A stretch of 64,000 bases of DNA from a virus (lineage: Duplodnaviria > Heunggongvirae > Uroviricota > Caudoviricetes), in the IMG/VR virus record IMGVR_UViG_3300027125_000001. One strand, given 5' to 3'. Made by a program: the position numbers and the translations under genes. The notes beneath the pieces were generated by a model. It made no database searches and was not told where the DNA came from. It saw only the letters and a program-made list of their open reading frames with translations. This document shows, one piece after another, positions 1 through 64,000 of the stretch. How positions within the stretch are numbered: the first letter of the stretch is position 1; each line of letters begins with the position of its first letter.

Positions 1-88
1 GACGTCGCTTTGCCCGCAATTCCTAAAATTAAATATTTCATGCAATATTATAATCTTTGTTTAAAAGATTTGCAACGTAAATATTTGT

Positions 89-640
89 ATGACAGCAAAT
101 GTCAATCTAACAAGCATATCAGCAATCAGTGGGACGTCGCCTATAACTGTAACGTTCTTAATGTCCACACTTCCACCCGCAAATCTTGCAAAGGTATATT
201 TTGATTTTGGGGATGGTTCGTCTAGGACCGTTTTTTGGTTTGCTTCGTCTGCACCTGCTTCGGCCGTCTCAGCACTTCCAGTTTCGGCAGATCCCGGGAA
301 TGTGCGTAATTATAATATTTCCAAAACATATACAAGACAGAGCATATTAGATCAAAAAACATTCACGGTCCGCATTTCTGCATACAGCGTCACTACTTTC
401 CAACCAACCGCATACGCCGTGCCGGTGGGCCCGATACGTCTAGATTCAGCATCATCTATCAATGGAAGCACAACAAGACTAATCAAAACAAGGTACATCA
501 ACAAAAATGAAATGCTCTTAGTTTTTGAAAATCAAACAACAGGGAAAATATATACAGTAATAGCAGATCCAAATTTTGACAGTTCGATTACTTCAGACAG
601 CACATATCGCTCTTTATGTGCAAAGTATTTCAATGATTAA
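89..640 (+). CDS. hypothetical protein, probably virion-associated (first gene of structural block)
   Basis: 183-aa ORF co-oriented and contiguous with downstream giant structural genes; no recognisable motif. Confidence 0.35.
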   Translation: MTANVNLTSISAISGTSPITVTFLMSTLPPANLAKVYFDFGDGSSRTVFWFASSAPASAVSALPVSADPGNVRNYNISKTYTRQSILDQKTFTVRISAYSVTTFQPTAYAVPVGPIRLDSASSINGSTTRLIKTRYINKNEMLLVFENQTTGKIYTVIADPNFDSSITSDSTYRSLCAKYFND

Positions 641-661
641 ACTATACCCCTAAATAAATCT

Positions 662-3600
662 ATGGCAGTAAAATACATCGACTGGAAACCAGTTAGCGTT
701 AGCTATATCAATAATAAGCTAGATTTAAGCGATGCCGTTATTGGTACCAGCGATGGGTTAATTTTCTCAGAAAATAATCTTGCATCATGTATTCGTAGTT
801 TGGATTTTAACGAAAATAGTCTTGTATTTTTAACTGATCTTATAGAGGCACCAACCATTGAAACAAAAAGAGATGAGGTCAAATACCAAAACAATTTAAT
901 ACGCAACTGTATTATGACCTCAGCGAGTGGGTATTATTTAACAAGAACTCGGTATGATTCTGCAAATATCGCAACATCTGCGGAATCTACGAATAATATA
1001 TTCCAATTAGAGTTTGACACAAACGATGATGCACTAAGCATTGTTTCGGAAGATTTAAATCAGCGCTTATATCTAACAGTCGACGCCACTGGAGCATGTG
1101 CTTATTTTGATGTATATAACTCCGACATAGAACATCTTCAAAAATTCAAATATATTCTGAATACAGACACAAACACTCTTGTATTATTTTGTAGCACGTG
1201 CGACACTAGTGGGTATCGTGTGGTTTCATATGACGAATCAACACCAGGAACATCATTGGTGACCTTTGAAACCTACAACCCATTATCTGCCAATAGCTGC
1301 TATTCATATTTGTTCAAGCTTAAAAATGTAGATTTGTCTATCAAGCCATATACATTAAATTCGAGCCGCTATGTAAAATATGAAAGTGTAATTGATAATA
1401 ATGACACAATTTACGGAGACATGGAAATCGCATCGAGTCAATCGTTTCCTAATAACTATTTAATCGCCACATCGTTCAAAGATAGTGGCACATACACACC
1501 AACCACAGACTATACAGGACAGCTAAAATCAAATGCGGTATCTCTAAAGAATCTTTTCACACCAGAATACAAATATAGTAAAAGAAATGATGTAGTGTTA
1601 AATCGGGACTACCAAACAGTTACTCTAGGTGATAATATTGTCGATGACGCTTATAATAAAGTCACTACATCATATAGTGCATCAACGAAACAATTTAATT
1701 TAGAACCAGATAAGCTGACATACTTCCATTATCCATATGGTACATCAACGGTACCAATTTCGTCATCTGGTTTGATTGAAGCTGGTGCTATAGCTGGCCT
1801 ATCTCCTATAAAAGCAGATCGTATTTGGAAATCACAATTCGGATACGAAACGAGCACAAACAATGGCAATTCTACAACACGAAACGGCACATGGCTTTGC
1901 AGTTGGCTGAGTGGCAATAATTGTCAGTCTATATGGGTTGATAGATGGTATAATCCACAACAGATTGAATATAAGCTAGCACTAACTGCAGATGAACCAA
2001 ATCCGTATATTTCAGACGCGCCATCAACATTGACATTCGAGGCTGGTGTTTTGTACAAATATTTTCATATCGGCGCAGAGTATAGCTTAAAGCTAATTGA
2101 AGATGCTGATTTCAATAATTGTGACAAGGTCCTTGAAATTAAAAATTGGACTAAAGCCAATCTTGAAAACGCAACAAATAGTACCGAAGATAACATAACC
2201 TATACAAGGTTTAATAACTCGGAATTTACATTTACAGGCAGTGAGTATATTTCGTATTCCGCAAGCGAATCATTCTTTGCAAAATACAACCTGACCGTGG
2301 CTGCGTGGGTTTATTTTGACAACTGGTCAAATGCAGCAGCAGATCAAATAATTGGAAATTATTATAATGGTGGTTATGGTTTATCATATCACACAGGAAT
2401 TAAAGATGATTTCTTGATTTATACTGATAGCACATACGGTCATATTTTCGTAACAAATACAGAAGGAAGATATCTTTTTGATAAAGCAATTCCAGGCACA
2501 AATGCAGCGGTTACAGATATGAGCGTTGATGGCGAAGGACGTGCTTGGATATTGGACGATAATCAGAATAAAATATTTGTCTATAATCCAATTAATAATG
2601 TATTTGAGAATATTATTGACCTCCCGGCAACGACATACAAATATGCCAGACATGACAAATACAACAATTTTTACGTGTATAGCAGTAACAAGGTATTTAA
2701 AAAATATGACCGAAATGGCGACCTTCTGACTACTAAACCTTTAGCATTTCTCACAAATACTTTCTTGCCATTATCAACACTGCAGGGATTTGATATTACT
2801 GGATTTTTTATAGACAGTGCATCAAATATACAACCATATATTGGTACTACAGCATTTGAGGATTTAAGCGGGAACTACTGGCATCATTTTGGAAGCAACC
2901 TGATCAAAAATAACATTAATTACATTTTGCATATTACATCACCAGACGATCTGAAAGTAGATGGTGATCTTAATTTGTGGATGATCAAAGATGATACACT
3001 TTACCATTTTGACAAAGACGGTAGTATTTTACTAAAAAGAACATACCCGTATATATCCTCCGGGCCTAAAAAATTAGCAATAACTCGTGAACTCACCAAT
3101 TCTGGTTGGAAGGATTTCATTTGGGTTATGGACAAACAATCGATCATAAAATATTCTTCGTCTGGCAGATTTGAGAAAATAATTAAACCAACCGATTATT
3201 TCAGCACAGGCAATTATCCAGGCAGAGATCGTAACAAATTGAATTTGACTTTCGCAAAATATTGCACAAAATATAATTTTTATCGCGATGCCAAATTGTT
3301 AAATCCTGGCTTGGATGACAAAAATTATATTACAGCCAATTTCAAAATTACAAACGGAACATCCGTATCGGCAAAAGAACTTATAGCACCTACAAACGCA
3401 TTGTCGAGAGGATGGCACCACTTAGCACTTACTTTTGATTCTGCTAATGGAGTCGCCAGACTATATGTCGATGGGCAAACAATAGATAGTATTTCATTTG
3501 CGGAGGGCCAATACATGTTGGATTATACTAATAAAAATACATTTTATATTGGCAACACAAACGATAGTCACGATACAAAGGAATATACATGGCTTTTAGA

Positions 3601-3934
3601 TAAAAAACCAACTATGGTGGGCAAGATCGATGACATTAGAGTTTATTCCTGCGCACTATCTGAAAGAGATGTCTTGGTGTTATCTAGAAAGAAACTTAAA
3701 TTCACCCCAGTCGAATTTAACGTCACGGCACCGACAAGGCAATATATAGAGACGATTGATAGGTTCAATACGCACAGGACTCCTGGGTTTAAGTCAAATA
3801 TTTTCAACATACGCATTTTGAATAGCGACTTGGATAGTGAAGATTTAAAAGAATCAATTGAGGACGCTATTTGCAAGGCATTGACGAAGATAACACCCGT
3901 TGGTGCTAAACTAAACAAAATCGTGTGGGAATAA
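662..3934 (+). CDS. large structural / host-recognition protein with C-terminal LamG/ConA-like lectin domain
   Basis: 1090-aa ORF; C-terminal segment ...GWHHLALTFDSANGVARLYVDGQTIDSISF... matches the LamG/pentraxin-type jelly-roll signature; sits in the structural block. Confidence 0.55.
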   Translation: MAVKYIDWKPVSVSYINNKLDLSDAVIGTSDGLIFSENNLASCIRSLDFNENSLVFLTDLIEAPTIETKRDEVKYQNNLIRNCIMTSASGYYLTRTRYDSANIATSAESTNNIFQLEFDTNDDALSIVSEDLNQRLYLTVDATGACAYFDVYNSDIEHLQKFKYILNTDTNTLVLFCSTCDTSGYRVVSYDESTPGTSLVTFETYNPLSANSCYSYLFKLKNVDLSIKPYTLNSSRYVKYESVIDNNDTIYGDMEIASSQSFPNNYLIATSFKDSGTYTPTTDYTGQLKSNAVSLKNLFTPEYKYSKRNDVVLNRDYQTVTLGDNIVDDAYNKVTTSYSASTKQFNLEPDKLTYFHYPYGTSTVPISSSGLIEAGAIAGLSPIKADRIWKSQFGYETSTNNGNSTTRNGTWLCSWLSGNNCQSIWVDRWYNPQQIEYKLALTADEPNPYISDAPSTLTFEAGVLYKYFHIGAEYSLKLIEDADFNNCDKVLEIKNWTKANLENATNSTEDNITYTRFNNSEFTFTGSEYISYSASESFFAKYNLTVAAWVYFDNWSNAAADQIIGNYYNGGYGLSYHTGIKDDFLIYTDSTYGHIFVTNTEGRYLFDKAIPGTNAAVTDMSVDGEGRAWILDDNQNKIFVYNPINNVFENIIDLPATTYKYARHDKYNNFYVYSSNKVFKKYDRNGDLLTTKPLAFLTNTFLPLSTLQGFDITGFFIDSASNIQPYIGTTAFEDLSGNYWHHFGSNLIKNNINYILHITSPDDLKVDGDLNLWMIKDDTLYHFDKDGSILLKRTYPYISSGPKKLAITRELTNSGWKDFIWVMDKQSIIKYSSSGRFEKIIKPTDYFSTGNYPGRDRNKLNLTFAKYCTKYNFYRDAKLLNPGLDDKNYITANFKITNGTSVSAKELIAPTNALSRGWHHLALTFDSANGVARLYVDGQTIDSISFAEGQYMLDYTNKNTFYIGNTNDSHDTKEYTWLLDKKPTMVGKIDDIRVYSCALSERDVLVLSRKKLKFTPVEFNVTAPTRQYIETIDRFNTHRTPGFKSNIFNIRILNSDLDSEDLKESIEDAICKALTKITPVGAKLNKIVWE

Positions 3935-3959
3935 ACAATACGTCATCTAAATATTAGAG

Positions 3960-6900
3960 ATGTTTGTAGAAGTTTCGACATTAACTGCTTGGCCAAATGA
4001 ATCGTTCAGAGTAACGCATTCAGCACTATCGACTACTGGTTCGGGCCCCATTTATTCAATTGCGGGATATACGCCTCTTACGATTGCGATTAATATTGAC
4101 GGAATACACAATTCCGCATCTTTAAATGCAGTAATTGTGCCGCGACTTACATATACAACAGGTGCAACAGTCGAAGCTGTTATTACAGAATTGGCACAGT
4201 CAACACTATCTGGGGTGCCGTCGTTTACAATCAAATCAACAACAAGCGGGCTTTATTTGCCGTTTAACGATCATTCGACTTTTACTAGTAGAATATTTAA
4301 TAAATCGATATTTACATTTTCAGGAACAGAAGGGCAGCAACAAGATCAGTTGGCATCTATGGCACTAACGGCAGGGTCTGCATATTACATTATACCATCG
4401 CATTTAACATATACAGACAATAGGGAACCATCAGCAATTATTGCATCGGGTCGTCTCGATTTATCTGCGAGATTAAGAAATTGGGAATATGACTTATTTA
4501 CAAGTAGCACTTTAGAAACAGGCCAAGCAAATACATCGCCATATAATTTTGCATTTTTGAATTATGCAGTTTCGCCTGCATCTTATACACCAATTACAAC
4601 GAATCAAATCAGTGCGTTAAGTGCTATTATCAACACACCAAAAGTATATCGCCATGTTGATGTAAATGTAGCAACCACAGTAGACGGTGCGTCGTCTTTC
4701 TCGAATAACTTATTATCAGTAGCAGGTGCGTCACAATCACTAGGCGAAGAATTGCTGCCTGGTAGCATTGTTCTAGAATTTTCATACGACAGCCCTCTCT
4801 ATAAAGATAGTGAGTATACGTTCGATGAAATACCTGCAACATATGGATATAGTTCGGGATATCGCGAAACATTGCTAAAAGAATTGTCATCCGTTACAGT
4901 CCCTGTTATCAGCTCTGGAACTGCATTTGTGCGGGACATTCCTATGACGGGAGCTAATCCAGTCTCTGGTAACCTTGTAGGGAGGGACCCAATTTTCAAT
5001 GAATATTTTGTTAACAGCGCAACAAGTGTTATTAATTATCAAACTGGTGCGTTTGCTCTTTTCTTAAACACGGGATATAAACTTACAGGAAATGCGCTGT
5101 TGCGTGGATTTTACGATAACAAGTATGACGATTTTGCTGGCTATCCTACGTATCAAGTAATTGGCCAATCTCCTAACGATCATGAATTGAGCCTGATTGA
5201 TAAAAGTGTACGAACTGTAGGCAATAATGTATTTGCAAGATACGATGTTAGCGTATATAATTTGTCATCGATTGTAGACAGAAACGACTACCCAACATAT
5301 CCATCAACAATCACATCGATTAAGGCGTATAATTACGCATCATCGATACAAATTGGTTTGAATGCATTAACTTCATTTAATGCCGTTTCGTCGATTTCAT
5401 TCAGCTCGACAAATACGCCACTGTGGCTATTCACATACACAAGTACAATAACTTCAAATACCAATACATCAAAAGTCAACGGGCTTCAAATGGTGTTTAA
5501 CACCCTAAGTGCTAGAACAGCTGTGACAAGCAATTCTGCTTTTATTACACCACATATAGTTAGCAATTACGGCACTACAATACTACCATTCGCTTCAAGC
5601 GATGCATATTATGGCTACTTGCAATTCAATTGCTTGGGTGCGGTTACTAAAGTAGACAATAGAACTCAAACACCGACTCTATCTGTATATAAAATTGAAT
5701 CAAACGGGCAATTAACACCATATGAAGTGTCTATGAATGTGTATGACATAACATATCCATACGAACTAAGAAGATCTGCAAACCAAACATATCAAGTCGA
5801 AACTAGTGCGATTTCAGCTCAAACTGCATTCTTGTCAGGAGATCTGTCAATGTCATTAAGAGATGTTGCATTGTTCTATGAAACAGATGCATCTGATTTA
5901 TACGATGATAATAAAATTGCATTACAATTGTACGGATTAAATACCGCAATTAAAACATCTATATTTGATCAATCTATATCATTTATTAATGGCGGTGCTA
6001 AAGTATTCATTAATCTCATACAGCAAACAATAAAAGAATTGGCTGGAGTATCGAGATCGAGCATATCCCTGGATGATTTCGATACTGAAATATTCTACAA
6101 GCTCACCACAACAGGCAATTATTTCAAAAATGTACAGACCACGTTTAATGAAGAGTGTCGTGCATATATCTTGCAGTCGACGTCGAGTAGTACTGCGAAT
6201 GAATTTAAGACTCCAATTGAAAGTCTGTGTGCGGAACTGAGCCCCGTTCTCTCATCTCTAGCAGCTGCAGGGTCTACTGGAAATGATACTCTCAGCTTTG
6301 TATTGACAAATGATTTATTCAGTATTGGCAAATTAATCGGAAGCACAAGTATTACTGCAGAGGAATATAACGTTATCATAGATTTGTTGACCAAGAGCTT
6401 TGTCTTTGCAGCCTGGCCTGCCGCATATGATGTTGCTTCGTCATTAACATTAAGTAATCCTGCATATTTGGGTACCAATTTGAATATTGTTAAATTGATA
6501 TTCAGTCTTGGTCTTGAGACTGTATTTGATTTGTATGTCAAGGCATTTAAAGACACACTGCGCCGCGGTGCCATAACACAAACGAAATATGACGAAATTC
6601 TTAAATACTACGCCGATCAAAACTACGCTAGATTCAATTATGAGATATCGCTAATCAAAACTGCGATTGATTATCCAACGCTAATCAAAGGGACGTTGAA
6701 TCCAAATTATAGTAGCACAAATTACATATCGATTGCGTATTATCTTGCAACTGCAGAAAAAGAACTTGGCACATTGTTTGAGTATGTATATGCATTTAAC
6801 ACCAATGCGAATGAGACTGTATTTAATAACTTTTTCCGCAATTTTAACCTGATCGATAATAAAGTCGGTATGCTGAATATTCGTTATTCGACAGGCAATA

Positions 6901-9900
6901 CAATTTACGACAAAACCATAGGCGCGACTATTGAGCCATATGACGGCAGAATTTTAACACTCAACCCACAAACACATCGATTCACCTCCGCGCTTGTCCC
7001 TCTATCATCTAAATTCTGCATCATCACACCACCAGATTCGCCAGTAGAAGTTGATTATGAATTGAAGATGTACTCACAAGTTATTGGATGCCAATATGAT
7101 GATATCACCACACCAATCAAAGAATCAAAAACATATATCTATAAATCACCTAAATTAGGCAGACAGCTACAATATAGAGCGGATCCGTTTACTGTGTATC
7201 CAACAGCAGCATATAATTCAATGGTGTTGAATTTTTATCATACAACAGATGATGATGCTACGGACTCTGTCAGAATTAAAGCATTACCTGCGATCGAAGA
7301 TATGCTTGCATCCAGTAGTGCGAGCGCGTGCTCTATTATTTGGAATGTTCAATTCTTAGATATTGACGGAACGTATGCAACAACGAAATTTATACCAATA
7401 ACCGCAGCAGCAGGCACATCAAATGTAGTGAATATGTCTGCGATGCCATATGTAAGTTTCCAAACATTACCTCTATACACTAATGTTGTAGAGTATGCGC
7501 TCGAGCCTACAGAAATACCAAATACATTCACCAGAACACCAATTGTAAAAACAATTGCATCGCATAGCAAAACACAAGCAACATATGCTAATGAAATTAT
7601 AATTGATAAAATTGGAGTTAATCCAATAACTGTCAGTGTTTCTGTTACAGGAGCTTCCTTGTCAAACTATGGAGTTACTAATAATATCTTGACAGGGCAA
7701 ATGATATATTACCCGGATTTAGGTCAAGACAACACAACAAATCTATTAACACCTCAATACAGTTACAGCAGTACTGTTGTTAGCAGACTTAGTGTTGTAT
7801 CATATGATAGTGATATTGATAATAGTCTTCTATTAAGAAACTACTTCATCAAAAACAATAGAATCTATAATCCGCCAGTATACGAGAATACCACATTTAA
7901 TGTCGACAGCATCCGAGGTGTTTCGCTTTTATTTAAATGTGACAATAACGGAAATAATGAGCAAGAAATTCCTTTGGGTGTTGACAATAGAAACACGGCC
8001 TATTACAAAGTCAAAACATTGATGCCTAAAACTCTCAATGTAGTTGCACCAGAAAAAGATCGACTTACTATTCAAACATTCCACACCCCAGCATGTATTG
8101 CACCAACGCAAGTAATACAATTGCCAGTTAATTATTTCCCAAGTCAAGATATATTCTATTCTAAATTTAATATTGCAATCGCAGGTACTGCCGGATCTGC
8201 ATTCTATATTGGCAATATTGATACAATTAATACGCTTGTCGTATTGAGCTCAATAACACAACCATTTACAGCAGAATTAACTCCGTTGACTGTACCACAA
8301 GTCGAACATGGATGGATATCAACATCTGCATTATCTACTACATACTCAGTCGCATCTGCGACGCAAAAATTGGTATTTACATCCTCTACACTATCTGGAT
8401 TATCCGCCGGCATTGGTACGTTTAATTTATCATCAAAATTTACATATCAAAATGGAGAGTATGCTATTCTGAAGTCAAAACCACTCTATGTATATGTATC
8501 ACCACAAGCATCTGTCAATGAGCTCAGTGCAAAGGTGTGGACGGTTAATACATTTACCAACCAAGGACCGTCAGCAGTCAACACTCTAAACTCAATAACA
8601 GTTAATACACAATTAACAACCGTTGGAAATGGCCATACAGAAACACTTGTGTTAAGCTCGTTCGGAACACGATATAAAACATATGCATGGACCATTGGAA
8701 ACGAAAAGGAATATGTAACCAATTCACCAATTGCATCAGCCACAATCAAAGGAACTGCGGGTACATTATCTGCTATATCTGTCAAGGGGTATTATCTACA
8801 GCTAGATGTAGTCCCTTCATTAACTGCTCTTACATCGAGAGCGGATTATGATGATAATAAAACTGCATATGTCAATGTTAAAAATGCAATTAACTTACTA
8901 CAAGATCGCAATAATGTAATTTATACAGCAAACTCTAGCGTCACGTCTGATTATTTCAAGCCATTGCAATTTATCGATTTGGCAACGCCTGTGATATCAG
9001 CAGAGCCTGCAGATGTATATTTTTATTCGGATTCAATTAGTAGTTTATATGATGCAGCTGTATTTACTTCAAATAATAAAGGCGAATATGTTGTTGGGGG
9101 TACTACTACCTCATATGTAAACATTCGTAGTCTGGATACACAACAATCAATAACATATGGACCGATTGAGTATAGCTTAGTCTCTGGATTTAACAATAAC
9201 ACCATTACAATTCCTGATAATATCATCACAGATCCAGACTCATACAACTGTGCCGTCTTGGCTATCACATCTACAGATACAATAGTAACTAATGCGTACA
9301 ATTCTGTAGAAATTGGTAAAACAACAACATCTACAAGAGTAGACACAATTACGGCGATTAAGATACCAACATTCAATCTATTCTGGGATGAAGATTATTA
9401 TGCTATTGGGTCTGCATTGACAATCAAAAATTATTACAAAAATACAAACTGTGGTGGTGCTGATTATGGATTGGGCTCGATATCAATAACATTTAATGGC
9501 CAGACACAAGTATATCCAGCATCAACTGAAACGTTTGCGTTTAACAACCTTAATGACATTGGTGTATATTCTATCTCCGTATCTGCGAATACATACGGGC
9601 TCCTATCATCAATTCAAACGACAATTGAATCGAAATATGATAGAGCTATCAATGTAGTTAATGCATTTGACACGTTTGACAAAAATGCACGAACATACAA
9701 CGAACAATTAATATTCCCTTATAGTTTGGATCAAATCTATGTAGCACCAAACGAGATTGCCAATGCTAATAATATTAATAGTTCACTCAAGAAATTGCTT
9801 GCTAATTTTGATTATTTGATCAATAAATCAAAACTTAATGATACCAAGTTGCCAGTATTGTTTAATAAATGGTTAGGAGCGGAGAATAGCAAAGGCCATC

Positions 9901-11432
9901 GTTGGAATGATGTATCCGAATCAGATTGGGTTAATGTTTTCCCAGAATTCGACGCTACTGAATTTCATGACGTACAAGATGCCAAGATATACAATGATAG
10001 ATTAATTGTAATTGATCGGAATACAGATAATACAATCACGGATAGTATTAAAATATATGATTTGGATCGACTTTCGAGAAAATTAAACGATACTAATCTC
10101 GTCGGAGAAAAAGATTACGTAGGGAAGCTAGACTCCATTGCTATTAATGACGATGGAGAAATATACATAACAGACACCGCGAATCATTGCGTATATGTCT
10201 ACAGCATCGAATATAGTACTGGAACGTTTACATTTTTAAACAAAATCGGTGGTTTGGGCAATGCTCATCGCCCATATCGATTTAACACCCCGACTGATAT
10301 CCATTATAATCTAGGCAAGATATACGTGATTGACAAGAATAATGATGTCATTAAAGTTTATAATGATAAGATGCAATACTTCTATAACATTTCTCACGGG
10401 GAATGGGTAATGAAGAATAATTTAGTATCCATCACTACAGATACTGCAGCGAATGTATATGTATTAACAGCAGATGGCCAGATATACACATTCAATAACA
10501 CAGGCGAATATGTTAGCACAATATCAGGCATCGCCAATCCTTTTGCAGGCACTCCTGTTAAAATACATGCTAATAATATTGATGATGGTATAATTTATAT
10601 CGTATATAATACACACATATCCAAGATTACGTCTCAGGGGTATTATCTCGGATATTTTATGCCTTTATATACGCCATATGTAACTCAACTCAATAGCATC
10701 TGTCAGTATGGTAGAGGCGTTTATATTATCGACACCCGATCAATCTATAAAAATACAGATTTTGTTTCAATCAAGAGCATTATAAATGATATTGAAGGTG
10801 CACTATGGAAAGCTGATGATATTTTGATCGAAGAACAAGATTTGATTCAAGACTGGGTATATAATGTCGTATTTAACAGAATCAAAGATAATTTCGAATT
10901 GCTCGCCAAAAACATACATTCCAAATATGTGAGAAGCATCGATCTTGCTGGTAATATATCTATTGATATGGAACCGATGTTGACAGCAGAACTACCGCAA
11001 TTCGATTTCAGCCAATGTTTCATTGGACAAAATGAGCTTGTATTTACAGACGTTATCAATCGGGTAATTAAGCATCTGTATGCAAATCTTGATAAACTAA
11101 GAGTATCTCTTGACACAATCATTGGATCTGATATGTGTAAAAATAGCTGGTGCTGGTCTTGGGCATCGATGGGATCTTATGATCCAGTTAAAAAGAATTG
11201 TATCGTAAATCCAATTTCATTTATTGAATTGAGATCAGATAGTCCTGGTATTGGTGGTAGAACATGGGAACAGATGTCATCTGTTGGTAGTGGTTGTTGC
11301 GAAGTGGTAACACTTAGCGGCACACGCATTCCAGAAATACATCAAGGTTATATGGCACTTTCTCCGAATGGGTCTGTTCTTTCCTTGGGTGGTAATTCTA
11401 GTATTTTGTCACTTTATTCTTTGTCAAGCTAA
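3960..11432 (+). CDS. giant virion structural protein (tail fibre / adhesin-like, 2490 aa)
   Basis: Uninterrupted 7.4 kb ORF rich in Thr/Ser/Asn beta-strand-like repeats; NHL/beta-propeller-like segments (YITDTANHCVYVYS..., IYVIDKNNDVIKVY...). Confidence 0.55.
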   Translation: MFVEVSTLTAWPNESFRVTHSALSTTGSGPIYSIAGYTPLTIAINIDGIHNSASLNAVIVPRLTYTTGATVEAVITELAQSTLSGVPSFTIKSTTSGLYLPFNDHSTFTSRIFNKSIFTFSGTEGQQQDQLASMALTAGSAYYIIPSHLTYTDNREPSAIIASGRLDLSARLRNWEYDLFTSSTLETGQANTSPYNFAFLNYAVSPASYTPITTNQISALSAIINTPKVYRHVDVNVATTVDGASSFSNNLLSVAGASQSLGEELLPGSIVLEFSYDSPLYKDSEYTFDEIPATYGYSSGYRETLLKELSSVTVPVISSGTAFVRDIPMTGANPVSGNLVGRDPIFNEYFVNSATSVINYQTGAFALFLNTGYKLTGNALLRGFYDNKYDDFAGYPTYQVIGQSPNDHELSLIDKSVRTVGNNVFARYDVSVYNLSSIVDRNDYPTYPSTITSIKAYNYASSIQIGLNALTSFNAVSSISFSSTNTPLWLFTYTSTITSNTNTSKVNGLQMVFNTLSARTAVTSNSAFITPHIVSNYGTTILPFASSDAYYGYLQFNCLGAVTKVDNRTQTPTLSVYKIESNGQLTPYEVSMNVYDITYPYELRRSANQTYQVETSAISAQTAFLSGDLSMSLRDVALFYETDASDLYDDNKIALQLYGLNTAIKTSIFDQSISFINGGAKVFINLIQQTIKELAGVSRSSISLDDFDTEIFYKLTTTGNYFKNVQTTFNEECRAYILQSTSSSTANEFKTPIESLCAELSPVLSSLAAAGSTGNDTLSFVLTNDLFSIGKLIGSTSITAEEYNVIIDLLTKSFVFAAWPAAYDVASSLTLSNPAYLGTNLNIVKLIFSLGLETVFDLYVKAFKDTLRRGAITQTKYDEILKYYADQNYARFNYEISLIKTAIDYPTLIKGTLNPNYSSTNYISIAYYLATAEKELGTLFEYVYAFNTNANETVFNNFFRNFNLIDNKVGMLNIRYSTGNTIYDKTIGATIEPYDGRILTLNPQTHRFTSALVPLSSKFCIITPPDSPVEVDYELKMYSQVIGCQYDDITTPIKESKTYIYKSPKLGRQLQYRADPFTVYPTAAYNSMVLNFYHTTDDDATDSVRIKALPAIEDMLASSSASACSIIWNVQFLDIDGTYATTKFIPITAAAGTSNVVNMSAMPYVSFQTLPLYTNVVEYALEPTEIPNTFTRTPIVKTIASHSKTQATYANEIIIDKIGVNPITVSVSVTGASLSNYGVTNNILTGQMIYYPDLGQDNTTNLLTPQYSYSSTVVSRLSVVSYDSDIDNSLLLRNYFIKNNRIYNPPVYENTTFNVDSIRGVSLLFKCDNNGNNEQEIPLGVDNRNTAYYKVKTLMPKTLNVVAPEKDRLTIQTFHTPACIAPTQVIQLPVNYFPSQDIFYSKFNIAIAGTAGSAFYIGNIDTINTLVVLSSITQPFTAELTPLTVPQVEHGWISTSALSTTYSVASATQKLVFTSSTLSGLSAGIGTFNLSSKFTYQNGEYAILKSKPLYVYVSPQASVNELSAKVWTVNTFTNQGPSAVNTLNSITVNTQLTTVGNGHTETLVLSSFGTRYKTYAWTIGNEKEYVTNSPIASATIKGTAGTLSAISVKGYYLQLDVVPSLTALTSRADYDDNKTAYVNVKNAINLLQDRNNVIYTANSSVTSDYFKPLQFIDLATPVISAEPADVYFYSDSISSLYDAAVFTSNNKGEYVVGGTTTSYVNIRSLDTQQSITYGPIEYSLVSGFNNNTITIPDNIITDPDSYNCAVLAITSTDTIVTNAYNSVEIGKTTTSTRVDTITAIKIPTFNLFWDEDYYAIGSALTIKNYYKNTNCGGADYGLGSISITFNGQTQVYPASTETFAFNNLNDIGVYSISVSANTYGLLSSIQTTIESKYDRAINVVNAFDTFDKNARTYNEQLIFPYSLDQIYVAPNEIANANNINSSLKKLLANFDYLINKSKLNDTKLPVLFNKWLGAENSKGHRWNDVSESDWVNVFPEFDATEFHDVQDAKIYNDRLIVIDRNTDNTITDSIKIYDLDRLSRKLNDTNLVGEKDYVGKLDSIAINDDGEIYITDTANHCVYVYSIEYSTGTFTFLNKIGGLGNAHRPYRFNTPTDIHYNLGKIYVIDKNNDVIKVYNDKMQYFYNISHGEWVMKNNLVSITTDTAANVYVLTADGQIYTFNNTGEYVSTISGIANPFAGTPVKIHANNIDDGIIYIVYNTHISKITSQGYYLGYFMPLYTPYVTQLNSICQYGRGVYIIDTRSIYKNTDFVSIKSIINDIEGALWKADDILIEEQDLIQDWVYNVVFNRIKDNFELLAKNIHSKYVRSIDLAGNISIDMEPMLTAELPQFDFSQCFIGQNELVFTDVINRVIKHLYANLDKLRVSLDTIIGSDMCKNSWCWSWASMGSYDPVKKNCIVNPISFIELRSDSPGIGGRTWEQMSSVGSGCCEVVTLSGTRIPEIHQGYMALSPNGSVLSLGGNSSILSLYSLSS

Positions 11433-11454
11433 TCCATTAAGTAAATACAATTAT

Positions 11455-13641
11455 ATGGCATGTATTGTTAATTTTACGGATCTATCTTCGTTAGCGTCTT
11501 TGTCCTCATCGGCCCAGATGTTGATTTATCGTGATAATGGCCAGCCAGGGGCAGATGGATTTGGTCGAGTTACATTGTTGAATTTAAATAATAGTCTGCC
11601 TCTATTTTCGTTAGTTAGTTCTAATTCTAGCTTTTGGGCCGGCGGGTCGCAGGCATTTGTTACGACGTATGACGAACTCATAGCAGCTAAAAACAACTCA
11701 TCAATTCAGACTATAATTCTAGGCAAAGATATTTCCTTTAGCGCGCCGGGCAATCTTTCAATTCCAGCGCGATGTTCTATCATTTTTAATGGATATAAGT
11801 TCATCAGAACAGGTTTAACTATTTTGTTTATCGAGGGCGAGGTGGTAGCCCCTCGGGTGCAAATATTTAGCAACTGGCCGGCTAGTACTATAAAAGGCAC
11901 AATGAGAAATAGTGAAATATTTCCGGAGTGGTGGGGTCTACAGGGGTCTACAGTGCACGACGGTAGACATGATATTGCAATAAATTGCGCTATTCGTACA
12001 TCAGATCCGTCCTTTAGTATCGGCAGAACTATCAGCTTTGCTGCTGGTATTTATTATGTCGGAAGGCCGCTAGATGCTACAGAATTAGCAATTCGATTTA
12101 AGGGTGCTGGTTCTAATGCTACTAAAATAATCGCATCCAAATTATGGACATCTGATACTTGGCAACCAACGACCCGATTCAGATTTTGGAGTAATTTCAT
12201 GAAATACAGCGGGACTACCAACTTTACTGCTGCATGTTCTGTCCCTGGTGGCACTAAATTAATTACCCCAACCGGTGGCTCATTTGAATTTTTAAGCGGC
12301 GGCCAGGCACGCATAACAAATTCGCCACTGTATAACGGCACCCATACAGTTAGCGGTACAACAGCAGCAGTGGCATTAACATCAATAGTTCTTTCTGGGA
12401 CTACATTTGTAGGTACAACTACAGGATTCGCCACACCAATCACATTAGATACTGAAATGGAAACAGCCAGCTGTGCTTCTTCTCTATTTTGGATTGGGGG
12501 TGGAAACGGGAGCTACTGGTCTGGGGTAGCTCCGATGTCTGGTGGGGGCGGGGCGCGATACTGGAGTGGTGTAGAAGGCATGACCATCGTTGCTGCGGAG
12601 GCTACAATTAATAATCCAACTAAAAGAATTAGCGGAATTTCATGGAAACATAATGTCGAAGAGAATACTATTATCCGTGATGTGGATATTCAGTATTTTT
12701 CCGGCATGGGAATTGGCGGCGGCATGTATGACACTTGGCGTAATGCTGGCGACGCGACGAAACAAGATGGTGGTATTATCAATGGATTGCAAATTCAGAA
12801 TTTCTGGATTAAAGAAGCAACCCGTCGTGGAGCGATACCTATCTTTATTAATAAAAATACATCAGTTTGTAATATTAAAACTGGGACAATAGATTGTTCT
12901 ACCACATCAGCAGCGCTAACTGCATCTTTCCCATACATAAGAACTTGGCCATTATTTGGAATATTAATTTATCAAGGTGACGGGGTGTCTGTGGACAGCG
13001 TCCATTTCGAGGGCATGGGCACTGGTATTCATATAGGAACAACAAACGATGGAGGTTCAATGACCAGACTTGCTTCATTGGAGAGCGAACGATTGATGGA
13101 CTTTGGTGTGACTGATACAGACAGACAAGCTTTAATTCCACTGTCATCCAAGATAGTGCCTTTAGCTACACAAATGACCCAGCAATCTTTTGGATACCTT
13201 AATCACTTATCTTCTGTTAATAATGGATTTTTCTCTGATTTAGGTTCTTACCTATTTAGATATAGTGCATTAGTTACAATCGGTACTTCATTTGAATATG
13301 CCGCATTTATCAGTACATATCCTAATAATCAGTTTTCGACTATCGATATAACTAACCTAGCAGGCTATACTCAATATCTTTTGAGAGATTTACAATATGG
13401 CATTGATATCCCTGGGTATGGGGGTGGCGGCAGCAATTATGCGGAGTACAACAGCCGAATTTGTCGATATTCGAGAGGAATTGCATATGTTCCTGCTTCT
13501 ACTGCACCTGGGGTGTATCCTCCGTCTGGATCCGGTCAAGTTTTCAATGGATATAGGCAATCAACGAGTTCAGGCACATGGATTACTAACGCCAAACCAG
13601 TAGGTTCTTGGGAGAAAACATATTACCAATTAATTTTATAA
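11455..13641 (+). CDS. tail-spike-like protein (Gly-rich, possible parallel beta-helix)
   Basis: ORF frame open from 11368 and overlapping the upstream gene; first ATG after the upstream stop at 11455 chosen; Gly-rich GGG(N/A)xxYWSGV repeats, structural-block context. Confidence 0.4.
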   Translation: MACIVNFTDLSSLASLSSSAQMLIYRDNGQPGADGFGRVTLLNLNNSLPLFSLVSSNSSFWAGGSQAFVTTYDELIAAKNNSSIQTIILGKDISFSAPGNLSIPARCSIIFNGYKFIRTGLTILFIEGEVVAPRVQIFSNWPASTIKGTMRNSEIFPEWWGLQGSTVHDGRHDIAINCAIRTSDPSFSIGRTISFAAGIYYVGRPLDATELAIRFKGAGSNATKIIASKLWTSDTWQPTTRFRFWSNFMKYSGTTNFTAACSVPGGTKLITPTGGSFEFLSGGQARITNSPLYNGTHTVSGTTAAVALTSIVLSGTTFVGTTTGFATPITLDTEMETASCASSLFWIGGGNGSYWSGVAPMSGGGGARYWSGVEGMTIVAAEATINNPTKRISGISWKHNVEENTIIRDVDIQYFSGMGIGGGMYDTWRNAGDATKQDGGIINGLQIQNFWIKEATRRGAIPIFINKNTSVCNIKTGTIDCSTTSAALTASFPYIRTWPLFGILIYQGDGVSVDSVHFEGMGTGIHIGTTNDGGSMTRLASLESERLMDFGVTDTDRQALIPLSSKIVPLATQMTQQSFGYLNHLSSVNNGFFSDLGSYLFRYSALVTIGTSFEYAAFISTYPNNQFSTIDITNLAGYTQYLLRDLQYGIDIPGYGGGGSNYAEYNSRICRYSRGIAYVPASTAPGVYPPSGSGQVFNGYRQSTSSGTWITNAKPVGSWEKTYYQLIL

Positions 13642-13942
13642 TATAGGTGGCAATAAAATAAAGACACCCGGTAAATAGGTTATATGGGGATTGAAGAAAT
13701 AGTCCGAACTGCATGGCGACATGTAGAAGCAAAGTTTAAACGGCTTTGCGATAACAATACTTGCTGCTGCGCAGGGTTATCACGGCCCATATCGGGTGAA
13801 TTCAAGGGACAACTCTTCGGAGTCAATCTTGAGCCAACTCTAATAAAAGTCCCAGTATTATTAGAAAGGTGCAGAGACTAGATGGTGAGCCGACTTAGCA
13901 ATACTCTATCCACGAGCGCCCGACAATCCCCATTATAATTTT

Positions 13943-14743
13943 ATGCCGACATTTAGCGAATCTATTACATCAATTGACCCGCGCATCTGTGCAGGCAATA
14001 CCCTGTCGACAATTAATCAAAATTTTGCGTTGCTTGATTACAAGCTAACCAATATTTCTCTATCGGCTGATTTATATTGGAATGCTTTATACACAATAGC
14101 CAAAGAGACTTCCAGCACATGGGCGGATGTTGCAACTGTTGTAAAATCAAACTCTGCAAATTGGAACGATGCGTATACCACCGTATCTTCATATAGTGCT
14201 TGTTGGTTAAGACCAATATCTCTTATTTTCCCATTGACACCAGATAATAATGCCATTAATCAAACTACATTCATTAACAGCATTTCATCGTGGTTAAATT
14301 CTAACTTCCCTGTTACGGCTACTATTGATTCGAATACAGTAACGAATTATTGCAAAGGCCAAGAAATATTTGTCTTTACATTGGGGTTCTATAAAGATCT
14401 AGAAACAATCGCACCAGATACAAGATACCTGACAGCTAAGTGCCGAGCTGCTGTTACCTGGAGCTATCGTAGCTGCAGTATTCGAGGTCGTTGCGTAACT
14501 AATACAAGAACAGTAATCGGCCATGACCGCAATAACGTGGCAAGCAGACGCGATAATAAAGCTACAGGATTTGATGCAGCAGGAGGCACCTCGGTATCAT
14601 TATTAGCGCAAATTGCAGGTCTTGAAAATCTGAATTCATCTATAGTGAATTACATTCCAGCCGTTTACCAAAATTACTATAAATTTGTAAACAATAGCGG
14701 ATCTCGCTGGCAGTATGTTACGACCACTCCTTTAAGTAGCTAA
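13943..14743 (+). CDS. hypothetical structural protein
   Basis: 266-aa ORF, start within 2 nt of the next structural gene (operon-like). Confidence 0.35.
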   Translation: MPTFSESITSIDPRICAGNTLSTINQNFALLDYKLTNISLSADLYWNALYTIAKETSSTWADVATVVKSNSANWNDAYTTVSSYSACWLRPISLIFPLTPDNNAINQTTFINSISSWLNSNFPVTATIDSNTVTNYCKGQEIFVFTLGFYKDLETIAPDTRYLTAKCRAAVTWSYRSCSIRGRCVTNTRTVIGHDRNNVASRRDNKATGFDAAGGTSVSLLAQIAGLENLNSSIVNYIPAVYQNYYKFVNNSGSRWQYVTTTPLSS

Positions 14744-14744
14744 C

Positions 14745-17360
14745 ATGTCATGTTCGTATCCACAAATTAAAGACACTGAAAGCGCAGGTTCGGCCATTGT
14801 GCTTATCAATGATCATTTTAAGTGGATAGATAAACAAACGGGTGTTATATACACACAGACAAAAAAAATATCTGAAGCTGTTCCGATTCTGCAGGATATT
14901 GTAGCAACAACTGCATATTTGCTTGATACATCTACAGGTAAAGAAAAATACAAATCGTTAAACGATATGGTGTCGATAACCAGATCGACTTCATGTTTCG
15001 CAGTAAAGCCTGTAACAGTATTTTGCCCAATCAAAATAACAGACCGGTCCACCTTCGCAACAACTATTTCAAAATGGCTCGAAACTACGTTTCCAGCAGA
15101 ATCTGCAGACTGCCGTTTGAATGATTTATATGTATTTGCATTAAGACAATATGCAGATGAAACAAATAGACCGAATCCTATCCTGGCACCGTATTTTGTA
15201 TCCAAATTTAATGCGGTTAACAATAACGAAAGATTCTTAATGGGTCGATTTATCAAGACAGGATACCCCATACTCAAATGGGAATACTGGCCTACAATGA
15301 ATCCTTTTTATTGCCCAGAGTCCGTCATTGAGGTTTGTGAACCAGAACCAGAAGGTTTTAGCTATTATTATAAATTTGCATCTTGTTCAGTTCCTGGTCT
15401 TGCTTTTTATTCATCTAATGATTATAGCCATTTAGTAGGTCTTGGGGTTGTTCTGGACAAATACCCAGATCAAAGATTCTTAGTAAGTAAAGTATCGGTT
15501 GCAGATAAAGCAATCACTACAAATCTTAATCCTATTTTCACAACAAAGAAAGGTTGTAGTGATACTTGTTATATCCTAACCAATACGTTTACTCAGGAAA
15601 AAATCGTAGCAACAAATGATGAATTCCAATTTTATGCTGGATCTGATACTACAGTGCAAATAGATGGTCTTGCTGGTGACTGGACTGTAGTAGCATCATC
15701 TGAAGATTGCGAATGTGGGTGTGAATATAGAATCAATAGAGCAGCACCCGTTATAATCAAATTGACAAATTGCTGTTGGAAATATCAGCCATGCCCAGAT
15801 GTTGTTAACGGAACTCTTCGAAAAGAATTATTTGTCATTGATAATAAACGCATTTTAATCCCAGGCAAGGCTGTTACTCTTGCAGAGTATCCAGGAGTAA
15901 GATGGTATATTGAAAAGGTAGTTTACGATAATCAGCAGATAACAGAAGAGTATACTGTTGTAGATCTTTATGAAGATTGTAATTCACAAGAAATCCCAAA
16001 ACCTAAAGATACACTGCTTTACAAATTAACACCGTCGTGTTTTAATACATCAAAGACTGTATTGTATTCTAAGAATCCATTACTCAAACCATATCTAGGA
16101 TCTGTCGTATATATCAATCTCGATAATCGAAATTACTATTATGTGTCGATAGTTCCTCAAACATCCCAGTTGATTGAAAATGTCACCATAATAGATGTAT
16201 ATCAATATGGATATGAATTACCAGAATATCAAGCAGGCGAAAAAATAAAACAAGCCACTGTTCTATTCTCTGTATCTGCACTGCCTGATTACAGCGTTAG
16301 AGGTGCCGAGTATTATGTTCGTCCTAATATCAACTATACTAATAAGCCAGTAGAAACATGTAAGCGCAGATATTCATTTTGGAATATTGCCGTTGCTAAT
16401 GTATTAAGCTCACAAACATTTGCCGCTGATGCCCAAAAATCAAGAAGCTGGAATTTTAACTATGTTGAAAATTATTCGAAAATATTAGATGAATGGTATG
16501 TAGGGGATTCGTGGTTTAATTTTGCAAACGATCAATTAGACGAATTAGCATCCATTGTAATGGGTAAAACTGCATCAGAGACCGATACATACCTAAAAGA
16601 AAATAATCTCTATTTTGAAATTGAAGTCGAGTTTAAAAGGTATCGCAAAACATTGAGAGGTTCAAGAAACCAATTATACGGAGAAGAAACAGATTCAATT
16701 GCTTATATCGGTCCGGTTACATTATATCCAGCAACTATAACCAATGCTAGTGTTGGATTTGGTGATTGTGGTGAAATTTTAGTTATGCAAATGTGCGGCT
16801 CTACTATCAAATACGGGGTAGATGCAGCAGATGGATTTGTATACAGCGGTCAGTATCTTATTTATAACGGTGAATATTACGCCGTTACATATGGATTGCG
16901 CTCAGATATCGCTACCATCATAACCCTGACAACAGGAAATACTACTATCATCGATAGCGCAACATATAACTCGTATTGCAATGATGTCTTGATTACGCCA
17001 ACCGCCACACCAACAGCCACGCCAGTTGTACCAATTGTACCAATTGTGCCTACAATCCCAACGACGATACCGTCAATAACATACGATACTAGCAATACTT
17101 TAGCTGCACTTTACTTCACAGTACCATATGATGGCGGATCGCCGATCACAATATACCAATACACACTAAGTGATCCACTTGATCCTTATACAATTTGGAC
17201 AGATGCAGTGGAGACTGAACCTCCTCTACTTATTGATGTAGGAAGCTATGGTGTATACACGATTTACGTCCGCGCAGTAAATGAGGTTGGTCCTGGCGGA
17301 TACACATCAGTAGAAGTAACTACATCACCGTCGCCGACACCTACCCCGACGCCCGTGTAA
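14745..17360 (+). CDS. structural protein with Pro/Thr-rich linker and FN3-like C-terminal domain
   Basis: 871-aa ORF; C-terminal TPTATPTATPVVPIVPIVPTIPTT linker followed by a ~90-aa beta-sandwich-like segment ending SPSPTPTPTPV. Confidence 0.45.
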   Translation: MSCSYPQIKDTESAGSAIVLINDHFKWIDKQTGVIYTQTKKISEAVPILQDIVATTAYLLDTSTGKEKYKSLNDMVSITRSTSCFAVKPVTVFCPIKITDRSTFATTISKWLETTFPAESADCRLNDLYVFALRQYADETNRPNPILAPYFVSKFNAVNNNERFLMGRFIKTGYPILKWEYWPTMNPFYCPESVIEVCEPEPEGFSYYYKFASCSVPGLAFYSSNDYSHLVGLGVVLDKYPDQRFLVSKVSVADKAITTNLNPIFTTKKGCSDTCYILTNTFTQEKIVATNDEFQFYAGSDTTVQIDGLAGDWTVVASSEDCECGCEYRINRAAPVIIKLTNCCWKYQPCPDVVNGTLRKELFVIDNKRILIPGKAVTLAEYPGVRWYIEKVVYDNQQITEEYTVVDLYEDCNSQEIPKPKDTLLYKLTPSCFNTSKTVLYSKNPLLKPYLGSVVYINLDNRNYYYVSIVPQTSQLIENVTIIDVYQYGYELPEYQAGEKIKQATVLFSVSALPDYSVRGAEYYVRPNINYTNKPVETCKRRYSFWNIAVANVLSSQTFAADAQKSRSWNFNYVENYSKILDEWYVGDSWFNFANDQLDELASIVMGKTASETDTYLKENNLYFEIEVEFKRYRKTLRGSRNQLYGEETDSIAYIGPVTLYPATITNASVGFGDCGEILVMQMCGSTIKYGVDAADGFVYSGQYLIYNGEYYAVTYGLRSDIATIITLTTGNTTIIDSATYNSYCNDVLITPTATPTATPVVPIVPIVPTIPTTIPSITYDTSNTLAALYFTVPYDGGSPITIYQYTLSDPLDPYTIWTDAVETEPPLLIDVGSYGVYTIYVRAVNEVGPGGYTSVEVTTSPSPTPTPTPV

Positions 17361-17418
17361 CTCAGCAGAATAATTTAGAGTGAAATAGAATATATTGAAT
17401 ATAATTTAATATACTATC

Positions 17419-18672
17419 ATGTCTAGTCGCATTTTTATTCAGATAGCGTCGTATAGAGACCCTCAATTGCGCCATACCCTTAAATCGTGTATCGACAATT
17501 CAAAATTTCCTGAAAATTTAGTATTTGCAATCGCACGGCAATATCATCCTGCGGACAAATTCGATGATTTGAGTGAGTATAAAAACGATACTCGCTTTAA
17601 AATTATAGATATTCCATATGAACAATCAAAGGGTGTGTGCTGGGCGCGCAATTCAGTACAGCAACTTTATGATTCGGAAGAATATACTTTGCAAATTGAT
17701 TCTCATATGCGGTTTGAAAAGAATTGGGATTTCGAAATGATAGAAATGATAGAAGATTTAAAGAAAAGAGGATATAAAAAACCTCTATTAACCGCATATG
17801 CGTCATCATTTAATCCCGCCAATGACCCTGAGGGAAGAGTGCGTGTGCCTTGGCGAATGTCATTTGACAGATTTTCCCCAGAAGGTGTTGTATTCTTCGT
17901 GCCGGAGGTGATGCCTGATTGGGAAAAACTAAAAGAACCAGTCCCCGCAAGATTTTACTCCGCTCATTTTTGCTTCACGTCTGGCGAATTTGCAAAGGTA
18001 GTACAACATAACCCCGATTACTATTTTCACGGAGAAGAAATTTCAATAGCAGCAAGGGCGTATACTCACGGGTATGATTTGTTTCACCCACATCGGGTAT
18101 TGATATGGCACGAATATACGAGAAAAGAAAGAACAAAGCATTGGGACGATGATAAAAAATGGGCCGAAAAGAATATTAAATCACATGCCACCAATCGCAA
18201 ACTGTTTGGTATAGACGGCATCACGCAAGAAGGTCATGATGGTGTATACGGATTTGGCAAATCAAGAACTCTGAGAGATTATGAAAAATATGCAGGTATT
18301 CTTTTTGAAAAAAGATCTGTACAGAAGCATACTTTAGAAAAACATAATCCACCAGACCCAACTGAGTATATCAGTGAGAAATTATGGCTCGATAGCTTTA
18401 AATCGATTTTTAAGCATTGTATTGATATTAGTTGCAGTCAGTTCGCCGAAGACGATTATGATTTTTGGTCGATTACATTCCACAGCACAAATAACGACGT
18501 CCTTTATCGCAGCGATGCCAATATAGATGAAATCGCATTAATGCGAAGAGATCCCGACGGGTATTGTAAAATATGGCGCGAATTTTCAACAGACACAAAA
18601 CCCGCATATTGGGCTGTTCATCCTCATTCAAAATCAAAAGGATGGTGTAGAAGAATAATAGGTAAATTGTAA
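17419..18672 (+). CDS. putative glycosyltransferase (GlcNAc-transferase-like GT-A family)
   Basis: N-terminus IFIQIASYRDPQLRHTLKSC resembles the Glyco_transf_GlcNAc family start; DxH/DSH-like motifs present; family assignment from memory only. Confidence 0.4.
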   Translation: MSSRIFIQIASYRDPQLRHTLKSCIDNSKFPENLVFAIARQYHPADKFDDLSEYKNDTRFKIIDIPYEQSKGVCWARNSVQQLYDSEEYTLQIDSHMRFEKNWDFEMIEMIEDLKKRGYKKPLLTAYASSFNPANDPEGRVRVPWRMSFDRFSPEGVVFFVPEVMPDWEKLKEPVPARFYSAHFCFTSGEFAKVVQHNPDYYFHGEEISIAARAYTHGYDLFHPHRVLIWHEYTRKERTKHWDDDKKWAEKNIKSHATNRKLFGIDGITQEGHDGVYGFGKSRTLRDYEKYAGILFEKRSVQKHTLEKHNPPDPTEYISEKLWLDSFKSIFKHCIDISCSQFAEDDYDFWSITFHSTNNDVLYRSDANIDEIALMRRDPDGYCKIWREFSTDTKPAYWAVHPHSKSKGWCRRIIGKL

Positions 18673-18730
18673 CTAAAATTGGAAAAGAATTTTGATTTGA
18701 ATATGTATACCTGCTGTTCTAAATAGCATC

Positions 18731-19459
18731 ATGGATATCGTACAATATGAAGAATATTTAAAAGAAAAAAATATTCATGTCATACCATCTAGCTATTGGG
18801 AATCCGACTATCCCAATTCTTTCACGCTCATAAAACCTTTTGACCCCACAGTATTTCAAAAAAATTATAATTCGTCTTATATCGACTCTAAGCACACCTT
18901 TAATATTACGTTTTTATTCCAAAAGGAAGAATATTACGACACTAGCGACACTTTGGCGCTGATTAAATATATTTTAAAATCAGGCTTATCTCAAAAATAT
19001 ACAGTCACATTTAAATTCAATTACGATCCGCATCCTAATATTGTAAAAACTATGCCAATTGCTAATATTAGATATATTGGCAAGCTTCCGACAGAGGAAT
19101 ATTATGGACTGTTACAAAATAGTCATTTAATTTGTTCTAATCATCGTACTAATTATTCTGGTAGGTATCTAGCAGAAGCCGCTATGTTTTCTGTGCCGAT
19201 TTTATCATCCCCTTCTGGAGGCAGTATGCAATTTTTGACTGACGACAATAGCTTGTTTTTCAAGACCAAGAATATGGATGGTCCTGAAAATTTTGTGCCT
19301 TGTGAAGAATGTTACGCAGGATTGTTTGGCGTTGTTGAGAAAAATTATAATAACCTGATTCGATTCGCTTATAGGTGTCGTGCGGTGGTTTCGCGATTAT
19401 ATTCGCAGTCATATTACACAGACACCCTAAAATATATTCAGGAGGCAACAGAATTATGA
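18731..19459 (+). CDS. hypothetical protein
   Basis: 242-aa ORF, no motif recognised. Confidence 0.4.
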   Translation: MDIVQYEEYLKEKNIHVIPSSYWESDYPNSFTLIKPFDPTVFQKNYNSSYIDSKHTFNITFLFQKEEYYDTSDTLALIKYILKSGLSQKYTVTFKFNYDPHPNIVKTMPIANIRYIGKLPTEEYYGLLQNSHLICSNHRTNYSGRYLAEAAMFSVPILSSPSGGSMQFLTDDNSLFFKTKNMDGPENFVPCEECYAGLFGVVEKNYNNLIRFAYRCRAVVSRLYSQSYYTDTLKYIQEATEL

Positions 19460-20109
19460 AATATATATTTTTCGGATTACCAACTTACATGTCCGACCGA
19501 ATATTAAACATATTTGGATCACTAAGCAATGTGGCTAGTTCTACTAATATTATTGGTACTCCGGCAGAATCATTAGATGTTGGTACTGTTATCAATATCA
19601 AAGAGAGAATCAAAGCATCTCCGCATACAGCAGTATATCTACCAGCATATCCTCTCAATATGTTGCCTGTGTTTTCAAAGTTGCCTCCTGGAGATTTTCG
19701 ATATACATTGATTTATTTGAAATATAGCATTTATGATTATATTCTATACAAGACCATTGAATCAATGCAAAGTGCATCTTTGTCTCTTCAGGATATTAAT
19801 CGGTTTATTTTGACGAATGATTCGCATGTAAGAAGTTGGAAATCTCAATTCGAACAAGCAAGCAGAACTGGTGTTTTTGATTTGTCGTTTGCTCTTCAAT
19901 TTGATGTAGCGAGATACGTTAAAGATCCATCCAAATACATTAAGGAATTTACGGATGTATCGGAATCTGTTATTAGTGGATCTGTGGCAAACAATAAAAT
20001 TGATAATCCTCTTTATCTGAATAGATATAATGTACCTGAACACTATTATAACTCGACCAAAGACATCATGCTTGGTGATAATACATTACAACATATACTA
20101 GAACTCTAA
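19457..20109 (+). CDS. hypothetical protein
   Basis: ORF listed from 19375; start moved to ATG 19457, which has a GGAGG spacing upstream and avoids an 80-nt overlap. Confidence 0.4.
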
Positions 20110-20588
20110 TGCCTCTTACTATTCCAAAATTTCAACGTAACGCAGACGCCATCGTGGCATATGTCCAACAACCGCATATAGCAGAACTTTTTAGACCAAG
20201 AGAAGGTCATCTTTCTCACGGAGATACCTATGGCCATAGCTCACGATTCTCTAGTCTTCTAAGTGAAGACATGCCAAAAGAATTAGTTAATTTAATCTTT
20301 TCAGGGGGCGGATGGGATGAAGACCTGAAGGACTTCTATCAGTTTATTCAAATTCAACGTTACATGCCGGGCGATTATATTGCACCACACCAAGACAAGT
20401 ATGCAATTAAAAAATTGCATCTCGTATGCCTTACCACAAGTCAAAGTAACGGATTCTACGTCTTTGAGGACGATCGTTTGCACCGCATAGACGACGAAGC
20501 GGGTGCAAAAATCGAATTTGAATACGACGCCGTGCACTTTGTACCCACTTGCAATTATGAAAGATATTCATTAGTTATAGCCGAATAA
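20109..20588 (+). CDS. hypothetical protein, possible 2OG-Fe(II) oxygenase fold
   Basis: H-x-D (APHQDK) and a distal His (AVHFVP) about 70 aa apart, as in P4H-like dioxygenases; weak. Confidence 0.25.
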   Translation: MPLTIPKFQRNADAIVAYVQQPHIAELFRPREGHLSHGDTYGHSSRFSSLLSEDMPKELVNLIFSGGGWDEDLKDFYQFIQIQRYMPGDYIAPHQDKYAIKKLHLVCLTTSQSNGFYVFEDDRLHRIDDEAGAKIEFEYDAVHFVPTCNYERYSLVIAE

Positions 20589-20593
20589 AGATT

Positions 20594-21070
20594 ATGGATA
20601 ATAACTTATACGCCCTTTTCAATAAAACAAATAAAAAATTTGTATGCTTTTCTATTGGTAGTGAAAATTTGCCACCCGGCTCATTATATCGAAAGATTGA
20701 AATAGAGGGAGGCTTTAATCTAGACGCATACGAATGGATAGGAGATTATGATGATGGCCAATTTGTAGACAAAAGCCAACAGCCGTTTAAGATATCGGAA
20801 GTCGATTTGCAAAAGCAAATGTATGATGTCTTTTTCCGAAAATTCGAACCAGTATACGTATTGATGAATATTATCAACACCTTACTGATCCAATACGAAA
20901 AAGACCAATTGCCTTGGGTGGATGAGCCAATGGAAGAAATGTTGCAATTTTACCGAAAGCTCCTTATTAGAACAGAAACGGATGCTAAGTTTTACCAGAA
21001 TTCAAAATTCCATACATATGTAACTAAGCAGCAGATAGAGGATGACTTCCAGTCTCGTTTGGAGAACTGA
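20594..21070 (+). CDS. hypothetical protein
   Basis: 158-aa ORF, tightly packed in a + strand operon. Confidence 0.4.
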   Translation: MDNNLYALFNKTNKKFVCFSIGSENLPPGSLYRKIEIEGGFNLDAYEWIGDYDDGQFVDKSQQPFKISEVDLQKQMYDVFFRKFEPVYVLMNIINTLLIQYEKDQLPWVDEPMEEMLQFYRKLLIRTETDAKFYQNSKFHTYVTKQQIEDDFQSRLEN

Positions 21071-21525
21071 TGAAAAAATACGCACAATTCAAACAAGGAG
21101 TATATAAACCACTTAACAGGGCGAAGTGCACAAACTCTGGTAATATTATCTACCGTAGTTTTCTGGAAAGAAAATTTATGATCTGGTGTGATAAGAACGC
21201 CAATGTCATTGAATGGGGCTCTGAGAATGTGATAGTCCCGTACGTTTCTCCTATTGATAATGCAGTTCATCGTTATATCGTCGATATGTACGTTAAAGTC
21301 CGCGAACGCGATAAGATCTGCAAATACCTCATTGAAATCAAGCCTTATAAGCAAACCATTCAGCCTACTATTACTAAAAAGAAAAAAGAATCAACTATCA
21401 TTCATGAGCATGCAACATGGGTGGTAAACAATGCCAAATGGGAAGCAGCAAAAGGCTTTGCAAACAAGTACGGCATGAAATTTATTATCATCACAGATAA
21501 AGATTTGGATAATACGTGTAAGTAA
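21070..21525 (+). CDS. hypothetical protein (possible TnsA-N / restriction-endonuclease-like fold)
   Basis: YRSFLERKFMIWCDKN...VIEWGSE...IVPYVSP...YIVDMYV pattern resembles small phage nuclease-fold proteins; low confidence. Confidence 0.25.
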   Translation: MKKYAQFKQGVYKPLNRAKCTNSGNIIYRSFLERKFMIWCDKNANVIEWGSENVIVPYVSPIDNAVHRYIVDMYVKVRERDKICKYLIEIKPYKQTIQPTITKKKKESTIIHEHATWVVNNAKWEAAKGFANKYGMKFIIITDKDLDNTCK

Positions 21526-21531
21526 TTTTAC

Positions 21532-22269
21532 ATGTCCAAGAAAAAGCGACTTCGGCACCCCGAAGAAACTGATGAGCTTGCCAGAGTATATTTTGGCAGG
21601 GAAATTGACGGTCTAAATTTTAAAATCTATTGCAAATTTGATTTCAACGAAACACACAAAAGATTTTTACAGCTATTAGACGATGTAGACACAAAAATGG
21701 TCATGGTAGATGGCCCCGCTGGATCAGGTAAAACATATCTATCTGTTCTTGCAGGACTAAAGCACCTATCACAGAGACACTTCGAAAAAATTGTATATAT
21801 TCGAAGCATAGCAGAATCCGCAGCGAAAAGTATTGGATCATTGCCTGGTGAATTGGATGAAAAATTCAAACCATGGTCAATTCCGTTAATGGAAAAATTA
21901 TCAGAGCTAATTGATCGCACTACTATCGCAAATTTAATGGAAGACAATAGAATCGAGTGTGTTCCTGTTAACTTTGTAAGAGGCATGACATTCCACGATA
22001 GCTTTGTCATTATTGACGAAGCTCAGAATCTTGACTTCAAAGAATTGACCAGTTGTTTAACACGATTTGGTAACAACACTCAATATGTTGTTATTGGAGA
22101 TGCCAAGCAAGCCGACATCGGCGAGCGTTCTGGATTTACACGTGCTACAAAGGCTTTTGCTGATGTTGAATGTATCGAAAACGGTATTTATTCGTTCAAA
22201 TTTACTGAGGATGATATTGTTCGTTCTGCAATCCTTAAACTCATAGCACGCAAGCTAGGAGCTGTATAA
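21532..22269 (+). CDS. phoH: PhoH-like ATPase
   Basis: Walker A VDGPAGSGKTYLSVLAGL, Walker B VIIDEAQN, 245 aa, typical phage PhoH architecture. Confidence 0.7.
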   Translation: MSKKKRLRHPEETDELARVYFGREIDGLNFKIYCKFDFNETHKRFLQLLDDVDTKMVMVDGPAGSGKTYLSVLAGLKHLSQRHFEKIVYIRSIAESAAKSIGSLPGELDEKFKPWSIPLMEKLSELIDRTTIANLMEDNRIECVPVNFVRGMTFHDSFVIIDEAQNLDFKELTSCLTRFGNNTQYVVIGDAKQADIGERSGFTRATKAFADVECIENGIYSFKFTEDDIVRSAILKLIARKLGAV

Positions 22270-22281
22270 TAACGCAATGAT

Positions 22282-22312
22282 GGCACGATAACCTAGCTAA
22301 AGTTATCGTGCC
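22282..22312. terminator. candidate bidirectional hairpin between convergent genes
   Basis: 11-bp perfect inverted repeat GGCACGATAAC/GTTATCGTGCC with 9-nt loop between phoH (+) stop and the stop of the minus-strand gene. Confidence 0.4.
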
Positions 22313-22334
22313 ATCCTATAGTTATCGTTCTGTA

Positions 22335-22775
22335 TTATTTGTCGTATTTCACTTTATAGTGAGATACTAGCATTTCATAGAATCTTTCATTTGGGTTTGC
22401 GATAGACTGGCCTGCGTGTTCGTATTTGGTTCTTGAATGTGGTTTATACAAATAAGATAGCCATTGATATCCTAAACACTCTTCGCAGAACTTTGCAATC
22501 GCGCATGAATTATACTCGCCACTATGGCAGTCGATAATAATATTTTTCTTTGCATTTGCAATAAAATTGATAATTGCATCAACACATTGCAGTTCATGAG
22601 AGTCTTCTTTTAGCACCACAGACAGTTTAGGATACTGATCCAATATATTGTTTGCGGTAATTGTATCAAGTGTAGCATCTTGGATAGATATCCATGAATA
22701 ATTAATAACATTCAGGCTCCACTTTTCGGCTACCTTTCTTGATATGTTTAGTACCTTTGGAGGCGGCTTGATCAT
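22335..22775 (-). CDS. hypothetical protein
   Basis: 146-aa ORF; a CHSGEY segment lacks the Arg of a phosphatase CX5R loop. Confidence 0.4.
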   Translation of the reverse strand: MIKPPPKVLNISRKVAEKWSLNVINYSWISIQDATLDTITANNILDQYPKLSVVLKEDSHELQCVDAIINFIANAKKNIIIDCHSGEYNSCAIAKFCEECLGYQWLSYLYKPHSRTKYEHAGQSIANPNERFYEMLVSHYKVKYDK

Positions 22776-22778
22776 GTG

Positions 22779-22985
22779 TCATTTTAAAGTATTGCGGTCT
22801 AAAGAAAGATCGTAATTTTTATCACACAGCAATGAATTTTTTAAGTCATCTCCATTAATTTCGAATTCTTTTTTATTATCCTCAACGAAAACTAACATAT
22901 TGCCTTTTTCTTTTTTGCGAACGTAGCTATATATTGTCTTTTTATTGTCTTTTCGGATTGAAAGATAGTATTTTGGAGATTTCAT
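22779..22985 (-). CDS. hypothetical small protein
   Basis: 68-aa ORF abutting the nrdB stop. Confidence 0.3.
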   Translation of the reverse strand: MKSPKYYLSIRKDNKKTIYSYVRKKEKGNMLVFVEDNKKEFEINGDDLKNSLLCDKNYDLSLDRNTLK

Positions 22986-24076
22986 TACAGGGCGATTTTC
23001 TTTAAACGGGACTTATCAATAGTACTATTCCGACTACCGATTTGGTATGTAGTAAGATTTTGTTCCTGTGGAGCTGATTGTGATAGAGTTGGGTCGAGAT
23101 ATTCGACTAACCAAGAACCGATTGGATTTTTCTTGCTAGCAAAAATCTTTTCATAGCCCAAACTCGAAAGTCGGTTATTCGCCAACCATTCGATATATTG
23201 GTGTACATTCTCCTCATTGAATCCAATCAAACTGCCCTTTGAGAACAAATAGCTAGCCCAATCCTTTTCACATTGAACTGCCGTTTTATACATCTCATAA
23301 ACCAAGTCAGTATTCTTTTCTACTAGGTCTTGGAAACCTTCATCTGGATTGGTCTTCCAAAGCTTGATGATGTTTTGCGTAATTGCAACGTGAAGCGATT
23401 CATCTTTATTGATCAGGCGAATAATTTTCGCCATTTGAGGTGCCTTTCCTTGTTTGCCAAACCAGAAGGAGAACAGGAACGATACATGAAAATTAAGTCC
23501 TTCTGCAATCTGCGTTGACAAAACAGTCTTAAAGATTTGCTCTTGAACATTTCTATCCGAATCTTTGGTGCCTAAAAGATCATCAAATGCTTTAGTTACT
23601 TCGACAGATCTCTTATTGATTTCTTCATTGACTACGATTGAGTCAAAAAATTCCTCTGGCTTCTTGGTAAGGCCTTTAAGCGCATGCGTATAAGATTCAC
23701 TATGAAGAACTTCACAGAATTGCCAATACGAACAGGCTGCTTCCAATTCAGGTAGCGTAATGTATTTGGTAATTTCATTAATGCCTCTGCTCAGCACTGA
23801 GTCTGTTGCCGTTTGCCACATTAGATTATTCTCAAAGATCCATTTCTCTGTAGCACTCATTGTGTCAATTTTCGACGCTTCGCCAGAAAAATCAATCTCC
23901 TCTGGATTCCAGAATGCAGACTTTTGATCTTGATATAAATCATAAAATTTCTTATACTTGAAAACATCGAACCGTTGTAGGTTGAGTTCAGGTCCTAAGA
24001 ACATTTTACGTTCATGTGGTGGAATATTAGATTTGTTGTATACGCTTTTCATAGTGAGCAAAATCCGGTAGCACAT
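22985..24076 (-). CDS. nrdB: ribonucleotide reductase small (beta) subunit
   Basis: 363 aa; ferritin-like diiron/tyrosyl-radical motifs (…EVLHSESYTHAL…, …ESLHVAIT…); immediately downstream of the nrdA fragments. Confidence 0.8.
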   Translation of the reverse strand: MCYRILLTMKSVYNKSNIPPHERKMFLGPELNLQRFDVFKYKKFYDLYQDQKSAFWNPEEIDFSGEASKIDTMSATEKWIFENNLMWQTATDSVLSRGINEITKYITLPELEAACSYWQFCEVLHSESYTHALKGLTKKPEEFFDSIVVNEEINKRSVEVTKAFDDLLGTKDSDRNVQEQIFKTVLSTQIAEGLNFHVSFLFSFWFGKQGKAPQMAKIIRLINKDESLHVAITQNIIKLWKTNPDEGFQDLVEKNTDLVYEMYKTAVQCEKDWASYLFSKGSLIGFNEENVHQYIEWLANNRLSSLGYEKIFASKKNPIGSWLVEYLDPTLSQSAPQEQNLTTYQIGSRNSTIDKSRLKKIAL

Positions 24077-24642
24077 CCAGAATCGTCCGAAGACTCGGCT
24101 TTTTCTGATGTATCATTTTCTGAGACTTCTTCCGCAGCAAGACTTGTGTCTGCTGAGACTATTTGTTTGTTCTTCGCATAATAAAGAGTCTTCAGACCGT
24201 ATTTGTATGATAAAAGAATATCATACGCAACGTCTGTAGTTTCAAGTTTATTATTCTCATAATTGCCGTAGTTGTAGTAATGATTGGTACTAGCGGCCAT
24301 GCACAGCCATTTCGTAATAGCTGCAGCACATTTGATAATTCCTTCATTTGTACAATCATACGCCGATTTATAATACTTACCGTATTTCTTTGCACCTGGT
24401 GCAATCCATGCCGCACTTCCTTGACGATCATCTTTGAATTGGAAGAGACTGACAATTGGTTCCATACCATTAGTCGAATTCTGGGTTAAAGAACTATTGT
24501 GCGATATAATCTTGCTTTTTCCCGAGTCGATTACATAAGAATGGACATTTGGAGATTCTACGTCGTACGTTGGACAAATTTCGTTAGATTTTGTTATTCT
24601 GTTGATTTTCATATTCGTTATATATTTTATACAATTCGTCAA
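24049..24642 (-). CDS. nrdA: ribonucleotide reductase alpha subunit, C-terminal fragment fused to a C-terminal split-intein segment
   Basis: N-terminal ~49 aa end ...TYDVESPNVHSYVIDSGKSKIISHN (intein blocks F/G, terminal HN) followed by SSLTQNSTNGMEP, which aligns with E. coli NrdA SSQISNATNGIEP; C-terminus KTLYY...DSGCATGFCSL matches the NrdA KTLYYQNTRDG...GCESGACKI redox tail. Confidence 0.75.
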   Translation of the reverse strand: MTNCIKYITNMKINRITKSNEICPTYDVESPNVHSYVIDSGKSKIISHNSSLTQNSTNGMEPIVSLFQFKDDRQGSAAWIAPGAKKYGKYYKSAYDCTNEGIIKCAAAITKWLCMAASTNHYYNYGNYENNKLETTDVAYDILLSYKYGLKTLYYAKNKQIVSADTSLAAEEVSENDTSEKAESSDDSGCATGFCSL

Positions 24643-25672
24643 TACTGATGCTTGACTTGCTTTGTTTTGAACAATTTTTTGATCTCTCTAAAATTTCTAA
24701 ATTGACAACAGACCCAATCACTCTCGGTGATATGTCGTTTATATATCCTTGCTTCTGTGAATATCGATGGTCTACATGATATTCCTTGCTTCTTTTTTCA
24801 AAAAGTACTTCATTATCATTGATTGATTGGGATGTCCAAAATCCTACTTCCATTTTGTATTTCTTCCAGTCATCTAATTTGTCAAGAGTTAGCCACACAC
24901 CTTTTTTTTCCATTGTCTCTCTTAACTTATTATTAATCTCTTGATGATGTGCAAGCCATTCATCACCAAATATGCGTTGGAGATTGGTTGGGTTTCTTGT
25001 GTTGTTGAATATACGTTTGGCATTTATTTTTTCCAAAATAATATCAATATCCTCATCCGTATACCCTTTGTCGTAATATACAGAGCTCAGTAGCCCACAC
25101 TTTTGAAAATAGTATTCTCGTGCTAATTTACTAGCTTCCTCTTCGGTGCAATCTTGTCTTGACAAATAATACTCTTTGCACCATTTGGATTTGCGGCGCA
25201 TGTAATTACTATATTCACATTTCCATGTATGTGGATATTTTTGTTTATACTCATTCAATATATTAACTGAGGATTTCTTGCTTGACAACTGAAATTTTTT
25301 AAATAATGCTTCGCCTTTTTCTTTGCCGTGTCTCGCACAAAACCCTTCTAAAGATGTAGTCTTTTGAGATTTTAAATTGGCTATTTTTAATTCCGCTTCA
25401 ATTAATGTAATACCGAATTTGAGAGATGCTGTGAGTGGATCATACATAACCGGAATTTTGTTTTGAAGACAATATTTGACTCGGGTATTCCATTTGTAAA
25501 ATCCATCTTTTGACCATTTGTCTTTTATCGCCATTGCGAAAACTTTTATAGTTTTGCCTTGAAATCCCTCGCCATATAATTCATCTACATCTTTTTTGGC
25601 ATTTATATTCGATGAAAATGCATTTAAAAAATCGATAATACTACTCTTTAGATTAGAACGTTTAGTTGCCAT
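24584..25672 (-). CDS. free-standing HNH-type homing endonuclease-like protein between the nrdA fragments
   Basis: 362-aa basic protein with EYHVDHRYSQKQGYINDISPRV (His-Me/HNH-like) located exactly between the N-intein and C-intein genes. Confidence 0.5.
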   Translation of the reverse strand: MATKRSNLKSSIIDFLNAFSSNINAKKDVDELYGEGFQGKTIKVFAMAIKDKWSKDGFYKWNTRVKYCLQNKIPVMYDPLTASLKFGITLIEAELKIANLKSQKTTSLEGFCARHGKEKGEALFKKFQLSSKKSSVNILNEYKQKYPHTWKCEYSNYMRRKSKWCKEYYLSRQDCTEEEASKLAREYYFQKCGLLSSVYYDKGYTDEDIDIILEKINAKRIFNNTRNPTNLQRIFGDEWLAHHQEINNKLRETMEKKGVWLTLDKLDDWKKYKMEVGFWTSQSINDNEVLFEKRSKEYHVDHRYSQKQGYINDISPRVIGSVVNLEILERSKNCSKQSKSSISIDELYKIYNEYENQQNNKI

Positions 25673-25721
25673 AATGCGTATAGATTTTACTTATCGCATT
25701 ATGGCAACTAAATTGGGTAGA

Positions 25722-27929
25722 TTATTCGATTTCCATAATTTCTTCGTCAACTGAAAGTTCTTCCACTGTCTTCCACCCATCCTTGGTCAGGAATCTATGA
25801 TCTTTAGTCGCTTTGATAATATCACCATTTTCAAGCTCAATATCAAATACTTCGCTAGTGCCATTGTAATAAATTCTATTCGTCTCAACCGGCCCGTCTT
25901 TTGTTTCGAGTGTAATAGTTTTATCAGACTCATGCCAGCCTTTCATATCATGCATTTCAATATTCTTCCACGAAAACCCAAGTTGTTCGCAAATTTCATG
26001 GAAGTTCATAGGTTTGCCATCAACAAAGACTTTGGTATCCCATTTTAGGCACTTTTCGCACGGCATCTGTGAGGAGACCGTCATGTTTCTCATGCCGTCA
26101 CGACGAATATTTGACATCAGGGCATCCCAGTCCATTGAAGGCTTTCTGGTAATAAATTCATCCACATCCTTCTTGTATAGATCAAGCTTGGAATATCCTT
26201 GAGCGTATTTGGATTTAGACCAGTCAGGCGCTGGTCCCTTTTCTTTGGCAAGCAACCAAGATGCCTCCATTAGGTAATATTGCTGGCGTTCCATGAACTC
26301 ATCGATAGCATTAGGTGCTTCTGGTGAATCATGATTCAAGCCTTGTGTCGCTAACCATCCTGCTAGATTAGTAATGCCAATACCAAGCGATCTTTTATTC
26401 TTAGTGAATCTTTCGGCAGCAGGTGCAAAGTATAATTGGCGATCTACCATATCATCTAGCATGCGTACGGCCTGATGGCATACCTCACGGTGTTCATTTG
26501 CCGATCTGATATTGAGCATATTGACCGCCGCAAGCAAACACGTACCAATTTCACCATTAGGATCATCTAGGGATTGACATGGTTTCGTTGGTTGTAGGAT
26601 TTCTACACAAAGATTCGTCATGTTGACACGCTCAGTCCATGGAGAAAAATCATTAGCAAGATCGATATTAAGAATATAAATTCTGTTCGTTTCGATTCTT
26701 TCTTTGATCAAAGAATCAAAGATATCATCTGCAGGAATAGACTTTTTAAATTTAATCTCTGGGTTTGCTTCTGCCTTGAGATAAAGCTCGTCAAATTCAG
26801 GCATACCAAACGAATCAAATAATTCAGGAACCTCATGATTCGAGAATAGAGTAATGTTTCCGCCTTCATTCCAGCGTTCATAGAAGATTTTAGAAATACC
26901 AATTACATAGTCAAGATGTCTTACACGATTATATTCGGTACCACCAACATTTCGCAATTGGAGAATAGATTCAATCTCCCAATGGAAAATAGGTGCATTG
27001 GCTGTACCGGCACCACGTCTAGCACCACCTTGTTGCTGAGACTTGATCGCATCTTGGAACACTTTGAGATATGGAATAACCCCACCATGAATAGTCTCGC
27101 CATTCTTAACAGGAGACCCAACACCACGAATCTTGCCGAAATCTAATCCAATGCCATATCCATAACTGGTAGCCCTCGCCATAATATGCGCAGACGAAAA
27201 GATCGAGTCTGCCGTATCATCGACTTGAATCAAGCAACAAGATGCACCTGTCTTAACGGGGGTTCTCCATCTTGTAAGCATTGGTGTTGGTATATTCAAA
27301 CGACGCTCAGATACATCGTCATAGAATTGGCGGATATATTGAATCCGTTTCTTGGATTCATAATTTGCATAGTGAGACATACCAATACACATGAACGCAA
27401 ATTGAGGAGTCTCATATACTTTATGATTGACTCGATCTTGAACTAAGCCAGTGCGCACGAGATGCTTCATGCCAGCAAAATCGAACATAGTCTCGTCTCT
27501 TTCGTGGTCAATATAACTGCCAATCTTATTGATCTCTTCTTCACTGAACTTGTTAATTAGCTCATCTGTATAGACTCCGAGGTCTACACATTTCTTGATG
27601 TGGTCATATAGTCTTGGTGGTGTATTACCACCCCACACTTCTTTACGAAGGCCATATACCAAAAGCCGTGCGGCTACAATTGAATAATTTGGATTTTCTA
27701 AAGAAATAAGATCTTCTGCTGACTTAACCAATGAGTCTTGAATTTCCGCTGAGGTGATGCCATCGTAGAAGTTAATCTTGGCATTCATAAGAATATCAAT
27801 TGCTGATGCTCCTGCTACGCCTTTTGTTGCATGGTAGACCATTCTATTGGCCTTTTCTGCATCGAAAATTTCTGTATCTCCTGTCCGTTTTTTGACTAAA
27901 ATGTCTTTCATGTAATGTTTATCGAGCAT
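25722..27929 (-). CDS. nrdA: ribonucleotide reductase alpha subunit, N-terminal fragment (ATP-cone plus catalytic barrel) fused to an N-terminal split-intein segment
   Basis: ATP-cone VKKRTGDTEIFDAEK; active-site TNLCVEI; extein ends ...RNMTVSSQMPCEK (E. coli ...RNSTLSALMPSET); then CLKWDTKVFVDGK (intein block A) and TKDHRFLT (block B); stop after ~105 aa of intein. Confidence 0.8.
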   Translation of the reverse strand: MLDKHYMKDILVKKRTGDTEIFDAEKANRMVYHATKGVAGASAIDILMNAKINFYDGITSAEIQDSLVKSAEDLISLENPNYSIVAARLLVYGLRKEVWGGNTPPRLYDHIKKCVDLGVYTDELINKFSEEEINKIGSYIDHERDETMFDFAGMKHLVRTGLVQDRVNHKVYETPQFAFMCIGMSHYANYESKKRIQYIRQFYDDVSERRLNIPTPMLTRWRTPVKTGASCCLIQVDDTADSIFSSAHIMARATSYGYGIGLDFGKIRGVGSPVKNGETIHGGVIPYLKVFQDAIKSQQQGGARRGAGTANAPIFHWEIESILQLRNVGGTEYNRVRHLDYVIGISKIFYERWNEGGNITLFSNHEVPELFDSFGMPEFDELYLKAEANPEIKFKKSIPADDIFDSLIKERIETNRIYILNIDLANDFSPWTERVNMTNLCVEILQPTKPCQSLDDPNGEIGTCLLAAVNMLNIRSANEHREVCHQAVRMLDDMVDRQLYFAPAAERFTKNKRSLGIGITNLAGWLATQGLNHDSPEAPNAIDEFMERQQYYLMEASWLLAKEKGPAPDWSKSKYAQGYSKLDLYKKDVDEFITRKPSMDWDALMSNIRRDGMRNMTVSSQMPCEKCLKWDTKVFVDGKPMNFHEICEQLGFSWKNIEMHDMKGWHESDKTITLETKDGPVETNRIYYNGTSEVFDIELENGDIIKATKDHRFLTKDGWKTVEELSVDEEIMEIE

Positions 27930-27992
27930 ACGTTTTAGTATTTAGATTCTTATAATGGCTGAATCTATACTATTCGTTTATTTATTTTTATA

Positions 27993-28259
27993 TTAATCTT
28001 CGTCTTCAATATCGACCGAAATCGTCTCATCTTCGAGAATGATTTCCTGGATTTTATCAAACAGGATCATCTCTGCTTTTTCGCTGTCGATGGGATTATC
28101 CGTCATAGATACCACAGTCTTAATCAGGTATGCGATGGCAACTGCACACTCTTCGATAGTTGTGTCTTTGCAAATTTTGACATCAAATGCTTCGTCGTCG
28201 CCAGACAATTGAACGAGAAATAATACATTTGAATCATTCGATGATTTCTTTACACTCAT
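27993..28259 (-). CDS. hypothetical acidic protein
   Basis: 88-aa ORF. Confidence 0.35.
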   Translation of the reverse strand: MSVKKSSNDSNVLFLVQLSGDDEAFDVKICKDTTIEECAVAIAYLIKTVVSMTDNPIDSEKAEMILFDKIQEIILEDETISVDIEDED

Positions 28260-28307
28260 ATCGATAATATGATATTGTGTGTATGCAAAATCAAGAAATG
28301 TATTGAA

Positions 28308-28670
28308 TTAAAATGGCATTACATCGACATCTTTTTTTGCCGCGTACTGATCTATTAGAGCTCGTTCTGCTTGTGCGTCTGCACTTATCTTGTAAATAAT
28401 CTGGACTGCATTTTGAACCTCTTTTAGCATATAGTCATTGATTATATTAAGTTCAATGTTTGTAACGTCTTCACTCTCCTCGTTATCCAAAAGACCAGAA
28501 TCAATTAATCCTTGTGCCCACGACTTTGCCAGGGCGTCGGCGATTTCTGGTATGTCTTTGGTACTAAACATAGACAGATATTTTTTGAAGAGATAGAAAA
28601 CAAGATAATTTGTTATATCCTCTCTAAATATTGACTTAATGTCTGAATCAAATTGGAAATCATCATTCAT
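28308..28670 (-). CDS. hypothetical protein
   Basis: 120-aa ORF overlapping the exonuclease gene by 4 nt. Confidence 0.4.
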   Translation of the reverse strand: MNDDFQFDSDIKSIFREDITNYLVFYLFKKYLSMFSTKDIPEIADALAKSWAQGLIDSGLLDNEESEDVTNIELNIINDYMLKEVQNAVQIIYKISADAQAERALIDQYAAKKDVDVMPF

Positions 28671-29206
28671 GGCAGTTTGAGATTCAAATGATTCAAGACG
28701 GCCAAAAGATGAGTCGCTTCATAAACCGCGTCAAAGAGTGCGTGGTGCAGTGGATGTTTTTCTGATCTTTCTTTTCGGAATTTGTTGTCAGGATCAAATT
28801 GAAGAATGGTTCTTACACATCTCTCTTTATTATATGGCCACGGTGATCTTTTGCCACAAAGCTTAAAGCTATCTTCGAGAATCGAGCAATCAAATGAAGG
28901 GCCGTGTCCCCAGATATAACTATTTGGCACTTTTCGAAACCACTCCTCGAATTTGGTAGTTGCGATGTCTAGTGTGACTGGATCAACAAGCAGCGCTTTT
29001 TGTATATTTTCTGGTTGTTTTTTCCACCAGTTCATTGTATTCACTTCAGTAGTAGCCCCTTTCTGAACCGAATCCAAAGGATCGACATTGGTATAGAATG
29101 TATCATACATTCCATTGCTATCAAATCTAACAGCACCTATAGAAATAATCGCTGCGTTGTGTTGTGTTGATAGCGTTTCGAGGTCTACTAAAACGTGATT
29201 TCTCAT
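28667..29206 (-). CDS. DEDDh-family 3'-5' exonuclease (DnaQ-like)
   Basis: Exo I VLVDLETLS, Exo III HHALFDAVYEA (Y-x3-D/H) motifs; 179 aa. Confidence 0.55.
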   Translation of the reverse strand: MRNHVLVDLETLSTQHNAAIISIGAVRFDSNGMYDTFYTNVDPLDSVQKGATTEVNTMNWWKKQPENIQKALLVDPVTLDIATTKFEEWFRKVPNSYIWGHGPSFDCSILEDSFKLCGKRSPWPYNKERCVRTILQFDPDNKFRKERSEKHPLHHALFDAVYEATHLLAVLNHLNLKLP

Positions 29207-29214
29207 TTATATAT

Positions 29215-29445
29215 CTAGGTTTGTTGATCTTTATTATCAACGAAGCGATCATATTTTTCAACAATAGATTTTTTAATTTCCTCACCATCTGCATTAACTG
29301 GCACCTTTGCCAATTTTCCCATAACAACTTCTGCAATAGAATGCTGGAGGTGATAATGAACGGGCTTGTTGTTATTGATAATTGCCAAAAGTAGGCAATG
29401 CTCGTCATCGGATAATTGCCTGATAAAATCAGTATGAAATGTCAT
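29215..29445 (-). CDS. hypothetical small protein
   Basis: 76-aa ORF. Confidence 0.3.
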   Translation of the reverse strand: MTFHTDFIRQLSDDEHCLLLAIINNNKPVHYHLQHSIAEVVMGKLAKVPVNADGEEIKKSIVEKYDRFVDNKDQQT

Positions 29446-29646
29446 ATATTCTATTTGATTGGTTGTTTTTTAATTCTGTTTCAAAGTGATGTAATTTATT
29501 AAGGACGTTATCTTTGAATCTTGACATTGCTGCTGCAAAAGCTATAATAATGATGGCAACTAAACCATACCCTAGAAAGTCGTAATAACCAAATGAAAAT
29601 GAGGACATATAAAATTATTTACAACAAGATGGAAGTCCTTTTGTTC

Positions 29647-29910
29647 TTATTTGGTGTAGTTTCGTCTCTCTATCAATCTGTATCTTTTGTCTGAATGCCA
29701 CACCTCTCCTTCTGTCTGAACTTCGTAGATTCCTTCTGTGGTTGGGATCTGAGTGCCTTTGATCGGTGTCAGAATCGATGGTTGGTAAATTTTAAGAGGT
29801 GTTACCGATGGCATGCTTTCCTGCTGCGAGTGTTTACACGCCAGTAGTTGTATTGCCAGTGCTATTAGGATTATCTTTGTTTTCATTCTTTTTTGGCGTA
29901 AAGTATTCAC
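29647..29910 (-). CDS. putative small lipoprotein
   Basis: N-terminal KTKIILIALAIQLLAC signal with lipobox-like LLAC; overlaps alternative ORF 29834..30133. Confidence 0.3.
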   Translation of the reverse strand: MNTLRQKRMKTKIILIALAIQLLACKHSQQESMPSVTPLKIYQPSILTPIKGTQIPTTEGIYEVQTEGEVWHSDKRYRLIERRNYTK

Positions 29911-30129
29911 TCATATCTGTCATGAACCTTTGCTCCGATAGGAGATAGGAATATATTAAATCTGCCATATCCGATGAGTCGGTTGTTTTTTGACCCCGAA
30001 GCATTTCGATTTGATCGGCATATTCTTTTTGCTTCTCTCTAGATTTAGAATGGATTTCATAGTAATAATACTTGCCCTTCCATTCTAAAAATAGAATAGT
30101 CGCATCCAGAAGTCTTTTGATGATCTCTA

Positions 30130-30351
30130 TCACTTTTCTTTACCAGTTTCTTTGGCGTGTAGAATGTTAAGTGCAAGAAAATCAATTACTTTGTATATTT
30201 TGGCAAGACCAGTTCCTTCTTTTGGTGTTGGAATGATGGCAGCAAGCGCAGAAGCAAATGTCACCAATGCCGAAAATACTTGGAAATATTGATTGTTGAT
30301 TAGCGGTTTAAGTAGTTCTTCCATGAATCTACTTACCTGTAGCATGTGCAT
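30130..30351 (-). CDS. hypothetical small protein
   Basis: 73-aa ORF. Confidence 0.3.
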   Translation of the reverse strand: MHMLQVSRFMEELLKPLINNQYFQVFSALVTFASALAAIIPTPKEGTGLAKIYKVIDFLALNILHAKETGKEK

Positions 30352-31231
30352 TTTCGCTAATATTCATCAAAAGTGCAGTTTGCAGGATTGATGTTCTAAT
30401 TGGTGTCAAAGATATACCATGATCGAGAGCGCATTGACTATCTAACGCACAATTTGCTCTTGGAATTGGGTCCATCTTTTTATATTCTTCCAATGTCATA
30501 TATTGCTTTTTGGGAATTTTATCTCCCATAGCAGAAGTCAATATGTCTATAATTTGTTTCGTTGTGATGTAACCCGGTTGTGTTAAATTGAATGTTTTAC
30601 GGCTCGTTTGCAAGCTGAATGTCTTGTAAGCTGCACGCACGAACTCGTATAAATCAGTATAAGAATTCGTTGTATTGATTAATTTTTTAAAGAGGATGAA
30701 TTTGCTGATAACGTTTTTTGGATGCGGTACTGAATTAAATGGGAGCCTCATTCTCCATATCAGCGCATCTGTATTTTTGAGCAATTTTTCACCAAGAGCC
30801 TTTGTTCCACTATACCAAGACGAGTTAGCATCATCAAAACAAAAGTTAGGTTCGTCTCTTTCGTTGTATAATTTCGTAGGTGATTCACCGATATCACACC
30901 GAGGATCGCTGTATATGCATCCCGTAGAAACATGCCCGAATTTGACATTGAGACTATCACATATTTCAGCTATTCTTAGAGGCATGAATGCATTAGCTTC
31001 GATGCATTCTGTTTTTGCATCAGGCAATTCACAAGCAGCGATGTTTGGAGATCCAGTGTACGCTGCGCAGTTAATCACTCTTTCTATGCCATTTTCAAGA
31101 AGATATTTTCTAAACTCTTCTTTGACTATAGGATGTCTGGCTGAATAGGTTTTGAGCTCTGGGGTTAAATCACTCAAATAACGGGCAAAAGCACTTCCAA
31201 CATAACCATTAGAACCCAACAACAACGTCAT
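30329..31231 (-). CDS. NAD(P)-dependent sugar-nucleotide epimerase/reductase (extended SDR family, RmlD/GDP-fucose-synthase-like)
   Basis: Rossmann LLLGSNGYVGSAF, catalytic YSGTKALGE (YxxxK), 300 aa. Confidence 0.65.
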   Translation of the reverse strand: MTLLLGSNGYVGSAFARYLSDLTPELKTYSARHPIVKEEFRKYLLENGIERVINCAAYTGSPNIAACELPDAKTECIEANAFMPLRIAEICDSLNVKFGHVSTGCIYSDPRCDIGESPTKLYNERDEPNFCFDDANSSWYSGTKALGEKLLKNTDALIWRMRLPFNSVPHPKNVISKFILFKKLINTTNSYTDLYEFVRAAYKTFSLQTSRKTFNLTQPGYITTKQIIDILTSAMGDKIPKKQYMTLEEYKKMDPIPRANCALDSQCALDHGISLTPIRTSILQTALLMNISENAHATGK

Positions 31232-31382
31232 GGTTTGACGCTGCCTCCTGGTTCATTCATGTCTTTTTTATTTTTTGAAGACCAATTAATCAAATCCCAG
31301 CCGTTGCTAAACTTTTTAGGATTTTCTCCTTTACGTCGCTTTGGTCCTTTGCCTGCTTGAAATTTGCTCATATGTTATATTA

Positions 31383-31712
31383 CTAACGTCTCAAAATGAA
31401 ATCAATGATTAATTGGGGCTTTTCGAAGAATTTTTTGAAAATCAAAATCACTCCTTCAATTACCTCGGGGCTTACAACCCCAACTATGCCGTAAATTAAT
31501 GCTTTAGTAAAGCTACTGAAATCTGATTGCTCGAGTATGAACCATGAAATGCTACTTGAAATTCCAGCGGCAAGGATTTTTCTCACATAAGAACCGATGC
31601 TATACTTTGCATTGCTGTGTAAGATTCTAGCCAGCATACCACCGGCTCCTATGAGAGAAACAATCCAACCGCCTTCGGCGAATCGATCAACAATAGTTTT
31701 TTCTGTATCCAT
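31383..31712 (-). CDS. small membrane protein
   Basis: 109 aa with two to three hydrophobic helices. Confidence 0.35.
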   Translation of the reverse strand: MDTEKTIVDRFAEGGWIVSLIGAGGMLARILHSNAKYSIGSYVRKILAAGISSSISWFILEQSDFSSFTKALIYGIVGVVSPEVIEGVILIFKKFFEKPQLIIDFILRR

Positions 31713-31762
31713 TTTATTATCAATACTTATTTAAGGTATTGATAACTATTTGGCTCGCCATA

Positions 31763-32779
31763 TCAATTATCGTAAATATTGATCACATTGTGCAGGAGTT
31801 GTGGTCCGTTGATGAACATTTCGCCAGCAACCTTATTAAGACCCAACGCGGTATTGGTGCCAATTTCATCTCGGTGATGGCTCGAGAGAGCCGTAGCCAA
31901 ATTGAAGACATCGTAGTTATTGACTTTCGTATAAACCAAACGCTGTTGCTTTGCTGGCATTTCGCTAAGATCGATACCACGATTCTTATGTTCGATGATA
32001 GTATCGAGATACCAATCAGGCATCAGGACATCTTGTTGGTCTGTAGTCAATACATCAGCAACTGCTTCCATTTCGTAGAATGATGCACGATGGTTCTTCA
32101 TCTTTTCTACCCGCGGGGCAATCAAAGAAGATGCATTGTTTTCTTTGATGAAGTTAAGGAACTGACGCCCAACATTCTTTGTTTTATGGGCTTGGCGGTA
32201 AACAAGATTCTCACGAGTTGTCATCCCATTCGTGCACAGCAAACGGAGGAAATAATTTGAATATTTCTGTGATACGAGACCGATCTGAGTAGTCACACCA
32301 AATTTCCAAAGATCACCATCACCACAATTGATTTCATCAGATCCAGTAGTGTCAATGAAGAAGGTTGCATTCTCTGGACTGAAATAGGCACGGCTAATGC
32401 TATTTTCAGAGGCGATGATGCTATTCACCAAATCATCAATACGATCATCGTAGTCTAGCTGGGTCGCTTCAGATGGTCCGTCTTTGATCACACAGGTAAT
32501 ATTCTCTTTCTTGTCCGCAATATAACCAAACCGCTTGTTGCGATCGATGGTCTGCAGAGCCTCTTGCAACGGCTTCCAATTTTGATCTGGTTCCTTGAGC
32601 ACACCATTAGTAAGGCGAGCTCGAAGGCCAATCACATCCATGAGATCGTTGAACTGTGTCGTATTGATCTTATTGTCGTGGATGTAAACGCCATCTTTGC
32701 TGCAATTAAGATCTGCCGCACTGAATGGCCGAACGTTGTAGGATTTGATTTCTGATTTGAGGTCGTCGATGATTTGCAT
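31763..32779 (-). CDS. hypothetical protein
   Basis: 338-aa ORF, no motif recognised. Confidence 0.45.
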   Translation of the reverse strand: MQIIDDLKSEIKSYNVRPFSAADLNCSKDGVYIHDNKINTTQFNDLMDVIGLRARLTNGVLKEPDQNWKPLQEALQTIDRNKRFGYIADKKENITCVIKDGPSEATQLDYDDRIDDLVNSIIASENSISRAYFSPENATFFIDTTGSDEINCGDGDLWKFGVTTQIGLVSQKYSNYFLRLLCTNGMTTRENLVYRQAHKTKNVGRQFLNFIKENNASSLIAPRVEKMKNHRASFYEMEAVADVLTTDQQDVLMPDWYLDTIIEHKNRGIDLSEMPAKQQRLVYTKVNNYDVFNLATALSSHHRDEIGTNTALGLNKVAGEMFINGPQLLHNVINIYDN

Positions 32780-32814
32780 GTTTTAATATCGCCGCTGGCG
32801 TGTACGCAATCAAC

Positions 32815-33396
32815 TCAATTCTCAATCAGCACATACGTAAATGTTTCTTTTGCAAAGTCTTGTCCATATAAGCGGATCGCTTCTGTTTTGGCCGCATTAT
32901 AGAACGCAGTCCATTGGCTAGGTGGAAATGTTTGACATCCTTCGGATGACGTTCCATTAATACCTCCCCTATGAATGTTGATTCCAAACCATCCAGTGTC
33001 CAATACACCACCATCTCTTTTAACTGTTACCTCACCCCTGCGTTGGCAGATCGCTGGATGTGGTCTACTTCCATTGTGTGTATCAAAGGCATATACAGGC
33101 CACACCCCTGGTTGCAGCACAGCAATCCCTTTACGTGTGCGTGTTTGCTTGCGATAGACTGATGGGTCAGTATTTGCGTTGTATGAAGCAAATACATTAG
33201 GAGAAATGATGAAAATAGCATCATCATAGATTCCTCGATCGTTTGATAATGGATTACCCATAGTCTTCTTATAGTAACCTCGAACTCCGCAAAACCACAG
33301 ATTATCTCCTGGTTTGAAGTCTGGATACTTTGCAGCTACTTGGCTTAGTAGCTCTTCCTTCGTGATTTGAGGTCTGCTTGCTGGTATAAATGGCAT
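32815..33396 (-). CDS. YkuD-like L,D-transpeptidase catalytic-domain protein
   Basis: GINIHRGGINGTSSEGCQTF matches the L,D-transpeptidase H...G...S.GC(I/Q) catalytic motif. Confidence 0.45.
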   Translation of the reverse strand: MPFIPASRPQITKEELLSQVAAKYPDFKPGDNLWFCGVRGYYKKTMGNPLSNDRGIYDDAIFIISPNVFASYNANTDPSVYRKQTRTRKGIAVLQPGVWPVYAFDTHNGSRPHPAICQRRGEVTVKRDGGVLDTGWFGINIHRGGINGTSSEGCQTFPPSQWTAFYNAAKTEAIRLYGQDFAKETFTYVLIEN

Positions 33397-33445
33397 GTAA
33401 AATACTTATGCCACAAATAGAAGGATATAAGTGTATGAAGTAAAA

Positions 33446-33522
33446 TGGTGGCTATAACAGGACTCGAACCTGCAAAACTTGCATCCTCAATGCAATACGT
33501 TTACCAATTACGTCATATAGCC
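33446..33522 (-). tRNA. tRNA, anticodon GAG (Leu-type) on a class I (short variable arm) body
   Basis: Hand-folded cloverleaf: acceptor GGCTATA/TATAGCC, D-arm ACGT-AATTGGTAA-ACGT, anticodon loop TTGAGGA, T-arm GCAGG-TTCGAGT-CCTGT, A73, encoded CCA. Confidence 0.6.
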
Positions 33523-33528
33523 ATGAAA

Positions 33529-33609
33529 TGGTAGGAGCGACAGGATTCGAACCTGTGATGATTGCCAGTGTGTAAAACTGGTGCGTTCGGCCGCTACGCT
33601 AACACTCCC
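33529..33609 (-). tRNA. tRNA-Val (UAC)
   Basis: Anticodon stem CCAGT/ACTGG, loop TTTACAC; T-arm ACAGG-TTCGAAT-CCTGT; G1-U72; CCA encoded. Confidence 0.6.
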
Positions 33610-33616
33610 ATAAAAA

Positions 33617-33691
33617 GTACCCGCAGAGGGATTCGAACCCCCAACCTCTTGATCCTAAGTCAAGTGCCTCTACCGATTGGGCTATGCGGGC
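33617..33691 (-). tRNA. tRNA, anticodon UAG (Leu-type) on a class I body
   Basis: Anticodon stem CTTGA/TCAAG, loop CTTAGGA; T-loop TTCGAAT; 5-nt variable region; 3' end encodes only A73-C74. Confidence 0.6.
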
Positions 33692-33919
33692 ATATGTAAA
33701 TTGTCGAGACCTGATCCATCGTGTGCACTCGAACACACCTCCCGCACCGATTAACTGCGGTGTTCAACCTATAAACTTCGAAATGGGGGTCTCAGTTAGT
33801 CTTTAGTATCTTTCGAACGATACCATTAACTATTCGCGAATTGGTTCCCTGGGATGGAATTGCACCATCTTCGTTCGCTTCACAGGCGAAGACATTAACT
33901 AAATATGCTACACAGGGCA

Positions 33920-33996
33920 TGGTAGCCACGATGGGACTCGAACCCATAGAAAACAGTTTTTGAGACCGTCACGTTTACCAATTACATCACGTGGCT
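33920..33996 (-). tRNA. tRNA, anticodon CAA (Leu-type) on a class I body
   Basis: Clean cloverleaf: D-arm ATGT-AATTGGTAA-ACGT, anticodon stem ACGGT/ACTGT, loop CTCAAAA, T-arm ATGGG-TTCGAGT-CCCAT, A73 CCA; 77 nt. Confidence 0.65.
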
Positions 33997-34006
33997 ATAT
34001 GGAAAA

Positions 34007-34081
34007 TGGTACCCAGTAGAGGAATCGAACCTCTATTCGCGGTTTAGAAGACCGCTGTCCTATCCGTTGAACGAACTGGGC
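34007..34081 (-). tRNA. tRNA-Arg (UCU)
   Basis: Anticodon stem GCGGT/ACCGC, loop CTTCTAA; T-arm AGAGG-TTCGATT-CCTCT; CCA encoded. Confidence 0.65.
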
Positions 34082-34084
34082 ATA

Positions 34085-34159
34085 TGGTGGGCAGTAGAGG
34101 AATCGAACCCCTGTCTCAACGTCCGTAGCGTTGCGTACTATCCGTTATACGAACCACCC
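34085..34159 (-). tRNA. tRNA-Arg (ACG)
   Basis: Anticodon stem CAACG/CGTTG, loop CTACGGA; T-loop TTCGATT; CCA encoded. Confidence 0.65.
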
Positions 34160-34231
34160 AAATTAACGAGGCCGTCTCTCCGGCTGTCACGCACTTTACC
34201 AGGTGGCGTTCGCCTATTCAGATCAGTATAA

Positions 34232-34720
34232 TCAGAACTTAAACCCAACACCTGCTCGAATTGCAACGACGCCATCCTTGGCATCATTCTCTACAAGGAA
34301 ATTGTAGGTTGCATCTGCAAACAGATTGAGGGTATTAGTAAGACTATAACTTAGACCGCCACCGGTTCGTACGGTCCATTGATCTGTATCGAATTCATAA
34401 GCACCGCCCGCCAAGCCATATACAGAAAGCTTCTCTCCTACGGGGACGTAATAGAGAAGATTACCACCTACGGTATAAAGGTCATCTGCTACACCAACAG
34501 TAAGTTCTGCTTTCAGATCGCCTACAACTGGAGCTTCAAGACTCAAACCTCCACCGACTGTTTCATCACCATTGTCAAGGACCACAGTTGTGAATGCCTT
34601 TGAAACCCATCCTGTGGATCCAACTTCTGGTGTAGCAGGGGTTGGAGGTGTTACAGGAGAGCCTGCAAATGCCATTTGTGTTGCGAGTGCCATTACTAGT
34701 GATAGTAGTTTTGTTTTCAT
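34232..34720 (-). CDS. outer-membrane beta-barrel protein (Ail/Lom/OmpX-like, ~8 strands) with signal peptide
   Basis: N-terminal MKTKLLSLVMALATQMAFA signal; alternating amphipathic strands; C-terminal ...AGVGFKF (terminal Phe as in OMP beta-signals); 162 aa. Confidence 0.55.
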   Translation of the reverse strand: MKTKLLSLVMALATQMAFAGSPVTPPTPATPEVGSTGWVSKAFTTVVLDNGDETVGGGLSLEAPVVGDLKAELTVGVADDLYTVGGNLLYYVPVGEKLSVYGLAGGAYEFDTDQWTVRTGGGLSYSLTNTLNLFADATYNFLVENDAKDGVVAIRAGVGFKF

Positions 34721-34819
34721 AATTTGATTTTGTTGAAGATGTTATCTTCGTTTATATTATACTTTGTGGTGTGTGTTAAATCAACATCTTATTGTTTGTT
34801 TTTTAAAAATCAAAAGAAA

Positions 34820-35164
34820 TTAATGCCTCTTTCTTTTCATCATAACTGCTACCCCCGCTGCTGTCATCAGGACTCCTGGGTTCGTTGGTTCGGGTGCGCT
34901 AATATGTTGCCCATAGCAATCCCATTGATTTCCATTCCGCACACAAATACCATCAGGCCCGTCAGAACCTAATGTATTTAATCGAAAAGAATTTTGCCCA
35001 TTAACTCCCTGCACTAAAAGGAACCCGATGCTTAAAATTAGTGCCATGTTGAATTTGCTTTTACACCAAATATAGAATTTAGTAGGAGCTACCATCAAAG
35101 AAGTGCGTTGGGGCTCTTCTTGTTTAGATTGATTGTTTGTAGTGGTTGTATGTATAGTGTGCAT
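34820..35164 (-). CDS. hypothetical protein
   Basis: 114-aa ORF. Confidence 0.3.
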   Translation of the reverse strand: MHTIHTTTTNNQSKQEEPQRTSLMVAPTKFYIWCKSKFNMALILSIGFLLVQGVNGQNSFRLNTLGSDGPDGICVRNGNQWDCYGQHISAPEPTNPGVLMTAAGVAVMMKRKRH

Positions 35165-35341
35165 GTTTTAAAATTGGAGGATGGCTTGAGAATCGCACTC
35201 AACAACAAACGTTTTGCAGACGTAGCCCTTCACTAGCCGGGTCGCCATCCAAATTGTGCGGTTCTCTCCCGCAGTCACTAGTTGAACTGATGTTGGATAT
35301 CCTCGACATGCGTCCGTCTAGTCGTCCATGCCAAATTTAAA

Positions 35342-35863
35342 TTAGTAGCTCAATACGTATCTGATAGTCACCCTCTCACCAGGAATCTCGAAGCTTGAGA
35401 CGTGTTCTGGAGGATCTCCATCTTCGCCTTCCAATTCGATGTCATCTGTACCGTTATAACCTTCAAGGTCATCATACAAGTCAGAGATAGCTGATTCGAT
35501 ATATGACGGAAGATAACGCGAATTGTCTTCTTCTGGATTGATGTATCTTCGCCCTCGTTTAATATATGCATCATATTCAACTACAGTCTTGTCACCTGAA
35601 GGTCGTGTATATACACCCCCGGGAGTTAATGCTATTGCACCATTTCGATCATATCGTTTGAGAATGTTTTCAAATGCTTGAATTGCTTTGGATGTCTTCG
35701 CTGGTGCAGTTAGTTCTGCTTCGATAAAAATCGAATATTCTTCAGAGTCGGATGCATTTGATGCGATTTGATCTGCGTACGCTTCACAGATGAGAGATTG
35801 GTCGTTAGTGGGCATAAGAGTATTTAAGGTTAAGTAAGTTGATGTTCTGCAAGTTTGGTACAA
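35342..35863 (-). CDS. hypothetical protein
   Basis: 173-aa ORF. Confidence 0.4.
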   Translation of the reverse strand: MYQTCRTSTYLTLNTLMPTNDQSLICEAYADQIASNASDSEEYSIFIEAELTAPAKTSKAIQAFENILKRYDRNGAIALTPGGVYTRPSGDKTVVEYDAYIKRGRRYINPEEDNSRYLPSYIESAISDLYDDLEGYNGTDDIELEGEDGDPPEHVSSFEIPGERVTIRYVLSY

Positions 35864-36126
35864 AAATCCTTGATTGCTTTGTTATATAGTTCCCTGAATG
35901 TATCTTCTCCAATATCTCCTTCAACAAGATAATCGATATGATGTACTATATCTGCAGCAGTATCTAATATAATCATTGCTACTTCAAACTTATCTAAAAT
36001 ATCAGTAGGATACTTCCGAGCCTGCCTGAATTCATTTGGAACTTCATTGCTATTAATAAGGGACATGATTTCCCTCGAAATGTCAGTCAATCGAAATTGA
36101 TTGTAATCAAAATGCCCTCCACTCAT
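35830..36126 (-). CDS. hypothetical protein
   Basis: 98-aa ORF. Confidence 0.35.
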   Translation of the reverse strand: MSGGHFDYNQFRLTDISREIMSLINSNEVPNEFRQARKYPTDILDKFEVAMIILDTAADIVHHIDYLVEGDIGEDTFRELYNKAIKDFCTKLAEHQLT

Positions 36127-36293
36127 ATTTTAGAAATCAATGATTGCATCGAGTGCGATAACCAATGCTTTGATAATCAATGCAAAGTACAATATAACTA
36201 AAAATCCAATGCTTGTGAAATAAATCAATTTTGGTATTGTAGTGATAATTGAGTCTATATCCATTATGTTGATTTGGTTGATTTGGTTGAATG

Positions 36294-36369
36294 TGGTGCG
36301 GTAGACAGGACTCGAACCTGCAACATTCTGAGTGGAAGTCAGACGCCCTACCAATTGAGCTACTACCGC
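36294..36369 (-). tRNA. tRNA-Gly (UCC)
   Basis: Acceptor GCGGTAG/CTACCGC, anticodon stem TCTGA/TCAGA, loop CTTCCAC, T-arm GCAGG-TTCGAGT-CCTGT, CCA encoded. Confidence 0.7.
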
Positions 36370-36393
36370 GTAAACAATTATACAACGGGGCTG

Positions 36394-36786
36394 TTAGCCT
36401 ATCAAGTCTTTTGTTGATGCTCTTGCGTAAAATGTGAACGTAATCGGAATTAGTTTCCATGTGTCGAGTACTTTTATAATCGGTCTCGTTTCACAATATC
36501 CGTCCCACCCCTCGACTACTTCAAATTCATCAGTTTCTTCCATGTCATATTCTTTCTTGCGAAGAATGAAAGAACCCGATTCTTCGTCATAAGATATTGC
36601 TTTGTTGTATTCTTCCAGAAACCACAGATCAGCATCAACATACAGAGTGTTTGTGCCTTTAAAAAATTTAAGAAGGTTTTGTTTGAATCTACACTCCCGA
36701 ACATCAGTACAGTCAGGATGCTTGTATTTTACTATAAACCTTGGATCTGATAATAGTTTATGGAAATGATTAAAAGATATATTCAT
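36394..36786 (-). CDS. hypothetical protein
   Basis: 130-aa ORF directly upstream (same strand) of the ligase gene. Confidence 0.4.
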   Translation of the reverse strand: MNISFNHFHKLLSDPRFIVKYKHPDCTDVRECRFKQNLLKFFKGTNTLYVDADLWFLEEYNKAISYDEESGSFILRKKEYDMEETDEFEVVEGWDGYCETRPIIKVLDTWKLIPITFTFYARASTKDLIG

Positions 36787-36788
36787 AC

Positions 36789-37925
36789 TTAGAATCCTTC
36801 ATATCTTACGATTTTCATTTTACCAAATCTAGGAATCCCCTGTGCAGTCTTTCCTTGGTATTTTACTGTGGCTAGCATCCCTTTGACTTTTTCGCGGTCA
36901 TTAAATAAGCCACGTGCATATTCTTCGTTGCCAATAACTCCAGTAGAAAAAGCTCTACCGTCTTCAAGAGCCAATACTGCTTCTGTGGCTAGTCCGGTGC
37001 GATTACCTTGACCTTCTTTGATTTCGACAATATTGAATTCTTCGTCTTGGAATTGTTTGAGTTTCAGAAGTCCTTTCGATCTTTTATTCTCATAGATAGA
37101 TGTAGTATCACGAATCATGATACCTTCATATCCATCTTCCACACACTCACTTTCATACTCCGCAATAGCATCGCTGCCATTTACGAACAATGTAGTAACC
37201 ATGTTTATATGCTCATTATTACAAAGCCGTAATTGCTTTGTAACCAATTGCCAATTTCTTTCGTCGAAAGTTAGTTGTCGGTTATTTAGATCAACAAGAT
37301 CATAAACATGATATTGAATATCTTTGCATTCCGCAGTGTGTTCAATTTGACGAACTAACCCCGAAATCTTTTCAAACGGAATGGTATGATTGTAAAGCTC
37401 ACCATCTAGAATAAAAGATTGATTTTCTTTGAATAAATCTTCAAGAGCATTTTCAATATGGGTGCATGAAGTGATCTGTTTGCCCTTTCGACTTTGGAGA
37501 TATACTTTACCATCTTTAAGATACGCAATGCATCTATGTCCGTCTAGTTTGGGCTGAAGAGCCAATGGTGTACCAGGTGCTAGAGGGTGCTGATCCCATT
37601 TATGAGCAAGCATCGGTTCAAAGAAATTCGCACCAGATGATTCCAATGTCTCGCTGAATCCGGCGTCCTTTTTCTTGCGATAGATAGATTCAGCCTTTTT
37701 CAGAGCTTGTTCTTCTGCCGTAGTTGCGTTTGCCTTACCAACATTCTTTGCGAAACAAATAGTCCATTGCGAAGTAGTCAGCTTGCCTCCTACTTGCCCT
37801 TCAATCGTTCGATACTTGTCACCTTCTACTTCAATGCTCCACTGAAGAGGTGCGCCTTTGGTACTGTATTTGTAAAGTGTTTGCATTGGATTTAATATGT
37901 TGAAATTGAATTGCGAGGACTCCAT
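36789..37925 (-). CDS. ATP-dependent DNA ligase
   Basis: Nucleotidyltransferase motif I KLDGHRC, 378 aa, OB-like C-terminal half. Confidence 0.65.
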   Translation of the reverse strand: MESSQFNFNILNPMQTLYKYSTKGAPLQWSIEVEGDKYRTIEGQVGGKLTTSQWTICFAKNVGKANATTAEEQALKKAESIYRKKKDAGFSETLESSGANFFEPMLAHKWDQHPLAPGTPLALQPKLDGHRCIAYLKDGKVYLQSRKGKQITSCTHIENALEDLFKENQSFILDGELYNHTIPFEKISGLVRQIEHTAECKDIQYHVYDLVDLNNRQLTFDERNWQLVTKQLRLCNNEHINMVTTLFVNGSDAIAEYESECVEDGYEGIMIRDTTSIYENKRSKGLLKLKQFQDEEFNIVEIKEGQGNRTGLATEAVLALEDGRAFSTGVIGNEEYARGLFNDREKVKGMLATVKYQGKTAQGIPRFGKMKIVRYEGF

Positions 37926-38119
37926 TCGTTTAAATCTACTATTTCATACCAATCACATGGCATATCTCCAATAGTATAACCACACCTACCGTAGTTATTT
38001 TCTTCCATTGTTTCAACCATATTGAGAGCCTCTTCGTATGAATCATACGAATCAACCCAATTGCTTGTACCCGCACCAGGATAATAGTCGTGGCCTGCTA
38101 TCAAAAGATATCTTTTCAT
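37892..38119 (-). CDS. hypothetical small protein
   Basis: 75-aa ORF. Confidence 0.35.
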   Translation of the reverse strand: MKRYLLIAGHDYYPGAGTSNWVDSYDSYEEALNMVETMEENNYGRCGYTIGDMPCDWYEIVDLNEWSPRNSISTY

Positions 38120-38141
38120 TTTTAGTATTGGTTATTGAAAT

Positions 38142-38216
38142 TGGTTGTCCCGACTGGAATCGAACCAGCTACCTATTCCTTATCAGGGAAGTGCTCTACC
38201 GATGAGCTACGAGACA
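38142..38216 (-). tRNA. tRNA-Ile (GAU)
   Basis: D-arm GCTC-ATCGGTA-GAGC, anticodon loop CTGATAA, T-loop TTCGATT, U1-A72 acceptor, CCA encoded. Confidence 0.6.
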
Positions 38217-38222
38217 ATAAAG

Positions 38223-38317
38223 TGGCGGAGTGCACTGGACTCGAACCAGATGGCTTTTTAGCAAAACCACAATCTGTTTAGCAAACAGTTCCAACGCGCC
38301 TGTTTGGTTTACACTCC
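38223..38317 (-). tRNA. tRNA-Ser (GCU), class II with long variable arm
   Basis: 95 nt; anticodon stem CTGT/ACAG, loop TTGCTAA; variable-arm hairpin GGTTTT-GCTA-AAAAGCC; T-arm CTGG-TTCGAGT-CCAG; G73 CCA. Confidence 0.55.
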
Positions 38318-38327
38318 GTATTGAAAT

Positions 38328-38402
38328 TGGTATCGCCGAGGGGAATCGAACCCCCATTTGAGGAATGAAAATCCTCCGTCCTAACCATTAGACGACGGCG
38401 AC
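38328..38402 (-). tRNA. tRNA-Glu (UUC)
   Basis: Anticodon stem GAGGA/TCCTC, loop TTTTCAT; T-arm GGGGG-TTCGATT-CCCCT; G1-U72; CCA encoded. Confidence 0.65.
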
Positions 38403-38407
38403 ATAAG

Positions 38408-38483
38408 TGGTGGGTTGACTCGGATTCGAACCGAGATGATCTGTTCTTCAGACAGACGCATGAACCATCATTGCTATCAACCC
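38408..38483 (-). tRNA. tRNA-Phe (GAA)
   Basis: Acceptor GGGTTGA/TCAACCC, anticodon stem TCTGT/ACAGA, loop CTGAAGA, T-loop TTCGAAT, CCA encoded. Confidence 0.7.
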
Positions 38484-38764
38484 GAAATTGGTTTGTCTTT
38501 CATGATTTCTATTAGACCTTCATCGATAAGCTTATTGAATATCTCTTTGAATTGTTTTTCAAATTCTATTTGATCTTTCTCGGCAATATAATCAAGGAAC
38601 ATGTTGTATACAGAAGCACATGCGCACGCAACGTAATAAGTATTAAAATTTAATCCCGAGTCAGGTGCTTGAAATCTAATTAACGGTCTATTCCCTTGTT
38701 TGCCATTTTTATCTGTAACTTTGACATTTGCAATGTAGCAGAATGGTTCTATTAGTTGTTCCAT
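38477..38764 (-). CDS. hypothetical protein
   Basis: 95-aa ORF. Confidence 0.35.
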   Translation of the reverse strand: MEQLIEPFCYIANVKVTDKNGKQGNRPLIRFQAPDSGLNFNTYYVACACASVYNMFLDYIAEKDQIEFEKQFKEIFNKLIDEGLIEIMKDKPISG

Positions 38765-39013
38765 TTAATTGAACAATGGCGAGGTTTCTACTTTTTCAAA
38801 TTTAGTGATGTACTCATCCAGTACACTAATATATTCTCGAGCACTTTGAATGTCCCGTTGCAATTCTTCAATTCTGGTTTTATCCTCTGTGCCACATGCC
38901 ATCCATTCACTATTTTCAATGCGAAGAAGATATTCTGACTTGATGTGAATAAGTTCTTTACGAATGATGTAGTTGACTAAGTCGTCTGCACATTGGCGTT
39001 GAGTTTTCTTCAT
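38765..39013 (-). CDS. hypothetical protein
   Basis: 82-aa ORF. Confidence 0.35.
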   Translation of the reverse strand: MKKTQRQCADDLVNYIIRKELIHIKSEYLLRIENSEWMACGTEDKTRIEELQRDIQSAREYISVLDEYITKFEKVETSPLFN

Positions 39014-39077
39014 GTTATATATTCACATCGGGTGTTGTTATTAGCAACTGCTTTGTGTTTTGATCGCAGTTATAAAT

Positions 39078-39152
39078 TGGCTCCTCAGGAAGGTTACGCT
39101 CCTTCATAATCCCGATTAACAGTCGGGTGCATTGCTAGTCTGCCACTGAGGA
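39078..39152 (-). tRNA. tRNA-Asn (GUU), atypical T-loop
   Basis: Anticodon stem CCCGA/TCGGG, loop CTGTTAA; T-arm GAAGG-AGCGTAA-CCTTC (non-canonical loop); U1-A72; CCA encoded. Confidence 0.5.
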
Positions 39153-39221
39153 ATATTAAAAATTAAATTAAATTATTACTTATATACTATAGCAATATAT
39201 CAGAGCGTTGACTGTATAAAT

Positions 39222-39296
39222 TGGTGCCTCCGATGGGACTCGAACCCATAACCTTCAGATTAAAAGTCTGTTATTCTACCATTGAATTACAGAGGC
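39222..39296 (-). tRNA. tRNA-Lys (UUU)
   Basis: Acceptor GCCTCTG/CGGAGGC, anticodon loop CTTTTAA, T-arm ATGGG-TTCGAGT-CCCAT, CCA encoded. Confidence 0.65.
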
Positions 39297-39305
39297 ATGT
39301 GCAGG

Positions 39306-39629
39306 TTAAACTTCTATTGAAATTTGATTGTGTGTAGGCCAGAATCTTTTTTTGTTATCTACCTGAATGTCGCGATCTACTTTAATGTAAGATCTACCCC
39401 AGCCTCTCCATATATGCCCTTGATTCATTTTCCTAGCATGTACTTTGAATGGTTTTTTTGGTGTCATCTTTCTGCTGATGGCGTAATGATAACACCCGAT
39501 TTGAATTCCAGGATGGCCGTTTAGTTGATCGGCGTTGTCTAAACAATATGCATATAAAGAGTAATATGCTTCACCAGCATTTACATCAATCCACTCATAT
39601 GTGGGTTTGTTGCGATCTTTTTTAGTCAT
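39306..39629 (-). CDS. hypothetical protein inside the tRNA array
   Basis: Listed ORF 39306..39872 runs across two tRNA genes; trimmed to internal Met (MTKKDRNKPTYEW...), 107 aa. Confidence 0.35.
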   Translation of the reverse strand: MTKKDRNKPTYEWIDVNAGEAYYSLYAYCLDNADQLNGHPGIQIGCYHYAISRKMTPKKPFKVHARKMNQGHIWRGWGRSYIKVDRDIQVDNKKRFWPTHNQISIEV

Positions 39630-39647
39630 TTTTGTTTTCGTTGAAAT

Positions 39648-39742
39648 TGGTACTCCTGGCCGGATTCGAACCGACAACCGCGCCCTAATCTGGGGCATAC
39701 GAAAGGTATAAGCTTTCCGCTCTACCAATTGAGCTACAGGAG
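39648..39742 (-). tRNA. atypical class II tRNA, anticodon UAU, with long hairpin variable arm
   Basis: 95 nt; D-arm GCTC-AATTGGTA-GAGC; anticodon stem GAAAG/CTTTC, loop CTTATAC (U33, A37); variable hairpin TGCCC-CAGATTA-GGGCG; T-arm GTCGG-TTCGAAT-CCGGC; G1-U72, A73 CCA. Confidence 0.5.
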
Positions 39743-39757
39743 CACATATGTTGAAAT

Positions 39758-39832
39758 TGGTTGCGGGAGATGGACTTGCACCACCGACCTCCTGGTTATG
39801 AGCCAGTTGAGCTACTACTGCTCTATCCCGCA
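39758..39832 (-). tRNA. tRNA with anticodon CAU (Met, fMet or Ile-lysidine type)
   Basis: D-arm GAGC-AGTAGTA-GCTC, anticodon loop CTCATAA, T-arm GGTGG-TGCAAGT-CCATC (variant T-loop), U1-A72, CCA encoded. Confidence 0.6.
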
Positions 39833-39889
39833 ATGTGTAGTTAATATTAACACGTGGTTGTGTTGTTATCAACTTGTTTATTTATAAAT

Positions 39890-39965
39890 TGGTCTGGATG
39901 GTGGGATTCGAACCCACGACCTTTTGATCCCAAATCAAATGTTCTACCAAGCTGAACTACATCCA
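39890..39965 (-). tRNA. tRNA-Pro (UGG)
   Basis: C1-G72 acceptor (CTGGATG/CATCCAG) typical of bacterial tRNA-Pro, anticodon loop TTTGGGA, T-loop TTCGAAT, CCA encoded. Confidence 0.7.
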
Positions 39966-40661
39966 GATAAAATTATTTTTGCAATACTCATTAATTACTC
40001 TCATGTCTGGCCACGTGATCGTTTGCGACTTCCACGAAATTGGCCTGTACCATATGAATTCAATGTTGTTATTGACACAATCACTTAACGAGAAATTCAA
40101 TATATTTCTTATTTCTTCTTTAGTTAGATTTGTTTTATTTGAGTAATTTTCTATTAAAAATTTTTCATAGTACCTAACATCATAGTTTGGCTGCAATGCG
40201 AAAAATTTAAGCATCTCATCAATTTTCCCACCTATAATAATATCTAAAAAATAAGTGGTAGATGTCTCTATGCCAGCGATAGCTGTTAGCTTTTCGCGAT
40301 ACGACTTCGCCAGTATCTCTAAATATCTATCATAATCTTGACATAGTATATCAAAACGAGTCCTTAATACATATTCATATCCGTTTTCTTTAAGATACTT
40401 CAACCCATTATGTACAGTAATAAACTGTGGTTTATATATTTCTTGTTGTTTTACACTATTGTAAATGATTTTAAAATTGTTGTTTTTTAATTTGTCGACA
40501 TATTCAGGTGATTCATTTTCCCATATTGATGCTATTTTATTTGTCTGATTTTTGGTCTGTTCAATTAGAACATCAATGGTGTCACCGTGTACGTTTCCTG
40601 TGAATAAAATTGCAGTGTTTGGCATATAAATTAGTACCTCCGGAAGGACTTGCACCTTCAC
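39957..40661 (-). CDS. hypothetical protein inside the tRNA array
   Basis: 234-aa ORF between tRNA-Pro and the next tRNA. Confidence 0.4.
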   Translation of the reverse strand: MKVQVLPEVLIYMPNTAILFTGNVHGDTIDVLIEQTKNQTNKIASIWENESPEYVDKLKNNNFKIIYNSVKQQEIYKPQFITVHNGLKYLKENGYEYVLRTRFDILCQDYDRYLEILAKSYREKLTAIAGIETSTTYFLDIIIGGKIDEMLKFFALQPNYDVRYYEKFLIENYSNKTNLTKEEIRNILNFSLSDCVNNNIEFIWYRPISWKSQTITWPDMRVINEYCKNNFIWM

Positions 40662-40706
40662 CGTGTTGCTTATGAAACAACCATTCTACTTTTGAATTAC
40701 AGAGGC
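40634..40706 (-). tRNA. tRNA with anticodon CAU (second copy; Met/fMet/Ile2 type)
   Basis: 5' 15 nt identical to the tRNA-Lys gene (GCCTCTGTAATTCAA); anticodon stem GTTGT/GCAAC, loop TTCATAA; T-arm GAAGG-TGCAAGT-CCTTC; G1-U72; only A73-C74 encoded. Confidence 0.55.
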
Positions 40707-40709
40707 GTG

Positions 40710-40785
40710 TGGGGCTCAAAGTGGGAATCGAACCCACATCCCTTCCATACCAAGGAAATACACTCACCATTGTGCTATTCGAGCC
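40710..40785 (-). tRNA. tRNA-Thr (GGU)
   Basis: Anticodon loop TTGGTAT, T-arm GTGGG-TTCGATT-CCCAC, C73 CCA encoded. Confidence 0.6.
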
Positions 40786-40794
40786 AAAAGAAAT

Positions 40795-40868
40795 TGGAAG
40801 TCCCTGATGGAATTGAACCATCATAGTCGGAATCAAAATCCGATGCATTACCATTATGCTAAAGGACC
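40795..40868 (-). tRNA. tRNA-Gln (UUG)
   Basis: Anticodon stem TCGGA/TCCGA, loop TTTTGAT, T-arm GATGG-TTCAATT-CCATC, U73 CCA. Confidence 0.6.
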
Positions 40869-40876
40869 ATATAAAA

Positions 40877-40969
40877 TGGCGGGTAGCTGAGGACTTGCAC
40901 CCCAACCTAGGTTCGCTAGATCAATCCGCTTTCGAGACGGTTGCAGTACGCTTGTCTGCTTAACTACCC
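40877..40969 (-). tRNA. tRNA-Ser (CGA), class II
   Basis: 93 nt; anticodon loop CTCGAAA; variable hairpin CTAG-CGAAC-CTAG; variant T-loop TGCAAGT; G73 CCA; one of three near-identical paralogs. Confidence 0.55.
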
Positions 40970-40971
40970 AT

Positions 40972-41048
40972 TGGTGCGGCTGACAGGATTCGAACCTGCG
41001 ACAATATCCTTGGCAAGGATGCGCTCTACCAAATTGAGCTACAACCGC
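40972..41048 (-). tRNA. tRNA-Gly (GCC)
   Basis: D-arm GCTC-AATTTGGTA-GAGC, anticodon loop TTGCCAA, T-arm GCAGG-TTCGAAT-CCTGT, CCA encoded. Confidence 0.7.
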
Positions 41049-41054
41049 ATAAGA

Positions 41055-41128
41055 TGGAGGCCTATCCCAGAATTGAGCTGGGGACTATTCATTACGAGTA
41101 AATTGTTTTACCACTAAACTAATAGGCC
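41055..41128 (-). tRNA. tRNA-Thr (CGU)
   Basis: Acceptor GGCCTAT/ATAGGCC, anticodon stem ATTTA/TGAAT, loop CTCGTAA, T-arm CCCAG-CTCAATT-CTGGG, CCA encoded. Confidence 0.55.
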
Positions 41129-41133
41129 GAAAT

Positions 41134-41209
41134 TGGCACGTGCTGTCAGAATCGAACTGACCCAGTCGGATTTGGAGTCCAACTCGCCTGCCTTGGGACA
41201 TTAGCACGT
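41134..41209 (-). tRNA. tRNA-Trp (CCA)
   Basis: Anticodon stem TTGGA/TCCGA, loop CTCCAAA, T-arm GTCAG-TTCGATT-CTGAC, G73 CCA. Confidence 0.6.
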
Positions 41210-41218
41210 AAAAAGAAA

Positions 41219-41292
41219 TGGAGGTCCTGTCCGGAGTCGAACCGGAATCAACGCATTACAAGTGCGTCGTTTTACCATTAAACTAAAAGACC
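41219..41292 (-). tRNA. tRNA-Thr (UGU)
   Basis: Anticodon stem ACGCA/TGCGT, loop CTTGTAA, T-arm TCCGG-TTCGACT-CCGGA, CCA encoded. Confidence 0.6.
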
Positions 41293-41436
41293 GAAATGTG
41301 CTCCACTAAGAGTTAGCTATTTTCCAGTGAGCACTGTTATCATCTACAAACATGCACAAGCCCATGTTTGACCAGAGCCATATAAGGGATAGCTTGTGAG
41401 GATTTCCTCATAAAGTGTGGATAGTTGATGCTTAAT

Positions 41437-41529
41437 TGGCGGGTAACTGAGGACTTGCACCCCAACCTAGGATCACTAGATCAATCCGCTTTCAAGGCGG
41501 TTACAGCGCGCTTGTCTGTTTAGCTACCC
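41437..41529 (-). tRNA. tRNA-Ser (UGA), class II
   Basis: Paralog of 40877..40969 differing mainly in the anticodon hairpin (loop CTTGAAA). Confidence 0.55.
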
Positions 41530-41535
41530 ATAAAT

Positions 41536-41611
41536 TGGCGGTGCTGACGGGATTCGAACCCGCATCATCTATCGTGACAGGATAGCAATTTGCCGATTAA
41601 AATACAACACC
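41536..41611 (-). tRNA. tRNA-Asp (GUC)
   Basis: Anticodon stem CTATC/GATAG, loop CTGTCAC, T-arm GCGGG-TTCGAAT-CCCGT, G73 CCA. Confidence 0.65.
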
Positions 41612-41617
41612 AGAAAG

Positions 41618-41710
41618 TGGCGGATGAATGAGGACTTGCACCCCAACCTAGGATCACTAGATCAATCTGTCTTCCAAACAGATGCAGCACGCTTGTCTGC
41701 TTAATCATCC
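41618..41710 (-). tRNA. tRNA-Ser (GGA), class II
   Basis: Paralog of the two other Ser genes; anticodon stem ATCTGT/ACAGAT, loop TTGGAAG. Confidence 0.55.
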
Positions 41711-41714
41711 AAAT

Positions 41715-41791
41715 TGGTGGAGATGGTGGGAATCGAACCCACAACAGTCTGATTGCAAATCAGTCTCGCTAGCCTTAGTACATGCACCCCC
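41715..41791 (-). tRNA. tRNA-Ala (UGC)
   Basis: Acceptor GGGGGTG/CATCTCC gives the G3-U70 Ala identity pair; anticodon loop TTTGCAA; T-arm GTGGG-TTCGATT-CCCAC; A73 CCA. Confidence 0.65.
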
Positions 41792-41800
41792 ATTTGAAAT

Positions 41801-41889
41801 TGGTGGGTCCTCAAGGAGTTGAACCTTCTGCCGAACCGCCTGACATAACACGGCAATGGATTTACAGTCCACCGTCAGGAAAAGAACCC
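41801..41889 (-). tRNA. tRNA-Tyr (GUA), class II
   Basis: 89 nt; anticodon stem GTGGA/TCCAT, loop CTGTAAA; long variable arm; T-loop TTCAACT; A73 CCA. Confidence 0.55.
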
Positions 41890-42287
41890 TAAAAAAAGAT
41901 ATGTTATTCAGTGTACTACACTAGGAAACATCAAGCATTTGCTTTACTGGACCCTTGATATCAAGACATTTGATATCTGTAAAAATACTTCATACACTAT
42001 CAGCTTTTAACTGATGTCACTTTCTGTGATCGCTTGGGCGCTTCAGGTGCTCCCTTGTCGTGAACCTCGTTGTTTATTTTAACTTTTTTATTATAACTGC
42101 GGCGTGTTACACCTGCAAGTCTTTTTTAAAGTTTTTTTCAACTCGCGGATGATCGCTGAGCATCGAGGAGACGCCACTTGCAACCACCCGCAGCCATTCG
42201 ATTGGCTGTTGGAGTTGTATAAAAGAAATTAATCTCTGGCGTCTGTGTATTCACGTTAAAATTATTTATATTCGAGATTTACTATTT

Positions 42288-42584
42288 CTACTCTTTATAG
42301 TAAAGTTTTTCAAAATTCTTTAAGGCTTCACTATTAGAATTAAAGGTAGTCATTGCCAAATTATACATCTGGGTGCAAGTTTCCCAAACGGCATCAATGG
42401 ATCCGTCGCCAGTGTCTTGATAAAGGTTCATCATTTGTTTCAAAGAGGATTGGGTGTTGTCAATTGCGTCCTTGAGTGTCGTTTCAAGGCTAGCTACATT
42501 GGCGGCACAGGATTGGAGATCCACCTCCTCATTGATTGTTCCTAGATACTGGCGCTGTATTGTTTCGAATTTGGATTTGCTCAT
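42288..42584 (-). CDS. hypothetical protein
   Basis: 98-aa ORF. Confidence 0.4.
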   Translation of the reverse strand: MSKSKFETIQRQYLGTINEEVDLQSCAANVASLETTLKDAIDNTQSSLKQMMNLYQDTGDGSIDAVWETCTQMYNLAMTTFNSNSEALKNFEKLYYKE

Positions 42585-42757
42585 ATACTTATTTATATAG
42601 TTACAAACAAAATACTATCCATATGCTTTAGAACCTAGCGACTTCATCGTTACTATCACTACAGAAATCTAAAAATCAAGGGGCTAGATGAGAATTGCCT
42701 AAAAATATCTCATCTAGCCCCCTTAAGGATGGTTCTTCGATTGCTTAATTATTCCTA

Positions 42758-43111
42758 TTAGTAAAGATCTTGATCGTTGTCAAATTGATCCTTCAATTCA
42801 GATAGTAGAAATTTTTCTACTTCCGGAGTAATTTGTCCTGTGACATCTACCTCTTGTGGGTTATCACTATCATCGAAGTAATACACCCTGTCAATAGAAC
42901 CATCTTGCCACTCAGGAACACTCAATGGTTCGCCACCACCACCTTCATCAGAATAAGAGGAGTATTCGACAGTACCCTCTACATAGAAAGGACCTCCAGA
43001 CATTCCAGGAATTTCCTCTACTACAAATTCATATTGCTCAGACATGCCGTTGCTTTCGTTTAGAACTTTACGATATTGCTCAAAGATTAATTGATTTTCA
43101 CGATATTTCAT
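42758..43111 (-). CDS. hypothetical acidic protein
   Basis: 117-aa ORF. Confidence 0.4.
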   Translation of the reverse strand: MKYRENQLIFEQYRKVLNESNGMSEQYEFVVEEIPGMSGGPFYVEGTVEYSSYSDEGGGGEPLSVPEWQDGSIDRVYYFDDSDNPQEVDVTGQITPEVEKFLLSELKDQFDNDQDLY

Positions 43112-43130
43112 ATACCTTTATTTAGTCCAT

Positions 43131-43670
43131 TCAATGGACTAAATCCTTTGGCCAGTGGCATATAAATCTTTTGCCCTTAGATATGGCTGCTTTCATATCG
43201 TCAATCATGAGATCTGCTTCATCGTGTCTATTATTGTCACGAAGTGCCTTCGCAATTTTGTGCGCTCGCACTCGCCCAGTGAGTTTATATTTCTTAGCCC
43301 GCTGATGGTCATCAGTAACCTGATACCCATAAATTCGAAATATATCAGCAGCAGTGTAAGGTTCTTGTTCTAATCGCCAAATGGCATGATACTTCTTTTT
43401 ATTGTCGTCCATCATATAATTCATACAATAGACACTTCGACCATCAGGACCTGTCATATTTATACGATAACGACCAATGCCTTTTCGGTTATTGCCAGTT
43501 GTATGAAAGATGGTTCTTTGCGTAATTTCAATTGGTTCATCAGTGACCGCATCAAATACAAATGCACCCTCTGGTGCAGACACCTGCATCCCCTTTAAAA
43601 TTTGCTGAGAGCAATTTTCAAGTTTGATAAAAGCCATATTAGATACTGCAAATATATACTTGCTTACCAC
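43131..43670 (-). CDS. hypothetical protein co-transcribed with the macro-domain gene
   Basis: 179-aa ORF overlapping the upstream macro-domain gene by 32 nt. Confidence 0.4.
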   Translation of the reverse strand: MVSKYIFAVSNMAFIKLENCSQQILKGMQVSAPEGAFVFDAVTDEPIEITQRTIFHTTGNNRKGIGRYRINMTGPDGRSVYCMNYMMDDNKKKYHAIWRLEQEPYTAADIFRIYGYQVTDDHQRAKKYKLTGRVRAHKIAKALRDNNRHDEADLMIDDMKAAISKGKRFICHWPKDLVH

Positions 43671-44082
43671 TGGATCCGAATGTCTTGGTGATCATTTCGA
43701 GAACATAATCCCAGTCTCCACCACCAAGCCCACAACCAATCCGATATGGGATGTAGATATCACGATGGGCGGACTTTTCGATCAGCTGGAATCCCTTAGC
43801 AAGGGCGATGTAATCAGTTTGTCTCGACCCCAGACCAATATTATATTGACCAAATAGATTGCAAATATGAAGTTTAGGCGCAACTTGCACCCACAAGACA
43901 TCACCAAGAAGACTCTTTGATCTTCCTTCTCGTTTGACTTTTTCTTTATAGACACGAACATTGGTAGGCCATAGGCGACCAATTGCACCAGCCAACCCTC
44001 CCACGGCACCAATGCAGTTGACGGAATGAACAATTGTTCCCTCTTTAACAGTCAAGATGTTTTTATTGATTTGTGAGACCAT
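43639..44082 (-). CDS. macro-domain (ADP-ribose binding/hydrolase-like) protein
   Basis: IVHSVNCIGAVGGLAGAIGRLWP resembles the macro-domain (I/V)VNAAN...GGGGV(D/A)GAIHRAAG core; 147 aa. Confidence 0.4.
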   Translation of the reverse strand: MVSQINKNILTVKEGTIVHSVNCIGAVGGLAGAIGRLWPTNVRVYKEKVKREGRSKSLLGDVLWVQVAPKLHICNLFGQYNIGLGSRQTDYIALAKGFQLIEKSAHRDIYIPYRIGCGLGGGDWDYVLEMITKTFGSSGKQVYICSI

Positions 44083-44097
44083 GATTTAATATATTAC

Positions 44098-44622
44098 GTG
44101 CGGGTGTTGGAAGCCGCAACTGATTATATCAAACACCAAATCACAAAATGTAGTTGTCACCAGCAACACCCGATAGTATTTTATTGCATGCCGAAAAAAG
44201 CAAAACCATTCGTGTTGGACATTGACAAAGTCAAAGCCGATCACCAAAAAGGTAAATTCCCATACAAGATTCCATGTTCTTCATGCAACAAACTCTGCGG
44301 GAACACCTCAATGGAAATTTTTAATACTAGGATCAAATCGTACGGGAGCATCGATAAACTGTACGCCAACTATGTTTGTACAGACTGTCGAAAAAATAAG
44401 CAAATCGCCCCAATTAAAGAAAATTCAACACCAGCGATCGTATCACAAGCAAACAACAACAACCCAATTCCTATAGAGAGCCTGGGGAGGATGCCTGATG
44501 GATCAATCAATTACTGGTTTCGACATCCATTGTACCGACTGCCAGCGGTTCAACGAAAAATGGTTGAAACGTACGATGGGTATGTTACCTTTGTGAAAAC
44601 CGGCGTCGAAGACGATAATTAA
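44098..44622 (+). CDS. hypothetical Cys-rich (zinc-ribbon-like) protein
   Basis: CSSCNKLC...CTDCRKNK pairs; 174 aa. Confidence 0.4.
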   Translation: MRVLEAATDYIKHQITKCSCHQQHPIVFYCMPKKAKPFVLDIDKVKADHQKGKFPYKIPCSSCNKLCGNTSMEIFNTRIKSYGSIDKLYANYVCTDCRKNKQIAPIKENSTPAIVSQANNNNPIPIESLGRMPDGSINYWFRHPLYRLPAVQRKMVETYDGYVTFVKTGVEDDN

Positions 44623-44633
44623 TATATTAAGCA

Positions 44634-45005
44634 ATGAAAAAGCTATCTCAAAAGGAAAGAATGGAGATTACTCTCAGAATGTATGGGGACAAACACAAAG
44701 AATTTCGCAAATCAGATCCAACACCGAAAGAAGTAAGAGCGGCAAACATTAAAGTAGTTGTCGCACAACCCGAGTGGCAAAAAATTAGACATAGCTTTAT
44801 CGGCACATGGAATAATACGCCAGAAGAAAATATTAGGACGATGCGACGGTATGTAGGTAATATGAAAGATCCCATCAAGGTTCGCCAAGTTCTTAATTAT
44901 GTTACGTCGTCAGGATTTCGCATTGGCATTATTGATCATCCTGACATTACTAAATTCAGAGAAGAGGTAAGGGATGCTTGGAAAGAACTAAACAACAACG
45001 AATAA
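44634..45005 (+). CDS. hypothetical protein
   Basis: 123-aa ORF. Confidence 0.4.
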   Translation: MKKLSQKERMEITLRMYGDKHKEFRKSDPTPKEVRAANIKVVVAQPEWQKIRHSFIGTWNNTPEENIRTMRRYVGNMKDPIKVRQVLNYVTSSGFRIGIIDHPDITKFREEVRDAWKELNNNE

Positions 45006-45124
45006 TGAGATGAATATAACACACTGGCACAACTTAATCCCACCGCCGATACTCCCACCATTTATAATTTTGCTTATCTTGGTGGTCTACAGCTGGTACT
45101 TTTACATGATCAATCTGCGATAAT

Positions 45125-45592
45125 ATGAACAAAATATCAAACGAATTGGCAACCATCAATGAGACCAATGAACATATCAATCAAGTCCGAAATGTTCTTT
45201 ATGGTTTGATAAATCAATTAAGTGGCAGAGCATTAGATCACGACAAATCAAAACTATGTTCACCAGAGTTAGAGGCATTTGCTGCAACACAAGGCGAGTT
45301 GAAAGAAGTCGAATATGGCACCCCAGAATACGACCAACTGAAAGGCAAAGTAAAACTGGCGATTGATCACCATTACAAGAACAATAGGCATCACCCAGAA
45401 CACTTCGCTGGTGGTGTAAATGATATGAATTTGGTGGATATTATTGAAATGTTCGCTGACTGGGTTGCAGCAACTAAGCGCACAAAAAATGGGAACATTT
45501 TAACAAGCATTGAGAAAAATACCATTCGCTTTAAAATGGATGAACAGCTTACGCAAATCTTTTTGAATTCGGCTAAAGATTTTTCAGAGTAA
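45125..45592 (+). CDS. hypothetical protein (His-rich HHxxNNRHHPEH segment)
   Basis: 155-aa ORF. Confidence 0.4.
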   Translation: MNKISNELATINETNEHINQVRNVLYGLINQLSGRALDHDKSKLCSPELEAFAATQGELKEVEYGTPEYDQLKGKVKLAIDHHYKNNRHHPEHFAGGVNDMNLVDIIEMFADWVAATKRTKNGNILTSIEKNTIRFKMDEQLTQIFLNSAKDFSE

Positions 45593-45630
45593 CCACTTGA
45601 TTACATACACACCGCCCGCGATATTCAATT

Positions 45631-45864
45631 ATGATTGAATTCGCAATTAAAGTCACGACGCCAGGAGGTGCTGTAATCGTTTCTCGGCTTGAGAAAATTG
45701 AACCAGAAAAATATGCCCAATTTAGATTCGATCTTCGCAAGGCGATTGGTGAAGGCAATTTTTCAGTAATCGATGAAGATGGTGACATGGTGATTCTCCC
45801 AGAAAAAATCATGAAGGAAAGCATCGTGCAAATCGTCCAAACAAACGAAGTTAAATATTCATGA
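45631..45864 (+). CDS. hypothetical protein
   Basis: 77-aa ORF. Confidence 0.35.
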   Translation: MIEFAIKVTTPGGAVIVSRLEKIEPEKYAQFRFDLRKAIGEGNFSVIDEDGDMVILPEKIMKESIVQIVQTNEVKYS

Positions 45865-46220
45865 AGTACAAAATTCATTGTGCAGCTACTGGCGACGAGG
45901 TTTCAGCAAGGCCTGATGTATGGGAAAAAAGATTTGAGAAAATGGGAACCACAGCCGAAGGTGCCAAATATAACTATATCTCCAAAAAAGGCTTAAAAGA
46001 GATTAAGGAGGTTATGGTTTCAAATGATCTTAGCGCCGACAAAGCATTGGCGTATGTTCAAAATTTCCATGCTCTTTTGGAAGATCCAATCAGCACCCCC
46101 ATCTGGCCTTATTACTTGAGTCTCCTTGAAGGGAAGACTCTAGTTGAAGATTTTGAGATTGAAAACAAACCAAGCAGCACCGGACACATCAAAGAACAAA
46201 TTGAAACAATTGAAGTATGA
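45861..46220 (+). CDS. hypothetical protein
   Basis: 119-aa ORF, 4-nt overlap with neighbours (operon). Confidence 0.4.
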   Translation: MKYKIHCAATGDEVSARPDVWEKRFEKMGTTAEGAKYNYISKKGLKEIKEVMVSNDLSADKALAYVQNFHALLEDPISTPIWPYYLSLLEGKTLVEDFEIENKPSSTGHIKEQIETIEV

Positions 46221-46474
46221 ATATTGAAACACTCAAAAGCAAAATCCAAAAATGGAATAATGGACTTGAGACACTTGCAGAGTATCGCAAAGGATTACAA
46301 CTACCGTCTAATGCTTTCAGCAAAGATGAAATTATTGGATATCAAGCAGATTATCTATCAGCATTGCGAAATGACATTCTTGGTATTGCATATAGTTTTG
46401 ATAGGGTGAATGAACTACCTTCTGATCTCGGTGAGGCAGTTAAAGAAATCAAAAATACAGCAATTGCTAGTTGA
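46217..46474 (+). CDS. hypothetical protein
   Basis: 85-aa ORF. Confidence 0.35.
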   Translation: MNIETLKSKIQKWNNGLETLAEYRKGLQLPSNAFSKDEIIGYQADYLSALRNDILGIAYSFDRVNELPSDLGEAVKEIKNTAIAS

Positions 46475-46508
46475 TATACACAGCACCACACTTTACATTA
46501 AAACACAT

Positions 46509-46730
46509 ATGAAAACACGAAAGAACCTAAATCGCCAATGGTACAATAGCAACGACGTCCGCCCCAAGACGTTCCACCTCGAGGTCGAACGAACCCCGAA
46601 TGGTGGTTATCGAATTTTGGGTGCAGAGATTGTCAATGTCATTAACCAGCACGAACAAATCTGTCAGCGGATCGACGTTAGAGACCTTGCATCTGACGTC
46701 AAGCGCAAGGGTGGAATTTACGCACTCTAA
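46509..46730 (+). CDS. hypothetical small basic protein
   Basis: Listed ORF 46410..46730 trimmed to internal ATG (MKTRKNLNRQWYN...) to avoid overlap. Confidence 0.3.
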   Translation: MKTRKNLNRQWYNSNDVRPKTFHLEVERTPNGGYRILGAEIVNVINQHEQICQRIDVRDLASDVKRKGGIYAL

Positions 46731-46749
46731 CACATACGGAAGTAAGCAA

Positions 46750-46779
46750 AAAGCCGGAGGGAGACCTCCGGCTTTTTTT
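46750..46779 (+). terminator. rho-independent terminator
   Basis: AAGCCGGAGG-GAGA-CCTCCGGCTT followed by TTTTTTT. Confidence 0.7.
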
Positions 46780-46870
46780 GTTGTTAAACATCAAGCACAA
46801 GCTAGTTGATTGCAGCACAACCCACATCCATATTAAAGAGTAATCAAACACCAAACACAAACAAACAATA

Positions 46871-47774
46871 TATGAAGCTTAGTTATCAAAAGTCCAGCAT
46901 GGTTCGTGTTTCTGAAATCAAAATTCCTGATGTGTTCTTCCGTCGGATGCACACAGGCATTGAAGTGGTTGATAAACTTTTTGGTGGTGAGGGAATCCTT
47001 CCGGGCATGGTATTCACTCTATCCGCCGCCGCAGGAGTTGGTAAGACTACGCTGATGCTTCAAATCTGCGAGGCTCTCGCCGATCAAGGATATGAAGCGG
47101 GATACGTGACTGGTGAAGAAACTACCACGATGCTCGCGTACAGCTGCCGCCGGTTGGGTTTGAAATCCGTTCAAGTATGTCACGAGACGGATGTGGAAGA
47201 AATCTGCAAGATGATGAAGCAAATGGACTTTCTGATCGTCGACAGCTTTGCTACACTTCAATTCGATGATAAGCGCATGGGAGATGCGGACGCAATTAAC
47301 AAAATCGTCTCCGCAGCCAAAGAGAGCGAATGTGCGGTTGGTATCATCCTCCATCAAACCAAAAACGGAAACTTCAAAGGAAGCACTGTGATTACTCATG
47401 CGGTTGATTGTAATATCGCAATCAGCATCAATGATGAATCTGATGATCATCGAGACATCCAAACCTCGAAAAACCGTTATGGTACCCCGTATAGTGGTGT
47501 GTTGAGAATCAGTCCAAGCGGATACGATTTGTCTGCGCTCGCTGATATGTCTGCATTCACTACCGCGTCCGCGAAATCGAAAAAATCACGCAAGGAAGAC
47601 CAGATCCTTTCTATGAAGGAACCGCCGAACATTACGATCGATCGCGTGGTTCAAGAACTGAATGTCAGCGAAGCATATGCTCGGCAGATGCTTTACAAGC
47701 TCAATAAGGAAAACAAACTCGTGAAGATCGGTTCGGGTTCGGATGCTGTTTGGAAATTCCCAATCAACAAATAA
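46871..47774 (+). CDS. RecA-superfamily ATPase (RadA/KaiC/DnaB-C-like fold) with C-terminal winged-helix-like region
   Basis: Walker A LSAAAGVGKTTLMLQI, Walker B FLIVDSF; ORF open from 46806, start ATG at 46871 chosen. Confidence 0.45.
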
Positions 47775-47811
47775 TGAGTGATTAAAATGTCACCACACTG
47801 TATAATATTGT

Positions 47812-48411
47812 ATGATCTCAAAGAGACCAATTTTAAAGCTCAATGCTAACTATCAACCACTAGAACCGGCTAGTTGGTCTGATATCATGGTTGGTATTTT
47901 CTCCAAATCTTTTGTCCCACTGGATATTAGCTACACCCAGAATGAGGATGGGTCGTACGATACTACGCAAATAGAATCGTTCATCGCAATCAAGGACTGG
48001 AAGCAATGGATCAAGCTACCTATTCGTCCTTGTGATGATTATGTACAAACATCCAAAGGACCAGTGCGGTTGCCCTCCATTGTGATCTGTAGCAGATTCG
48101 ACCGAATGGTCATTAAGAAGGGCAAATTTCCTACTAAGCAAAACATTTTTCGGAGAGATAACTATACTTGTGCATACACCGGAAAGAAACTACAAAAGAG
48201 TGAACTCAGTGTTGATCATATCATTCCTTCTAGCAGAGGTGGTACCAACACTTGGGATAATTTGGTCTGCTGTGATCGCGAAGTGAATAACGCTAAAGCA
48301 GATAGGACTCCGTCTGAATGTGGGTTGAAGTTGCTATGGAAACCCACCAAACCAAAAGATGGTGTAGTATTTGATATTTTGCGTGATGATTGGCAGATGT
48401 TCGTAAAATAA
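47812..48411 (+). CDS. HNH endonuclease
   Basis: CAYTGKK...DHIIPSSRGGTNTWDNLVCCDREVNNAK (Cys4 plus H-N-H). Confidence 0.6.
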   Translation: MISKRPILKLNANYQPLEPASWSDIMVGIFSKSFVPLDISYTQNEDGSYDTTQIESFIAIKDWKQWIKLPIRPCDDYVQTSKGPVRLPSIVICSRFDRMVIKKGKFPTKQNIFRRDNYTCAYTGKKLQKSELSVDHIIPSSRGGTNTWDNLVCCDREVNNAKADRTPSECGLKLLWKPTKPKDGVVFDILRDDWQMFVK

Positions 48412-48682
48412 ATAATGTCACAATGACACAAGATCCTCGCCTCCAACAAATTCGCAAGATCAGAAAACATATCGACAGTGACTCATTCCTGAAGTATGGT
48501 TTCTGGTATACAATACCAGACGATTACAAAATCTATAGTCAAAAAGAACAACTCTTATTCAACACATATCTGAAGTGTCGATTCTATATTCAGTATCTGT
48601 TTCGGAATATATGCAATCCATCTGCTTGGTGATGTATGATAAAAACTGTTGATTCACACATAACCCTATTTTATATTAATTC

Positions 48683-49474
48683 ATGGAAGTCAGACTTGTA
48701 ACAAAAACAACAGGCGTCGCCGAATTCACAGACAAGAGCATCGATGAGATCCTTGTCGGGATTGCTAGAATCTCCTCTTCAAGAGAAGTCAATGAACTGT
48801 TTACGGAGCCGCACAAGCTCCTAAGGCATTGTCTCCGAGAAGGTCATTGGTCGGTATTCGCAATGGCAAACTTGGGTATCGAAATCATCACCAGCAGAGC
48901 AATCGGTCGGGAACTACTTCGTCATTGGAGTCTTCAACCACAAGAGCTCAGCCAGCGATATAAGGCAGTCTCTGAATTCGAACCAATCGAGATTAGAGCG
49001 CAATGCACTAACAATAGGCAATCATCGACGGATCTCATCAATCCAGTATTGTTTAAGAGTGCAGATGATATGTATACAGATGAGAGTAGACATGCGTCAG
49101 AAGCGATTGAAGATCATCTCAACCAAACACGAGAGCTATACCAGGAACTCATTAAGAATGGAGTAGCGAAGGAATGTGCACGAATGGTGATGCCAGAGGC
49201 AACACAGACAAAGATTGTCTTCAATGGCAAAGTGCGAGATTGGATTACGACACTCAACAAACGCCTATACAAGACTACACAAAAAGAATGCCGTGAAGTA
49301 GCAGAAGCCATCCGGGATCTTTTCATTGCAGAGTGCCCTGTCATCTCAAAGATGCTTTGGAATTTCGAGGATGCCCATGATATCGAAATCCTTGAACGCC
49401 TCATCCTCGACAGATACGGTGTATATGATATGGTAAAGAAAAACAACTTCAAACGACTTAATCTGGCTGCTTGA
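48683..49474 (+). CDS. thyX: flavin-dependent thymidylate synthase
   Basis: ThyX signature region RHWSLQPQELSQRY (RH(R)x7S...SQRY) and HxSVFAMANL segment; 263 aa. Confidence 0.7.
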   Translation: MEVRLVTKTTGVAEFTDKSIDEILVGIARISSSREVNELFTEPHKLLRHCLREGHWSVFAMANLGIEIITSRAIGRELLRHWSLQPQELSQRYKAVSEFEPIEIRAQCTNNRQSSTDLINPVLFKSADDMYTDESRHASEAIEDHLNQTRELYQELIKNGVAKECARMVMPEATQTKIVFNGKVRDWITTLNKRLYKTTQKECREVAEAIRDLFIAECPVISKMLWNFEDAHDIEILERLILDRYGVYDMVKKNNFKRLNLAA

Positions 49475-49475
49475 T

Positions 49476-50180
49476 ATGACAAAAGATAAAATTATTATTG
49501 CTGGAGACATTCACGGAGATGTTGGTCTTTTTGCTATTAAGCTTAAGCGAAATCAAATCGAGAATGCTCATATCATCCATGTGGGGGATTTTGGTATTGG
49601 TTTCTTTGAGGATCATGAGTACCCAAAATTACTCAAACCACTTCACAAGTTCCTTGCTGAATCGAATAGTCACTTGTATGTCATTCGTGGAAACCATGAT
49701 GACCCAGGATACTTTAATACTAGGAAGACAATAGGAGGGTATGACAATATCGAATTGCTCCCCGACTATACTGTTCTTGAATTGCTTGGTAAGAAAATTC
49801 TTCTTGTAGGCGGTGCAGTATCGATTGATCGGATTGATAGATATAATACTAGCATTCCTACTTGGTGGAAAAATGAAACGTTCTATCTTAATGAGAATTT
49901 TGCATACGAAACATACGATGCTGTAGTAACTCATACCCGCCCCCCGATCTCGGGTCTTTTTGGTATTAATAACTTTGTCAAATCGATGATGGTGGCTGAT
50001 AAAGATCTGGAACAGGATCTCAAGATTGAAAATGAAGATATGGATAAGCTGTATCAACTAACTAAACCAAAGCATTGGTTCTTTGGTCACTTCCATGAAT
50101 CAGCAACCGCATTCGTTGAGAATACCAAATTCCGCTGCGTTGATTGCCATGAAGCGTATATGTACCACTACACTGAATAA
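49476..50180 (+). CDS. calcineurin-like metallophosphoesterase
   Basis: GDIHGD, HVGDFGIG, VIRGNHDDP motifs. Confidence 0.6.
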   Translation: MTKDKIIIAGDIHGDVGLFAIKLKRNQIENAHIIHVGDFGIGFFEDHEYPKLLKPLHKFLAESNSHLYVIRGNHDDPGYFNTRKTIGGYDNIELLPDYTVLELLGKKILLVGGAVSIDRIDRYNTSIPTWWKNETFYLNENFAYETYDAVVTHTRPPISGLFGINNFVKSMMVADKDLEQDLKIENEDMDKLYQLTKPKHWFFGHFHESATAFVENTKFRCVDCHEAYMYHYTE

Positions 50181-50280
50181 TTATGATTGAACTAACACTG
50201 AACGTGCTCTTGCAACTATGTCCTCTGGATATTAGTATCTTCGGTCCCATCATGGATAAGATGTTGGACACGATTTATAT

Positions 50281-50517
50281 ATGCTAAACACACTTCACAA
50301 ATGGAATGCAGATACTTTGGATCGGTTAGAAGCGATTATTCAACAAATTCGCATTGACCACACAGATCCAAAATCTGCATCCATTTGTGATCTTATTTTG
50401 TCAAATATCAAAATAGCAAAGGTGAATGATGTCGAATACTATGGAGATGATATTGAATATATTCACATGACAAACGATCAATTAAAGAACCTCACAAATT
50501 TGCTTATTCCTAAATGA
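50281..50517 (+). CDS. hypothetical protein
   Basis: 78-aa ORF. Confidence 0.35.
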   Translation: MLNTLHKWNADTLDRLEAIIQQIRIDHTDPKSASICDLILSNIKIAKVNDVEYYGDDIEYIHMTNDQLKNLTNLLIPK

Positions 50518-51272
50518 AATCAACATTCACACTTCTTCTGTGCTCGCTTCTAATAGGTTGCAGCACAGTAAGCCCAAAACCAGAGTATCGTACACCCTCA
50601 CCATCAGCGAAGGTGTACAAACCAACATCGTGGCATATTAATGATTCGAGGGATTTGAAAGAAGCAGAAAAAACATTAGACACAAAAGCAATTAACAAAG
50701 ACGGTGTATACATTCTAGACTTGAAAGGAGGTATCTTAGATGGGACTAAGCAACGAGGAGATGGAGGACAAAGTGAAACACAGGAACCGCTATTTGTAGC
50801 AAATATCCCTCTTGTTGTTAAAAACGGATTCGTCCGAAACAATAAGAATGCGGCGATGTTTGCTAAACCAAATTCAGGTATTGAGTATGTGACATTTCTT
50901 AATGTAGGCGAAGATGCGGTCTCTACAAGCATCAAAGCAAAGAACTTCAAAGTATCTTATTGTGAATTCATGAACAGCAACAAAGGAGATAAGTCAATTC
51001 AACTCAACCAGGCAGATGGTGCAGTGATTAACAACAACATAATCTATGGTGGTATCACTGGAGTTCGAGTTCATGAATCGTCTTGGGCGAACAGCGATAG
51101 CTTAGCTACATGCAGTAAGAACACGTTTATTGGCACGGATACTGCATGGAATGTTTCCAAAGGAATTCTAGAAGTAAAGGATAGTAACACATACAATAAT
51201 GTTCGGATTCCATTCAAAACAAGCAAGGGGGCTACCATCAAAAATGCAGATGGCAAAGTTGTTGAGGACTGA
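50514..51272 (+). CDS. lipoprotein with parallel-beta-helix-like repeats (possible polysaccharide lyase/hydrolase)
   Basis: Signal plus lipobox LLIGC; repeated NNxIxYGGITGV-type segments. Confidence 0.4.
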   Translation: MKSTFTLLLCSLLIGCSTVSPKPEYRTPSPSAKVYKPTSWHINDSRDLKEAEKTLDTKAINKDGVYILDLKGGILDGTKQRGDGGQSETQEPLFVANIPLVVKNGFVRNNKNAAMFAKPNSGIEYVTFLNVGEDAVSTSIKAKNFKVSYCEFMNSNKGDKSIQLNQADGAVINNNIIYGGITGVRVHESSWANSDSLATCSKNTFIGTDTAWNVSKGILEVKDSNTYNNVRIPFKTSKGATIKNADGKVVED

Positions 51273-51322
51273 GCAAACACCTGTTGATTTGAAAACAACC
51301 ACAATTTATAGTAAGTAAACAT

Positions 51323-51598
51323 ATGAGCAAGCTAATTCTGATGCTAATCACTGCACTGACATTGTCAAGTTGTAACACTATTAAACCAACAGTCGAGGGA
51401 CTCGCCGACGAAGCAAAGGTCAACGGATCGATCGATGCGAAGATAGGACAGACAGATAATGGATACGGTGCATCAGTTGGTGCATCTACAAAGATTTATC
51501 GGGTCAAGCCATACTTTAATATCGGCATTGGGTTCTCATGGATTCCAAAAGCAATCACCCCTCTGCCAGAAGATCCGCTTCCACTTCCCACCAAGTGA
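51323..51598 (+). CDS. small lipoprotein
   Basis: MSKLILMLITALTLSSC lipoprotein signal; 91 aa. Confidence 0.4.
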   Translation: MSKLILMLITALTLSSCNTIKPTVEGLADEAKVNGSIDAKIGQTDNGYGASVGASTKIYRVKPYFNIGIGFSWIPKAITPLPEDPLPLPTK

Positions 51599-51642
51599 AT
51601 TAAATGTTATAAAGACATTTGATGACAGGTGCAAATAAATAA

Positions 51643-52179
51643 ATGTTAGAACGCCTAATTGACGCCCTAATAAGTTGCTGGTATTATCTAAAGCCAGCGG
51701 TAGTTATACCTGCGTACAGCGAAGCAGTTGTATTTCGTTTAGGGAAATATCACAGAACACTCAAACCCGGAATACACTTTAAGTTCCCCGTAATTGATGA
51801 AATACATGAGTACTACACTGTCATCACTACAATTAGTTTGCCACCCCAATCCCTTTTCATTCAAAAAAGTAAAACAAATTTAGTTGTCAAGGGTGTTATA
51901 AAATATAAAATTGTCGATGGCAAAACATTCTTCTTAACAGCGAACGCCGCGAAGGATGCACTCGCTGATGTGACACAAGGTATTATTAAAAGAGTTCTTA
52001 CAGAATCGAATCTAGACGAATGTTTCAGTAATACTATTGATCGGCAGCTTACAAAACATGCAGCGTCAGAAGCAAAGAAATGGGGTGTTGAGGTTCAAGC
52101 AGTTACGTTAACTGACATAGCACCTATCCGCAGCTACAGACTGTTTAATGAAACGTCTCCAGATTTCAAATATGATTAA
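51643..52179 (+). CDS. SPFH/Band-7 (prohibitin-like) domain protein
   Basis: N-terminal TM segment followed by EAVVFRLGKYHRTLKPGIHFKFPVIDEI, as in SPFH domains. Confidence 0.45.
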   Translation: MLERLIDALISCWYYLKPAVVIPAYSEAVVFRLGKYHRTLKPGIHFKFPVIDEIHEYYTVITTISLPPQSLFIQKSKTNLVVKGVIKYKIVDGKTFFLTANAAKDALADVTQGIIKRVLTESNLDECFSNTIDRQLTKHAASEAKKWGVEVQAVTLTDIAPIRSYRLFNETSPDFKYD

Positions 52180-52184
52180 AAATT

Positions 52185-52640
52185 ATGAAGAGTATATTAT
52201 TATCATTAGTGTTGGCGATATCTTCGCTGTCATGCAACGGAGCTGATATCCACATTAAGACGACTGCGTATACTCATACAGAAAAGGATCATATTAGGTA
52301 CAAAAGTAAAACAGCATTAGGAACTCCTCTTGGCGTTACATCTGCTGCATCTGACTGGTCTGTCTTTCCAGCAGGAACTATTTTATTGATTGACAATAAA
52401 AGATATGTCATCACCGACTATGGGTCTGCATTGGTAAAGCCTGTTGGCGCAACGCCAGTGGTTGATATCTATCAGCCTTCAAAAAGTGCTATGCGCCGAT
52501 GGGGTGTAAAGTTCTTTAATATCAAAGTGCTTAAATGGGGTAGCCTAAAAGCATCCGCAGATATCCTGAAATCACGCCTTAGATATAGACATTGTAGAAT
52601 AATGTACGAACGCATATTATCCAAGATTCGACGGAAGTAA
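52185..52640 (+). CDS. secreted 3D-domain protein (MltA/RlpA-like peptidoglycan-binding or -cleaving fold)
   Basis: Signal peptide; GTILLIDNKRYVITDYGSAL...VDIY matches the 3D-domain conserved-Asp pattern. Confidence 0.45.
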   Translation: MKSILLSLVLAISSLSCNGADIHIKTTAYTHTEKDHIRYKSKTALGTPLGVTSAASDWSVFPAGTILLIDNKRYVITDYGSALVKPVGATPVVDIYQPSKSAMRRWGVKFFNIKVLKWGSLKASADILKSRLRYRHCRIMYERILSKIRRK

Positions 52641-52812
52641 GTAGTTTCTATAATGAAACTTTTCCTTGCTTCGATTTTATTTTTCCTAACCAGTTGTAGT
52701 GCTATCCATAAAATGGAATACAACAAATTGTCTGAAACAAACAAACAGGTTTACGATTGTTTGAATGACAATTTTCACCATAATGAAAAAATACAAATAA
52801 TTAAATACTTCA

Positions 52813-53163
52813 ATGAATCCCCTTAATGATTTCGGAAATGCAACGATATATGTCTATCATGAAGATGGGCACTATGCCGAACGAAGTTTCTCCAGAAGAA
52901 GCTACGACACATTAACAGCACGATATGATAGGTTCCAAGGCTGGGTGTCTCCATATAGAGATATTGTATATTGGAATCGAGTCTATCGCATAGGCAATAA
53001 CAGACCAACAGTGGTGCCCGACCATATCGTCGTATGGAAACAAGGGGATGCAACTGAGTATAAATACAACAAAGTTGTCATGTCGTTTGTCAATAAAATT
53101 TTGTCATGGATCCCACGAAAATGGGCAGTTCGACATAAAAGATGGCGCTGGCTTAAATGCTAA
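52813..53163 (+). CDS. hypothetical protein
   Basis: 116-aa ORF. Confidence 0.35.
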   Translation: MNPLNDFGNATIYVYHEDGHYAERSFSRRSYDTLTARYDRFQGWVSPYRDIVYWNRVYRIGNNRPTVVPDHIVVWKQGDATEYKYNKVVMSFVNKILSWIPRKWAVRHKRWRWLKC

Positions 53164-53203
53164 AATAGTTGATACACATCACACCTCGAGCTATATTAAC
53201 TAC

Positions 53204-54229
53204 ATGAAGCTCGCCTCTATTGAAACCATCGCTGCTGTCAAACATCATCCCAATGCAGATTCGTTGGATCTCGTTGGAGTTCTAGGATATGAATGCATCA
53301 CTCTTAAAGACAAATATAAGGTAGGTGATCGTGTAGTCTTTATCCAGCCCGATACTGTTCTTCCAGATAAGCCCTGGGCTGAAATCTTTAAGAAAAAGTC
53401 GTCGCGAGTCAAAGCTATCAAGCTTCGAGGCGAATGGTCGTTTGGTATTATCATGGGACTTACCGAAGTAGACTCGTTATTCGATCTTCAAAATGTCGAA
53501 GTTGGTACTGAGATTAGTTCCCATATTGGGGTATATAAGTACGACCCACCTGCTCCAACCTCTCTGGATGCTAAAGGGAATCTGCCGTATAGTCTGGTGA
53601 AGACTGACGAAGAACGATTCCAGAACCTTATCGGGTTTCTCCCGTATGGTGAAAAGGTTGATGTCACCCTGAAGATTGATGGGCAAAGTGCTACTTACTA
53701 CGCACGCAAAGATCCGTCGACCGGAGAATGGTCTACTGGTGTTACTAGTCGCAATCTAGAAATCAAACCAGAAACTAATAACAACTATACCAAGATCGTG
53801 AAGAAATACAATATTCTCGAGAAGCTTCTTGAGTATTGCAAACGGAACGACGTATCACTTGCTCTTCGAGGTGAAATCTATGGAGGCAATATCCAAAATT
53901 TCAGCAAGAACCCACACAGCAAAGGTCCCTTGGACTTTGCCGTATTCAGTGTCTTCAATCTTAATACCCTGAAGTATGAAAAGGAAGGCGACGCTGATTA
54001 CTCCCCGAACGTGGCGGCTGTATTACAAATTCCTCATGTGCCGTTTGTAAACGACAATTACACTGTTGACTTTGAACACTCTGTGAGGCCGTTGCTATCC
54101 GAAGATATGATTAACTTCTACCAAAAAGGAATCAATCAAATCGATGGCAAACCCTTTGAAGGTGTAGTAGTTCGACACAGCAAAGGTTCGTTCAAGATCA
54201 TCAATCTCGATTACGACTCAAACAAATAA
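53204..54229 (+). CDS. KxDG nucleotidyltransferase-family ligase (putative RNA ligase) with N-terminal tRNA-binding-like OB domain
   Basis: N-terminal AAVKHHPNADSLDLVGV...KVGDRVVFIQPDTVLP resembles Myf/EMAP tRNA-binding OB domains; motif I VTLKIDGQSATYYA; ORF open from 53048, start ATG 53204 chosen. Confidence 0.4.
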   Translation: MKLASIETIAAVKHHPNADSLDLVGVLGYECITLKDKYKVGDRVVFIQPDTVLPDKPWAEIFKKKSSRVKAIKLRGEWSFGIIMGLTEVDSLFDLQNVEVGTEISSHIGVYKYDPPAPTSLDAKGNLPYSLVKTDEERFQNLIGFLPYGEKVDVTLKIDGQSATYYARKDPSTGEWSTGVTSRNLEIKPETNNNYTKIVKKYNILEKLLEYCKRNDVSLALRGEIYGGNIQNFSKNPHSKGPLDFAVFSVFNLNTLKYEKEGDADYSPNVAAVLQIPHVPFVNDNYTVDFEHSVRPLLSEDMINFYQKGINQIDGKPFEGVVVRHSKGSFKIINLDYDSNK

Positions 54230-54391
54230 GCATAAATGTTTGCTGATAAGCAAACCCGATTGTATTGTATTAAACAGAAAAGCAATGCCAACCACAATAC
54301 CAACAAAGCCGCCGGCACCAACTAAACCAGCGAAACCGTTCAATCCAATCCGTAAACCAAGCCCAGGGCAACACCCGAAACCAAAAGCGTA

Positions 54392-55459
54392 ATGAATACT
54401 AAAAATACATTTGAGTCGATGACCACTAACGTCAAGTATAGTTATGCAAACAGCGAGCGGCTGGCTCTTGTTTCCGAACACGAGTCCAAGCGCTACGGGA
54501 TTGATCCTATGCTGATGGCGTCGAAGCATTACACCGATCTCGTCAATAAAGTTCTACACTACTCGAAGGCTCCAAGCATCAATCTCATGGAAATGCTTTT
54601 CCAGATGAAGAATGGAGTCAAGATCGCTTACGATCGAGAGAAGGAACATCGTGATGAGCTTTCTCGACTTGCATTGAATACGATTCTAAACATGGAAGAG
54701 TTCAAGTTCATTCGGGATATGATTCAGGATGGAGATCTCAAGATCGATGCGAAGCTTGTAGATATGGATGCACTCGATATCAATGCTGACATGGATGAAC
54801 TTCCGGAGAAAGAAGAAGATCCGGAGATTCGGTTTAGTCTGGCGGAAGTGATGTTTGATGATGATGAGCGGAAAGCTCGGAAAGTCCTCGCAAACAGCAT
54901 TGCTCAAGGCTCAGCACTCAATACACAATATGCGTTTCACTTGGTTGAAGATGAACTAGAACGGCTTGGTTGTGCTTCACCGAATGTATATGGGTTTGTC
55001 ATGTCATACGCAACACTGCTGTATTACACCATGCCAGATGGAATGCCTCCTATGGGAGCCGAACAAGGCGGTCAAGTCGATGTGGCAGAAGATGAAGAAG
55101 GGACGTATGTGATCAAAGCCCGTGGTGTGATCTTCCCAGTACTCCTTCAAGAAATTGTCAAAGGTATTTATCAATATGTTTCTTTGACGGATGGATTGCG
55201 TGATGCAGAAGAAGGAGATGTAGCTTCGGAAATCAACGATATCATCGTGGGGCCTGAAATTGCTAACCTGTTCCGCAAATATATCAAGGAAGACGAATTG
55301 AAATACGTGGTCCCAGCGTTTCAGCAGATGCTCATTACACTGGATTCGGATGAGATCAAGGAAATCTTTACAGCTGAATGCGATAAGAATCCCCTCCGTG
55401 CTATCATCGATAGCATGAAGGAAGAGGAAGAAGATTGTGGTCGCCAATTTGATAGTTGA
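54392..55459 (+). CDS. hypothetical acidic protein
   Basis: 355-aa ORF. Confidence 0.45.
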   Translation: MNTKNTFESMTTNVKYSYANSERLALVSEHESKRYGIDPMLMASKHYTDLVNKVLHYSKAPSINLMEMLFQMKNGVKIAYDREKEHRDELSRLALNTILNMEEFKFIRDMIQDGDLKIDAKLVDMDALDINADMDELPEKEEDPEIRFSLAEVMFDDDERKARKVLANSIAQGSALNTQYAFHLVEDELERLGCASPNVYGFVMSYATLLYYTMPDGMPPMGAEQGGQVDVAEDEEGTYVIKARGVIFPVLLQEIVKGIYQYVSLTDGLRDAEEGDVASEINDIIVGPEIANLFRKYIKEDELKYVVPAFQQMLITLDSDEIKEIFTAECDKNPLRAIIDSMKEEEEDCGRQFDS

Positions 55460-55490
55460 GCAACAACACACCACGTAGTATATTTGTTAT

Positions 55491-55745
55491 ATGAAATGCA
55501 ACTGCGGCAATCCAATCGAACAAGAGCGTCTTGAATTCAAATTGAGCACCTGCGTCCGATGTGCTCGAAGTCAACCTCAAGAGCGACCTCGCGGCATTAT
55601 GTTGTACGGTCACAAGACCGCCGGAGAAATCCAGATTGTCTCTCAAGAGGCATTTCAGGATTATCGAAAGTATAATCCTTGTGGTCGGTATACTGGTCGT
55701 GGATCGGGGCTTCACCGTGTTTCTAGATCCACAGCCAGTATTTAA
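55491..55745 (+). CDS. TraR/DksA-type C4 zinc-finger protein
   Basis: CNCGNPIEQERLEFKLSTCVRCA. Confidence 0.35.
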   Translation: MKCNCGNPIEQERLEFKLSTCVRCARSQPQERPRGIMLYGHKTAGEIQIVSQEAFQDYRKYNPCGRYTGRGSGLHRVSRSTASI

Positions 55746-55749
55746 TAAT

Positions 55750-56004
55750 ATGAATAATATGAATGATGCAAAGGTGTTTACAACTGAGGAATTGATAGGC
55801 AAAGAACTTACGACAAAACTCAAGAAGGACATTGATAAATACGAGATTCGAGGTGAGAAGGCAGACCAGATCATGCAGTGGGCATTACTGACTTTGATAA
55901 ACGCAAACATGCTCGAGATGATCCGCTCTGGTGAAGTAGATGTCGTTAATATAGAACCAGTCGAAATCCAAACATACGAAGCGGTAATAGCCAATCCAAT
56001 ATGA
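55750..56004 (+). CDS. hypothetical protein
   Basis: Listed ORF 55561..56004 trimmed to ATG 55750 to avoid overlap. Confidence 0.35.
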   Translation: MNNMNDAKVFTTEELIGKELTTKLKKDIDKYEIRGEKADQIMQWALLTLINANMLEMIRSGEVDVVNIEPVEIQTYEAVIANPI

Positions 56005-56372
56005 AATACGATCCTGTTGATTATGCTAGAGACGGTGTCGATAACGCATTTCGTTATCTCGGTCAAAAGGTAAATGGCGAATTTGCTTACACCATTTTCG
56101 ATCCAGTGCCGACAATTGGTCGAGATGAAATGTCTCGCAAATTTATTAACCATCTTGCTGAAACAGGAACACTCTATTGTGATCCACAAACCCTAAAAGA
56201 AAGTAAGTATCGTCGCCATCCATTCTTTGAATGGCTTCGAGATGCAATGCCAGATCTTAAATTCATGATGGTAACCTTTATGGACCCGTACTCATACCTC
56301 GTTACTGATGACGATGACATGCAAGAAATCACAAATGAAGCTGTCGACGAAGAAACAGAAGATGAGGATTGA
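56001..56372 (+). CDS. hypothetical protein with acidic C-terminus
   Basis: 123-aa ORF. Confidence 0.4.
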   Translation: MKYDPVDYARDGVDNAFRYLGQKVNGEFAYTIFDPVPTIGRDEMSRKFINHLAETGTLYCDPQTLKESKYRRHPFFEWLRDAMPDLKFMMVTFMDPYSYLVTDDDDMQEITNEAVDEETEDED

Positions 56373-56402
56373 TTAAAACACAACCCACTATTATAATATA
56401 AC

Positions 56403-56705
56403 ATGACAAACATCCGCATCATTCTCAACAACAAAGTCTACGAAGAAAATCAAAGAGACTACCAGATTGTGACGCAGGAATTTGAGTTTAATCTTCCTGC
56501 CAAATATGATGGAGAAGACGCTTGCGAAGCTGCATTTGCCATTACTAATGCACCCGAAGATGCACTAAGTGAGGAATGGGCTGCGATCGCGAGAGAGTAT
56601 CGTCCGTTGCGTTCGGTATCAATTGGCGATGCTGTAGTGGTCAATGGCGTTAAATACTTCTGCATGAATGTCGGGTGGAGGCCGCTGACGAAATCGTCAG
56701 ATTGA
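56403..56705 (+). CDS. hypothetical protein
   Basis: 100-aa ORF. Confidence 0.4.
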   Translation: MTNIRIILNNKVYEENQRDYQIVTQEFEFNLPAKYDGEDACEAAFAITNAPEDALSEEWAAIAREYRPLRSVSIGDAVVVNGVKYFCMNVGWRPLTKSSD

Positions 56706-56942
56706 GAATTGTGCTTAGCTAGTCGCCATGCTGTTAAGTAACAGTATATGGATTACGAAAGCATAAGCCAATTCTTAATGGAAACCTTTCATCTTACTGA
56801 TTTCGAAAGAACTTGGTTGGAATCTAGATTCTCGCTGAGTGAAGACGATGAATCGATATGGTATAAAATCCTCAAGAAATATTATCTGACAAACTAAACA
56901 ATATTTGATTAGATAACAACCACGAGGTATTGTATTATACAC

Positions 56943-57368
56943 ATGACACCAACAAACGATATCGTAGAGATTGCCAAACGCATTGCAATAAAGGCTCACG
57001 AAGGGCAATTTCGGCGAGATGGTGTTACTCCTTATATTAAACATCCCGAAGCTGTTGCATCGAGACTCACAGACAATCCAGGTGTCGAAGCAGTGGCATG
57101 GCTTCATGATGTTCTGGAAGATACGTCAGTGACAGTCGAAGATCTACGAGATCAAGGGATTTCGAACCAAATCATCGATATCGTCATCATGTTGACAAAA
57201 AAGAAAGACATTCCATACGACGAGTATATTAAAACCATTGCGTCGAACCGATTCGCAACAGAAGTCAAAATTGCAGACATGCTAGCAAATCTTAGTGATA
57301 GCCCAACAGAGGACCAAGTACTAAAGTATATGAAATCATTGCTTTATCTTCTCGACTCAAATAAATAA
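56943..57368 (+). CDS. HD-domain (p)ppGpp hydrolase-like protein (small alarmone hydrolase, RelA/SpoT-HD type)
   Basis: KAHEGQFRRDGVTPYIKHPEAVASRL...AWLHDVLEDTSVTVEDL matches the SpoT/Mesh1 HD hydrolase core (H...HD...D). Confidence 0.6.
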   Translation: MTPTNDIVEIAKRIAIKAHEGQFRRDGVTPYIKHPEAVASRLTDNPGVEAVAWLHDVLEDTSVTVEDLRDQGISNQIIDIVIMLTKKKDIPYDEYIKTIASNRFATEVKIADMLANLSDSPTEDQVLKYMKSLLYLLDSNK

Positions 57369-57386
57369 ATCTATCACACGAAACAT

Positions 57387-57462
57387 GGCCACGTAGTCCA
57401 ATGGCAGAGGCAACGGACTTAAAATCCGTAGAGTGTCGGTTCGAGTCCGACCGTGGCTACCA
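57387..57462 (+). tRNA. tRNA, anticodon UAA (Leu-type) on a class I body
   Basis: Acceptor GGCCACG/CGTGGCT (G1-U72), anticodon stem ACGGA/TCCGT, loop CTTAAAA, T-arm GTCGG-TTCGAGT-CCGAC, A73 CCA; 76 nt. Confidence 0.6.
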
Positions 57463-57463
57463 T

Positions 57464-57652
57464 TTATCGAAACGATATAACCTCCCAAGTTACTTTAAGT
57501 ACGCGAATGTCACTGCTACTACCAAGCTCCCCACAAACTCTTGATGCATGTGAATCATATAATTCTTTTGCTTCACGATGGCTATAAGCCTTGTCAATAG
57601 GTTTCCAATCGTCCATGTGATCTCGTCGTTCAATCCAATATTCAGTAATCAT
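57464..57652 (-). CDS. hypothetical small protein
   Basis: 62-aa ORF. Confidence 0.3.
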   Translation of the reverse strand: MITEYWIERRDHMDDWKPIDKAYSHREAKELYDSHASRVCGELGSSSDIRVLKVTWEVISFR

Positions 57653-57819
57653 TATTAATACTTATCACATGAAAAATAAAATTTCAATTAGCTTGCCCGT
57701 TAAAGAATGGATTGCAATCGTTGCACTTCTTGCGTTAAACCTCAAAGATGACATCCGGGAAAAAATTGAAAAGCAATTATTCGAACAGCACGACGAATAA
57801 ACATAAGTAAGTATTATCC

Positions 57820-58344
57820 ATGAGACATTATACCGAGAACAATCGTCTTTGGGAATCATACTCCCAGACTGTACAGATCGCAGAAGCAAGAGAGCTTTAT
57901 GCGGGACAAATTAGACAACTCATTGAGCAATACATTGCTGATCCATCAAGAATCGATGAAGCTTGGTGGGATAAACTCAAGGGCGCTGTTAGTGGCTTGG
58001 GAAGTGCTGCAGGAAGTGCAGTAGGGAGCGCGGCGAAGGCAGTAGGAAGAGGTGCTGCGCAAGTCGGTGCAAACATTAGCAATATTGCCAAGACGGGGGC
58101 AGCTGCAGCAGAGGCGAAGGCACAGGCAAGACAACTGACCAAACTTTTAACACAAGCAGATCAAATTATTCAAAAATTAGTGAGTCTTGACAGTAATTGG
58201 GAAGGTCTTCTAAATACAAGTCTTTCTCTTGATGATTTGAATGACGCAGCATCAAGTATTGTAGGATCGACCGCAGCGTCAGCAGGCGCAGCCCAGGCAG
58301 ACGGCTTTACTAAAGGCGCGATGAATGCAATGAGAACACCATAA
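57820..58344 (+). CDS. hypothetical Ala/Gly-rich protein
   Basis: 174-aa ORF followed by a strong terminator. Confidence 0.4.
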   Translation: MRHYTENNRLWESYSQTVQIAEARELYAGQIRQLIEQYIADPSRIDEAWWDKLKGAVSGLGSAAGSAVGSAAKAVGRGAAQVGANISNIAKTGAAAAEAKAQARQLTKLLTQADQIIQKLVSLDSNWEGLLNTSLSLDDLNDAASSIVGSTAASAGAAQADGFTKGAMNAMRTP

Positions 58345-58380
58345 GATTCAAATTCATTTTCCGAATCATATTTCATAGCA

Positions 58381-58411
58381 AAAAAGCACACTAAAACAGT
58401 GTGCTTTTTTG
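58381..58411 (+). terminator. rho-independent terminator
   Basis: AAAAGCACAC-TAAAAC-AGTGTGCTTTTTTG. Confidence 0.7.
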
Positions 58412-58445
58412 TTGAATCTATACACACCATCATTGATAATAATAT

Positions 58446-58952
58446 ATGCAAGCAACCACAATCAAGAGACCAAAGTTCAGCGAAGATCAAATTGATTATA
58501 CTGCCCCTGATGTTCAGAGGCTCATTGGTAGGTATTGTGATTGGCTAGATGCTTGCAATGAAGGTTCTTCTGATGAAGAATGCATCTCTGATATAAAAAA
58601 GGTTTTCGGAAGGATCTCAAGATATGGGGTATTTACTGATGATGGCTTCAGTCTGGCTAAGTACATGGAAGACCATCTATATTTAACAGGAGATTCTAAT
58701 CTAGTAGAAATCCTCGATGATGCACCAGATATTGCACGGTCACATCATCGGGCTGCTGTTCTCAAGTGGACCACTGAAAACAATTTAATCATACCGGAAA
58801 ATATTGTAGGAAGTAAGTGCATTACCAGTGGAACATATAAGGGGATGTATGTAGTAGGGATCAGGGGTGATGAATATAAGGTAGTGTTGAACGAAAACCA
58901 AAATAAATCCGGGGGATACATTGTTGAATTTGAAAGCATCCAGTTTGAGTAA
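58446..58952 (+). CDS. hypothetical protein
   Basis: 168-aa ORF. Confidence 0.45.
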   Translation: MQATTIKRPKFSEDQIDYTAPDVQRLIGRYCDWLDACNEGSSDEECISDIKKVFGRISRYGVFTDDGFSLAKYMEDHLYLTGDSNLVEILDDAPDIARSHHRAAVLKWTTENNLIIPENIVGSKCITSGTYKGMYVVGIRGDEYKVVLNENQNKSGGYIVEFESIQFE

Positions 58953-58970
58953 TCTTTAGAAAAAATTTAT

Positions 58971-59253
58971 GGGGGTGTAGCTTAAGGGTCAAAGCAGCCG
59001 ACTTTAACGGGTCTTCTTATTAGAAATAGTAAGTTAGCAGAACTTAAATTCAGGGAACGCTTAACGGATAATGCCGATGCCAATCCTGAGCGAAGCCTCG
59101 AAAGAGGAACGTGCAGAGACTATAATAGTTCAATCTTACCGAGTCATGTCGAAGATTAAGGGATAGTCCAGACCACAAACTATACAGGCGGCGAAAGCCG
59201 TAGTGGTAAGCATAATCGGTTGATTGTGGGTTCGAATCCCTCCGCCCCTACCA
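58971..59253 (+). tRNA. tRNA (anticodon CAU after splicing) interrupted by a group I intron in the anticodon loop
   Basis: 5' exon GGGGGTG-TA-GCTT-AAGGGTCA-AAGC-A-GCCGA-CT; 3' exon CATAA-TCGGT-TGATT-GTGGG-TTCGAAT-CCCTC-CGCCCCT-A-CCA; the two exons give a complete 76-nt cloverleaf. Confidence 0.65.
59004..59210 (+). ncRNA. group I self-splicing intron (~207 nt)
   Basis: Exon ends in U, intron ends in G; candidate P1 GACU/GGUC; R-like CAGAGACTATAA and S-like GATAGTCC elements able to form P7 (GACUA/UAGUC); two GAAA-tetraloop hairpins; no ORF. Confidence 0.6.
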
Positions 59254-59327
59254 TATCACTAACATAAGCAGTTGAGTAAACAAACACCACGTTGTATAGT
59301 TATTAACAACCAAAGCATATAATAACT

Positions 59328-59846
59328 ATGATCGATCTGCGTAAGAACACTAAGGTGTCTATGAATAGGCAACCTTTGAAATCTTCTTCTATCTTTGCCT
59401 GTAGAGGTACTAATGTTAAATGGCCAACAATTCGCAAGGCATATCTTAATGATGCGAATGTAGATGCACTGAAAGAACATGCTACCACCAAAGGAAGATC
59501 TATTGTCTTTCTCGACGGCGAGTATATCACGAAGCTTAATAGATATGTAGGCAAGGCCCCGGAAGAAAGAGCAGTGTTCTTCGAATACATGGTTAGTGAC
59601 AAGAATGTGAAAGGAGCGATATTTCTTCTCTGCTGGATTGGTAATTTCCATAATGGTTCAATAGCACACTTTGCGCCTCAATATCCTCAAATGAATTGTT
59701 GGATCGAGACAATGGGATTCGAAGCAGCGACCGCCTTTTTCGAAAAGAAAGCATTTGAATTATACAAAATCATTGTGAGTATTCTTCACGAAGGCAAACC
59801 AATCATCGACGACGAAGTTCGCAAATTTATTTTAGCAAATCAGTAA
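59328..59846 (+). CDS. hypothetical protein
   Basis: 172-aa ORF. Confidence 0.45.
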   Translation: MIDLRKNTKVSMNRQPLKSSSIFACRGTNVKWPTIRKAYLNDANVDALKEHATTKGRSIVFLDGEYITKLNRYVGKAPEERAVFFEYMVSDKNVKGAIFLLCWIGNFHNGSIAHFAPQYPQMNCWIETMGFEAATAFFEKKAFELYKIIVSILHEGKPIIDDEVRKFILANQ

Positions 59847-59908
59847 CACATATCGGTTGATCGAACAAACACCAAGTGGTATAGTTATAAACACCAACGC
59901 ACTTAATT

Positions 59909-60766
59909 ATGAATCTTATCTCAATCGAGCCAATCATCGAAGCAGTTAATAAAGTCACCAAAATCAAAGGCATTGACAATGAAGTGATCACTCAATGGCT
60001 GGTCAAGGCGGAGAAGCGCTTCTTCGAAAGTTCCGGCGAAATGTGCCGACATGAATTGCAAAACATTGTACGTAAATACAATCCAGCGAAAGGCGACGAG
60101 GATTGGAAAAAGAATGCTTATGTCGTGGTATATGATAATGGTCGCATTGATTTCCTTCTTCATGTGTGCGACTTCCTCTTGACCAAAGATGAAAAATATT
60201 TGTCGAAGCTCTACAAGAAGACTCCAGAAGATATCTACTGCAATGAGATTGAAGTCTGGGACGAGCAGATGGCTAACTCCGGGGCGTCTGTCGATAAGAA
60301 TCAATTGGTCGAGGGTGTCGACTATAAGGTGATCCATGTGTTTGAAAACGGACATAAGATCATCGGTGCTCTTACCGCAAAGGTGTGTCAATATGAGGGA
60401 GAGTCAATGGGCCACTGTGCGAAAAATGAATCGTACAAAGTCAAGCCAACTTCAATCATCAGCCTATGGGATCGAGGTAATAATCCTCACGTTACTATGG
60501 AACTCTCCCCACCATCCTCAAAGACCATTGTGCAAATCAAAGGCAAACAAAACCGGGCGCCAGTTGAAAAGTATAAACAATATATCGTTGACTTCATCCA
60601 GAGCGAGAAATATAAGGTCACCCGTGATGGGGAGAACCTTGGAATGGTTTCTTTTGATAATGTGTACTACTTTAAAAATTCCGAAGAATTTGCGAAGGTT
60701 TACGAGACTGAAATTATTCCTCGCCAAAATGAGGCATTCGAGAAAATCAAAAAAATGATCAAGTAA
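59909..60766 (+). CDS. hypothetical protein
   Basis: 285-aa ORF. Confidence 0.45.
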   Translation: MNLISIEPIIEAVNKVTKIKGIDNEVITQWLVKAEKRFFESSGEMCRHELQNIVRKYNPAKGDEDWKKNAYVVVYDNGRIDFLLHVCDFLLTKDEKYLSKLYKKTPEDIYCNEIEVWDEQMANSGASVDKNQLVEGVDYKVIHVFENGHKIIGALTAKVCQYEGESMGHCAKNESYKVKPTSIISLWDRGNNPHVTMELSPPSSKTIVQIKGKQNRAPVEKYKQYIVDFIQSEKYKVTRDGENLGMVSFDNVYYFKNSEEFAKVYETEIIPRQNEAFEKIKKMIK

Positions 60767-60771
60767 GAAGT

Positions 60772-60975
60772 ATGGAGTCCAGCACTTTAGACAGTAAATT
60801 TAAAAAGAACCATTTTTTCCATTTGATCGAACGGATGGTTGCCGTTTATGTCGAAAAGAATGAAAAAGAATATGGTGCAGAGTATTGGGATAAATTTCAA
60901 GATGGGGTAGATGCCGCGGAAGACTTTATTGTCTTTTGGGAAAAGCCCAAGCAACACAATGAAGACAAATTGTAA
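60772..60975 (+). CDS. hypothetical small protein
   Basis: 67-aa ORF. Confidence 0.35.
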   Translation: MESSTLDSKFKKNHFFHLIERMVAVYVEKNEKEYGAEYWDKFQDGVDAAEDFIVFWEKPKQHNEDKL

Positions 60976-61246
60976 GAACTACGTAGAAGATCCATTCATT
61001 TGTGATTCGATGGGCGAACCAAAAGGTCAGTGTAGCAATTGTGGGTATAAGTGGTACGACCACGATCCAGCCGTTATTCCACCCGAACCAACTGCACACG
61101 AATACGTATTAGCAAAAGCAGTAGACTATTTAGCACAGAGCAAAAGACCAAAGGAGAATTGGCCTCAGTTCCTAAACTTAGTCAAAAGTACTAATATCTT
61201 TCGAGAGTCACAAATCAAACGATGGAATGACGAATATAACGCTTGA
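60958..61246 (+). CDS. hypothetical Cys-containing protein
   Basis: Listed ORF 60911..61246 trimmed to ATG 60958; CSNCGYKWYDHD segment. Confidence 0.3.
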
Positions 61247-61276
61247 TGAATAGAGAGCACTGATTTATAATATACT

Positions 61277-61906
61277 ATGGAGAAGGTTATTAACGGCAAT
61301 GTAATTCTTGATGAATTGGTTCTTTTTAAATTGCCGGAATTTCTCAATGGTGCTGTAGTCAATGGGATGTTTTCATGTATAGAAAATTATCTTTATACAT
61401 TAGAGAATAGCCCAAGAGTAGTACAAACATTTGATTGTTATTCAAATAGGCTTAAATCATTAAAAGGAGGCCCCGAGAAAGTAAAAGGATCCTTTGACTG
61501 CTCTTGCAACTCTCTCACTACTCTAGAAGGAGGTCCAATAGAAGTAGGGACAGATTACGATTGTGGTATTAACTCACTCGTGTCATTAGAAGGAGCCCCC
61601 GATGAAGTAGATGGGATTTTCTATTGCAATGATAATAAACTTTCTACACTAGAGGGAGCTCCTAAGAGAGTAGGTGGGGATTTCTATTGCTATAACAACA
61701 ATCTCACCTCTTTGAAAGGTGCACCGAGAATAGTAAAATATTCATTTTCATGCATTGACAATCCTCTGGTTTCATTAGAGGGCATACCATCAGAAATTGG
61801 CGAAGATTTTTATATTCCTTTGAAATTGAAAGAATTTTTCCCAGAAACAGAAATTAGGAAACGGTCGAAAATCCGAGGGTTTGTTAAATATATTAAGGAC
61901 CGGTAA
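61277..61906 (+). CDS. paralog 1 of a tandem repeat-protein family (21-aa Cys-containing repeats)
   Basis: About seven units of a 21-aa repeat (e.g. CYNNNLTSLKGAPRIVKYSF); conserved C-terminal block EFFPETEIRKRSKIRG. Confidence 0.5.
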   Translation: MEKVINGNVILDELVLFKLPEFLNGAVVNGMFSCIENYLYTLENSPRVVQTFDCYSNRLKSLKGGPEKVKGSFDCSCNSLTTLEGGPIEVGTDYDCGINSLVSLEGAPDEVDGIFYCNDNKLSTLEGAPKRVGGDFYCYNNNLTSLKGAPRIVKYSFSCIDNPLVSLEGIPSEIGEDFYIPLKLKEFFPETEIRKRSKIRGFVKYIKDR

Positions 61907-61921
61907 TCCGAATATTTTTAT

Positions 61922-62422
61922 ATGTCGAAAGAAATTCATGGAAGTGTTAATGTTAGTAAATTATACATCACTAAAATACCAGACTTCATGAAAGAGGTTA
62001 TGGTTGTACATGGCATGTTCCATTGCGCTTTCAACTTCCTATCCTCTCTAGAAGGTGCTCCAGAGAAAGTAGGTCGTGGTTTCTATTGCTACAACAACTC
62101 CCTCACATCCTTAGAAGGAGCCCCAGAGAAAGTAGGTGGAAATTACAACTGTACATATAACAGTCTCAAGACCCTAAATGGAGCTCCAGCCAAAGTATAT
62201 GGATATTTTGATTGCTCTTATAACTCTCTCACTTCCTTAGAAGGTGCTCCAGAGGAAGTAGGAGGAAATTTCAGTTGTATTTACAATCCTCTCATTTCAC
62301 TAGAAGGATTACCTAAAAAGATTGGTGAAGATCTTTATATCTCTTCTGCTAAAGGGATCTATTTCACGAAGGAGGAAATTAGAAAAGTGTCAAATATTAA
62401 AGGCAGAATCATCAATGTATAA
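61922..62422 (+). CDS. paralog 2 of the tandem repeat-protein family
   Basis: Five units (FYCYNNSLTSLEGAPEKVGGNYNC...); conserved C-terminal ...GIYFTKEEIRKVSNIKGRIINV. Confidence 0.5.
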   Translation: MSKEIHGSVNVSKLYITKIPDFMKEVMVVHGMFHCAFNFLSSLEGAPEKVGRGFYCYNNSLTSLEGAPEKVGGNYNCTYNSLKTLNGAPAKVYGYFDCSYNSLTSLEGAPEEVGGNFSCIYNPLISLEGLPKKIGEDLYISSAKGIYFTKEEIRKVSNIKGRIINV

Positions 62423-62457
62423 GTTGAGATCGACTACGCCCTAAGCTATAGTATTGT

Positions 62458-62835
62458 ATGATCAAAGTGATCCAAGGAGATGTCGATCTTAGTGATTTGT
62501 ACCTCGAGAAACTACCAGATTTCTTGGAAGATGTGATAGTGAAGGGTGATTTCTTTTGCGGCAACAACTCTCTCACATCCTTAGAAGGGGCTCCAAAGAA
62601 AGTAGGTGGTAATTTCTATTGCCCCTACAACTCTTTCACATCCTTAGAAGGAGCACCGGAGAAAGTAGGTGGTAATTTCTTTTGCCACGACAACAAACTT
62701 ACATCTTTAGAAGGTTTACCTAAAGAGATTGGTAGAATTCTTTGGATCTCTTTTGCAAAAGGGATCCATTTCACAGAAGAGGAAATCAGAAAAGTATCCA
62801 AGATCAAAGGGAGAGTTTATATCATTGAAGAATAA
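62458..62835 (+). CDS. paralog 3 of the tandem repeat-protein family
   Basis: Three to four units; N-terminal MIKVIQGDVDLSDLYLEKLPDFLEDVIVKG and C-terminal ...EEIRKVSKIKGRVYIIEE shared with paralogs 4 and 5. Confidence 0.55.
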   Translation: MIKVIQGDVDLSDLYLEKLPDFLEDVIVKGDFFCGNNSLTSLEGAPKKVGGNFYCPYNSFTSLEGAPEKVGGNFFCHDNKLTSLEGLPKEIGRILWISFAKGIHFTEEEIRKVSKIKGRVYIIEE

Positions 62836-62858
62836 GACGCCCTAATCTATAGTATTGT

Positions 62859-63485
62859 ATGATCAAAGTGATTCAAGAAAACGTCGATCTTAGTGCTTTG
62901 TACCTAGACCGATTGCCAGATTTCTTGGAAGATGTGATAGTGAAGGGTAATTTCCTTTGCTACAACAACTCCCTCACATCCTTGGAAGGGGCGCCAGAGA
63001 AAGTAGAAGGTCATTTCTCTTGCACCAACAACTCCCTCACTTCTCTGAAAGGGGCGCCAAAGGAAGTAGGACGTTATTTCCATTGCTACAACAACTCTCT
63101 GACTTCCCTGAAAGGAGCACCAGAGAAAGTAGGAGGCAGTTTCCATTGCTACAACAACTCTCTCACTTCCTTGGAAGGTGCTCCAGAGAAAGTAGAAGGC
63201 GATTTCTTTTGTGACCAAAACCCTCTCACTTCTCTAGAAGGGTCACCAATGGAAGTAGGTGGTGATTTCTATTGCTACAACAACTCTCTGGCTTCCCTGA
63301 AAGGTGCTCCAGAGAAAGTAGGCGGTGATTTCTCGTGCTACAACTCTCTCACTTCCTTAGAAGGCCTACCTAAAGAGATTGGTGGAAATCTTTGGATCTC
63401 TTTTGCAAAAGGAATCTATTTCACAGAAGAGGAAATTAGAAAAGTATCTAAGATCAAAGAGTATGTTTATATCCTTGAAGAATAA
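62859..63485 (+). CDS. paralog 4 of the tandem repeat-protein family
   Basis: Seven units of FxCYNNSLTSL(E/K)GAP(E/K)(K/E)V(G/E)Gx; N- and C-terminal blocks nearly identical to paralog 3 at the nucleotide level. Confidence 0.55.
   Translation: MIKVIQENVDLSALYLDRLPDFLEDVIVKGNFLCYNNSLTSLEGAPEKVEGHFSCTNNSLTSLKGAPKEVGRYFHCYNNSLTSLKGAPEKVGGSFHCYNNSLTSLEGAPEKVEGDFFCDQNPLTSLEGSPMEVGGDFYCYNNSLASLKGAPEKVGGDFSCYNSLTSLEGLPKEIGGNLWISFAKGIYFTEEEIRKVSKIKEYVYILEE
62944..63363 (+). repeat. in-frame tandem array of ~63-nt repeats inside paralog 4
   Basis: Units such as TTGCTACAACAACTC(C/T)CTCAC(A/T)TCC(T/C)T(G/A)GAAGG(G/A)GC(G/A)CCAGAGAAAGTAG(A/G)AGG... repeated about 6.5 times; similar arrays near 61430-61830, 62020-62340, 62550-62750 and 63600-63920. 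Confidence 0.6.
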
Positions 63486-63508
63486 GACGCCCTAAGCTAT
63501 AGTATTGT

Positions 63509-64000
63509 ATGCCAAAAGTGATTCAAGAAGATGTCGATCTTAGGAGTTTGCACCTAGACCGATTGCCAGATTTTCTCGAAGATGTGATAGTAAAGGGTGA
63601 GTTCTATTGCACCAACAACTCTCTCACATCTTTGGAAGGAGCACCAATGGAAGTGGGTGGGCATTTCTATTGCTCCAACAACTCCCTCACATCCTTGGAA
63701 GGAGCACCAAAGAAAGTAGGTGGGCATTTCTTTTGCTCCAACAACTCCCTCACATCTTTGGAAGGAGCACCAGAGAAAGTAGGTGGAAGTTTCTATTGCT
63801 ACAACAACTCTCTCACTTCCTTGGAAGGAGCTCCAAAGAAAGTAGGTCGTGATTTCTATTGCGACCATAACTCTCTCACTTCCTTAGAAGGCCTACCTAA
63901 AGAGATTGGTGGAAATCTTTGGATCTCTTTTGCAAAAGGAATCTATTTCACAGAAGAGGAAATTAGAAAAGTATCTAAGATCAAAGGGAAAGTTTATATC
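63509..64000 (+). CDS. paralog 5 of the tandem repeat-protein family (runs off the window end)
   Basis: ATG at 63509 preceded by the same conserved GACGCCCTAAGCTATAGTATTGTATG leader as paralogs 3 and 4; same repeat units; no stop before window end. Confidence 0.5.
   Translation, partial: MPKVIQEDVDLRSLHLDRLPDFLEDVIVKGEFYCTNNSLTSLEGAPMEVGGHFYCSNNSLTSLEGAPKKVGGHFFCSNNSLTSLEGAPEKVGGSFYCYNNSLTSLEGAPKKVGRDFYCDHNSLTSLEGLPKEIGGNLWISFAKGIYFTEEEIRKVSKIKGKVYI

Follow-up and report, generated by a model that had tools for sequence, protein, structure and literature searches.

A fractured phage nrdA gene with an intein half on each part and a separate putative endonuclease gene between them

Our results support a locus in which nrdA is fractured into two genes that each carry one intein half and enclose a separate endonuclease gene; the locus is real, as first observed in a sequence-only reading of the window (the whole analysed stretch of DNA, 64,000 nucleotides). 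It is likely a mobile fractured-gene cassette in the class Ia ribonucleotide reductase (RNR) alpha gene of a T4-like phage. The arrangement has been known as a kind since 2009, while the insertion site and the endonuclease family are new here.

Anatomy of the split nrdA gene

All three minus-strand ORFs described previously are present (Table 1), and each uses a reading frame of its own (27929, 25672 and 24612 leave remainders of 2, 1 and 0 modulo 3). The 3' end of the endonuclease ORF overlaps nrdA-C by 29 nt, and the nrdB start overlaps the nrdA-C stop (ATGA). The downstream gene had been started at TTG 24642, giving a C-intein of about 49 aa; the start is most likely ATG 24612, because the gene is called there on related contigs with the 29-nt overlap, and the C-intein is therefore 39 aa. 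The N-intein, previously put at about 105 residues, has 109.

Table 1. Features of the fractured nrdA locus (positions in the window)
Feature	Position	Strand	Description
nrdA-N	25722..27929	-	626 aa of NrdA + 109-aa N-intein
nrdA N-extein	26052..27929	-	626 aa; Pfam; boundary from colinear alignment with intact NrdA
N-intein	25722..26051	-	109 aa; Cys1 CLKWDTKV..., block B TKDH; TAA stop 25722-25724
RNA hairpin	25661..25712	-	perfect 18-bp stem; 3' arm holds the endonuclease start codon (25670-25672)
Putative free-standing homing endonuclease	24584..25672	-	362 aa; ~290-aa all-helical region + C-terminal nuclease domain
Beta-beta-alpha metal-finger (HNH-like) core, predicted	24653..24790	-	residues about 295-340: YHVDH ... 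NLEILERSKN
nrdA-C	24049..24612	-	most likely start ATG 24612; 39-aa C-intein + 148 aa of NrdA
C-intein	24496..24612	-	39 aa (MKINRITKSNEICPTYDVESPNVHSYVIDSGKSKIISHN); start from gene calls on related contigs
nrdA C-extein	24049..24495	-	148 aa + stop; starts at Ser+1 (SSLTQNSTNGMEP)
nrdB (context)	22985..24052	-	Pfam Ribonuc_red_sm; start from gene calls on L023
Empty-site sequence, intein-less nrdA			CAGATGCCTTGTGAAAAG/AGCTCTCTAATGCAGAATTC

Pfam matches to NrdA in both genes bear out the claim that the RNR alpha subunit is encoded on two minus-strand genes. The N gene comprises the ATP-cone, the RNR all-alpha domain and RNR barrel positions 1-390 of 523, followed by the intein N-region; as predicted, the barrel contains the NLCxEI active site (NLCVEI) and the extein ends ...QMPCEK; CLKWDTKV... 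and ...TKDHRF... come after it. The C gene reads ...YDVES...ISHN, then SSLTQNSTNGMEP, and covers barrel positions 458-522, so NrdA homology lies on both sides of the junction, as claimed. The C-extein holds the LYY radical-transfer tyrosine pair and a C-x4-C tail (GCATGFCSL), as in E. coli, in place of the CxxC tail initially read.

Solved NrdA chains, that of E. coli among them, align to the C-extein without gaps across the junction, which is MPCEK/SSL..., corresponding to E. coli T624/S625. The 'SSQ' of ...VSSQMPCEK is coincidental; E. coli S625-S626-Q627 have their homologues in the SSL that follows the intein. When the 148 intein residues are taken out, a gap-free NrdA results that matches uninterrupted relatives, with no indel against cyanophage NrdA or solved NrdA chains. 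Clade members without the intein read MPCEKSSLMQNSTNGMEP at the junction. The corresponding E. coli motif, E623-T624-S625, is strongly conserved and forms a loop that contacts the substrate phosphates.

Both intein halves exceed the curated NCBIfam cut-offs, as had been anticipated (TIGR01445 on the N-intein, 33.6 bits, cut-off 24.5; TIGR01443 on the C-intein, 18.8 bits, cut-off 15.6); Pfam Intein_splicing scored 28.5 bits on the N fragment alone, under its gathering score of 35.8. PDB sequence matches of the halves are DnaB, DnaE and RecA inteins, including the Ssp DnaB mini-intein for the N-intein (E=2e-9). The fused halves model as a HINT fold (pLDDT 89.8, pTM 0.85), and Foldseek returned 59 PDB matches at E<=1e-3, the top 50 being all inteins, gp41-1 and NrdJ-1 among them. 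In seven homologues (33-96% identity) C1, T82, H85, D126, H147 and N148 are invariant and the +1 residue is Ser or Thr. At the same site another NrdA, P0233, carries a contiguous mini-intein of 37% identity (E=2e-35), and the alignment is interrupted at the split point by no more than a 2-aa gap. Together with the colinear excision and the recurrence reported below, these results uphold the assignment to the fractured-gene type.

The endonuclease gene, its mobility and its hairpin

The endonuclease gene is indeed fused to neither intein half; its HNH identity, suggested at the same time, is probable rather than proven and is drawn from a motif together with a weak match of fold. The ORF had no match in Pfam, HNH models included, and none in the PDB by sequence; it matches 1396 representative clusters at E<=1e-3. 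The DH/N/N motif is invariant with the canonical N-x8-N spacing, and the AF2 model (pLDDT 94) predicts a beta-beta-alpha topology exactly at these residues. Of the homologue lineages examined, all ten whose alignment extends well beyond the nuclease domain have the gene in the same nrdA split. Relatives sharing only the nuclease domain combine it with NUMOD3, zinc fingers or DUF7487 and are free-standing genes, located where free-standing homing endonucleases are usually encoded in T4-like phages. The suggestion of a new free-standing homing-endonuclease variant was broadly right: the family is undescribed, with no Pfam model, and belongs to neither of the two published fractured-gene types (GIY-YIG and Vsr-like). 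A 94%-identical protein goes under the name 'predicted nucleotidyltransferase' in one source, and some annotation pipelines call relatives HNH endonuclease.

It is unlikely that the 362-aa protein never was, or has ceased to be, a site-specific DNA endonuclease, whether as a domesticated protein that binds DNA or has a regulatory role, or as a nuclease with a non-HNH fold. The missing Pfam and PDB sequence matches, the weak structural match to HNH and the nucleotidyltransferase name would fit that reading. It is opposed by the invariant motif and its spacing, the predicted beta-beta-alpha element, the combination with NUMOD3 and zinc-finger modules, which are typical of homing endonucleases, the genomic positions of the family, the HNH annotation of some relatives, and the mobility of the cassette with its empty-site polymorphism.

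Regarding mobility, phages with exteins of 77% identity share the cassette at ~92% identity. Compared with L003, the window has a nucleotide identity of 70-84% in its exteins, against 83-98% (for the most part 88-98%) from about 26050 to 24500, a span matching the intein boundaries. Against L009 the pattern is reversed, with 78-100% in the exteins (protein overall 97%) and 53-84% in the cassette. L014 is near-isogenic to L003, at 93-96% identity over exteins and flanks, and the cassette is precisely missing from L014; no clear co-conversion tract was seen beside the insertion site in this pair. By these identities, the intein-endonuclease cassette has a history of its own, distinct from that of the host exteins.

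The hairpin at the endonuclease start has an MFE of -27.4 kcal/mol (z = -6.6; 0/200 shuffles fold as well) and is kept in L003, L009 (with compensatory changes), L011 and L017, the last with a 17-bp stem and a TATAAAT-containing loop. No enrichment of the T4 late-promoter motif TATAAATA was seen in the window, nor does the endonuclease hairpin contain it, and the Aeh1 mobE timing model is therefore unsupported here.

Proposed splicing, selection and recurrence

We propose that the two nrdA genes are translated separately and that the 109-aa N-intein and the 39-aa C-intein would associate into one HINT domain, which would trans-splice via Cys1, the block-B Thr-x-x-His, the block-F Asp, the terminal His-Asn and Ser+1, giving a 774-aa NrdA joined ...MPCEK-SSLTQ... 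(E. coli T624/S625). The putative free-standing homing endonuclease, in which a helical region would recognise the DNA and the nuclease domain is probably a divergent one of HNH type (beta-beta-alpha metal), would cut intein-less nrdA alleles of co-infecting relatives, and repair would copy the whole unit (N-intein, endonuclease, C-intein) into the cut alleles. The hairpin burying the endonuclease AUG may keep its translation low or conditional.

The split NrdA might also work without splicing, the intein halves serving as non-covalent docking domains or the intein being catalytically dead, which we consider improbable. The mobE-split NrdA of Aeh1 can be active via tail-mediated assembly, and RNR activity alone would be no proof of splicing because this intein-less split enzyme can be active non-covalently (PMC3045599); moreover, peptide-bond formation at the present locus is something we only infer. 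Yet all catalytic intein residues and the Ser/Thr at +1 are invariant down to 33% identity, intein dN/dS is 0.04-0.05 (window versus L003: IntN 0.047, IntC 0.035), conservation of the nucleophiles and of the terminal Asn would not follow from docking alone, and an unexcised ~148-aa HINT domain would be expected to disturb the conserved E623-T624-S625 loop.

Purifying selection acts on all parts of the locus, with dN/dS (window versus L003) of 0.06-0.075 in the exteins and 0.061 in the endonuclease. Gene decay was suggested for Campylobacter phage nrdA, the genes being termed 'degenerating' (PMC3653736), and nrdA is multiply interrupted both there and in Klebsiella phage KP13-7. That the present nrdA is likewise a pseudogene eroded by selfish elements is very unlikely, as the exteins have a dN/dS of 0.04-0.11 in every comparison, no fragment has lost its intact ORF in the many diverged lineages, the active site keeps its residues, as do the YY pair and the C-terminal Cys pair, and nrdB is kept directly downstream.

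An identical N-fragment protein appears in 88 indexed collection blocks, of which 48 have contigs of 50-200 kb, and the same three genes with the neighbouring genes were found on all 24 contigs read. The layout also occurs on 20 contigs read whose endonuclease is 94% identical, in diverged lineages in which the endonuclease is only 29-61% identical, and in finished genomes of cultured phages. This recurrence in many independent assemblies and diverged lineages refutes an artefact in which one continuous intein-endonuclease ORF was broken by frameshift errors, a reading with practically no probability left: the three ORFs do adjoin or overlap each other on one strand, but two independent frameshifts would be needed because they use three different frames, and the endonuclease starts at a codon of its own that lies within a conserved hairpin.

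Relation to known fractured genes

Dassa et al. 2009 defined the fractured-gene type, which in their work comprises seven NrdA loci (NrdA-1 to NrdA-7) as well as NrdJ-1/2, gp41-1..8, IMPDH-1 and others (PMC2677866). As there, a phage DNA-metabolism gene lies in two ORFs with half a canonical intein each, the intein is broken at the usual endonuclease-domain insertion point, and a free-standing endonuclease gene with a hairpin at its 5' end stands between the halves and overlaps the downstream gene (by 29 nt here, inside the reported range of 6-69 nt; PMC2677866). All published fractured NrdA loci are interrupted directly N-terminal to the thiyl-radical Cys, whereas nrdA in the window is split ~185 residues downstream, and the published endonucleases are GIY-YIG or Vsr-like, fracturing by HNH enzymes being only predicted (PMC2677866), in contrast to the HNH-like DH...N...N protein found here. 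Naturally split inteins, described as rare in the sequence-only reading, are no longer so for the fractured-gene type. Like gp41-1, NrdJ-1, IMPDH-1, NrdA-2 and DnaE, the window intein has fragments of ~100 aa and ~35-40 aa and Cys first, but it is only 16-21% identical to characterised split inteins and its +1 residue is Ser; compared with gp41-1, NrdJ-1 and Npu DnaE, the fused model reaches TM-scores of 0.6-0.7, consistent with the HINT fold.

MobE of Aeh1 is a T4 Mob-type HNH protein and probably differs in architecture from the 362-aa endonuclease. In Aeh1 a T4-like phage nrdA is likewise split by a free-standing HNH-type endonuclease gene (nrdA-a/mobE/nrdA-b), which is regulated by an RNA hairpin and overlaps the downstream fragment (Friedrich 2007; Crona 2011, PMC3045599). 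There is no intein in Aeh1, where short insertion-derived tails assemble the fragments non-covalently (PMC3045599), whereas the split in the window lies between full intein halves that have every catalytic residue. Hef is also a free-standing endonuclease of the nrdA-nrdB region in T4-like phages, and Hef-like genes were reported in Campylobacter phages (PMC3322345).

His-Asn-Asn, N-x8-N, the beta-hairpin and helix (predicted in the window endonuclease) and the NLE..N signature are common to HNH enzymes (4h9d Gme HNH, 5h0o phage GVE2 HNH, HNH_3-type), and hhalign placed this signature in register with an HNH_3 protein, although no HNH profile matched. The window endonuclease differs by a ~20-residue helical insert between the two strands and by the C-terminal position of the nuclease domain, behind a ~290-aa helical region with no solved relative.

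In the Campylobacter phages CP21 and vB_CjeM_WX1 and the Klebsiella jumbo phage KP13-7, a homologous endonuclease (28-42% identity over matched parts) lies between homologous intein halves, which are 33-34% identical and interrupt NrdA at the same motif. The Campylobacter and KP13-7 nrdA genes have further interruptions: a second split intein occupies their Cys439 site, GIY-YIG and HNH_3 genes are present as well in KP13-7, and the KP13-7 intein is shifted by one residue (E623/T624, Thr at +1). The endonucleases are annotated 'hypothetical protein' in GenBank; homologous loci stand unannotated in cultured Klebsiella and Campylobacter phages.

Anatomy of the interrupted nrdA gene and its intein halves

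The alpha gene of ribonucleotide reductase was found on two minus-strand genes, as the sequence-only reading had proposed. NrdA Pfam domains lie on both of them (ATP-cone, RNR all-alpha, barrel positions 1-390/523 and a sub-threshold Intein_splicing match on nrdA-N; barrel positions 458-522 on nrdA-C), and nrdA-N, the endonuclease ORF and nrdA-C are each in a different reading frame. The nrdA-N protein consists of 626 aa of NrdA to ...QMPCEK, followed by 109 aa from CLKWDTKV (the N-intein half, IntN). From ATG 24612, nrdA-C encodes a 39-aa leader (MKINRITKSNEICPTYDVESPNVHSYVIDSGKSKIISHN; the C-intein half, IntC) and then 148 aa of NrdA beginning SSLTQNSTNGMEP. The equivalent ATG, 29 nt ahead of the endonuclease stop, is the third-gene start on related contigs. 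The two intein halves described earlier stand, with the N half corrected from about 105 to 109 aa and, given the start at ATG 24612, the C half from about 49 to 39 aa. The class Ia hallmarks are present (NLCVEI active site, LYY, C-x4-C) and the protein is alignable to solved E. coli R1; the Cys pair expected of a redox tail is at the NrdA C-terminus, but its spacing is C-x4-C, not CxxC. The endonuclease gene, described as HNH-like and fused to neither half, has its own start and frame, but its HNH type finds no curated profile match. The observation made from the sequence alone is confirmed with small corrections, and its interpretation is supported.

Features of the interrupted nrdA locus
Feature	Coordinates	Strand	Remarks
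nrdA-N	25722..27929	minus	735 aa
RNA hairpin	25661..25712	minus	18-bp perfect stem, endonuclease AUG in 3' arm
Endonuclease ORF	24584..25672	minus	362 aa
nrdA-C	listed TTG 24642 to 24049	minus	likely ATG start 24612, from gene calls on related contigs
nrdB	immediately downstream of nrdA-C	minus	by Pfam

Megablast found nothing matching the locus among phage genomes, and the identity of its NrdA to that of cyanomyophages does not exceed 49%; by these comparisons, the phage is without a close cultured relative. No Shine-Dalgarno sequence was recognisable before any of the three genes (27930..27950, 25673..25690 and 24613..24630, minus strand), and their leaders are A/T-rich, with ACG a few bases ahead of the ATG.

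IntN runs from C1 through T82-K-D-H85 and matches TIGR01445 over positions 1-83 of 83 (33.6 bits, cut-off 24.5), and IntC, with ...TYDVES...ISHN followed by Ser+1, matches TIGR01443 (18.8 bits, cut-off 15.6). The joined halves gave sequence matches to solved DnaB, DnaE and RecA inteins (Ssp DnaB, E=2e-9). The AF2 model of the fused halves (pLDDT 89.8, pTM 0.85) matched 59 PDB chains in Foldseek at E<=1e-3; the best 50 of the 59 are all inteins and include gp41-1 and NrdJ-1, which are split inteins from fractured genes. Seven homologous inteins (33-96% identity) share invariant Cys1, Thr82 and His85 (both block B), Asp126 (block F) and His147-Asn148 (block G), and this pattern recurs in five further loci, the +1 residue being Ser or Thr. 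The identity of the split intein and its relatives to solved inteins is 16-25%. Pfam Intein_splicing (PF14890), a profile covering both intein halves, which are here on separate proteins, scored 28.5 bits on nrdA-N alone, below the gathering score of 35.8, and 35.8-49.7 bits on the homologues from Klebsiella phage KP13-7 and Campylobacter phage vB_CjeM_WX1. With both NCBIfam profiles above their cut-offs and all block residues invariant, the intein blocks claimed for the two halves were recovered. By profile matches and modelled fold, the segments additional to NrdA together constitute one HINT-domain intein, a half on each protein, and splicing itself is predicted.

Deletion of the 148 intein residues leaves no indel against cyanophage NrdA, solved class Ia NrdA chains or E. 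coli R1, in agreement with the earlier statement that NrdA homology resumes exactly after the intein. In the E. coli R1 alignment Lys(-1) corresponds to T624 and Ser(+1) to S625. Uninterrupted NrdA proteins of the same clade (74-83% identical) have MPCEKSSLMQNSTNGMEP across the site, which is the predicted spliced sequence.

The main functional rival to trans-splicing is the assembly of the split NrdA through tails, as in Aeromonas phage Aeh1, where nrdA is split by the HNH-type mobE without an intein and the fragments are assembled by their tails (PMC3045599). In contrast to the short non-intein tails of Aeh1, the extra sequences at the window's break are complete intein halves, and conservation of their catalytic residues argues against assembly without splicing. 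The extein/intein junction (26049..26060, minus) additionally reads Cys(-3)-Glu-Lys-Cys1, a CxxC across the boundary (compare the related protein P0153 and others). Intein-less alleles of this clade share the -3 Cys (MPCEKSS); it is absent from P0233 (a more distant NrdA), KP13-7 and WX1. The two cysteines of the motif could be linked by a disulfide as a redox trap like that in PDB 3nzm, which could put ribonucleotide reductase trans-splicing under redox control.

Recurrence, leader hairpin and mobility of the cassette

A frameshift artefact joining or breaking the ORFs, raised as a possible refutation, is not consistent with recurrence of the fractured layout across independent assemblies and diverged lineages. 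In the public collection 88 blocks index the exact nrdA-N protein, and 48 of these blocks have 50-200 kb contigs; all 24 contigs read with this exact protein share its neighbouring genes. On 20 contigs read, drawn from NCBI, JGI and Logan assemblies, a 94%-identical endonuclease is arranged with the two nrdA genes as in the window, and endonucleases at 61, 50, 44, 36, 37 and 29% identity are flanked alike in every case. In the comparison of the window with a related locus (L003), IntN has a dN/dS of 0.047 and IntC one of 0.035; the value is 0.061 in the endonuclease and 0.058 and 0.075 in the two exteins. Judged from recurrence and purifying selection, the locus is neither an artefact nor a dying gene.

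The leader hairpin has an MFE of -27.4 kcal/mol (z = -6.6), and none of 200 shuffles folded equally well. Its stem is kept in L003 and, through paired changes (AGTTGCC/GGCAACT to ATGTGCC/GGCACAT), in L009; in the related locus L017 the stem is of 17 bp and stops at the AUG, and its loop includes TATAAAT. In L011 (~4953-5003) the 3' arm of the hairpin holds an in-frame upstream ATG missed by the gene call, and L016 (upstream of 2700) has an in-frame upstream ATG in a TATACGCATG context common to L011. The endonuclease calls in these two loci are apparently 16-17 codons short, and the extended N-terminus is homologous to the window's MATKRSNLK. The endonuclease overlaps the downstream gene by 29 nt in the window. 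Of five further loci, four have overlaps of 11-23 nt, and in L018 the two genes are separated by 45 nt. Hairpins were reported in 15 of 16 fractured-gene endonuclease leaders, with downstream overlaps of 6-69 nt (PMC2677866). The T4 late promoter TATAAATA has 6 matches in the window, against 6.6 expected, and the hairpin contains no match; the window gives no support to the late-promoter component of the Aeh1/T4 model.

Nucleotide identity between the window and L003 is 70-84% in the exteins and 83-98% (mostly 88-98%) from ~26050 to ~24500, after which it drops; this stretch coincides with the intein boundaries. The cassette (IntN, endonuclease and IntC) is ~92% identical between hosts with 77%-identical exteins. 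Against L009 the relation is reversed, with exteins at 78-100% (protein 97%) and the cassette at 53-84%. By these identity profiles, the cassette is an element that moves as a unit. No clear co-conversion signal above background was found beside the insertion site in the comparison of L003, L014 and the window.

In the L014 contig, identity to L003 is 94.8% across the nrdA exteins, 92.6% in the upstream sequence and 96.2% for nrdB; nrdA is uninterrupted there, giving a precise empty site (CAGATGCCTTGTGAAAAG|AGCTCTCTAATGCAGAATTC). This presence/absence polymorphism between close relatives and the incongruence of cassette and host gene are as expected of a homing endonuclease element. The more distant NrdA P0233 (897 aa, on a 49.8-kb Logan contig) carries at this site a contiguous mini-intein of 150 aa that lacks an endonuclease domain. 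Aligned with the fused halves, the mini-intein has 37% identity (E=2e-35), and the sole gap, of 2 aa, is at the split point. Since empty, mini-intein and fractured alleles are all seen, all three states exist at this site, which is the prediction of the gene-breaking model of Dassa et al. Contiguous mini-inteins at the Cys439 site were read from the sequence of the clade relatives P0165, P0179 and P0228, and LAGLIDADG inteins nearer mid-gene were found in P0157 and P0162, with the position taken from query coverage alone. Inteins at both sites in the NrdA of this clade indicate two hot spots of one gene family hit by different elements.

The endonuclease family and its relation to published fractured genes

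The exhaustive HMMER search detected 1396 representative clusters at E<=1e-3, 22 of them at E<=1e-30. A check of the 362-aa protein against HNH and GIY-YIG models, proposed earlier, gave no profile match; Pfam, with GIY-YIG and Vsr included, and NCBIfam had none for this protein, and Pfam nuclease/HNH families (E<=0.01) had none in 62 mostly full-length and 61 domain-only relatives. Neither the protein alone nor the 62-sequence profile matched a solved structure among PDB sequences, Foldseek of the endonuclease model against PDB gave nothing below E=0.4, and only two PHROGs families match, both of unknown function. The suggestion of a new endonuclease variant is broadly upheld by a family lacking Pfam and NCBIfam matches and distinct from GIY-YIG/Vsr-like enzymes.

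Y272, D301, H302, S305, N324, N333 and K336 are invariant in the family. D301-H302, N324 and N333 (N-x8-N) are invariant in 62/62 sequences, and the H, N and N also in 61/61 domain-only relatives. The model (pLDDT 94) is all-helical to about residue 293, followed by a strand (298-302), two short helices, a strand (325-329) and a helix (330-336), and the predicted beta-beta-alpha element bears DH...N-x8-N. The C-terminal domain is probably of HNH type, according to the conserved residues and the predicted beta-beta-alpha element. In hhalign against a single HNH_3 protein just NLE..N aligned (probability 3.9%). The IPA-HNH family (Barth 2023) was considered and rejected, as it has an N-terminal HNH and an AP2 domain.

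Domain-only relatives carry NUMOD3, C2H2 or Ros/MucR zinc fingers, or DUF7487 ahead of the nuclease domain, a modular make-up typical of homing endonucleases. They are free-standing genes; one, for example, lies between the sheath and tube genes for the tail of a Dhakavirus, and another beside a sheath gene. The relatives aligning well beyond the nuclease domain all sit in the nrdA split, in every case looked up, which suggests that the helical region determines the nrdA target specificity. Modelling points to a putative architecture that may combine a minimal HNH-like beta-beta-alpha core with a preceding ~290-aa all-helical DNA-recognition scaffold; the scaffold lacks both a Pfam model and a relative of solved structure. 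A subfamily of these proteins and the split intein may together make up one mobile element specialised on one NrdA motif. We consider it rather unlikely that the whole of a bolder proposal holds, namely that the 362-aa protein is the first recognised case of a new homing-endonuclease architecture, with one subfamily co-evolved with the split intein and the junction CxxC acting as a redox trap.

With a T4-like family member as query, tblastn returned 258 phage records, nearly all labelled 'hypothetical protein'. Nuclease-domain proteins are widespread in T4-like phages, e.g. as 'gp19.1', encoded between the genes for tail sheath and tail tube; Enterobacteria phage vB_EcoM_IME540 (L015, 2003-2686) has one, as do the 257 other records, and a few relatives are automatically labelled 'HNH endonuclease' or 'type II restriction endonuclease'. 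A 500-aa family member (P0069; L022, 57-1559) lies in the same nrdA split. Its N-terminus, MTLWKTVEEL, resembles the window's IntN end, DGWKTVEEL, in a frame that differs from the local intein, and the likeness could be coincidence or a remnant. Just downstream of nrdB in L016 (5721-6716) are a Cas12f1-like TNB (TnpB-like) ORF and a DUF723 ORF. The window also has a 151-aa ORF (21070..21525, plus strand) with a TnsA-like endonuclease N-terminal domain (PF08722, E=8e-18), directly upstream of phoH, which may be another small free-standing nuclease.

Dassa et al. 2009 already included seven NrdA loci among the fractured genes, with the inteins all directly N-terminal to the thiyl-radical Cys and the endonucleases GIY-YIG or Vsr-like, an HNH role being predicted only (PMC2677866). 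The window shares with these genes the intein halves on two same-orientation ORFs, broken at the endonuclease-domain insertion point, and the free-standing endonuclease ORF between them with its 5' hairpin and 3' overlap. It differs in its insertion at E. coli T624|S625, not Cys439, and in an endonuclease that is neither GIY-YIG nor Vsr-like by Pfam; both are traits of the published members, not of the fractured arrangement itself. By these features, the arrangement is of the known fractured-gene type and not categorically new, and what is new is the NrdA site and the unannotated endonuclease family.

The nrdA of the Klebsiella jumbo phage KP13-7 (L001, OP617745.1 31159-39854) is in at least four ORFs, cut by HNH_3, GIY-YIG and window-family endonuclease genes, all annotated 'hypothetical protein'. 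The GIY-YIG gene lies in a split intein at the Cys439 site and the window-family gene in one at MPGE|TSSQ. The latter (L001 2734-3759 and 4692-5249) is homologous to window 24496..26051 at 33% identity, and its insertion is one residue upstream (MPGE|C...HN|TSSQ, Thr+1) relative to the window and WX1 (...K|C...HN|SS). Between these homologous inteins the insertion point has moved by one residue. Campylobacter phages WX1 (L002) and CP21 (HE815464.1 159095-160214) have the window's endonuclease family between intein halves at the window's NrdA site and an additional split intein at the Cys439 site, with all pieces intact ORFs and intein motifs intact. In the finished genomes of KP13-7, WX1 and CP21 the window-family endonucleases are annotated as hypothetical proteins, and the Campylobacter phage nrdA was earlier termed degenerating or a pseudogene (PMC3653736).

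Implications for split inteins and phage nrdA

The evolutionary context of the window locus is unusually complete, with splicing and cleavage predicted from sequence. The locus adds a naturally split intein candidate (Cys1, Ser/Thr at +1, 109 + 39 aa) to a class that is already the source of characterised trans-splicing tools (gp41-1, NrdJ-1), and it brings to light an extensive family of probable homing endonucleases missed by current profile libraries. The three site states, together with near-isogenic phages with and without the cassette, make the 2009 model of split-intein origin testable. The 'hypothetical proteins' and 'degenerating nrdA' of the Campylobacter and Klebsiella phages probably represent fractured genes that function, and these cultured phages are usable for experiments on fractured nrdA.

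What the first reader, a model, noticed from the sequence alone, without database searches (positions are those of the whole stretch)
33446..41889. Array of about 29 tRNA genes providing a near-complete decoding set
Hand-folding of the minus strand yields tRNAs with anticodons for Val, Arg (two), Gly (two), Ile, Ser (four, class II), Glu, Phe, Asn, Lys, Pro (C1-G72), Gln, Thr (three), Trp, Asp, Ala (G3-U70) and Tyr (class II). There are three CAU tRNAs counting the intron-containing gene at 58971 (plausibly fMet, Met and Ile-lysidine types), four Leu-type anticodons (three here plus the + strand gene at 57387..57462) and one UAU tRNA. Only His and Cys were not found. Small ORFs, an outer-membrane protein gene and a DNA ligase gene are interspersed. 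So large a complement suggests strong translational autonomy or a codon usage far from that of the host.
Basis: seen in the sequence. Interest (0 to 1): 0.6.

Follow-up and report, generated by a model that had tools for sequence, protein, structure and literature searches.

The report
Phage tRNA array with odd members
This is a real cluster of about 31 transfer-RNA genes (33 in the window) in a large uncultured bacteriophage, enough to read codons for all 20 amino acids; such arrays are well known in big phages, but this one contains two structurally aberrant tRNA types found here only in viral and metagenomic contigs and I found no description of them.

Summary
ARAGORN tRNA genes on the minus strand between 33446 and 41791. 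Rfam and relaxed ARAGORN add Asn-GUU, relaxed ARAGORN adds a plausible Cys-GCA, and comparative analysis adds a non-canonical Tyr-like GUA gene. That gives 31 in the region and 33 in the window, counting Leu-UAA and a CAU tRNA split by a group I intron.

The "outer-membrane protein" call is weak.

The surrounding genes are those of a large lytic phage: ribonucleotide reductase, ThyX, PhoH, DNA and RNA ligases, and tail-fibre-like giant ORFs. Contigs of the same phage reach 197 kb.

With wobble, the set reads every sense codon except CGG. A-ending codons (AUA, UUA, AGA, ACA) are concentrated in the structural-like genes, which fits tRNA supply for late translation. The host is unknown, so the codon mismatch with the host is untested.

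As an array this is an ordinary new member of a known kind. Two members are unusual:
- A 96-nt tRNA(UAU) with a conserved, covarying extra arm whose loop always contains AGAU.
- An 8/4 tRNA(GUA) whose D-stem partner strand lies inside the variable-arm loop, forming a pseudoknot.

Neither family's search pattern matched any of 185,579 prokaryotic genomes.

The parts
33446..33522 (-). tRNA-Leu(GAG), 77 nt, class-I-like (5-nt variable loop), A73, CCA encoded
   Evidence: ARAGORN; Rfam 65.4 bits
33529..33609 (-). tRNA-Val(UAC), 81 nt
   Evidence: ARAGORN; Rfam 46.8 bits
33617..33691 (-). tRNA-Leu(UAG), 75 nt, class-I-like; 3' CCA not fully encoded
   Evidence: 84% identical homologue in L017
33842..33918 (-). 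tRNA-His(GUG) with a 5' G opposite A, A73, and T loop UGCAAUU; compatible with an 8/4 layout
   Evidence: (42.2 bits)
33920..33996 (-). tRNA-Leu(CAA), 77 nt, class-I-like
34007..34081 (-). tRNA-Arg(UCU)
34085..34159 (-). tRNA-Arg(ACG)
35175..35250 (-). Candidate tRNA-Cys(GCA): U73, perfect 7/5 stems, T loop UGCGAUU, CCA followed by ATTT
   Evidence: Found only by relaxed ARAGORN (score 93.5); structure; stems; no close homologue found
36294..36369 (-). tRNA-Gly(UCC)
   Evidence: 72 bits
36789..37925 (-). ATP-dependent DNA ligase gene interspersed in the array (context, not a tRNA)
   Evidence: phrog_114, E 4e-75; PF01068
38142..38216 (-). tRNA-Ile(GAU)
38223..38317 (-). tRNA-Ser(GCU), 95 nt, long variable arm, G73; the 8/4 layout fits better than 7/5
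38328..38402 (-). tRNA-Glu(UUC)
38408..38483 (-). tRNA-Phe(GAA)
39078..39152 (-). tRNA-Asn(GUU) with an odd T loop, AGCGUAA
   Evidence: Rfam 47.9 bits; relaxed ARAGORN 99.8; structure
39222..39296 (-). tRNA-Lys(UUU)
   Evidence: 73.1 bits
39648..39743 (-). tRNA(UAU), 96 nt. Canonical 7/5 body with G1.U72 and A73, plus a 25-nt variable region: GUAU, a 5-pair stem, an AGAUU loop, the return strand, then GCGGUU. Member of a tRNA family found here only in phage, viral and metagenomic sequence
   Evidence: (58.2 bits); absence from prokaryotic genomes
39758..39832 (-). tRNA(CAU)-a, initiator-like: acceptor UGCGGGA, U1-A72, A11:U24, T loop UGCAAGU
   Evidence: the initiator assignment is my inference from the sequence
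39890..39966 (-). tRNA-Pro(UGG), C1-G72
   Evidence: 73.8 bits
40634..40706 (-). tRNA(CAU)-b. Acceptor and D arm nearly identical to Lys-UUU, G1.U72, CCA not encoded. Elongator Met or Ile2, unresolved
40710..40784 (-). tRNA-Thr(GGU)
40795..40868 (-). tRNA-Gln(UUG)
40877..40969 (-). tRNA-Ser(CGA), 93 nt, G73, T loop UGCAAGU; 7/5 and 8/4 layouts both fit
40972..41048 (-). tRNA-Gly(GCC)
41055..41128 (-). tRNA-Thr(CGU)
41134..41209 (-). tRNA-Trp(CCA), G73, with an unusual D arm that is conserved in L017 alongside compensatory changes in the other stems
   Evidence: Rfam only 25.4 bits; homologue alignment
41219..41292 (-). tRNA-Thr(UGU)
41437..41529 (-). tRNA-Ser(UGA), 93 nt, G73; all pairs form in an 8/4 reading
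41536..41611 (-). tRNA-Asp(GUC)
41618..41710 (-). tRNA-Ser(GGA), 93 nt, G73
41715..41791 (-). tRNA-Ala(UGC) with G3.U70
   Evidence: Rfam 30.1 bits; sequence
41801..41889 (-). Non-canonical tRNA(GUA), Tyr-like, 89 nt. It has an 8-bp acceptor stem, a 4-bp T stem and no D hairpin. The strand CCUGAC runs straight into a 6-bp anticodon stem and pairs with GUCAGG, which sits inside the loop of the variable arm (GCCG/CGGC). The two helices cross, so the fold is a pseudoknot. A73-CCA
   Evidence: Not called by default ARAGORN or the Rfam tRNA model. Homologues and covariation. Custom covariance model: 91.4 bits here and 66.7 bits for a new member in L085
57387..57462 (+). tRNA-Leu(UAA), 76 nt, class-I-like, outside the main array
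   Evidence: similar short Leu tRNAs occur in KVP40 and other phages
58971..59253 (+). tRNA(CAU) gene interrupted by a group I intron. Exons are 58971..59003 and 59211..59253
   Evidence: ARAGORN with introns allowed; the spliced product scores 121.9
59004..59210 (+). 207-nt group I intron inserted between U33 and C34 of the anticodon loop. P1 is GACU/GGUC with a U.G pair at the splice site, and the terminal G is at 59210
   Evidence: Rfam RF00028, 40.3 bits, E 3.8e-8, below the gathering score of 50. The core is 75-81% identical to annotated phage group I introns. Splice sites were read from the sequence
28667..29206 (-). Rv2179c-like 3'-5' exoribonuclease. Context only; a role in tRNA 3'-end trimming is my inference
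   Evidence: PF16473, E 2.4e-42
53048..54229 (+). RNA ligase. Context only; a role in tRNA repair is my inference
   Evidence: phrog_968, E 8e-52; PF09414 and PF21189

Best explanation
The region is the main tRNA gene cluster of a large lytic bacteriophage. Same-phage contigs reach about 197 kb. Thirty-one tRNA genes lie on one strand in five tight blocks separated by small ORFs and a DNA ligase gene, and two more lie 15-17 kb away. Spacers within blocks are 1-15 nt, and nearly every gene encodes its own CCA followed by AUUU.

Inferred steps:
- The blocks are transcribed as polycistrons, cut out by host RNase P and 3' processing enzymes, and charged by host aminoacyl-tRNA synthetases.
- Together the tRNAs form a near-minimal complete decoding set: 31 distinct anticodons covering 20 amino acids, with every sense codon read except CGG.
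- The set keeps phage translation running when the host tRNA pool is ill-matched, degraded or attacked. This matters most for the A-ending-codon-rich structural genes.

Shown here:
- The genes exist.
- They retain identity elements.
- They are conserved with compensatory changes in other viral contigs.
- AUA is read as Ile.
- Codon usage differs between the structural-like genes and the nucleotide-metabolism genes.

Not shown: expression, processing, charging, and the selective reason for carrying the set (codon compensation versus insurance against host tRNA depletion or cleavage).
For: - Detection by two independent tools.
- Phage context: RNR, ThyX, PhoH, HNH endonuclease, DNA and RNA ligases, a T4 Y07C domain and tail-fibre-like giant ORFs. 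Related tRNA arrays occur in IMG/VR viral contigs. The same NrdA is found on contigs up to 196,632 bp in many samples.
- Identity elements are intact in the sequences: G3.U70 in Ala, U73 in Cys, G73 in Ser and Trp, A73 in Leu.
- Compensatory changes appear in homologues of Trp, of the UAU tRNA and of the Tyr-like gene.
- Codon coverage.
- AUA is 24-46% of Ile codons in the structural-like ORFs and 0-9% in nrdA, nrdB, thyX and the ligase gene.
- The late-like set is enriched in ACA, AAA, AUA, UUA, AGA, GCA, UCA and GUA. Each of these has a Watson-Crick phage tRNA.
- AUA codons fall in Ile-dominated alignment columns.
- Large tRNA complements are established in big phages. XacN1 has 56 tRNA genes covering all 20 amino acids (abstract of PMC5852040).
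- The defence-evasion roles are published ideas: PMC10264068 and PMC11555353.
Against: - No expression or charging data exist.
- The host is unknown, so the mismatch between host tRNA supply and phage codon demand could not be measured.
- The overall fraction of codons with a Watson-Crick phage tRNA differs little between the late-like and early-like genes (0.536 against 0.519).
- The promoter-like scan is no better than chance, so the transcription units are not mapped.
- Eight genes fail the Rfam tRNA gathering score: four Ser, Trp, Cys, the Tyr-like gene and the intron-split gene. Some have unusual T loops with G at position 55. Their function in translation is therefore assumed, not shown.
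Confidence: 0.8

Rival explanations
1. The array is mainly a counter-defence device. The phage carries its own structurally divergent tRNAs so that host anticodon nucleases, retron or PARIS-type effectors, and general host RNA degradation cannot stop late translation. The oddest members would be escape variants that the nucleases no longer recognise: the Tyr-like gene with its relocated D strand, the UAU tRNA with its extra arm, the 8/4 Ser and His, and the T loops with G at position 55.
For: - Many members depart from canonical structure yet are conserved.
- Neither aberrant family's pattern matched any of 185,579 prokaryotic genomes.
- An RNA ligase sits in the same window; its role in tRNA repair is my inference.
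- Published work shows that phage tRNAs rescue infection from tRNA-targeting defences, including cleavage of tRNA-Tyr (PMC10264068 and PMC11555353).
Against: - No defence system or host is known for this phage.
- A complete 20-amino-acid set is more than is needed to escape particular nucleases.
- The codon-usage split between gene classes is what codon compensation predicts.
- The two ideas are not exclusive.
Confidence: 0.35
2. The array changes the genetic code. On this view the intron-containing gene yields an ochre suppressor, tRNA(UUA), as ARAGORN calls it. Alternatively, the UAU tRNA with its long arm is charged by LeuRS, TyrRS or SerRS and reassigns AUA.
For: ARAGORN places the intron at 37/38 and reads the anticodon as UUA, 'tRNA-Stop'. 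The UAU tRNA has a long variable arm and A73, like class II Leu and Tyr tRNAs.
Against: - The UUA reading needs a 5' exon ending in A and an intron ending in U. Both break group I splice-site rules. The CAU reading gives a U.G pair in P1 and a terminal G (sequence; spliced product).
- TAA is the main stop codon, ending 42 of 64 ORFs, and the ORFs are intact under the standard code.
- Eleven AUA codons in a conserved glycosyltransferase align with Ile-dominated columns. The Ile fraction is 0.52, against 0.59 for AUU/AUC. The Leu fraction is 0.11, against 0.75 at Leu codons. Tyr does not appear among the residues at AUA positions.
Confidence: 0.04
3. Much of the array is decaying or non-functional: tRNA pseudogenes or tRNA-like decoys carried along by duplication.
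For: Eight genes fall below the Rfam tRNA gathering score. Several have odd T loops or D arms. CAU-b looks like a duplicate of Lys-UUU with a changed anticodon. The minimum-free-energy z-scores of the odd members are unremarkable.
Against: - ARAGORN scores are 101-122 for 28 genes.
- The stems are intact and identity elements are retained.
- Homologues in other viral contigs keep the pairs through compensatory changes.
- There is essentially one gene per needed anticodon with almost no redundancy. That is the pattern of a selected set, not of decay.
Confidence: 0.08

Closest known systems
tRNA gene clusters of large lytic phages (T5, KVP40, XacN1 with 56 tRNAs, Atu_ph07, phiCbK-like phages)
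   Same: Dozens of same-strand tRNA genes in tight blocks interspersed with small ORFs. The set covers most or all amino acids and sits in an AT-rich large phage genome that also carries nucleotide-metabolism genes. Short class-I-like tRNA-Leu genes also occur in KVP40 and in Streptomyces, Rhizobium and Ochrobactrum phages. For XacN1 see PMC5852040.
   Different: There is no nucleotide similarity to any of 50,697 deposited phage genomes. Only one protein, a very widespread GlcNAc-transferase family, links the window to XacN1-type phages, at 44% identity. This array also carries the tRNA(UAU) with the extra arm, the Tyr-like gene with the relocated D strand, and an intron-split tRNA.
8/4 tRNAs and allo-tRNAs (Mukai et al. 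2017, PMC5389517)
   Same: That paper reports tRNA-Ser and tRNA-His with an 8-bp acceptor and a 4-bp T stem sitting together in phage tRNA clusters. It also reports long-arm tRNAs with a UAU anticodon. Here Ser-GCU and the Tyr-like gene fit 8/4 better than 7/5, the His gene has A73 and lacks a G-1:C73 pair, and the other Ser genes are compatible with 8/4.
   Different: The window's tRNA(UAU) is 7/5 with a normal 4-bp D stem and A73, so it is not an allo-tRNA. The Tyr-like gene is 8/4 but has A73 and no D hairpin at all. Its D-stem partner strand lies in the variable-arm loop, a layout that the text of that paper I could read does not mention.
Self-splicing group I introns in bacterial tRNA anticodon loops (Azoarcus tRNA-Ile CAU, Agrobacterium tRNA-Arg CCU, cyanobacterial tRNA-Leu UAA and tRNA-fMet)
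   Same: A small intron of about 205 nt lies in the anticodon loop of a CAU tRNA. There is a U before the 5' splice site paired with G in P1, and a terminal G. The details of the bacterial cases are from my own knowledge. Rak2-like/Asteriusvirus jumbo phages carry unannotated intron-split tRNA(CAU) genes with the intron after U36.
   Different: Here the intron lies between U33 and C34, not after position 34 or 36. Its core resembles introns of phage protein-coding genes (primase, polymerase, terminase). The Rfam score is below the gathering threshold. Splicing has not been tested.
AUA-decoding tRNA-Ile with a UAU anticodon (Mycoplasma mobile type) and T4-type phage tRNA-Ile
   Same: An unmodified-gene UAU anticodon reads AUA without needing lysidine synthesis, and AUA is indeed Ile in this phage.
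   Different: The known cellular examples are class I tRNAs (my own knowledge). This family has a conserved 5-pair extra arm whose loop always contains AGAU. It was found only in phage, viral and metagenomic sequence.

Membership tests
Bacteriophage tRNA gene cluster | Many tRNA genes recognised by independent tRNA finders | tested here: met
   28 genes by default ARAGORN in the region. 25 pass the Rfam RF00005 gathering score in the window. The relaxed and intron modes add 3 more.
Bacteriophage tRNA gene cluster | Located in a phage genome | tested here: met
   Phage-type gene content. tRNA homologues and a flanking-gene homologue lie in IMG/VR viral contigs. Same-phage contigs reach 197 kb. 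No virion structural hallmark gene (capsid, terminase) lies inside the window.
Bacteriophage tRNA gene cluster | tRNAs are expressed, matured and aminoacylated during infection | not testable with these tools
   Needs tRNA sequencing of infected cells.
Canonical tRNA (Rfam RF00005) | Score at or above the gathering threshold of 29 bits | tested here: inconclusive
   25 of 33 genes pass. The four Ser genes, Trp (25.4 bits), the Cys candidate, the Tyr-like gene and the intron-split gene do not.
allo-tRNA / 8/4 tRNA (Mukai 2017) | 8-bp acceptor stem plus 4-bp T stem | tested here: met
   Met for the Tyr-like gene and Ser-GCU, with covariation at the 8th acceptor pair in the Tyr-like family (GC:3 UG:3 UA:2). 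Ambiguous for Ser-CGA, Ser-UGA, Ser-GGA and His. Not met for the tRNA(UAU), which is 7/5.
allo-tRNA / 8/4 tRNA (Mukai 2017) | G73 or U73 discriminator and a Sec-like D hairpin (long stem, tetraloop) | tested here: not met
   The Tyr-like gene has A73 and no D hairpin. The tRNA(UAU) has A73 and a 4-bp D stem with an 8-nt loop.
Class II tRNA (Leu, Ser, Tyr) identity for the tRNA(UAU) | Long variable arm of 10 nt or more forming a helix | tested here: met
   The variable region is 25 nt. Four of its five stem pairs show changes on both sides, and the fifth is U.G or C.A.
Class II tRNA (Leu, Ser, Tyr) identity for the tRNA(UAU) | Inserts Leu, Ser or Tyr at its codon | tested here: not met
   AUA codon positions align with Ile-dominated columns. 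This is an indirect test with only 11 codons in one protein.
Group I intron in a tRNA anticodon loop | Match to the group I intron covariance model | tested here: inconclusive
   RF00028 gives 40.3 bits and E 3.8e-8, below the gathering score of 50. The core is 75-81% identical to annotated phage group I introns.
Group I intron in a tRNA anticodon loop | U at the end of the 5' exon paired with G in P1, a terminal G, and an exon junction that restores a 7-nt anticodon loop | tested here: met
   Read from the sequence: GACU|UUAACGGGUC and ...GGUAAG|CAUAAUCGG. The spliced product is a well-formed tRNA(CAU).
Group I intron in a tRNA anticodon loop | Self-splicing in vitro with guanosine | not testable with these tools
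   Needs an experiment.
XacN1-like jumbo phage lineage | Shared core genes or nucleotide similarity | tested here: inconclusive
   No megablast hit. One glycosyltransferase is 42-45% identical to XacN1, Xoo-sp13, CM1 and RAS14, but that family has more than 7,000 metagenomic homologues that are closer, at 66-76%.

The most novel reading that the evidence does not exclude
Two members of the array may represent undescribed tRNA architectures that have so far turned up only in phage and viral sequence, conserved across many uncultured phages.

(1) A tRNA-Ile(UAU) carries an extra arm. Its stem covaries, while its loop always presents AGAU (CAGAUUA, UAGAUUG, CAGAUAA), which nearly copies the tRNA-Ile(GAU) anticodon loop CUGAUAA. 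A speculative reading is that the arm is a second recognition handle. It could let host IleRS or a modification enzyme accept a UAU tRNA that it would otherwise handle poorly.

(2) A tRNA-Tyr(GUA) with an 8/4 acceptor branch has lost the D hairpin. The strand leaving the acceptor stem runs straight into the anticodon stem, and its partner strand is supplied from inside the variable-arm loop. A conserved GG follows, which could stand in for G18G19. This would be a different way of building the tRNA core. It may have been selected to escape tRNA-Tyr-targeting defences.
Probability: 0.5. Interest if true: 0.72.

Novelty: new member of a known kind. Interest (0 to 1): 0.45.

Why it matters
As an array it adds one more large phage with a complete decoding set. 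It also supplies a clean within-genome contrast: structural-like genes are rich in AUA, UUA and AGA, while nucleotide-metabolism genes avoid them. That contrast bears on why phages carry tRNAs.

The more useful outcome is two conserved non-canonical tRNA families, found here only in phage, viral and metagenomic sequence, that standard finders either mis-size or miss entirely. If they work in translation, they widen the known limits of tRNA architecture that synthetases, EF-Tu and the ribosome tolerate. They are candidates for orthogonal tRNA scaffolds and for studying escape from tRNA-cleaving defences.

Cultured carriers of the tRNA(UAU) with the extra arm exist: Synechococcus phage SynMITS9220M01 and Acinetobacter phage vB_AbaS_qsb1. 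Experiments are therefore feasible.

Tried and rejected
- **Close relatives.** Megablast of the array against 50,697 phage genomes gave no match. The distant mode only found scattered single-tRNA similarities.
- **Related loci through the DNA ligase.** This search gave one 38%-identical viral locus with only 3 tRNAs.
- **Promoter and terminator scan.** The counts equal the shuffled expectation, so no transcription map could be drawn.
- **AUA decoding test on NrdA.** It failed for lack of power, because the gene has a single AUA codon in aligned columns. I repeated it on the glycosyltransferase.
- **MAFFT alignment of the Tyr-like family.** It put the linker-flanked stems out of register. I therefore used explicit segmentation and a linker-trimmed alignment. 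That alignment is fitted to the proposed structure, so its numbers lean towards it.
- **Minimum-free-energy folding of the odd tRNAs.** The z-scores are unremarkable and do not help either way.
- **Rejected: the ochre-suppressor reading of the intron gene** (see rivals).
- **Rejected: allo-tRNA membership for the tRNA(UAU).**
- **Rejected: class-I-like Leu tRNAs as a novelty.** They are common in cultured phages.
- **Rejected: calling the phage a relative of XacN1.** The evidence is too thin.
- **Literature.** Searches for a long-arm phage tRNA-Ile or a Tyr tRNA without a D arm found nothing relevant. The library is partial, and the supplement of Mukai 2017 is not held.

Full report

Yes. ARAGORN at default settings reports 28 tRNA genes, all on the minus strand, between 33446 and 41791. 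It also reports one Leu-UAA gene on the plus strand at 57387..57462. The Rfam tRNA model independently passes its gathering score for 25 genes in the window. These include an Asn-GUU gene at 39081..39152 that ARAGORN missed.

With a relaxed threshold and introns allowed, ARAGORN adds three genes:
- Asn at 39078..39152.
- A Cys-GCA candidate at 35175..35250.
- An intron-containing gene at 58971..59253.

The Cys candidate has perfect 7/5 stems, the U73 discriminator expected for Cys, and the same CCA+ATTT 3' end as its neighbours. I count it as probable.

It does carry a CUGUAAA anticodon loop, A73-CCA and the common ATTT tail, and it belongs to a conserved family (section 4).

A regex scan for a T-arm followed by CCA finds no further candidates. 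The inventory is therefore 31 genes in the region and 33 in the window.

It was also probably wrong about Cys. Its details on Ala (G3.U70) and Pro (C1-G72) are correct. The DNA ligase is confirmed. The 'outer-membrane protein' rests on a sub-threshold Pfam hit.

**2. What genome is this?**

The window encodes:
- ribonucleotide reductase subunits, an ATP-dependent DNA ligase and an RNA ligase;
- an Rv2179c-like exoribonuclease;
- ThyX, an HNH endonuclease, a metallophosphoesterase and a KaiC/RecA-like ATPase;
- PhoH and a TnsA-like endonuclease;
- giant ORFs with Laminin_G, pectate-lyase-like and NHL domains, which look like tail fibres.

There is no nucleotide match to 50,697 deposited phage genomes. 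The identical NrdA protein occurs on contigs up to 196,632 bp, in 88 blocks of the assembly collection. A 2.9-kb metagenome contig (L121) is identical at the Tyr-like gene and carries the same order of 12 neighbouring tRNA genes as window 40634..41889.

This is therefore a large, widespread, uncultured lytic phage. One glycosyltransferase is 42-45% identical to proteins of XacN1-type Xanthomonas and Stenotrophomonas jumbo phages. That protein family is so common, with more than 7,000 closer metagenomic homologues, that I do not claim kinship. The host is unknown.

**3. What the set can decode, and who uses it**

I took 64 non-overlapping ORFs (16,433 codons). Under standard wobble rules, the 31 distinct anticodons read every sense codon except CGG and cover all 20 amino acids. 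There is almost no redundancy, so the set looks like a selected near-minimal set.

Codon usage is strongly heterogeneous. AUA makes up 24-46% of Ile codons in the large structural-like ORFs at 89..21000. It makes up only 0-9% in nrdA, nrdB, thyX, the DNA ligase gene and several other genes. Compared with the nucleotide-metabolism genes, the structural-like set is enriched in ACA, AAA, AUA, UUA, AGA, GCA, UCA and GUA. Each of these has a Watson-Crick partner among the phage's U34 tRNAs.

This fits the classical idea that phage tRNAs serve late genes. The overall Watson-Crick-matched fraction, however, differs little between the two sets (0.536 against 0.519). Without a host genome the key comparison cannot be made.

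Published alternatives are that phage tRNAs replace a degraded host pool or escape tRNA-cleaving defences (PMC10264068 and PMC11555353). The evidence here does not separate these ideas.

**4. Unusual members**

(a) *tRNA(UAU), 39648..39743.* The gene is 96 nt long. It has a normal 7/5 acceptor/T branch, a 4-bp D stem and A73. It also has a 25-nt variable region: GUAU, a five-pair stem, the loop AGAUU, the return strand, then GCGGUU.
- A search of IMG/VR with the anticodon arm alone returned 25 loci. In 23 of them ARAGORN calls a 93-96-nt tRNA(UAU).
- A broader pattern returned 82 stretches and 37 distinct sequences.
- In an alignment of 24 distinct sequences, 97.3% of cells are paired. Four of the five extra-arm pairs show changes on both sides. 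The fifth alternates between U.G and C.A, which are isosteric. The 1:72 pair is G.U in 17 of 24 sequences.
- The AGAU in the loop was required by the broad pattern. It was not required by the first pattern, yet all 23 true hits had it. A diverged copy in Acinetobacter phage vB_AbaS_qsb1 has the loop CAGAUAA. That is one base away from the tRNA-Ile(GAU) anticodon loop CUGAUAA.
- Synechococcus phage SynMITS9220M01 carries a copy annotated simply as tRNA-Ile.
- The broad pattern has no match in one genome from each of 185,579 bacterial and archaeal species.
- It is not an allo-tRNA in the sense of Mukai et al., which are 8/4 or 9/3 with G73 or U73.
- To test whether the long arm means Leu, Tyr or Ser identity, I mapped the 11 AUA codons of the glycosyltransferase onto an alignment of 64 homologues. 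They lie in Ile-dominated columns: Ile 0.52, against 0.59 for AUU/AUC. At Leu codons Leu is 0.75, and at Tyr codons Tyr is 0.87. AUA is therefore Ile.
- The arm's function is unknown. That it is an extra handle for IleRS or a modification enzyme is my speculation.

(b) *The Tyr-like gene, 41801..41889.* Its layout, in order, is:
- an 8-bp acceptor stem (GGGUUCUU/GAGGACCC) and a 2-nt linker;
- a 6-nt strand (CCUGAC) that runs directly into a 6-bp anticodon stem (GGUGGA/UCCAUU, loop CUGUAAA);
- then GCCG, a 6-nt AU-rich linker, GUCAGG, CGGUU, CGGC and AG;
- a 4-bp T stem, then A73 and CCA.

CCUGAC pairs with GUCAGG (stem A), and GCCG pairs with CGGC (stem B). The two helices cross, so the fold is a pseudoknot. 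In effect the second strand of the D stem has moved into the variable-arm loop.

Exact-pattern searches found further members in viral contigs and metagenomes. Eight distinct variants all keep the 8/4 branch, stem A and stem B while their sequences differ:
- Stem A: CCUUAC/GUAAGG, CAUCAC/GUGAUG, CCUCAC/GUGAGG.
- Stem B: GCC/GGC, GAC/GUC, GCUA/UAGC, GCCUU/GAGGC, GUCUU/AAGGC.

On a linker-trimmed alignment, 99.1% of cells pair, against 78% in shuffles. Changes on both sides occur in 7 of 8 acceptor pairs, 2 of 6 stem A pairs, 3 of 4 stem B pairs and 3 of 4 T-stem pairs. That alignment was fitted to the structure by hand, so these numbers lean towards it.

A covariance model built without stem B scores 91.4 bits on the window. 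It also finds a new member in L085 at 66.7 bits. That member has a wholly different stem A (CUCUGC/GCAGAG) and a compensated anticodon stem (GGGUGA/UCACUU). This is independent support for the fold.

A GG follows the 3' strand of stem A in seven of the eight pattern-found variants and in the L085 member; L126 has GUAG there. It may stand in for G18G19; that is my inference.

In the window and in L085 this gene is the only GUA tRNA. In L128 it coexists with a canonical tRNA-Tyr. The family pattern has no match in the 185,579 prokaryotic genomes, and the window gene has no blastn match among cultured phages.

(c) *tRNA(CAU) with an intron, 58971..59253.*
- Rfam's group I intron model matches 58980..59188 at 40.3 bits, E 3.8e-8, below its gathering score of 50.
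- The core, 59047..59123, is 75-81% identical to phage introns annotated in primase, polymerase, terminase and thymidylate-synthase genes.
- ARAGORN reads the gene as a UUA 'stop' tRNA. That reading would need a 5' exon ending in A and an intron ending in U.
- Group I rules instead give GACU|UUAAC...GGUAAG|CAUAA. This has a U.G pair in P1 (GACU/GGUC) and a terminal G, and it restores a CUCAUAA loop.
- TAA is also the commonest stop codon.
- Unannotated intron-split tRNA(CAU) genes exist in Rak2-like and Asteriusvirus jumbo phages, with the intron after U36. Here it lies between positions 33 and 34.

(d) *Other departures.*
- All four Leu tRNAs are short and class-I-like. This is common in cultured phages, including KVP40.
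- Ser-GCU fits an 8/4 branch better than 7/5. The other three Ser genes and His are compatible with 8/4. This matches the report of 8/4 Ser and His tRNAs in phage clusters (PMC5389517).
- Seven genes have a T loop with G at position 55.
- CAU-a looks initiator-like: acceptor UGCGGGA, A11:U24 and U1-A72.
- CAU-b shares its acceptor and D arm with Lys-UUU.
- Trp has an unusual D arm that is conserved in L017, with compensatory changes elsewhere.

**5. Verdict**

The array is real. It is functional by every sequence criterion available, and it belongs to a well-known kind: the tRNA clusters of large phages, such as XacN1 with 56 tRNA genes (PMC5852040). On that level it is a new member of a known kind and of modest interest.

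The added value is the pair of conserved, non-canonical tRNA families that turned up only in phage, viral and metagenomic sequence. I found no description of them in the searchable literature. That library is partial, so I put the chance that they are both functional and undescribed at about one half.

Noticed in passing
window 24049..27929 (- strand): The ribonucleotide reductase large-subunit gene is fractured. ORF 25722..27929 encodes NrdA up to barrel position 390 of 523, followed by an intein N-terminal splicing domain (residues 641-732; 28.5 bits, below the Pfam cut-off of 35.8). An AT-rich, AUA-rich 362-aa ORF of unknown function follows at 24584..25672. ORF 24049..24642 then carries the last 65 positions of the RNR barrel. 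This looks like a split intein with an inserted free-standing gene, as in the 'fractured genes' of Dassa et al. 2009 (PMC2677866).
   Followed up: partly
window 33446..41889, 3' ends of the tRNA genes: Nearly every tRNA gene encodes its own CCA, and ATTT or TTT follows immediately (CCAATTT). The exceptions are Leu-UAG and CAU-b, which lack a full CCA. This may be a shared 3' processing signal.
   Followed up: no
window 33842..33918, 35175..35250, 39758..39832, 40634..40706, 40877..40969, 41437..41529, 41618..41710: Seven tRNAs have T loops UGCAAGU, UGCAAUU or UGCGAUU, with G in place of the near-universal U at position 55. They are His, the Cys candidate, CAU-a, CAU-b, Ser-CGA, Ser-UGA and Ser-GGA.
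   Followed up: no
window 39222..39296 and 40634..40706: tRNA(CAU)-b and tRNA-Lys(UUU) share almost the same acceptor stem and D arm (GCCUCUGUAAUUCAA..GUAGAAU). This suggests duplication followed by an anticodon-arm change.
   Followed up: no
L116 396..697 (OU509535.1, Klebsiella phage, 347 kb) and L117 (Escherichia virus TH47): Rak2-like/Asteriusvirus jumbo phages carry unannotated tRNA(CAU) genes split by an intron of about 228 nt after U36. That intron is related to the window's intron.
   Followed up: partly
L089 10466..10558, L096 1626..1718, L112 9315..9407: In the arrays that also hold the Tyr-like gene, ARAGORN calls a 93-nt 'tRNA-Glu(UUC)' with its anticodon at position 30. This may be another non-canonical architecture.
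   Followed up: no
window 17419..18672: The GlcNAc-transferase (PF11397) is extremely widespread and conserved. More than 7,000 metagenomic homologues were found, many 66-76% identical and on contigs up to 235 kb.
   Followed up: no
window 89..22269 versus 22985..63485: There is a sharp split in codon usage between the tail-fibre-like block (AUA 24-46% of Ile) and many other genes (0-9%). ORFs 31763..32779, 54392..55459 and 59909..60766 have no AUA, AGA or UUA codons at all, as if tuned to a different tRNA pool.
   Followed up: partly

Follow-up and report, generated by a model that had tools for sequence, protein, structure and literature searches.

The window, a 64,000-nucleotide stretch of phage DNA, encodes two kinds of tRNA with remodelled variable regions: four short tRNAs that carry leucine anticodons, and a 96-nt tRNA with anticodon UAU and an extra hairpin. 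It is probable that the short tRNAs are genuine Leu acceptors, and that the 96-nt tRNA is an AUA-reading Ile tRNA whose extra arm acts as an IleRS identity signal. The best explanation is that both remodellings are typical of phages and match what bacterial synthetases actually read.

All four leucine-anticodon genes score well above the gathering score of the Rfam tRNA covariance model (58–66 vs. 29 bits):

33446..33522, minus strand: tRNA-Leu(GAG), class I shape (ARAGORN; Rfam tRNA, 65.4 bits)
33617..33691, minus strand: tRNA-Leu(UAG), class I shape (ARAGORN; Rfam, 66 bits)
33920..33996, minus strand: tRNA-Leu(CAA), class I shape (ARAGORN; Rfam, 57.9 bits)
57387..57462, plus strand: tRNA-Leu(UAA), class I shape (ARAGORN; Rfam, 62.3 bits)

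ARAGORN returns exactly the coordinates and anticodons reported in an earlier note on this DNA, and agrees with Rfam that these are, as described there, type I tRNAs of 75–77 nt with A73 and a short variable region; the covariance model, used as a check for long arms, places none. In the Rfam alignments of Leu(GAG) and Leu(UAG) the variable region is short and the long arm absent, and Leu(CAA) and Leu(UAA) are likewise short (match lengths of 74 and 73 nt over 71 model positions), while in the ARAGORN bracket output the variable loops measure 5, 5, 4 and 5 nt, with A73 in 4/4. CCA is encoded by Leu(GAG) (77 nt, 5-nt variable loop GUUUU), Leu(CAA) (77 nt, variable loop of 4–5 nt) and Leu(UAA) (76 nt, variable loop AGAGU), and is not encoded by Leu(UAG) (75 nt, variable loop AGGUU). 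The D arm is of the Leu type in Leu(UAG) (3-bp stem, C13/A22 mismatch, loop AAUCGGUAG) and Leu(UAA) (GUC/CAAUGGCAGA/GGC), whereas Leu(GAG) (ACGU/AAUUGGUAA/ACGU) and Leu(CAA), whose D arms are nearly identical, have a 4-bp stem in place of the 3-bp Leu type. All four share A73, A14, A15, G18G19, a nucleotide at 20a and U48, and every Leu anticodon encoded by the window phage is carried by a tRNA of the short type.

The earlier note took class II to be universal among known bacterial and phage tRNA-Leu, but many deposited phages have annotated genes for short tRNA-Leu, including Vibrio phage KVP40 (two genes of 77 nt, tRNA-Leu-1 and -2), Streptomyces phage TunaTartare (75 nt), and Ochrobactrum phage vB_OspM_OC and Rhizobium phage RHph_I1_18 (a single length of 78 nt for both). 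Its proposal that this lineage has an unusual tRNA-Leu architecture stands, without being peculiar to the window phage. The window Leu(UAA) is about 77–83% identical to the short tRNA-Leu of KVP40 and the Streptomyces, Rhizobium and Ochrobactrum phages; Myxococcus, Bacillus, Gordonia and Rhodococcus phages are also among the matches listed. Short tRNA-Leu are common in viral contigs and bacterial tRNA arrays too, and represent ∼60% of the unique parseable tRNA-Leu in the loci analysed. Among 42 parsed unique sequences, the D stem has 3 bp in 40 and A73 is present in 37, with D loops reading (C)AAUNGGYAGA; nearly all short tRNA-Leu listed have a terminal U in the variable loop, and very distantly related phages retain the type, their stems differing by compensatory changes. 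The deposited phage genes (74–78 nt, 4–5-nt variable loop, A73, D arm GYC-CAAUUGGCAGA-GRC, anticodons UAA, CAA and UAG) are of the same type as those of the window, from which nothing essential differs beyond the 4-bp D stem of Leu(GAG) and Leu(CAA). The short tRNA-Leu is a widespread but little-noticed phage type; in the literature, we found no paper discussing it.

In Escherichia coli, the Leu determinants are A73, A15-U48, G18G19 and A20a, armless variants remain active, and the variable arm is not read by bacterial LeuRS (PMC9976931). Judged by sequence, the short tRNAs retain this identity set, to which a long arm is unnecessary. Since bacterial LeuRS reads neither the long arm nor the anticodon, the arm could be dropped; the enzyme would recognise A73, A14, A15-U48, G18G19 and A20a on the short tRNAs, and CUN and UUR codons would be read as leucine. 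Leu acceptors lacking the long arm are also exemplified by human mitochondrial tRNA-Leu(UUR) and engineered armless E. coli tRNA-Leu, in which identity depends on A73, A14 and tertiary contacts between D and T loops (PMC9976931). Those are organellar or artificial, whereas the phage tRNAs are natural and occur in the bacterial cytoplasm beside host class II tRNA-Leu.

Including a tRNA-Asn(GUU) and a tRNA-Tyr(GUA) that ARAGORN does not report, the window contains 31 tRNAs in total, among them four Ser tRNAs of 93–95 nt:

38223..38317, minus strand: tRNA-Ser(GCU), true class II (ARAGORN; sequence read)
40877-40969, 41437-41529 and 41618-41710: the remaining three Ser tRNAs (ARAGORN; sequences read)
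41801..41889, minus strand: tRNA-Tyr(GUA), class II (weak tRNA-Sec-model match and hand reading)
39078-39152: tRNA-Asn(GUU)

The class II Ser tRNAs serve as controls, showing that where the synthetase needs a long arm, the arm is retained. Genes for an RNA ligase, a DNA ligase and a phosphoesterase are also present in the window.

The UAU tRNA and the ordinary Ile tRNA with which its extra arm was compared are as follows:

39648..39743, minus strand: tRNA(UAU), 96 nt (ARAGORN; Rfam, 58.2 bits; family alignment, covariation)
39701..39717, minus strand: its decoding arm, stem GAAAG/CUUUC, loop CUUAUAC (sequence)
39681..39697, minus strand: its extra arm, a putative identity element, stem UGCCC/GGGCG, loop CAGAUUA (covariation, RNAalifold, tallies)
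38142..38216, minus strand: tRNA-Ile(GAU), ordinary class I, loop CUGAUAA (ARAGORN)

This is the window's sole long-arm tRNA outside Ser and Tyr, as had been noted, and the loop CUUAUAC and A73 were also read correctly; its length was not, the gene extending one base further at the 5′ end. The Rfam model finds 21 nt inserted into the variable region of an otherwise class I body, with a 7-bp acceptor stem and 5-bp T stem (7/5), C4-G69, A73, CCA and a class I D arm (GCUC/AAUUGGUA/GAGC, including U12-A23). The decoding arm has a canonical U33, A37 and anticodon UAU, without three Ile determinants: G34, A38 and C29-G41 (replaced by A29-U41). The extra arm, whose loop contains GAU at 39688-39690 and which is followed by a normal 5-nt variable loop (CGGUU), matches the anticodon arm of tRNA-Ile(GAU) at C29-G41, C32, G34, A35, U36 and A38, and departs from it at A33 and U37.

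The two-armed tRNA(UAU) belongs to a large family from phages and tRNA arrays, with 98 unique sequences. In the scanned viral contigs, deposited phage loci and window together, ARAGORN finds 118 tRNA(UAU), 114 of them 90–96 nt long; ∼40 more occur in bacterial genome assemblies, mostly within arrays of 20–33 tRNAs. The family ranges from cyanophages, such as Synechococcus phage SynMITS9220M01, and an Acinetobacter phage (vB_AbaS_qsb1) to the tRNA arrays of Acidobacteriota, Obscuribacterales, Sphingopyxis and other groups. Within the 3 kb of Acinetobacter phage qsb1 that were examined, the only annotated tRNAs are Arg(UCU) and a two-armed Ile(UAU); the codons read by these two are typically rare. 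A scan keyed on the extra arm, ignoring the anticodon, recovered UAU in 77/77 intact tRNAs, and the same family includes tRNA(UAU) without the arm (4/118, and one in L205).

Covariation supports the extra arm as a hairpin of 5 bp with a 7-nt loop: four of its five stem pairs show double-sided changes, pairing is 96% overall (vs. 40–46% with partners slid), and RNAalifold independently predicts a five-helix fold that includes it. The body covaries as well (7/7 acceptor pairs, 4/5 T-stem pairs), and keeps an invariant U12-A23, A73 in at least 90%, and a 4-bp D stem with a loop of 8–9 nt. Of the 96 unique sequences tallied, all 96 carry GAU in the extra loop, 94 carry A33, 83 A38 and 78 C32. Counting from the loop, the third stem pair (the counterpart of C29-G41) is C-G in 90, whereas just nine of the decoding arms have C29-G41; the adjoining pairs of the extra arm vary freely. 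GAC replaces GAU in two family members, and in ∼17% of sequences the ends of the loop could pair (U-G, U-A, G-C), leaving a 5-nt loop. Position 37 is rarely A, and is a non-purine in 72/96; since A33 is also conserved to the same degree as GAU, the extra loop does not simply duplicate that of an Ile anticodon arm. In bacteria, the set of Ile identity elements comprises A73, C4-G69, U12-A23, C29-G41, G/L34, A35, U36, t6A37 and A38 (PMC9976931, Table 1), and the conserved features of the extra arm appear to be the anticodon-branch determinants of bacterial IleRS. Not every Ile tRNA has C29-G41: the tRNA-Ile(GAU) of the window phage carries U29-A41.

In the mechanism we propose, the 96-nt tRNA would decode rare AUA by its ordinary anticodon arm (UAU, U33, A37). 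The UAU anticodon would dispense with lysidine formation by host TilS, and would also cost the wobble-base determinant required by typical bacterial IleRS. A long arm in the variable region is tolerated by the ribosome; here, a second arm of anticodon-arm size would display C29-G41, C32, G34-A35-U36 and A38, and we infer that host IleRS reads it as an identity signal. A variable-region arm is normally not located where IleRS binds the anticodon; for the model to work, the arm would have to be flexible and lie next to the decoding arm, or the two would have to exchange places through alternative stacking on the D stem. The second arm would be prevented from decoding by its A33 and the non-purine at 37.

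The usual bacterial AUA decoder, tRNA-Ile2(CAU), serves the same codon and amino acid with its IleRS identity in the anticodon loop, but requires a host enzyme to convert CAU to lysidine and is charged with Met if unmodified, in contrast to the U34 and separate GAU arm of the phage tRNA. In Mycoplasma mobile, tRNA-Ile2(UAU) reads AUA with an unmodified anticodon, without lysidine or TilS, as the phage tRNA would (Taniguchi et al. 2013, PMC3575796); there the adaptation is in the synthetase (Arg865), and misreading of AUG is avoided by the ribosome, whereas in phages the tRNA itself gained an arm. For E. coli IleRS, tRNA-Ile(UAU) is a poor substrate unless Arg replaces W905 (PMC3575796). An added arm on the tRNA would be expected, because the phage tRNA(UAU) is mobile and must function with an unadapted host IleRS. 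We found no paper in the literature describing an arm that supplies IleRS identity to a UAU tRNA.

It is conceivable, if rather doubtful, that the extra arm instead serves a partner unrelated to identity (protection from a host tRNA nuclease or toxin, a processing or stability signal, or a site for a U34 modification enzyme), with IleRS taking the UAU tRNA directly or poorly. Phage tRNAs are thought to escape host tRNA-targeting defences, and this presumed evasion would fit such a role, as would the ligase and phosphoesterase genes of the window, the armless family members, and A33, which is conserved like GAU and not required of a pure anticodon copy. Such a partner leaves unexplained the exact cognate Ile anticodon triplet, its C32/A38 flanks, the fixed C-G at the C29-G41 position and the restriction of the arm to UAU tRNAs; moreover, a family spread from cyanophages to bacterial arrays would need a universal partner, for instance IleRS.

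Misreading of AUA is unlikely. The earlier note suggested that LeuRS might charge the UAU tRNA, implying sense-codon manipulation; in this account the long arm and A73 would make it a LeuRS or SerRS substrate, and AUA would be read partly as leucine or serine. The idea is still reasonable given the nematode nev-tRNA-Ile(UAU), which shares the long arm, UAU and A73, is class II, and is charged only with leucine (Hamashima et al. 2012, PMC3333845). Part of the E. coli LeuRS set is present in the phage tRNA (A73, A14, A15, G18G19, and U at 48, directly 5′ of the T stem), and its body minus the arm shares 76% identity with one short tRNA-Leu (L022), but is equally similar to other isotypes (65–72%). 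The nev-tRNAs derive from tRNA-Leu, with a Leu-like D arm and V-arm tip, in contrast to the class I D arm of the phage tRNA (4-bp stem, 8-nt loop, neither 20a nor a 13:22 mismatch), which is not the 3-bp Leu/Ser/Tyr type and is unlike that of any short or long Leu tRNA in the same loci. G73 and a Ser-type D arm are missing, the extra arm conserves Ile determinants (GAU, C32, A38, C29-G41) rather than Leu or Ser ones, and a long arm would in any case go unread by bacterial LeuRS (PMC9976931). SerRS reads the length and orientation of the arm in class II tRNA-Ser, whereas the phage arm appears to carry anticodon-arm sequence determinants. The allo-tRNA(UAU) of Acidobacteria and other bacteria also have a long variable arm and predominantly UAU, and allo-tRNAs occur in soil bacteria and phages (Mukai et al. 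2017, PMC5389517); these have 8/4 or 9/3 acceptor/T stems and a D arm like that of tRNA-Sec, with a long stem and a tetraloop, unlike the 7/5 body and 4-bp D stem of the phage family.

AUA codons of the window behave as Ile codons, and recoding to leucine is therefore not supported. Aligned AUA codons (n = 140) fall opposite AUU/AUC-Ile at 46%, Val at 19% and Leu at 11%, a profile the same as that of AUU/AUC (p = 0.93) and unlike that of Leu codons (p = 3e-35), in a test that reads evolutionary constraint under host decoding and is insensitive to low-level misincorporation. AUA accounts for 20% of all Ile codons and 28% of those in a tail-fibre-like block, and is nearly absent from the RNR genes (1/58 Ile codons in the large-subunit gene, 0/25 in the small).

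That the short tRNAs are instead class I tRNAs of other identity with altered anticodons, or non-functional genes, is very improbable: the 4-bp D stems of Leu(GAG) and Leu(CAA) would suit such a reading, which is opposed by the LeuRS set in 4/4, the coverage of every Leu anticodon of the phage, conservation with compensatory changes across very distant phages, and the leucylation of armless E. coli and human mitochondrial tRNA-Leu. Leu codons in the window also act as Leu, each of the six being aligned to Leu at 60–72% of positions in relatives of 40–60% identity. Scarcely credible is a two-headed tRNA in which either arm stacks as the anticodon arm to read AUA and AUU/AUC, as the exact anticodon-arm dimensions of the second arm (5 bp, 7 nt), the normal 5-nt variable loop after it and a first arm–D arm junction equal to a normal position 26 might suggest, but A33 and the non-purine 37 are incompatible with normal decoding loops, and several examined loci, the window included, encode a separate ordinary tRNA-Ile(GAU).

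ARAGORN called 29 tRNA genes in the window, and two further genes that it missed bring the total to 31. Among these, long variable arms are confined to four Ser tRNAs, one Tyr tRNA and a single tRNA with anticodon UAU.

39648-39743, minus strand: tRNA(UAU), 96 nt, anticodon loop CUUAUAC, A73
39078-39152, minus strand: tRNA-Asn(GUU), T loop AGCGUAA, missed by ARAGORN
41801-41889, minus strand: long-arm tRNA-Tyr(GUA), missed by ARAGORN and under the Rfam tRNA cut-off

That the tRNA(UAU) is the one long-arm tRNA besides Ser and Tyr, as an earlier note on this DNA had read from the sequence, is borne out by the Rfam covariance model, which places a 21-nt insertion in its variable region. This region, 25 nt in all, includes a 7-nt loop on a 5-bp stem, which makes a long arm of the class II kind. 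The D arm is not of that kind: instead of a 3-bp stem and an enlarged loop with nucleotides 20a/20b, it reads GCUC/AAUUGGUA/GAGC. With this class I D arm and an isoleucine-like loop on its long arm, the molecule does not fit the leucine-like class II tRNA for which it had been taken.

The same architecture recurs in a family of phage and tRNA-array tRNA(UAU) that carry an extra hairpin in the variable region. They have a D arm of class I (GCUC/AAU(U)GGUA/GAGC), with all four stem pairs formed in 38 of 38 sequences. When the cloverleaf is taken together with the extra helix, pairing over these 38 distinct sequences reaches 96%, compared with 40-46% when the partners are slid, and RNAalifold predicts the same five helices unaided. 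The acceptor and T stems have the normal 7/5 configuration, with covariation at every pair of the 7-bp acceptor and at four of the five T-stem pairs. In the extra helix, four of five pairs have changes on both sides; one is G-C in 18 sequences, A-U in 13, C-G in 4 and U-A in 2. Single-sequence minimum free energy folding, which missed the cloverleaf for several tRNAs and gave weak z-scores, served as a sanity check only.

BLAST identified three deposited homologues, in Synechococcus phage SynMITS9220M01 (95 nt, annotated as tRNA-Ile), Synechococcus phage DSL-LC02 (unannotated) and Acinetobacter phage vB_AbaS_qsb1 (annotated as tRNA-Ile); in a 3-kb stretch of the last, Arg(UCU) and tRNA(UAU) are the only tRNAs annotated. 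An IMG/VR scan with a pattern comprising only the D-stem 3' strand and the UAU loop matched at least 116 contigs, and ARAGORN, applied to the matches listed, the deposited loci and the window, called 118 tRNA(UAU), 114 of them 90-96 nt long. About 40 more were found in a bacterial scan (one genome per species, 185,579 species), most of them in Acidobacteriota (Blastocatellia, Pyrinomonadaceae), Obscuribacterales, Sphingopyxis and others, where they form part of arrays of 20-33 tRNA genes. The bacterial arrays with tRNA(UAU) also hold tRNA-Leu without a long arm, beside long Tyr and Ser tRNAs; short tRNA-Leu and arm-bearing tRNA(UAU) travel jointly in mobile tRNA sets. The window tRNA belongs to a family of AUA-reading tRNA-Ile that is widespread and apparently undescribed; no description of an arm-bearing tRNA-Ile(UAU) was found in the full-text literature searched (subscription journals lay outside the search).

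The extra arm has the dimensions of an anticodon arm (up to 5 bp and a 7-nt loop), and is preceded by a 2-4-nt linker and followed by a normal 5-nt variable loop (CGGUU). Numbered by anticodon-arm equivalents, positions 34-36 of the extra loop are GAU in 96 of 96 unique sequences, A occupies position 33 in 94 and position 38 in 83, and C occupies position 32 in 78; position 37 is variable. The pair equivalent to 29-41 is C-G in 90 of the 96, while neighbouring pairs covary freely. The ordinary tRNA-Ile(GAU) of the same loci has the loop CUGAUAA.

The experimentally defined bacterial isoleucine identity set consists of A73, C4-G69, U12-A23, C29-G41, G/L34, A35, U36, t6A37 and A38 (PMC9976931 Table 1). 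All three acceptor and core determinants (A73, C4-G69, U12-A23) are present in the window tRNA(UAU); in the family, 38 of 38 sequences have U12-A23, at least 90% have A73 and 21 of 38 have C4-G69. The anticodon-branch determinants are not assembled in the decoding arm, which in the window has A29-U41, U34 and C38, so that only A35, U36 and A37 fit; across the family, 9 of 96 decoding arms have C29-G41. Precisely the three that are absent there, G34, A38 and C29-G41, are provided by the extra arm, and through it the molecule as a whole holds the anticodon-branch set, with A37 in just 20 of 96 extra loops. A second IMG/VR scan, which looked for the extra arm and T arm and left the anticodon free, matched 88 stretches; among the matches listed, 77 of 77 intact tRNAs carry anticodon UAU (three more are truncated copies), which links the extra arm to that anticodon.

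In most bacteria AUA is read by tRNA-Ile2(CAU), which requires lysidine from TilS; E. coli IleRS charges a tRNA-Ile with UAU inefficiently unless its W905 is changed to Arg, and a UAU tRNA is able to misread AUG on E. coli ribosomes (PMC3575796). The decoding arm of the tRNA(UAU), canonical in sequence (U33, A37), should read AUA. U34 would free a mobile tRNA gene from TilS dependence, and the second arm would carry the missing determinants, restoring recognition by IleRS. This arm would be placed where ribosomes already tolerate a class II long arm, with A33 and a non-purine at 37 keeping it from decoding or anticodon-type modification. IleRS might reach it thanks to its flexible linkage and its length, equal to that of the anticodon arm; alternatively, access might come from the ability of either arm to stack on the D stem.

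We consider it very probable that the tRNA(UAU) is an isoleucine tRNA for AUA. We lean slightly towards the extra arm being the IleRS identity element, and are evenly divided as to whether it is a transplanted identity module, which would make this the first natural family with GAU, C32, A38 and C29-G41 set apart from a decoding UAU. The nearest principle is that of tRNA-Ser, in which identity is located in the variable arm. Mycoplasma mobile (M. mobile) tRNA-Ile2(UAU) shares the UAU anticodon but has a class I shape not found in the window tRNA; there, the same AUA problem is solved on the enzyme side, by an IleRS adapted at the Arg865 position.

If this reading is correct, mobile elements could decode AUA as isoleucine in almost any bacterium without TilS or an adapted IleRS, which would explain how horizontally moving tRNA genes escape the choice between lysidine dependence and rejection of UAU by IleRS. 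If IleRS reads the extra arm, identity would be uncoupled from decoding in nature by a decoy anticodon arm, providing a natural template for orthogonal or recoded tRNAs and a direct handle on how class Ia synthetases locate anticodon determinants. Because three isolated or cultured phages carry the tRNA(UAU), the identity-arm hypothesis can be tested now.

The earlier note had proposed instead that LeuRS might charge the tRNA(UAU), implying sense-codon manipulation, a proposal at odds with how AUA codons evolve. The window's 2,490-aa protein has relatives at 60% and 38% identity, and the contigs that encode them (L198, L199) also hold relatives of four neighbouring ORFs. In codon-aware alignments limited to well-aligned columns, with the relatives' AUA codons set aside to avoid circularity, the window's AUA codons (n = 140 aligned) are matched by AUU/AUC-Ile in 46% of cases, by Val in 19% and by Leu in 11%. 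AUU and AUC codons have the same distribution (chi-square p = 0.93), in contrast to the window's Leu codons, which face Leu at about 64% (p = 3e-35 against AUA). The constraint on AUA sites is therefore isoleucine-like; low-level misincorporation is compatible with the codon test, and has a precedent in nematodes. There, the long-arm nev-tRNA-Ile(UAU), a descendant of tRNA-Leu that has retained the D arm and arm tip of its ancestor, is charged with leucine (PMC3333845); the class I D arm and isoleucine-like arm loop of the phage tRNA(UAU) speak against such a descent. Allo-tRNAs, which are found in Acidobacteria and often combine UAU with a long arm, differ from the 7/5 phage family with its class I D arm in their 8/4 or 9/3 configuration and tRNA-Sec-like D arm (Mukai 2017, PMC5389517).

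A pairing between the T loop and the conserved GAU was rejected, as T-loop sequences vary by eye without compensation, and so was an intron or splicing reading of either arm, as both arms are conserved and no bacterial mechanism exists. Overall body similarity is uninformative as a classifier: without the arm, the tRNA(UAU) shows a non-specific 65-72% to many isotypes.

Several variants were encountered in other loci of the collection. Two tRNA(UAU), in L044 and L092, have GGAC in place of AGAU in the extra loop; GAC is a valine anticodon, and these loops may reflect drift, pseudogenes or a different identity. A 93-nt gene (L148, 5639-5731) has a UAU-family body and extra arm (CAGAUCG) with a degenerate first arm, its anticodon being four bases according to ARAGORN. 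In L207, L208 and L215, a truncated 3' half of an arm-bearing tRNA directly follows another tRNA with a CAGAUUA arm, evidence of tandem duplication and decay within arrays. In viral and array loci, long-arm tRNAs (83-89 nt) whose anticodons are those of Thr(UGU) or Lys(UUU/CUU), some with Leu/Ser-type D arms by eye, form a second arm-bearing set outside Leu, Ser and Tyr; no anticodon mimicry was seen in their arm loops.

L014, 5948-6030: long-arm tRNA of this set
L021, 2344-2428: long-arm tRNA of this set
L039, 15-102: long-arm tRNA of this set
L115, 6444-6531: long-arm tRNA of this set
L092, 4399-4487: long-arm tRNA of this set
L157, 5391-5476: long-arm tRNA of this set

Of lesser importance than the tRNA(UAU) are four window tRNAs with leucine anticodons, all called by ARAGORN.

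33446-33522, minus strand: tRNA-Leu(GAG)
33617-33691, minus strand: tRNA-Leu(UAG)
33920-33996, minus strand: tRNA-Leu(CAA)
57387-57462, plus strand: tRNA-Leu(UAA)

Their coordinates, lengths (75-77 nt), A73 and class I shape agree with the earlier reading; variable loops are 5, 5, 4 and 5 nt, in the order listed. All four score 58-66 bits with the Rfam tRNA covariance model (gathering score 29); Leu(GAG) and Leu(UAG) align with an ordinary short variable region, and Leu(CAA) and Leu(UAA) match over 73-74 nt to 71 model positions, leaving no long insertion. Because the model places a long arm in none of them, the claimed fold stands. None has the stem-loop variable region of more than 10 nt of a canonical class II tRNA-Leu; each combines a Leu anticodon, a 4-5-nt variable loop and A73, as do short tRNA-Leu of the phage type. 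Leu(UAG) and Leu(UAA) have a complete Leu-type D arm (3-bp stem, 13:22 mismatch, AAUNGGYAG loop, nucleotide at 20a); in Leu(GAG) and Leu(CAA) the same D loop (AAUUGGUAA) sits on a stem of 4 bp.

The premise that all known bacterial and phage tRNA-Leu are class II is wrong, since short tRNA-Leu are annotated publicly in many deposited phages. Leu(UAA) and Leu(UAG) each match well over 100 phage records by BLAST, and many of the features matched are annotated as tRNA-Leu spanning just 69-78 nt. Four such records were re-called with ARAGORN.

Vibrio phage KVP40: tRNA-Leu-1 (CAA) and tRNA-Leu-2 (UAA), 77 nt each
Streptomyces phage TunaTartare: Leu(CAA), 75 nt
Ochrobactrum phage vB_OspM_OC: Leu(UAA), 78 nt
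Rhizobium phage RHph_I1_18: Leu(UAA), 78 nt

These align over their full length with the window genes, sharing the D arm UAGUCCAAUUGGCAGAGGCA, a 5-nt variable loop and A73. In 123 loci (116 viral contigs listed, retrieved for a purpose other than tRNA-Leu, and seven deposited phage loci) plus the window, 39 of 85 tRNA-Leu are at most 78 nt long, and a later parse that included bacterial tRNA-array loci found a short variable loop in 42 of 69 unique tRNA-Leu. On one contig (L205), 77-nt and 86-nt Leu(CAA) genes adjoin. The D-arm word of Leu(GAG) and Leu(CAA), used as a scan pattern, matched mostly non-tRNA sequence. Of the idea that this phage lineage has an unusual tRNA-Leu architecture, the short form is thus real, but it is ordinary for phages, already in databases and explained by LeuRS biochemistry, and its novelty is low; no description of short phage tRNA-Leu was found in the literature searched (subscription journals lay outside the search).

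Among the 42 unique short tRNA-Leu, 40 have a 3-bp D stem with a 13:22 mismatch, as in long tRNA-Leu, D loops follow (C)AAUNGGYAGA, and A73 is present in 37; the remaining five are listed with T or G, four T calls being an ARAGORN artefact in which an extra acceptor base pair was added. The variable loop ends in U in nearly all sequences listed. The E. coli LeuRS identity set comprises A73, A14, A15-U48, G18G19 and A20a (PMC9976931), and at the sequence level the four window tRNA-Leu conform to it, each having A73, A14, A15, G18G19, a nucleotide at 20a and U48. In E. coli tRNA-Leu, the anticodon and long arm are not crucial and armless variants keep activity (Giegé and Eriani, PMC9976931), and recognition of human mitochondrial tRNA-Leu, which has no long arm, goes through A73 and A14 (PMC9976931). 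The four window tRNAs should accordingly be read, on these features, as leucine acceptors, and the window's six Leu codons each face Leu at 60-72% of positions in the relatives. SerRS and TyrRS use the long variable arm, which fits its retention in the Ser and Tyr tRNAs of this phage. Bacterial-world tRNA-Leu are thus not always class II; armless versions, consistent with bacterial LeuRS biochemistry, are routine in phages and mobile tRNA arrays, which corrects a textbook generalisation and bears on tRNA annotation and isotype models.

The window phage (G+C about 39%) encodes ribonucleotide reductase (RNR) with an intein, thymidylate synthase, PhoH, DNA ligase, RNA ligase and very large tail-fibre-like proteins. 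No close relative was found among 50,697 deposited phages: megablast with the tRNA region gave zero matches to these records, which marks the phage as new, and blastn gave tRNA-sized matches only. The structural ORFs had no matches in PHROGs, and a search through the DNA ligase led to one distant contig with an unrelated tRNA set. An exhaustive protein search with ORF 14745-17360 gave, apart from repeats of its C-terminal domain, one true relative; its result was left unused. Of the window's Ile codons, 20% are AUA, a share that is 28% in the tail-fibre-like block (1-22300), 13% in the last block (44090-64000) and nearly nil in the RNR genes (1 of 58 and 0 of 25 Ile codons); this use by block fits phage tRNAs serving late structural genes.

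The RNR large-subunit ORF (25722-27929, minus strand) ends in an N-terminal intein part (PF14890) and is followed by two more ORFs (24584-25672 and 24049-24642, within 24049-27929, minus strand); an intein or homing endonuclease appears to interrupt the gene. Of the 31 tRNA genes (33400-41900 and 57387-57480), nearly all encode CCA, the exceptions being Leu(UAG) and a second CAU tRNA (40634-40706, minus strand). The latter shares acceptor and D stems with tRNA-Lys(UUU) (39222-39296, minus strand), lacks GG in its D loop and has the T loop UGCAAGU of the four Ser tRNAs. The Trp tRNA (41134-41209, minus strand) scores just 25 bits, and Val(UAC) (33529-33609, minus strand) is 81 nt long with an 8-nt variable loop. 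The tRNA genes have (C/U)AU upstream and a conserved (A)UUU[C/A]A spacer after the gene, which looks like a shared processing or spacer signal. Three further genes accompany them.

36789-37925, minus strand: ATP-dependent DNA ligase
49476-50180, plus strand: metallophosphoesterase
53048-54229, plus strand: RNA ligase with PHA02142 OB fold

Beside 31 tRNAs, these ligases and the metallophosphoesterase may constitute a tRNA-repair kit against host anticodon nucleases.
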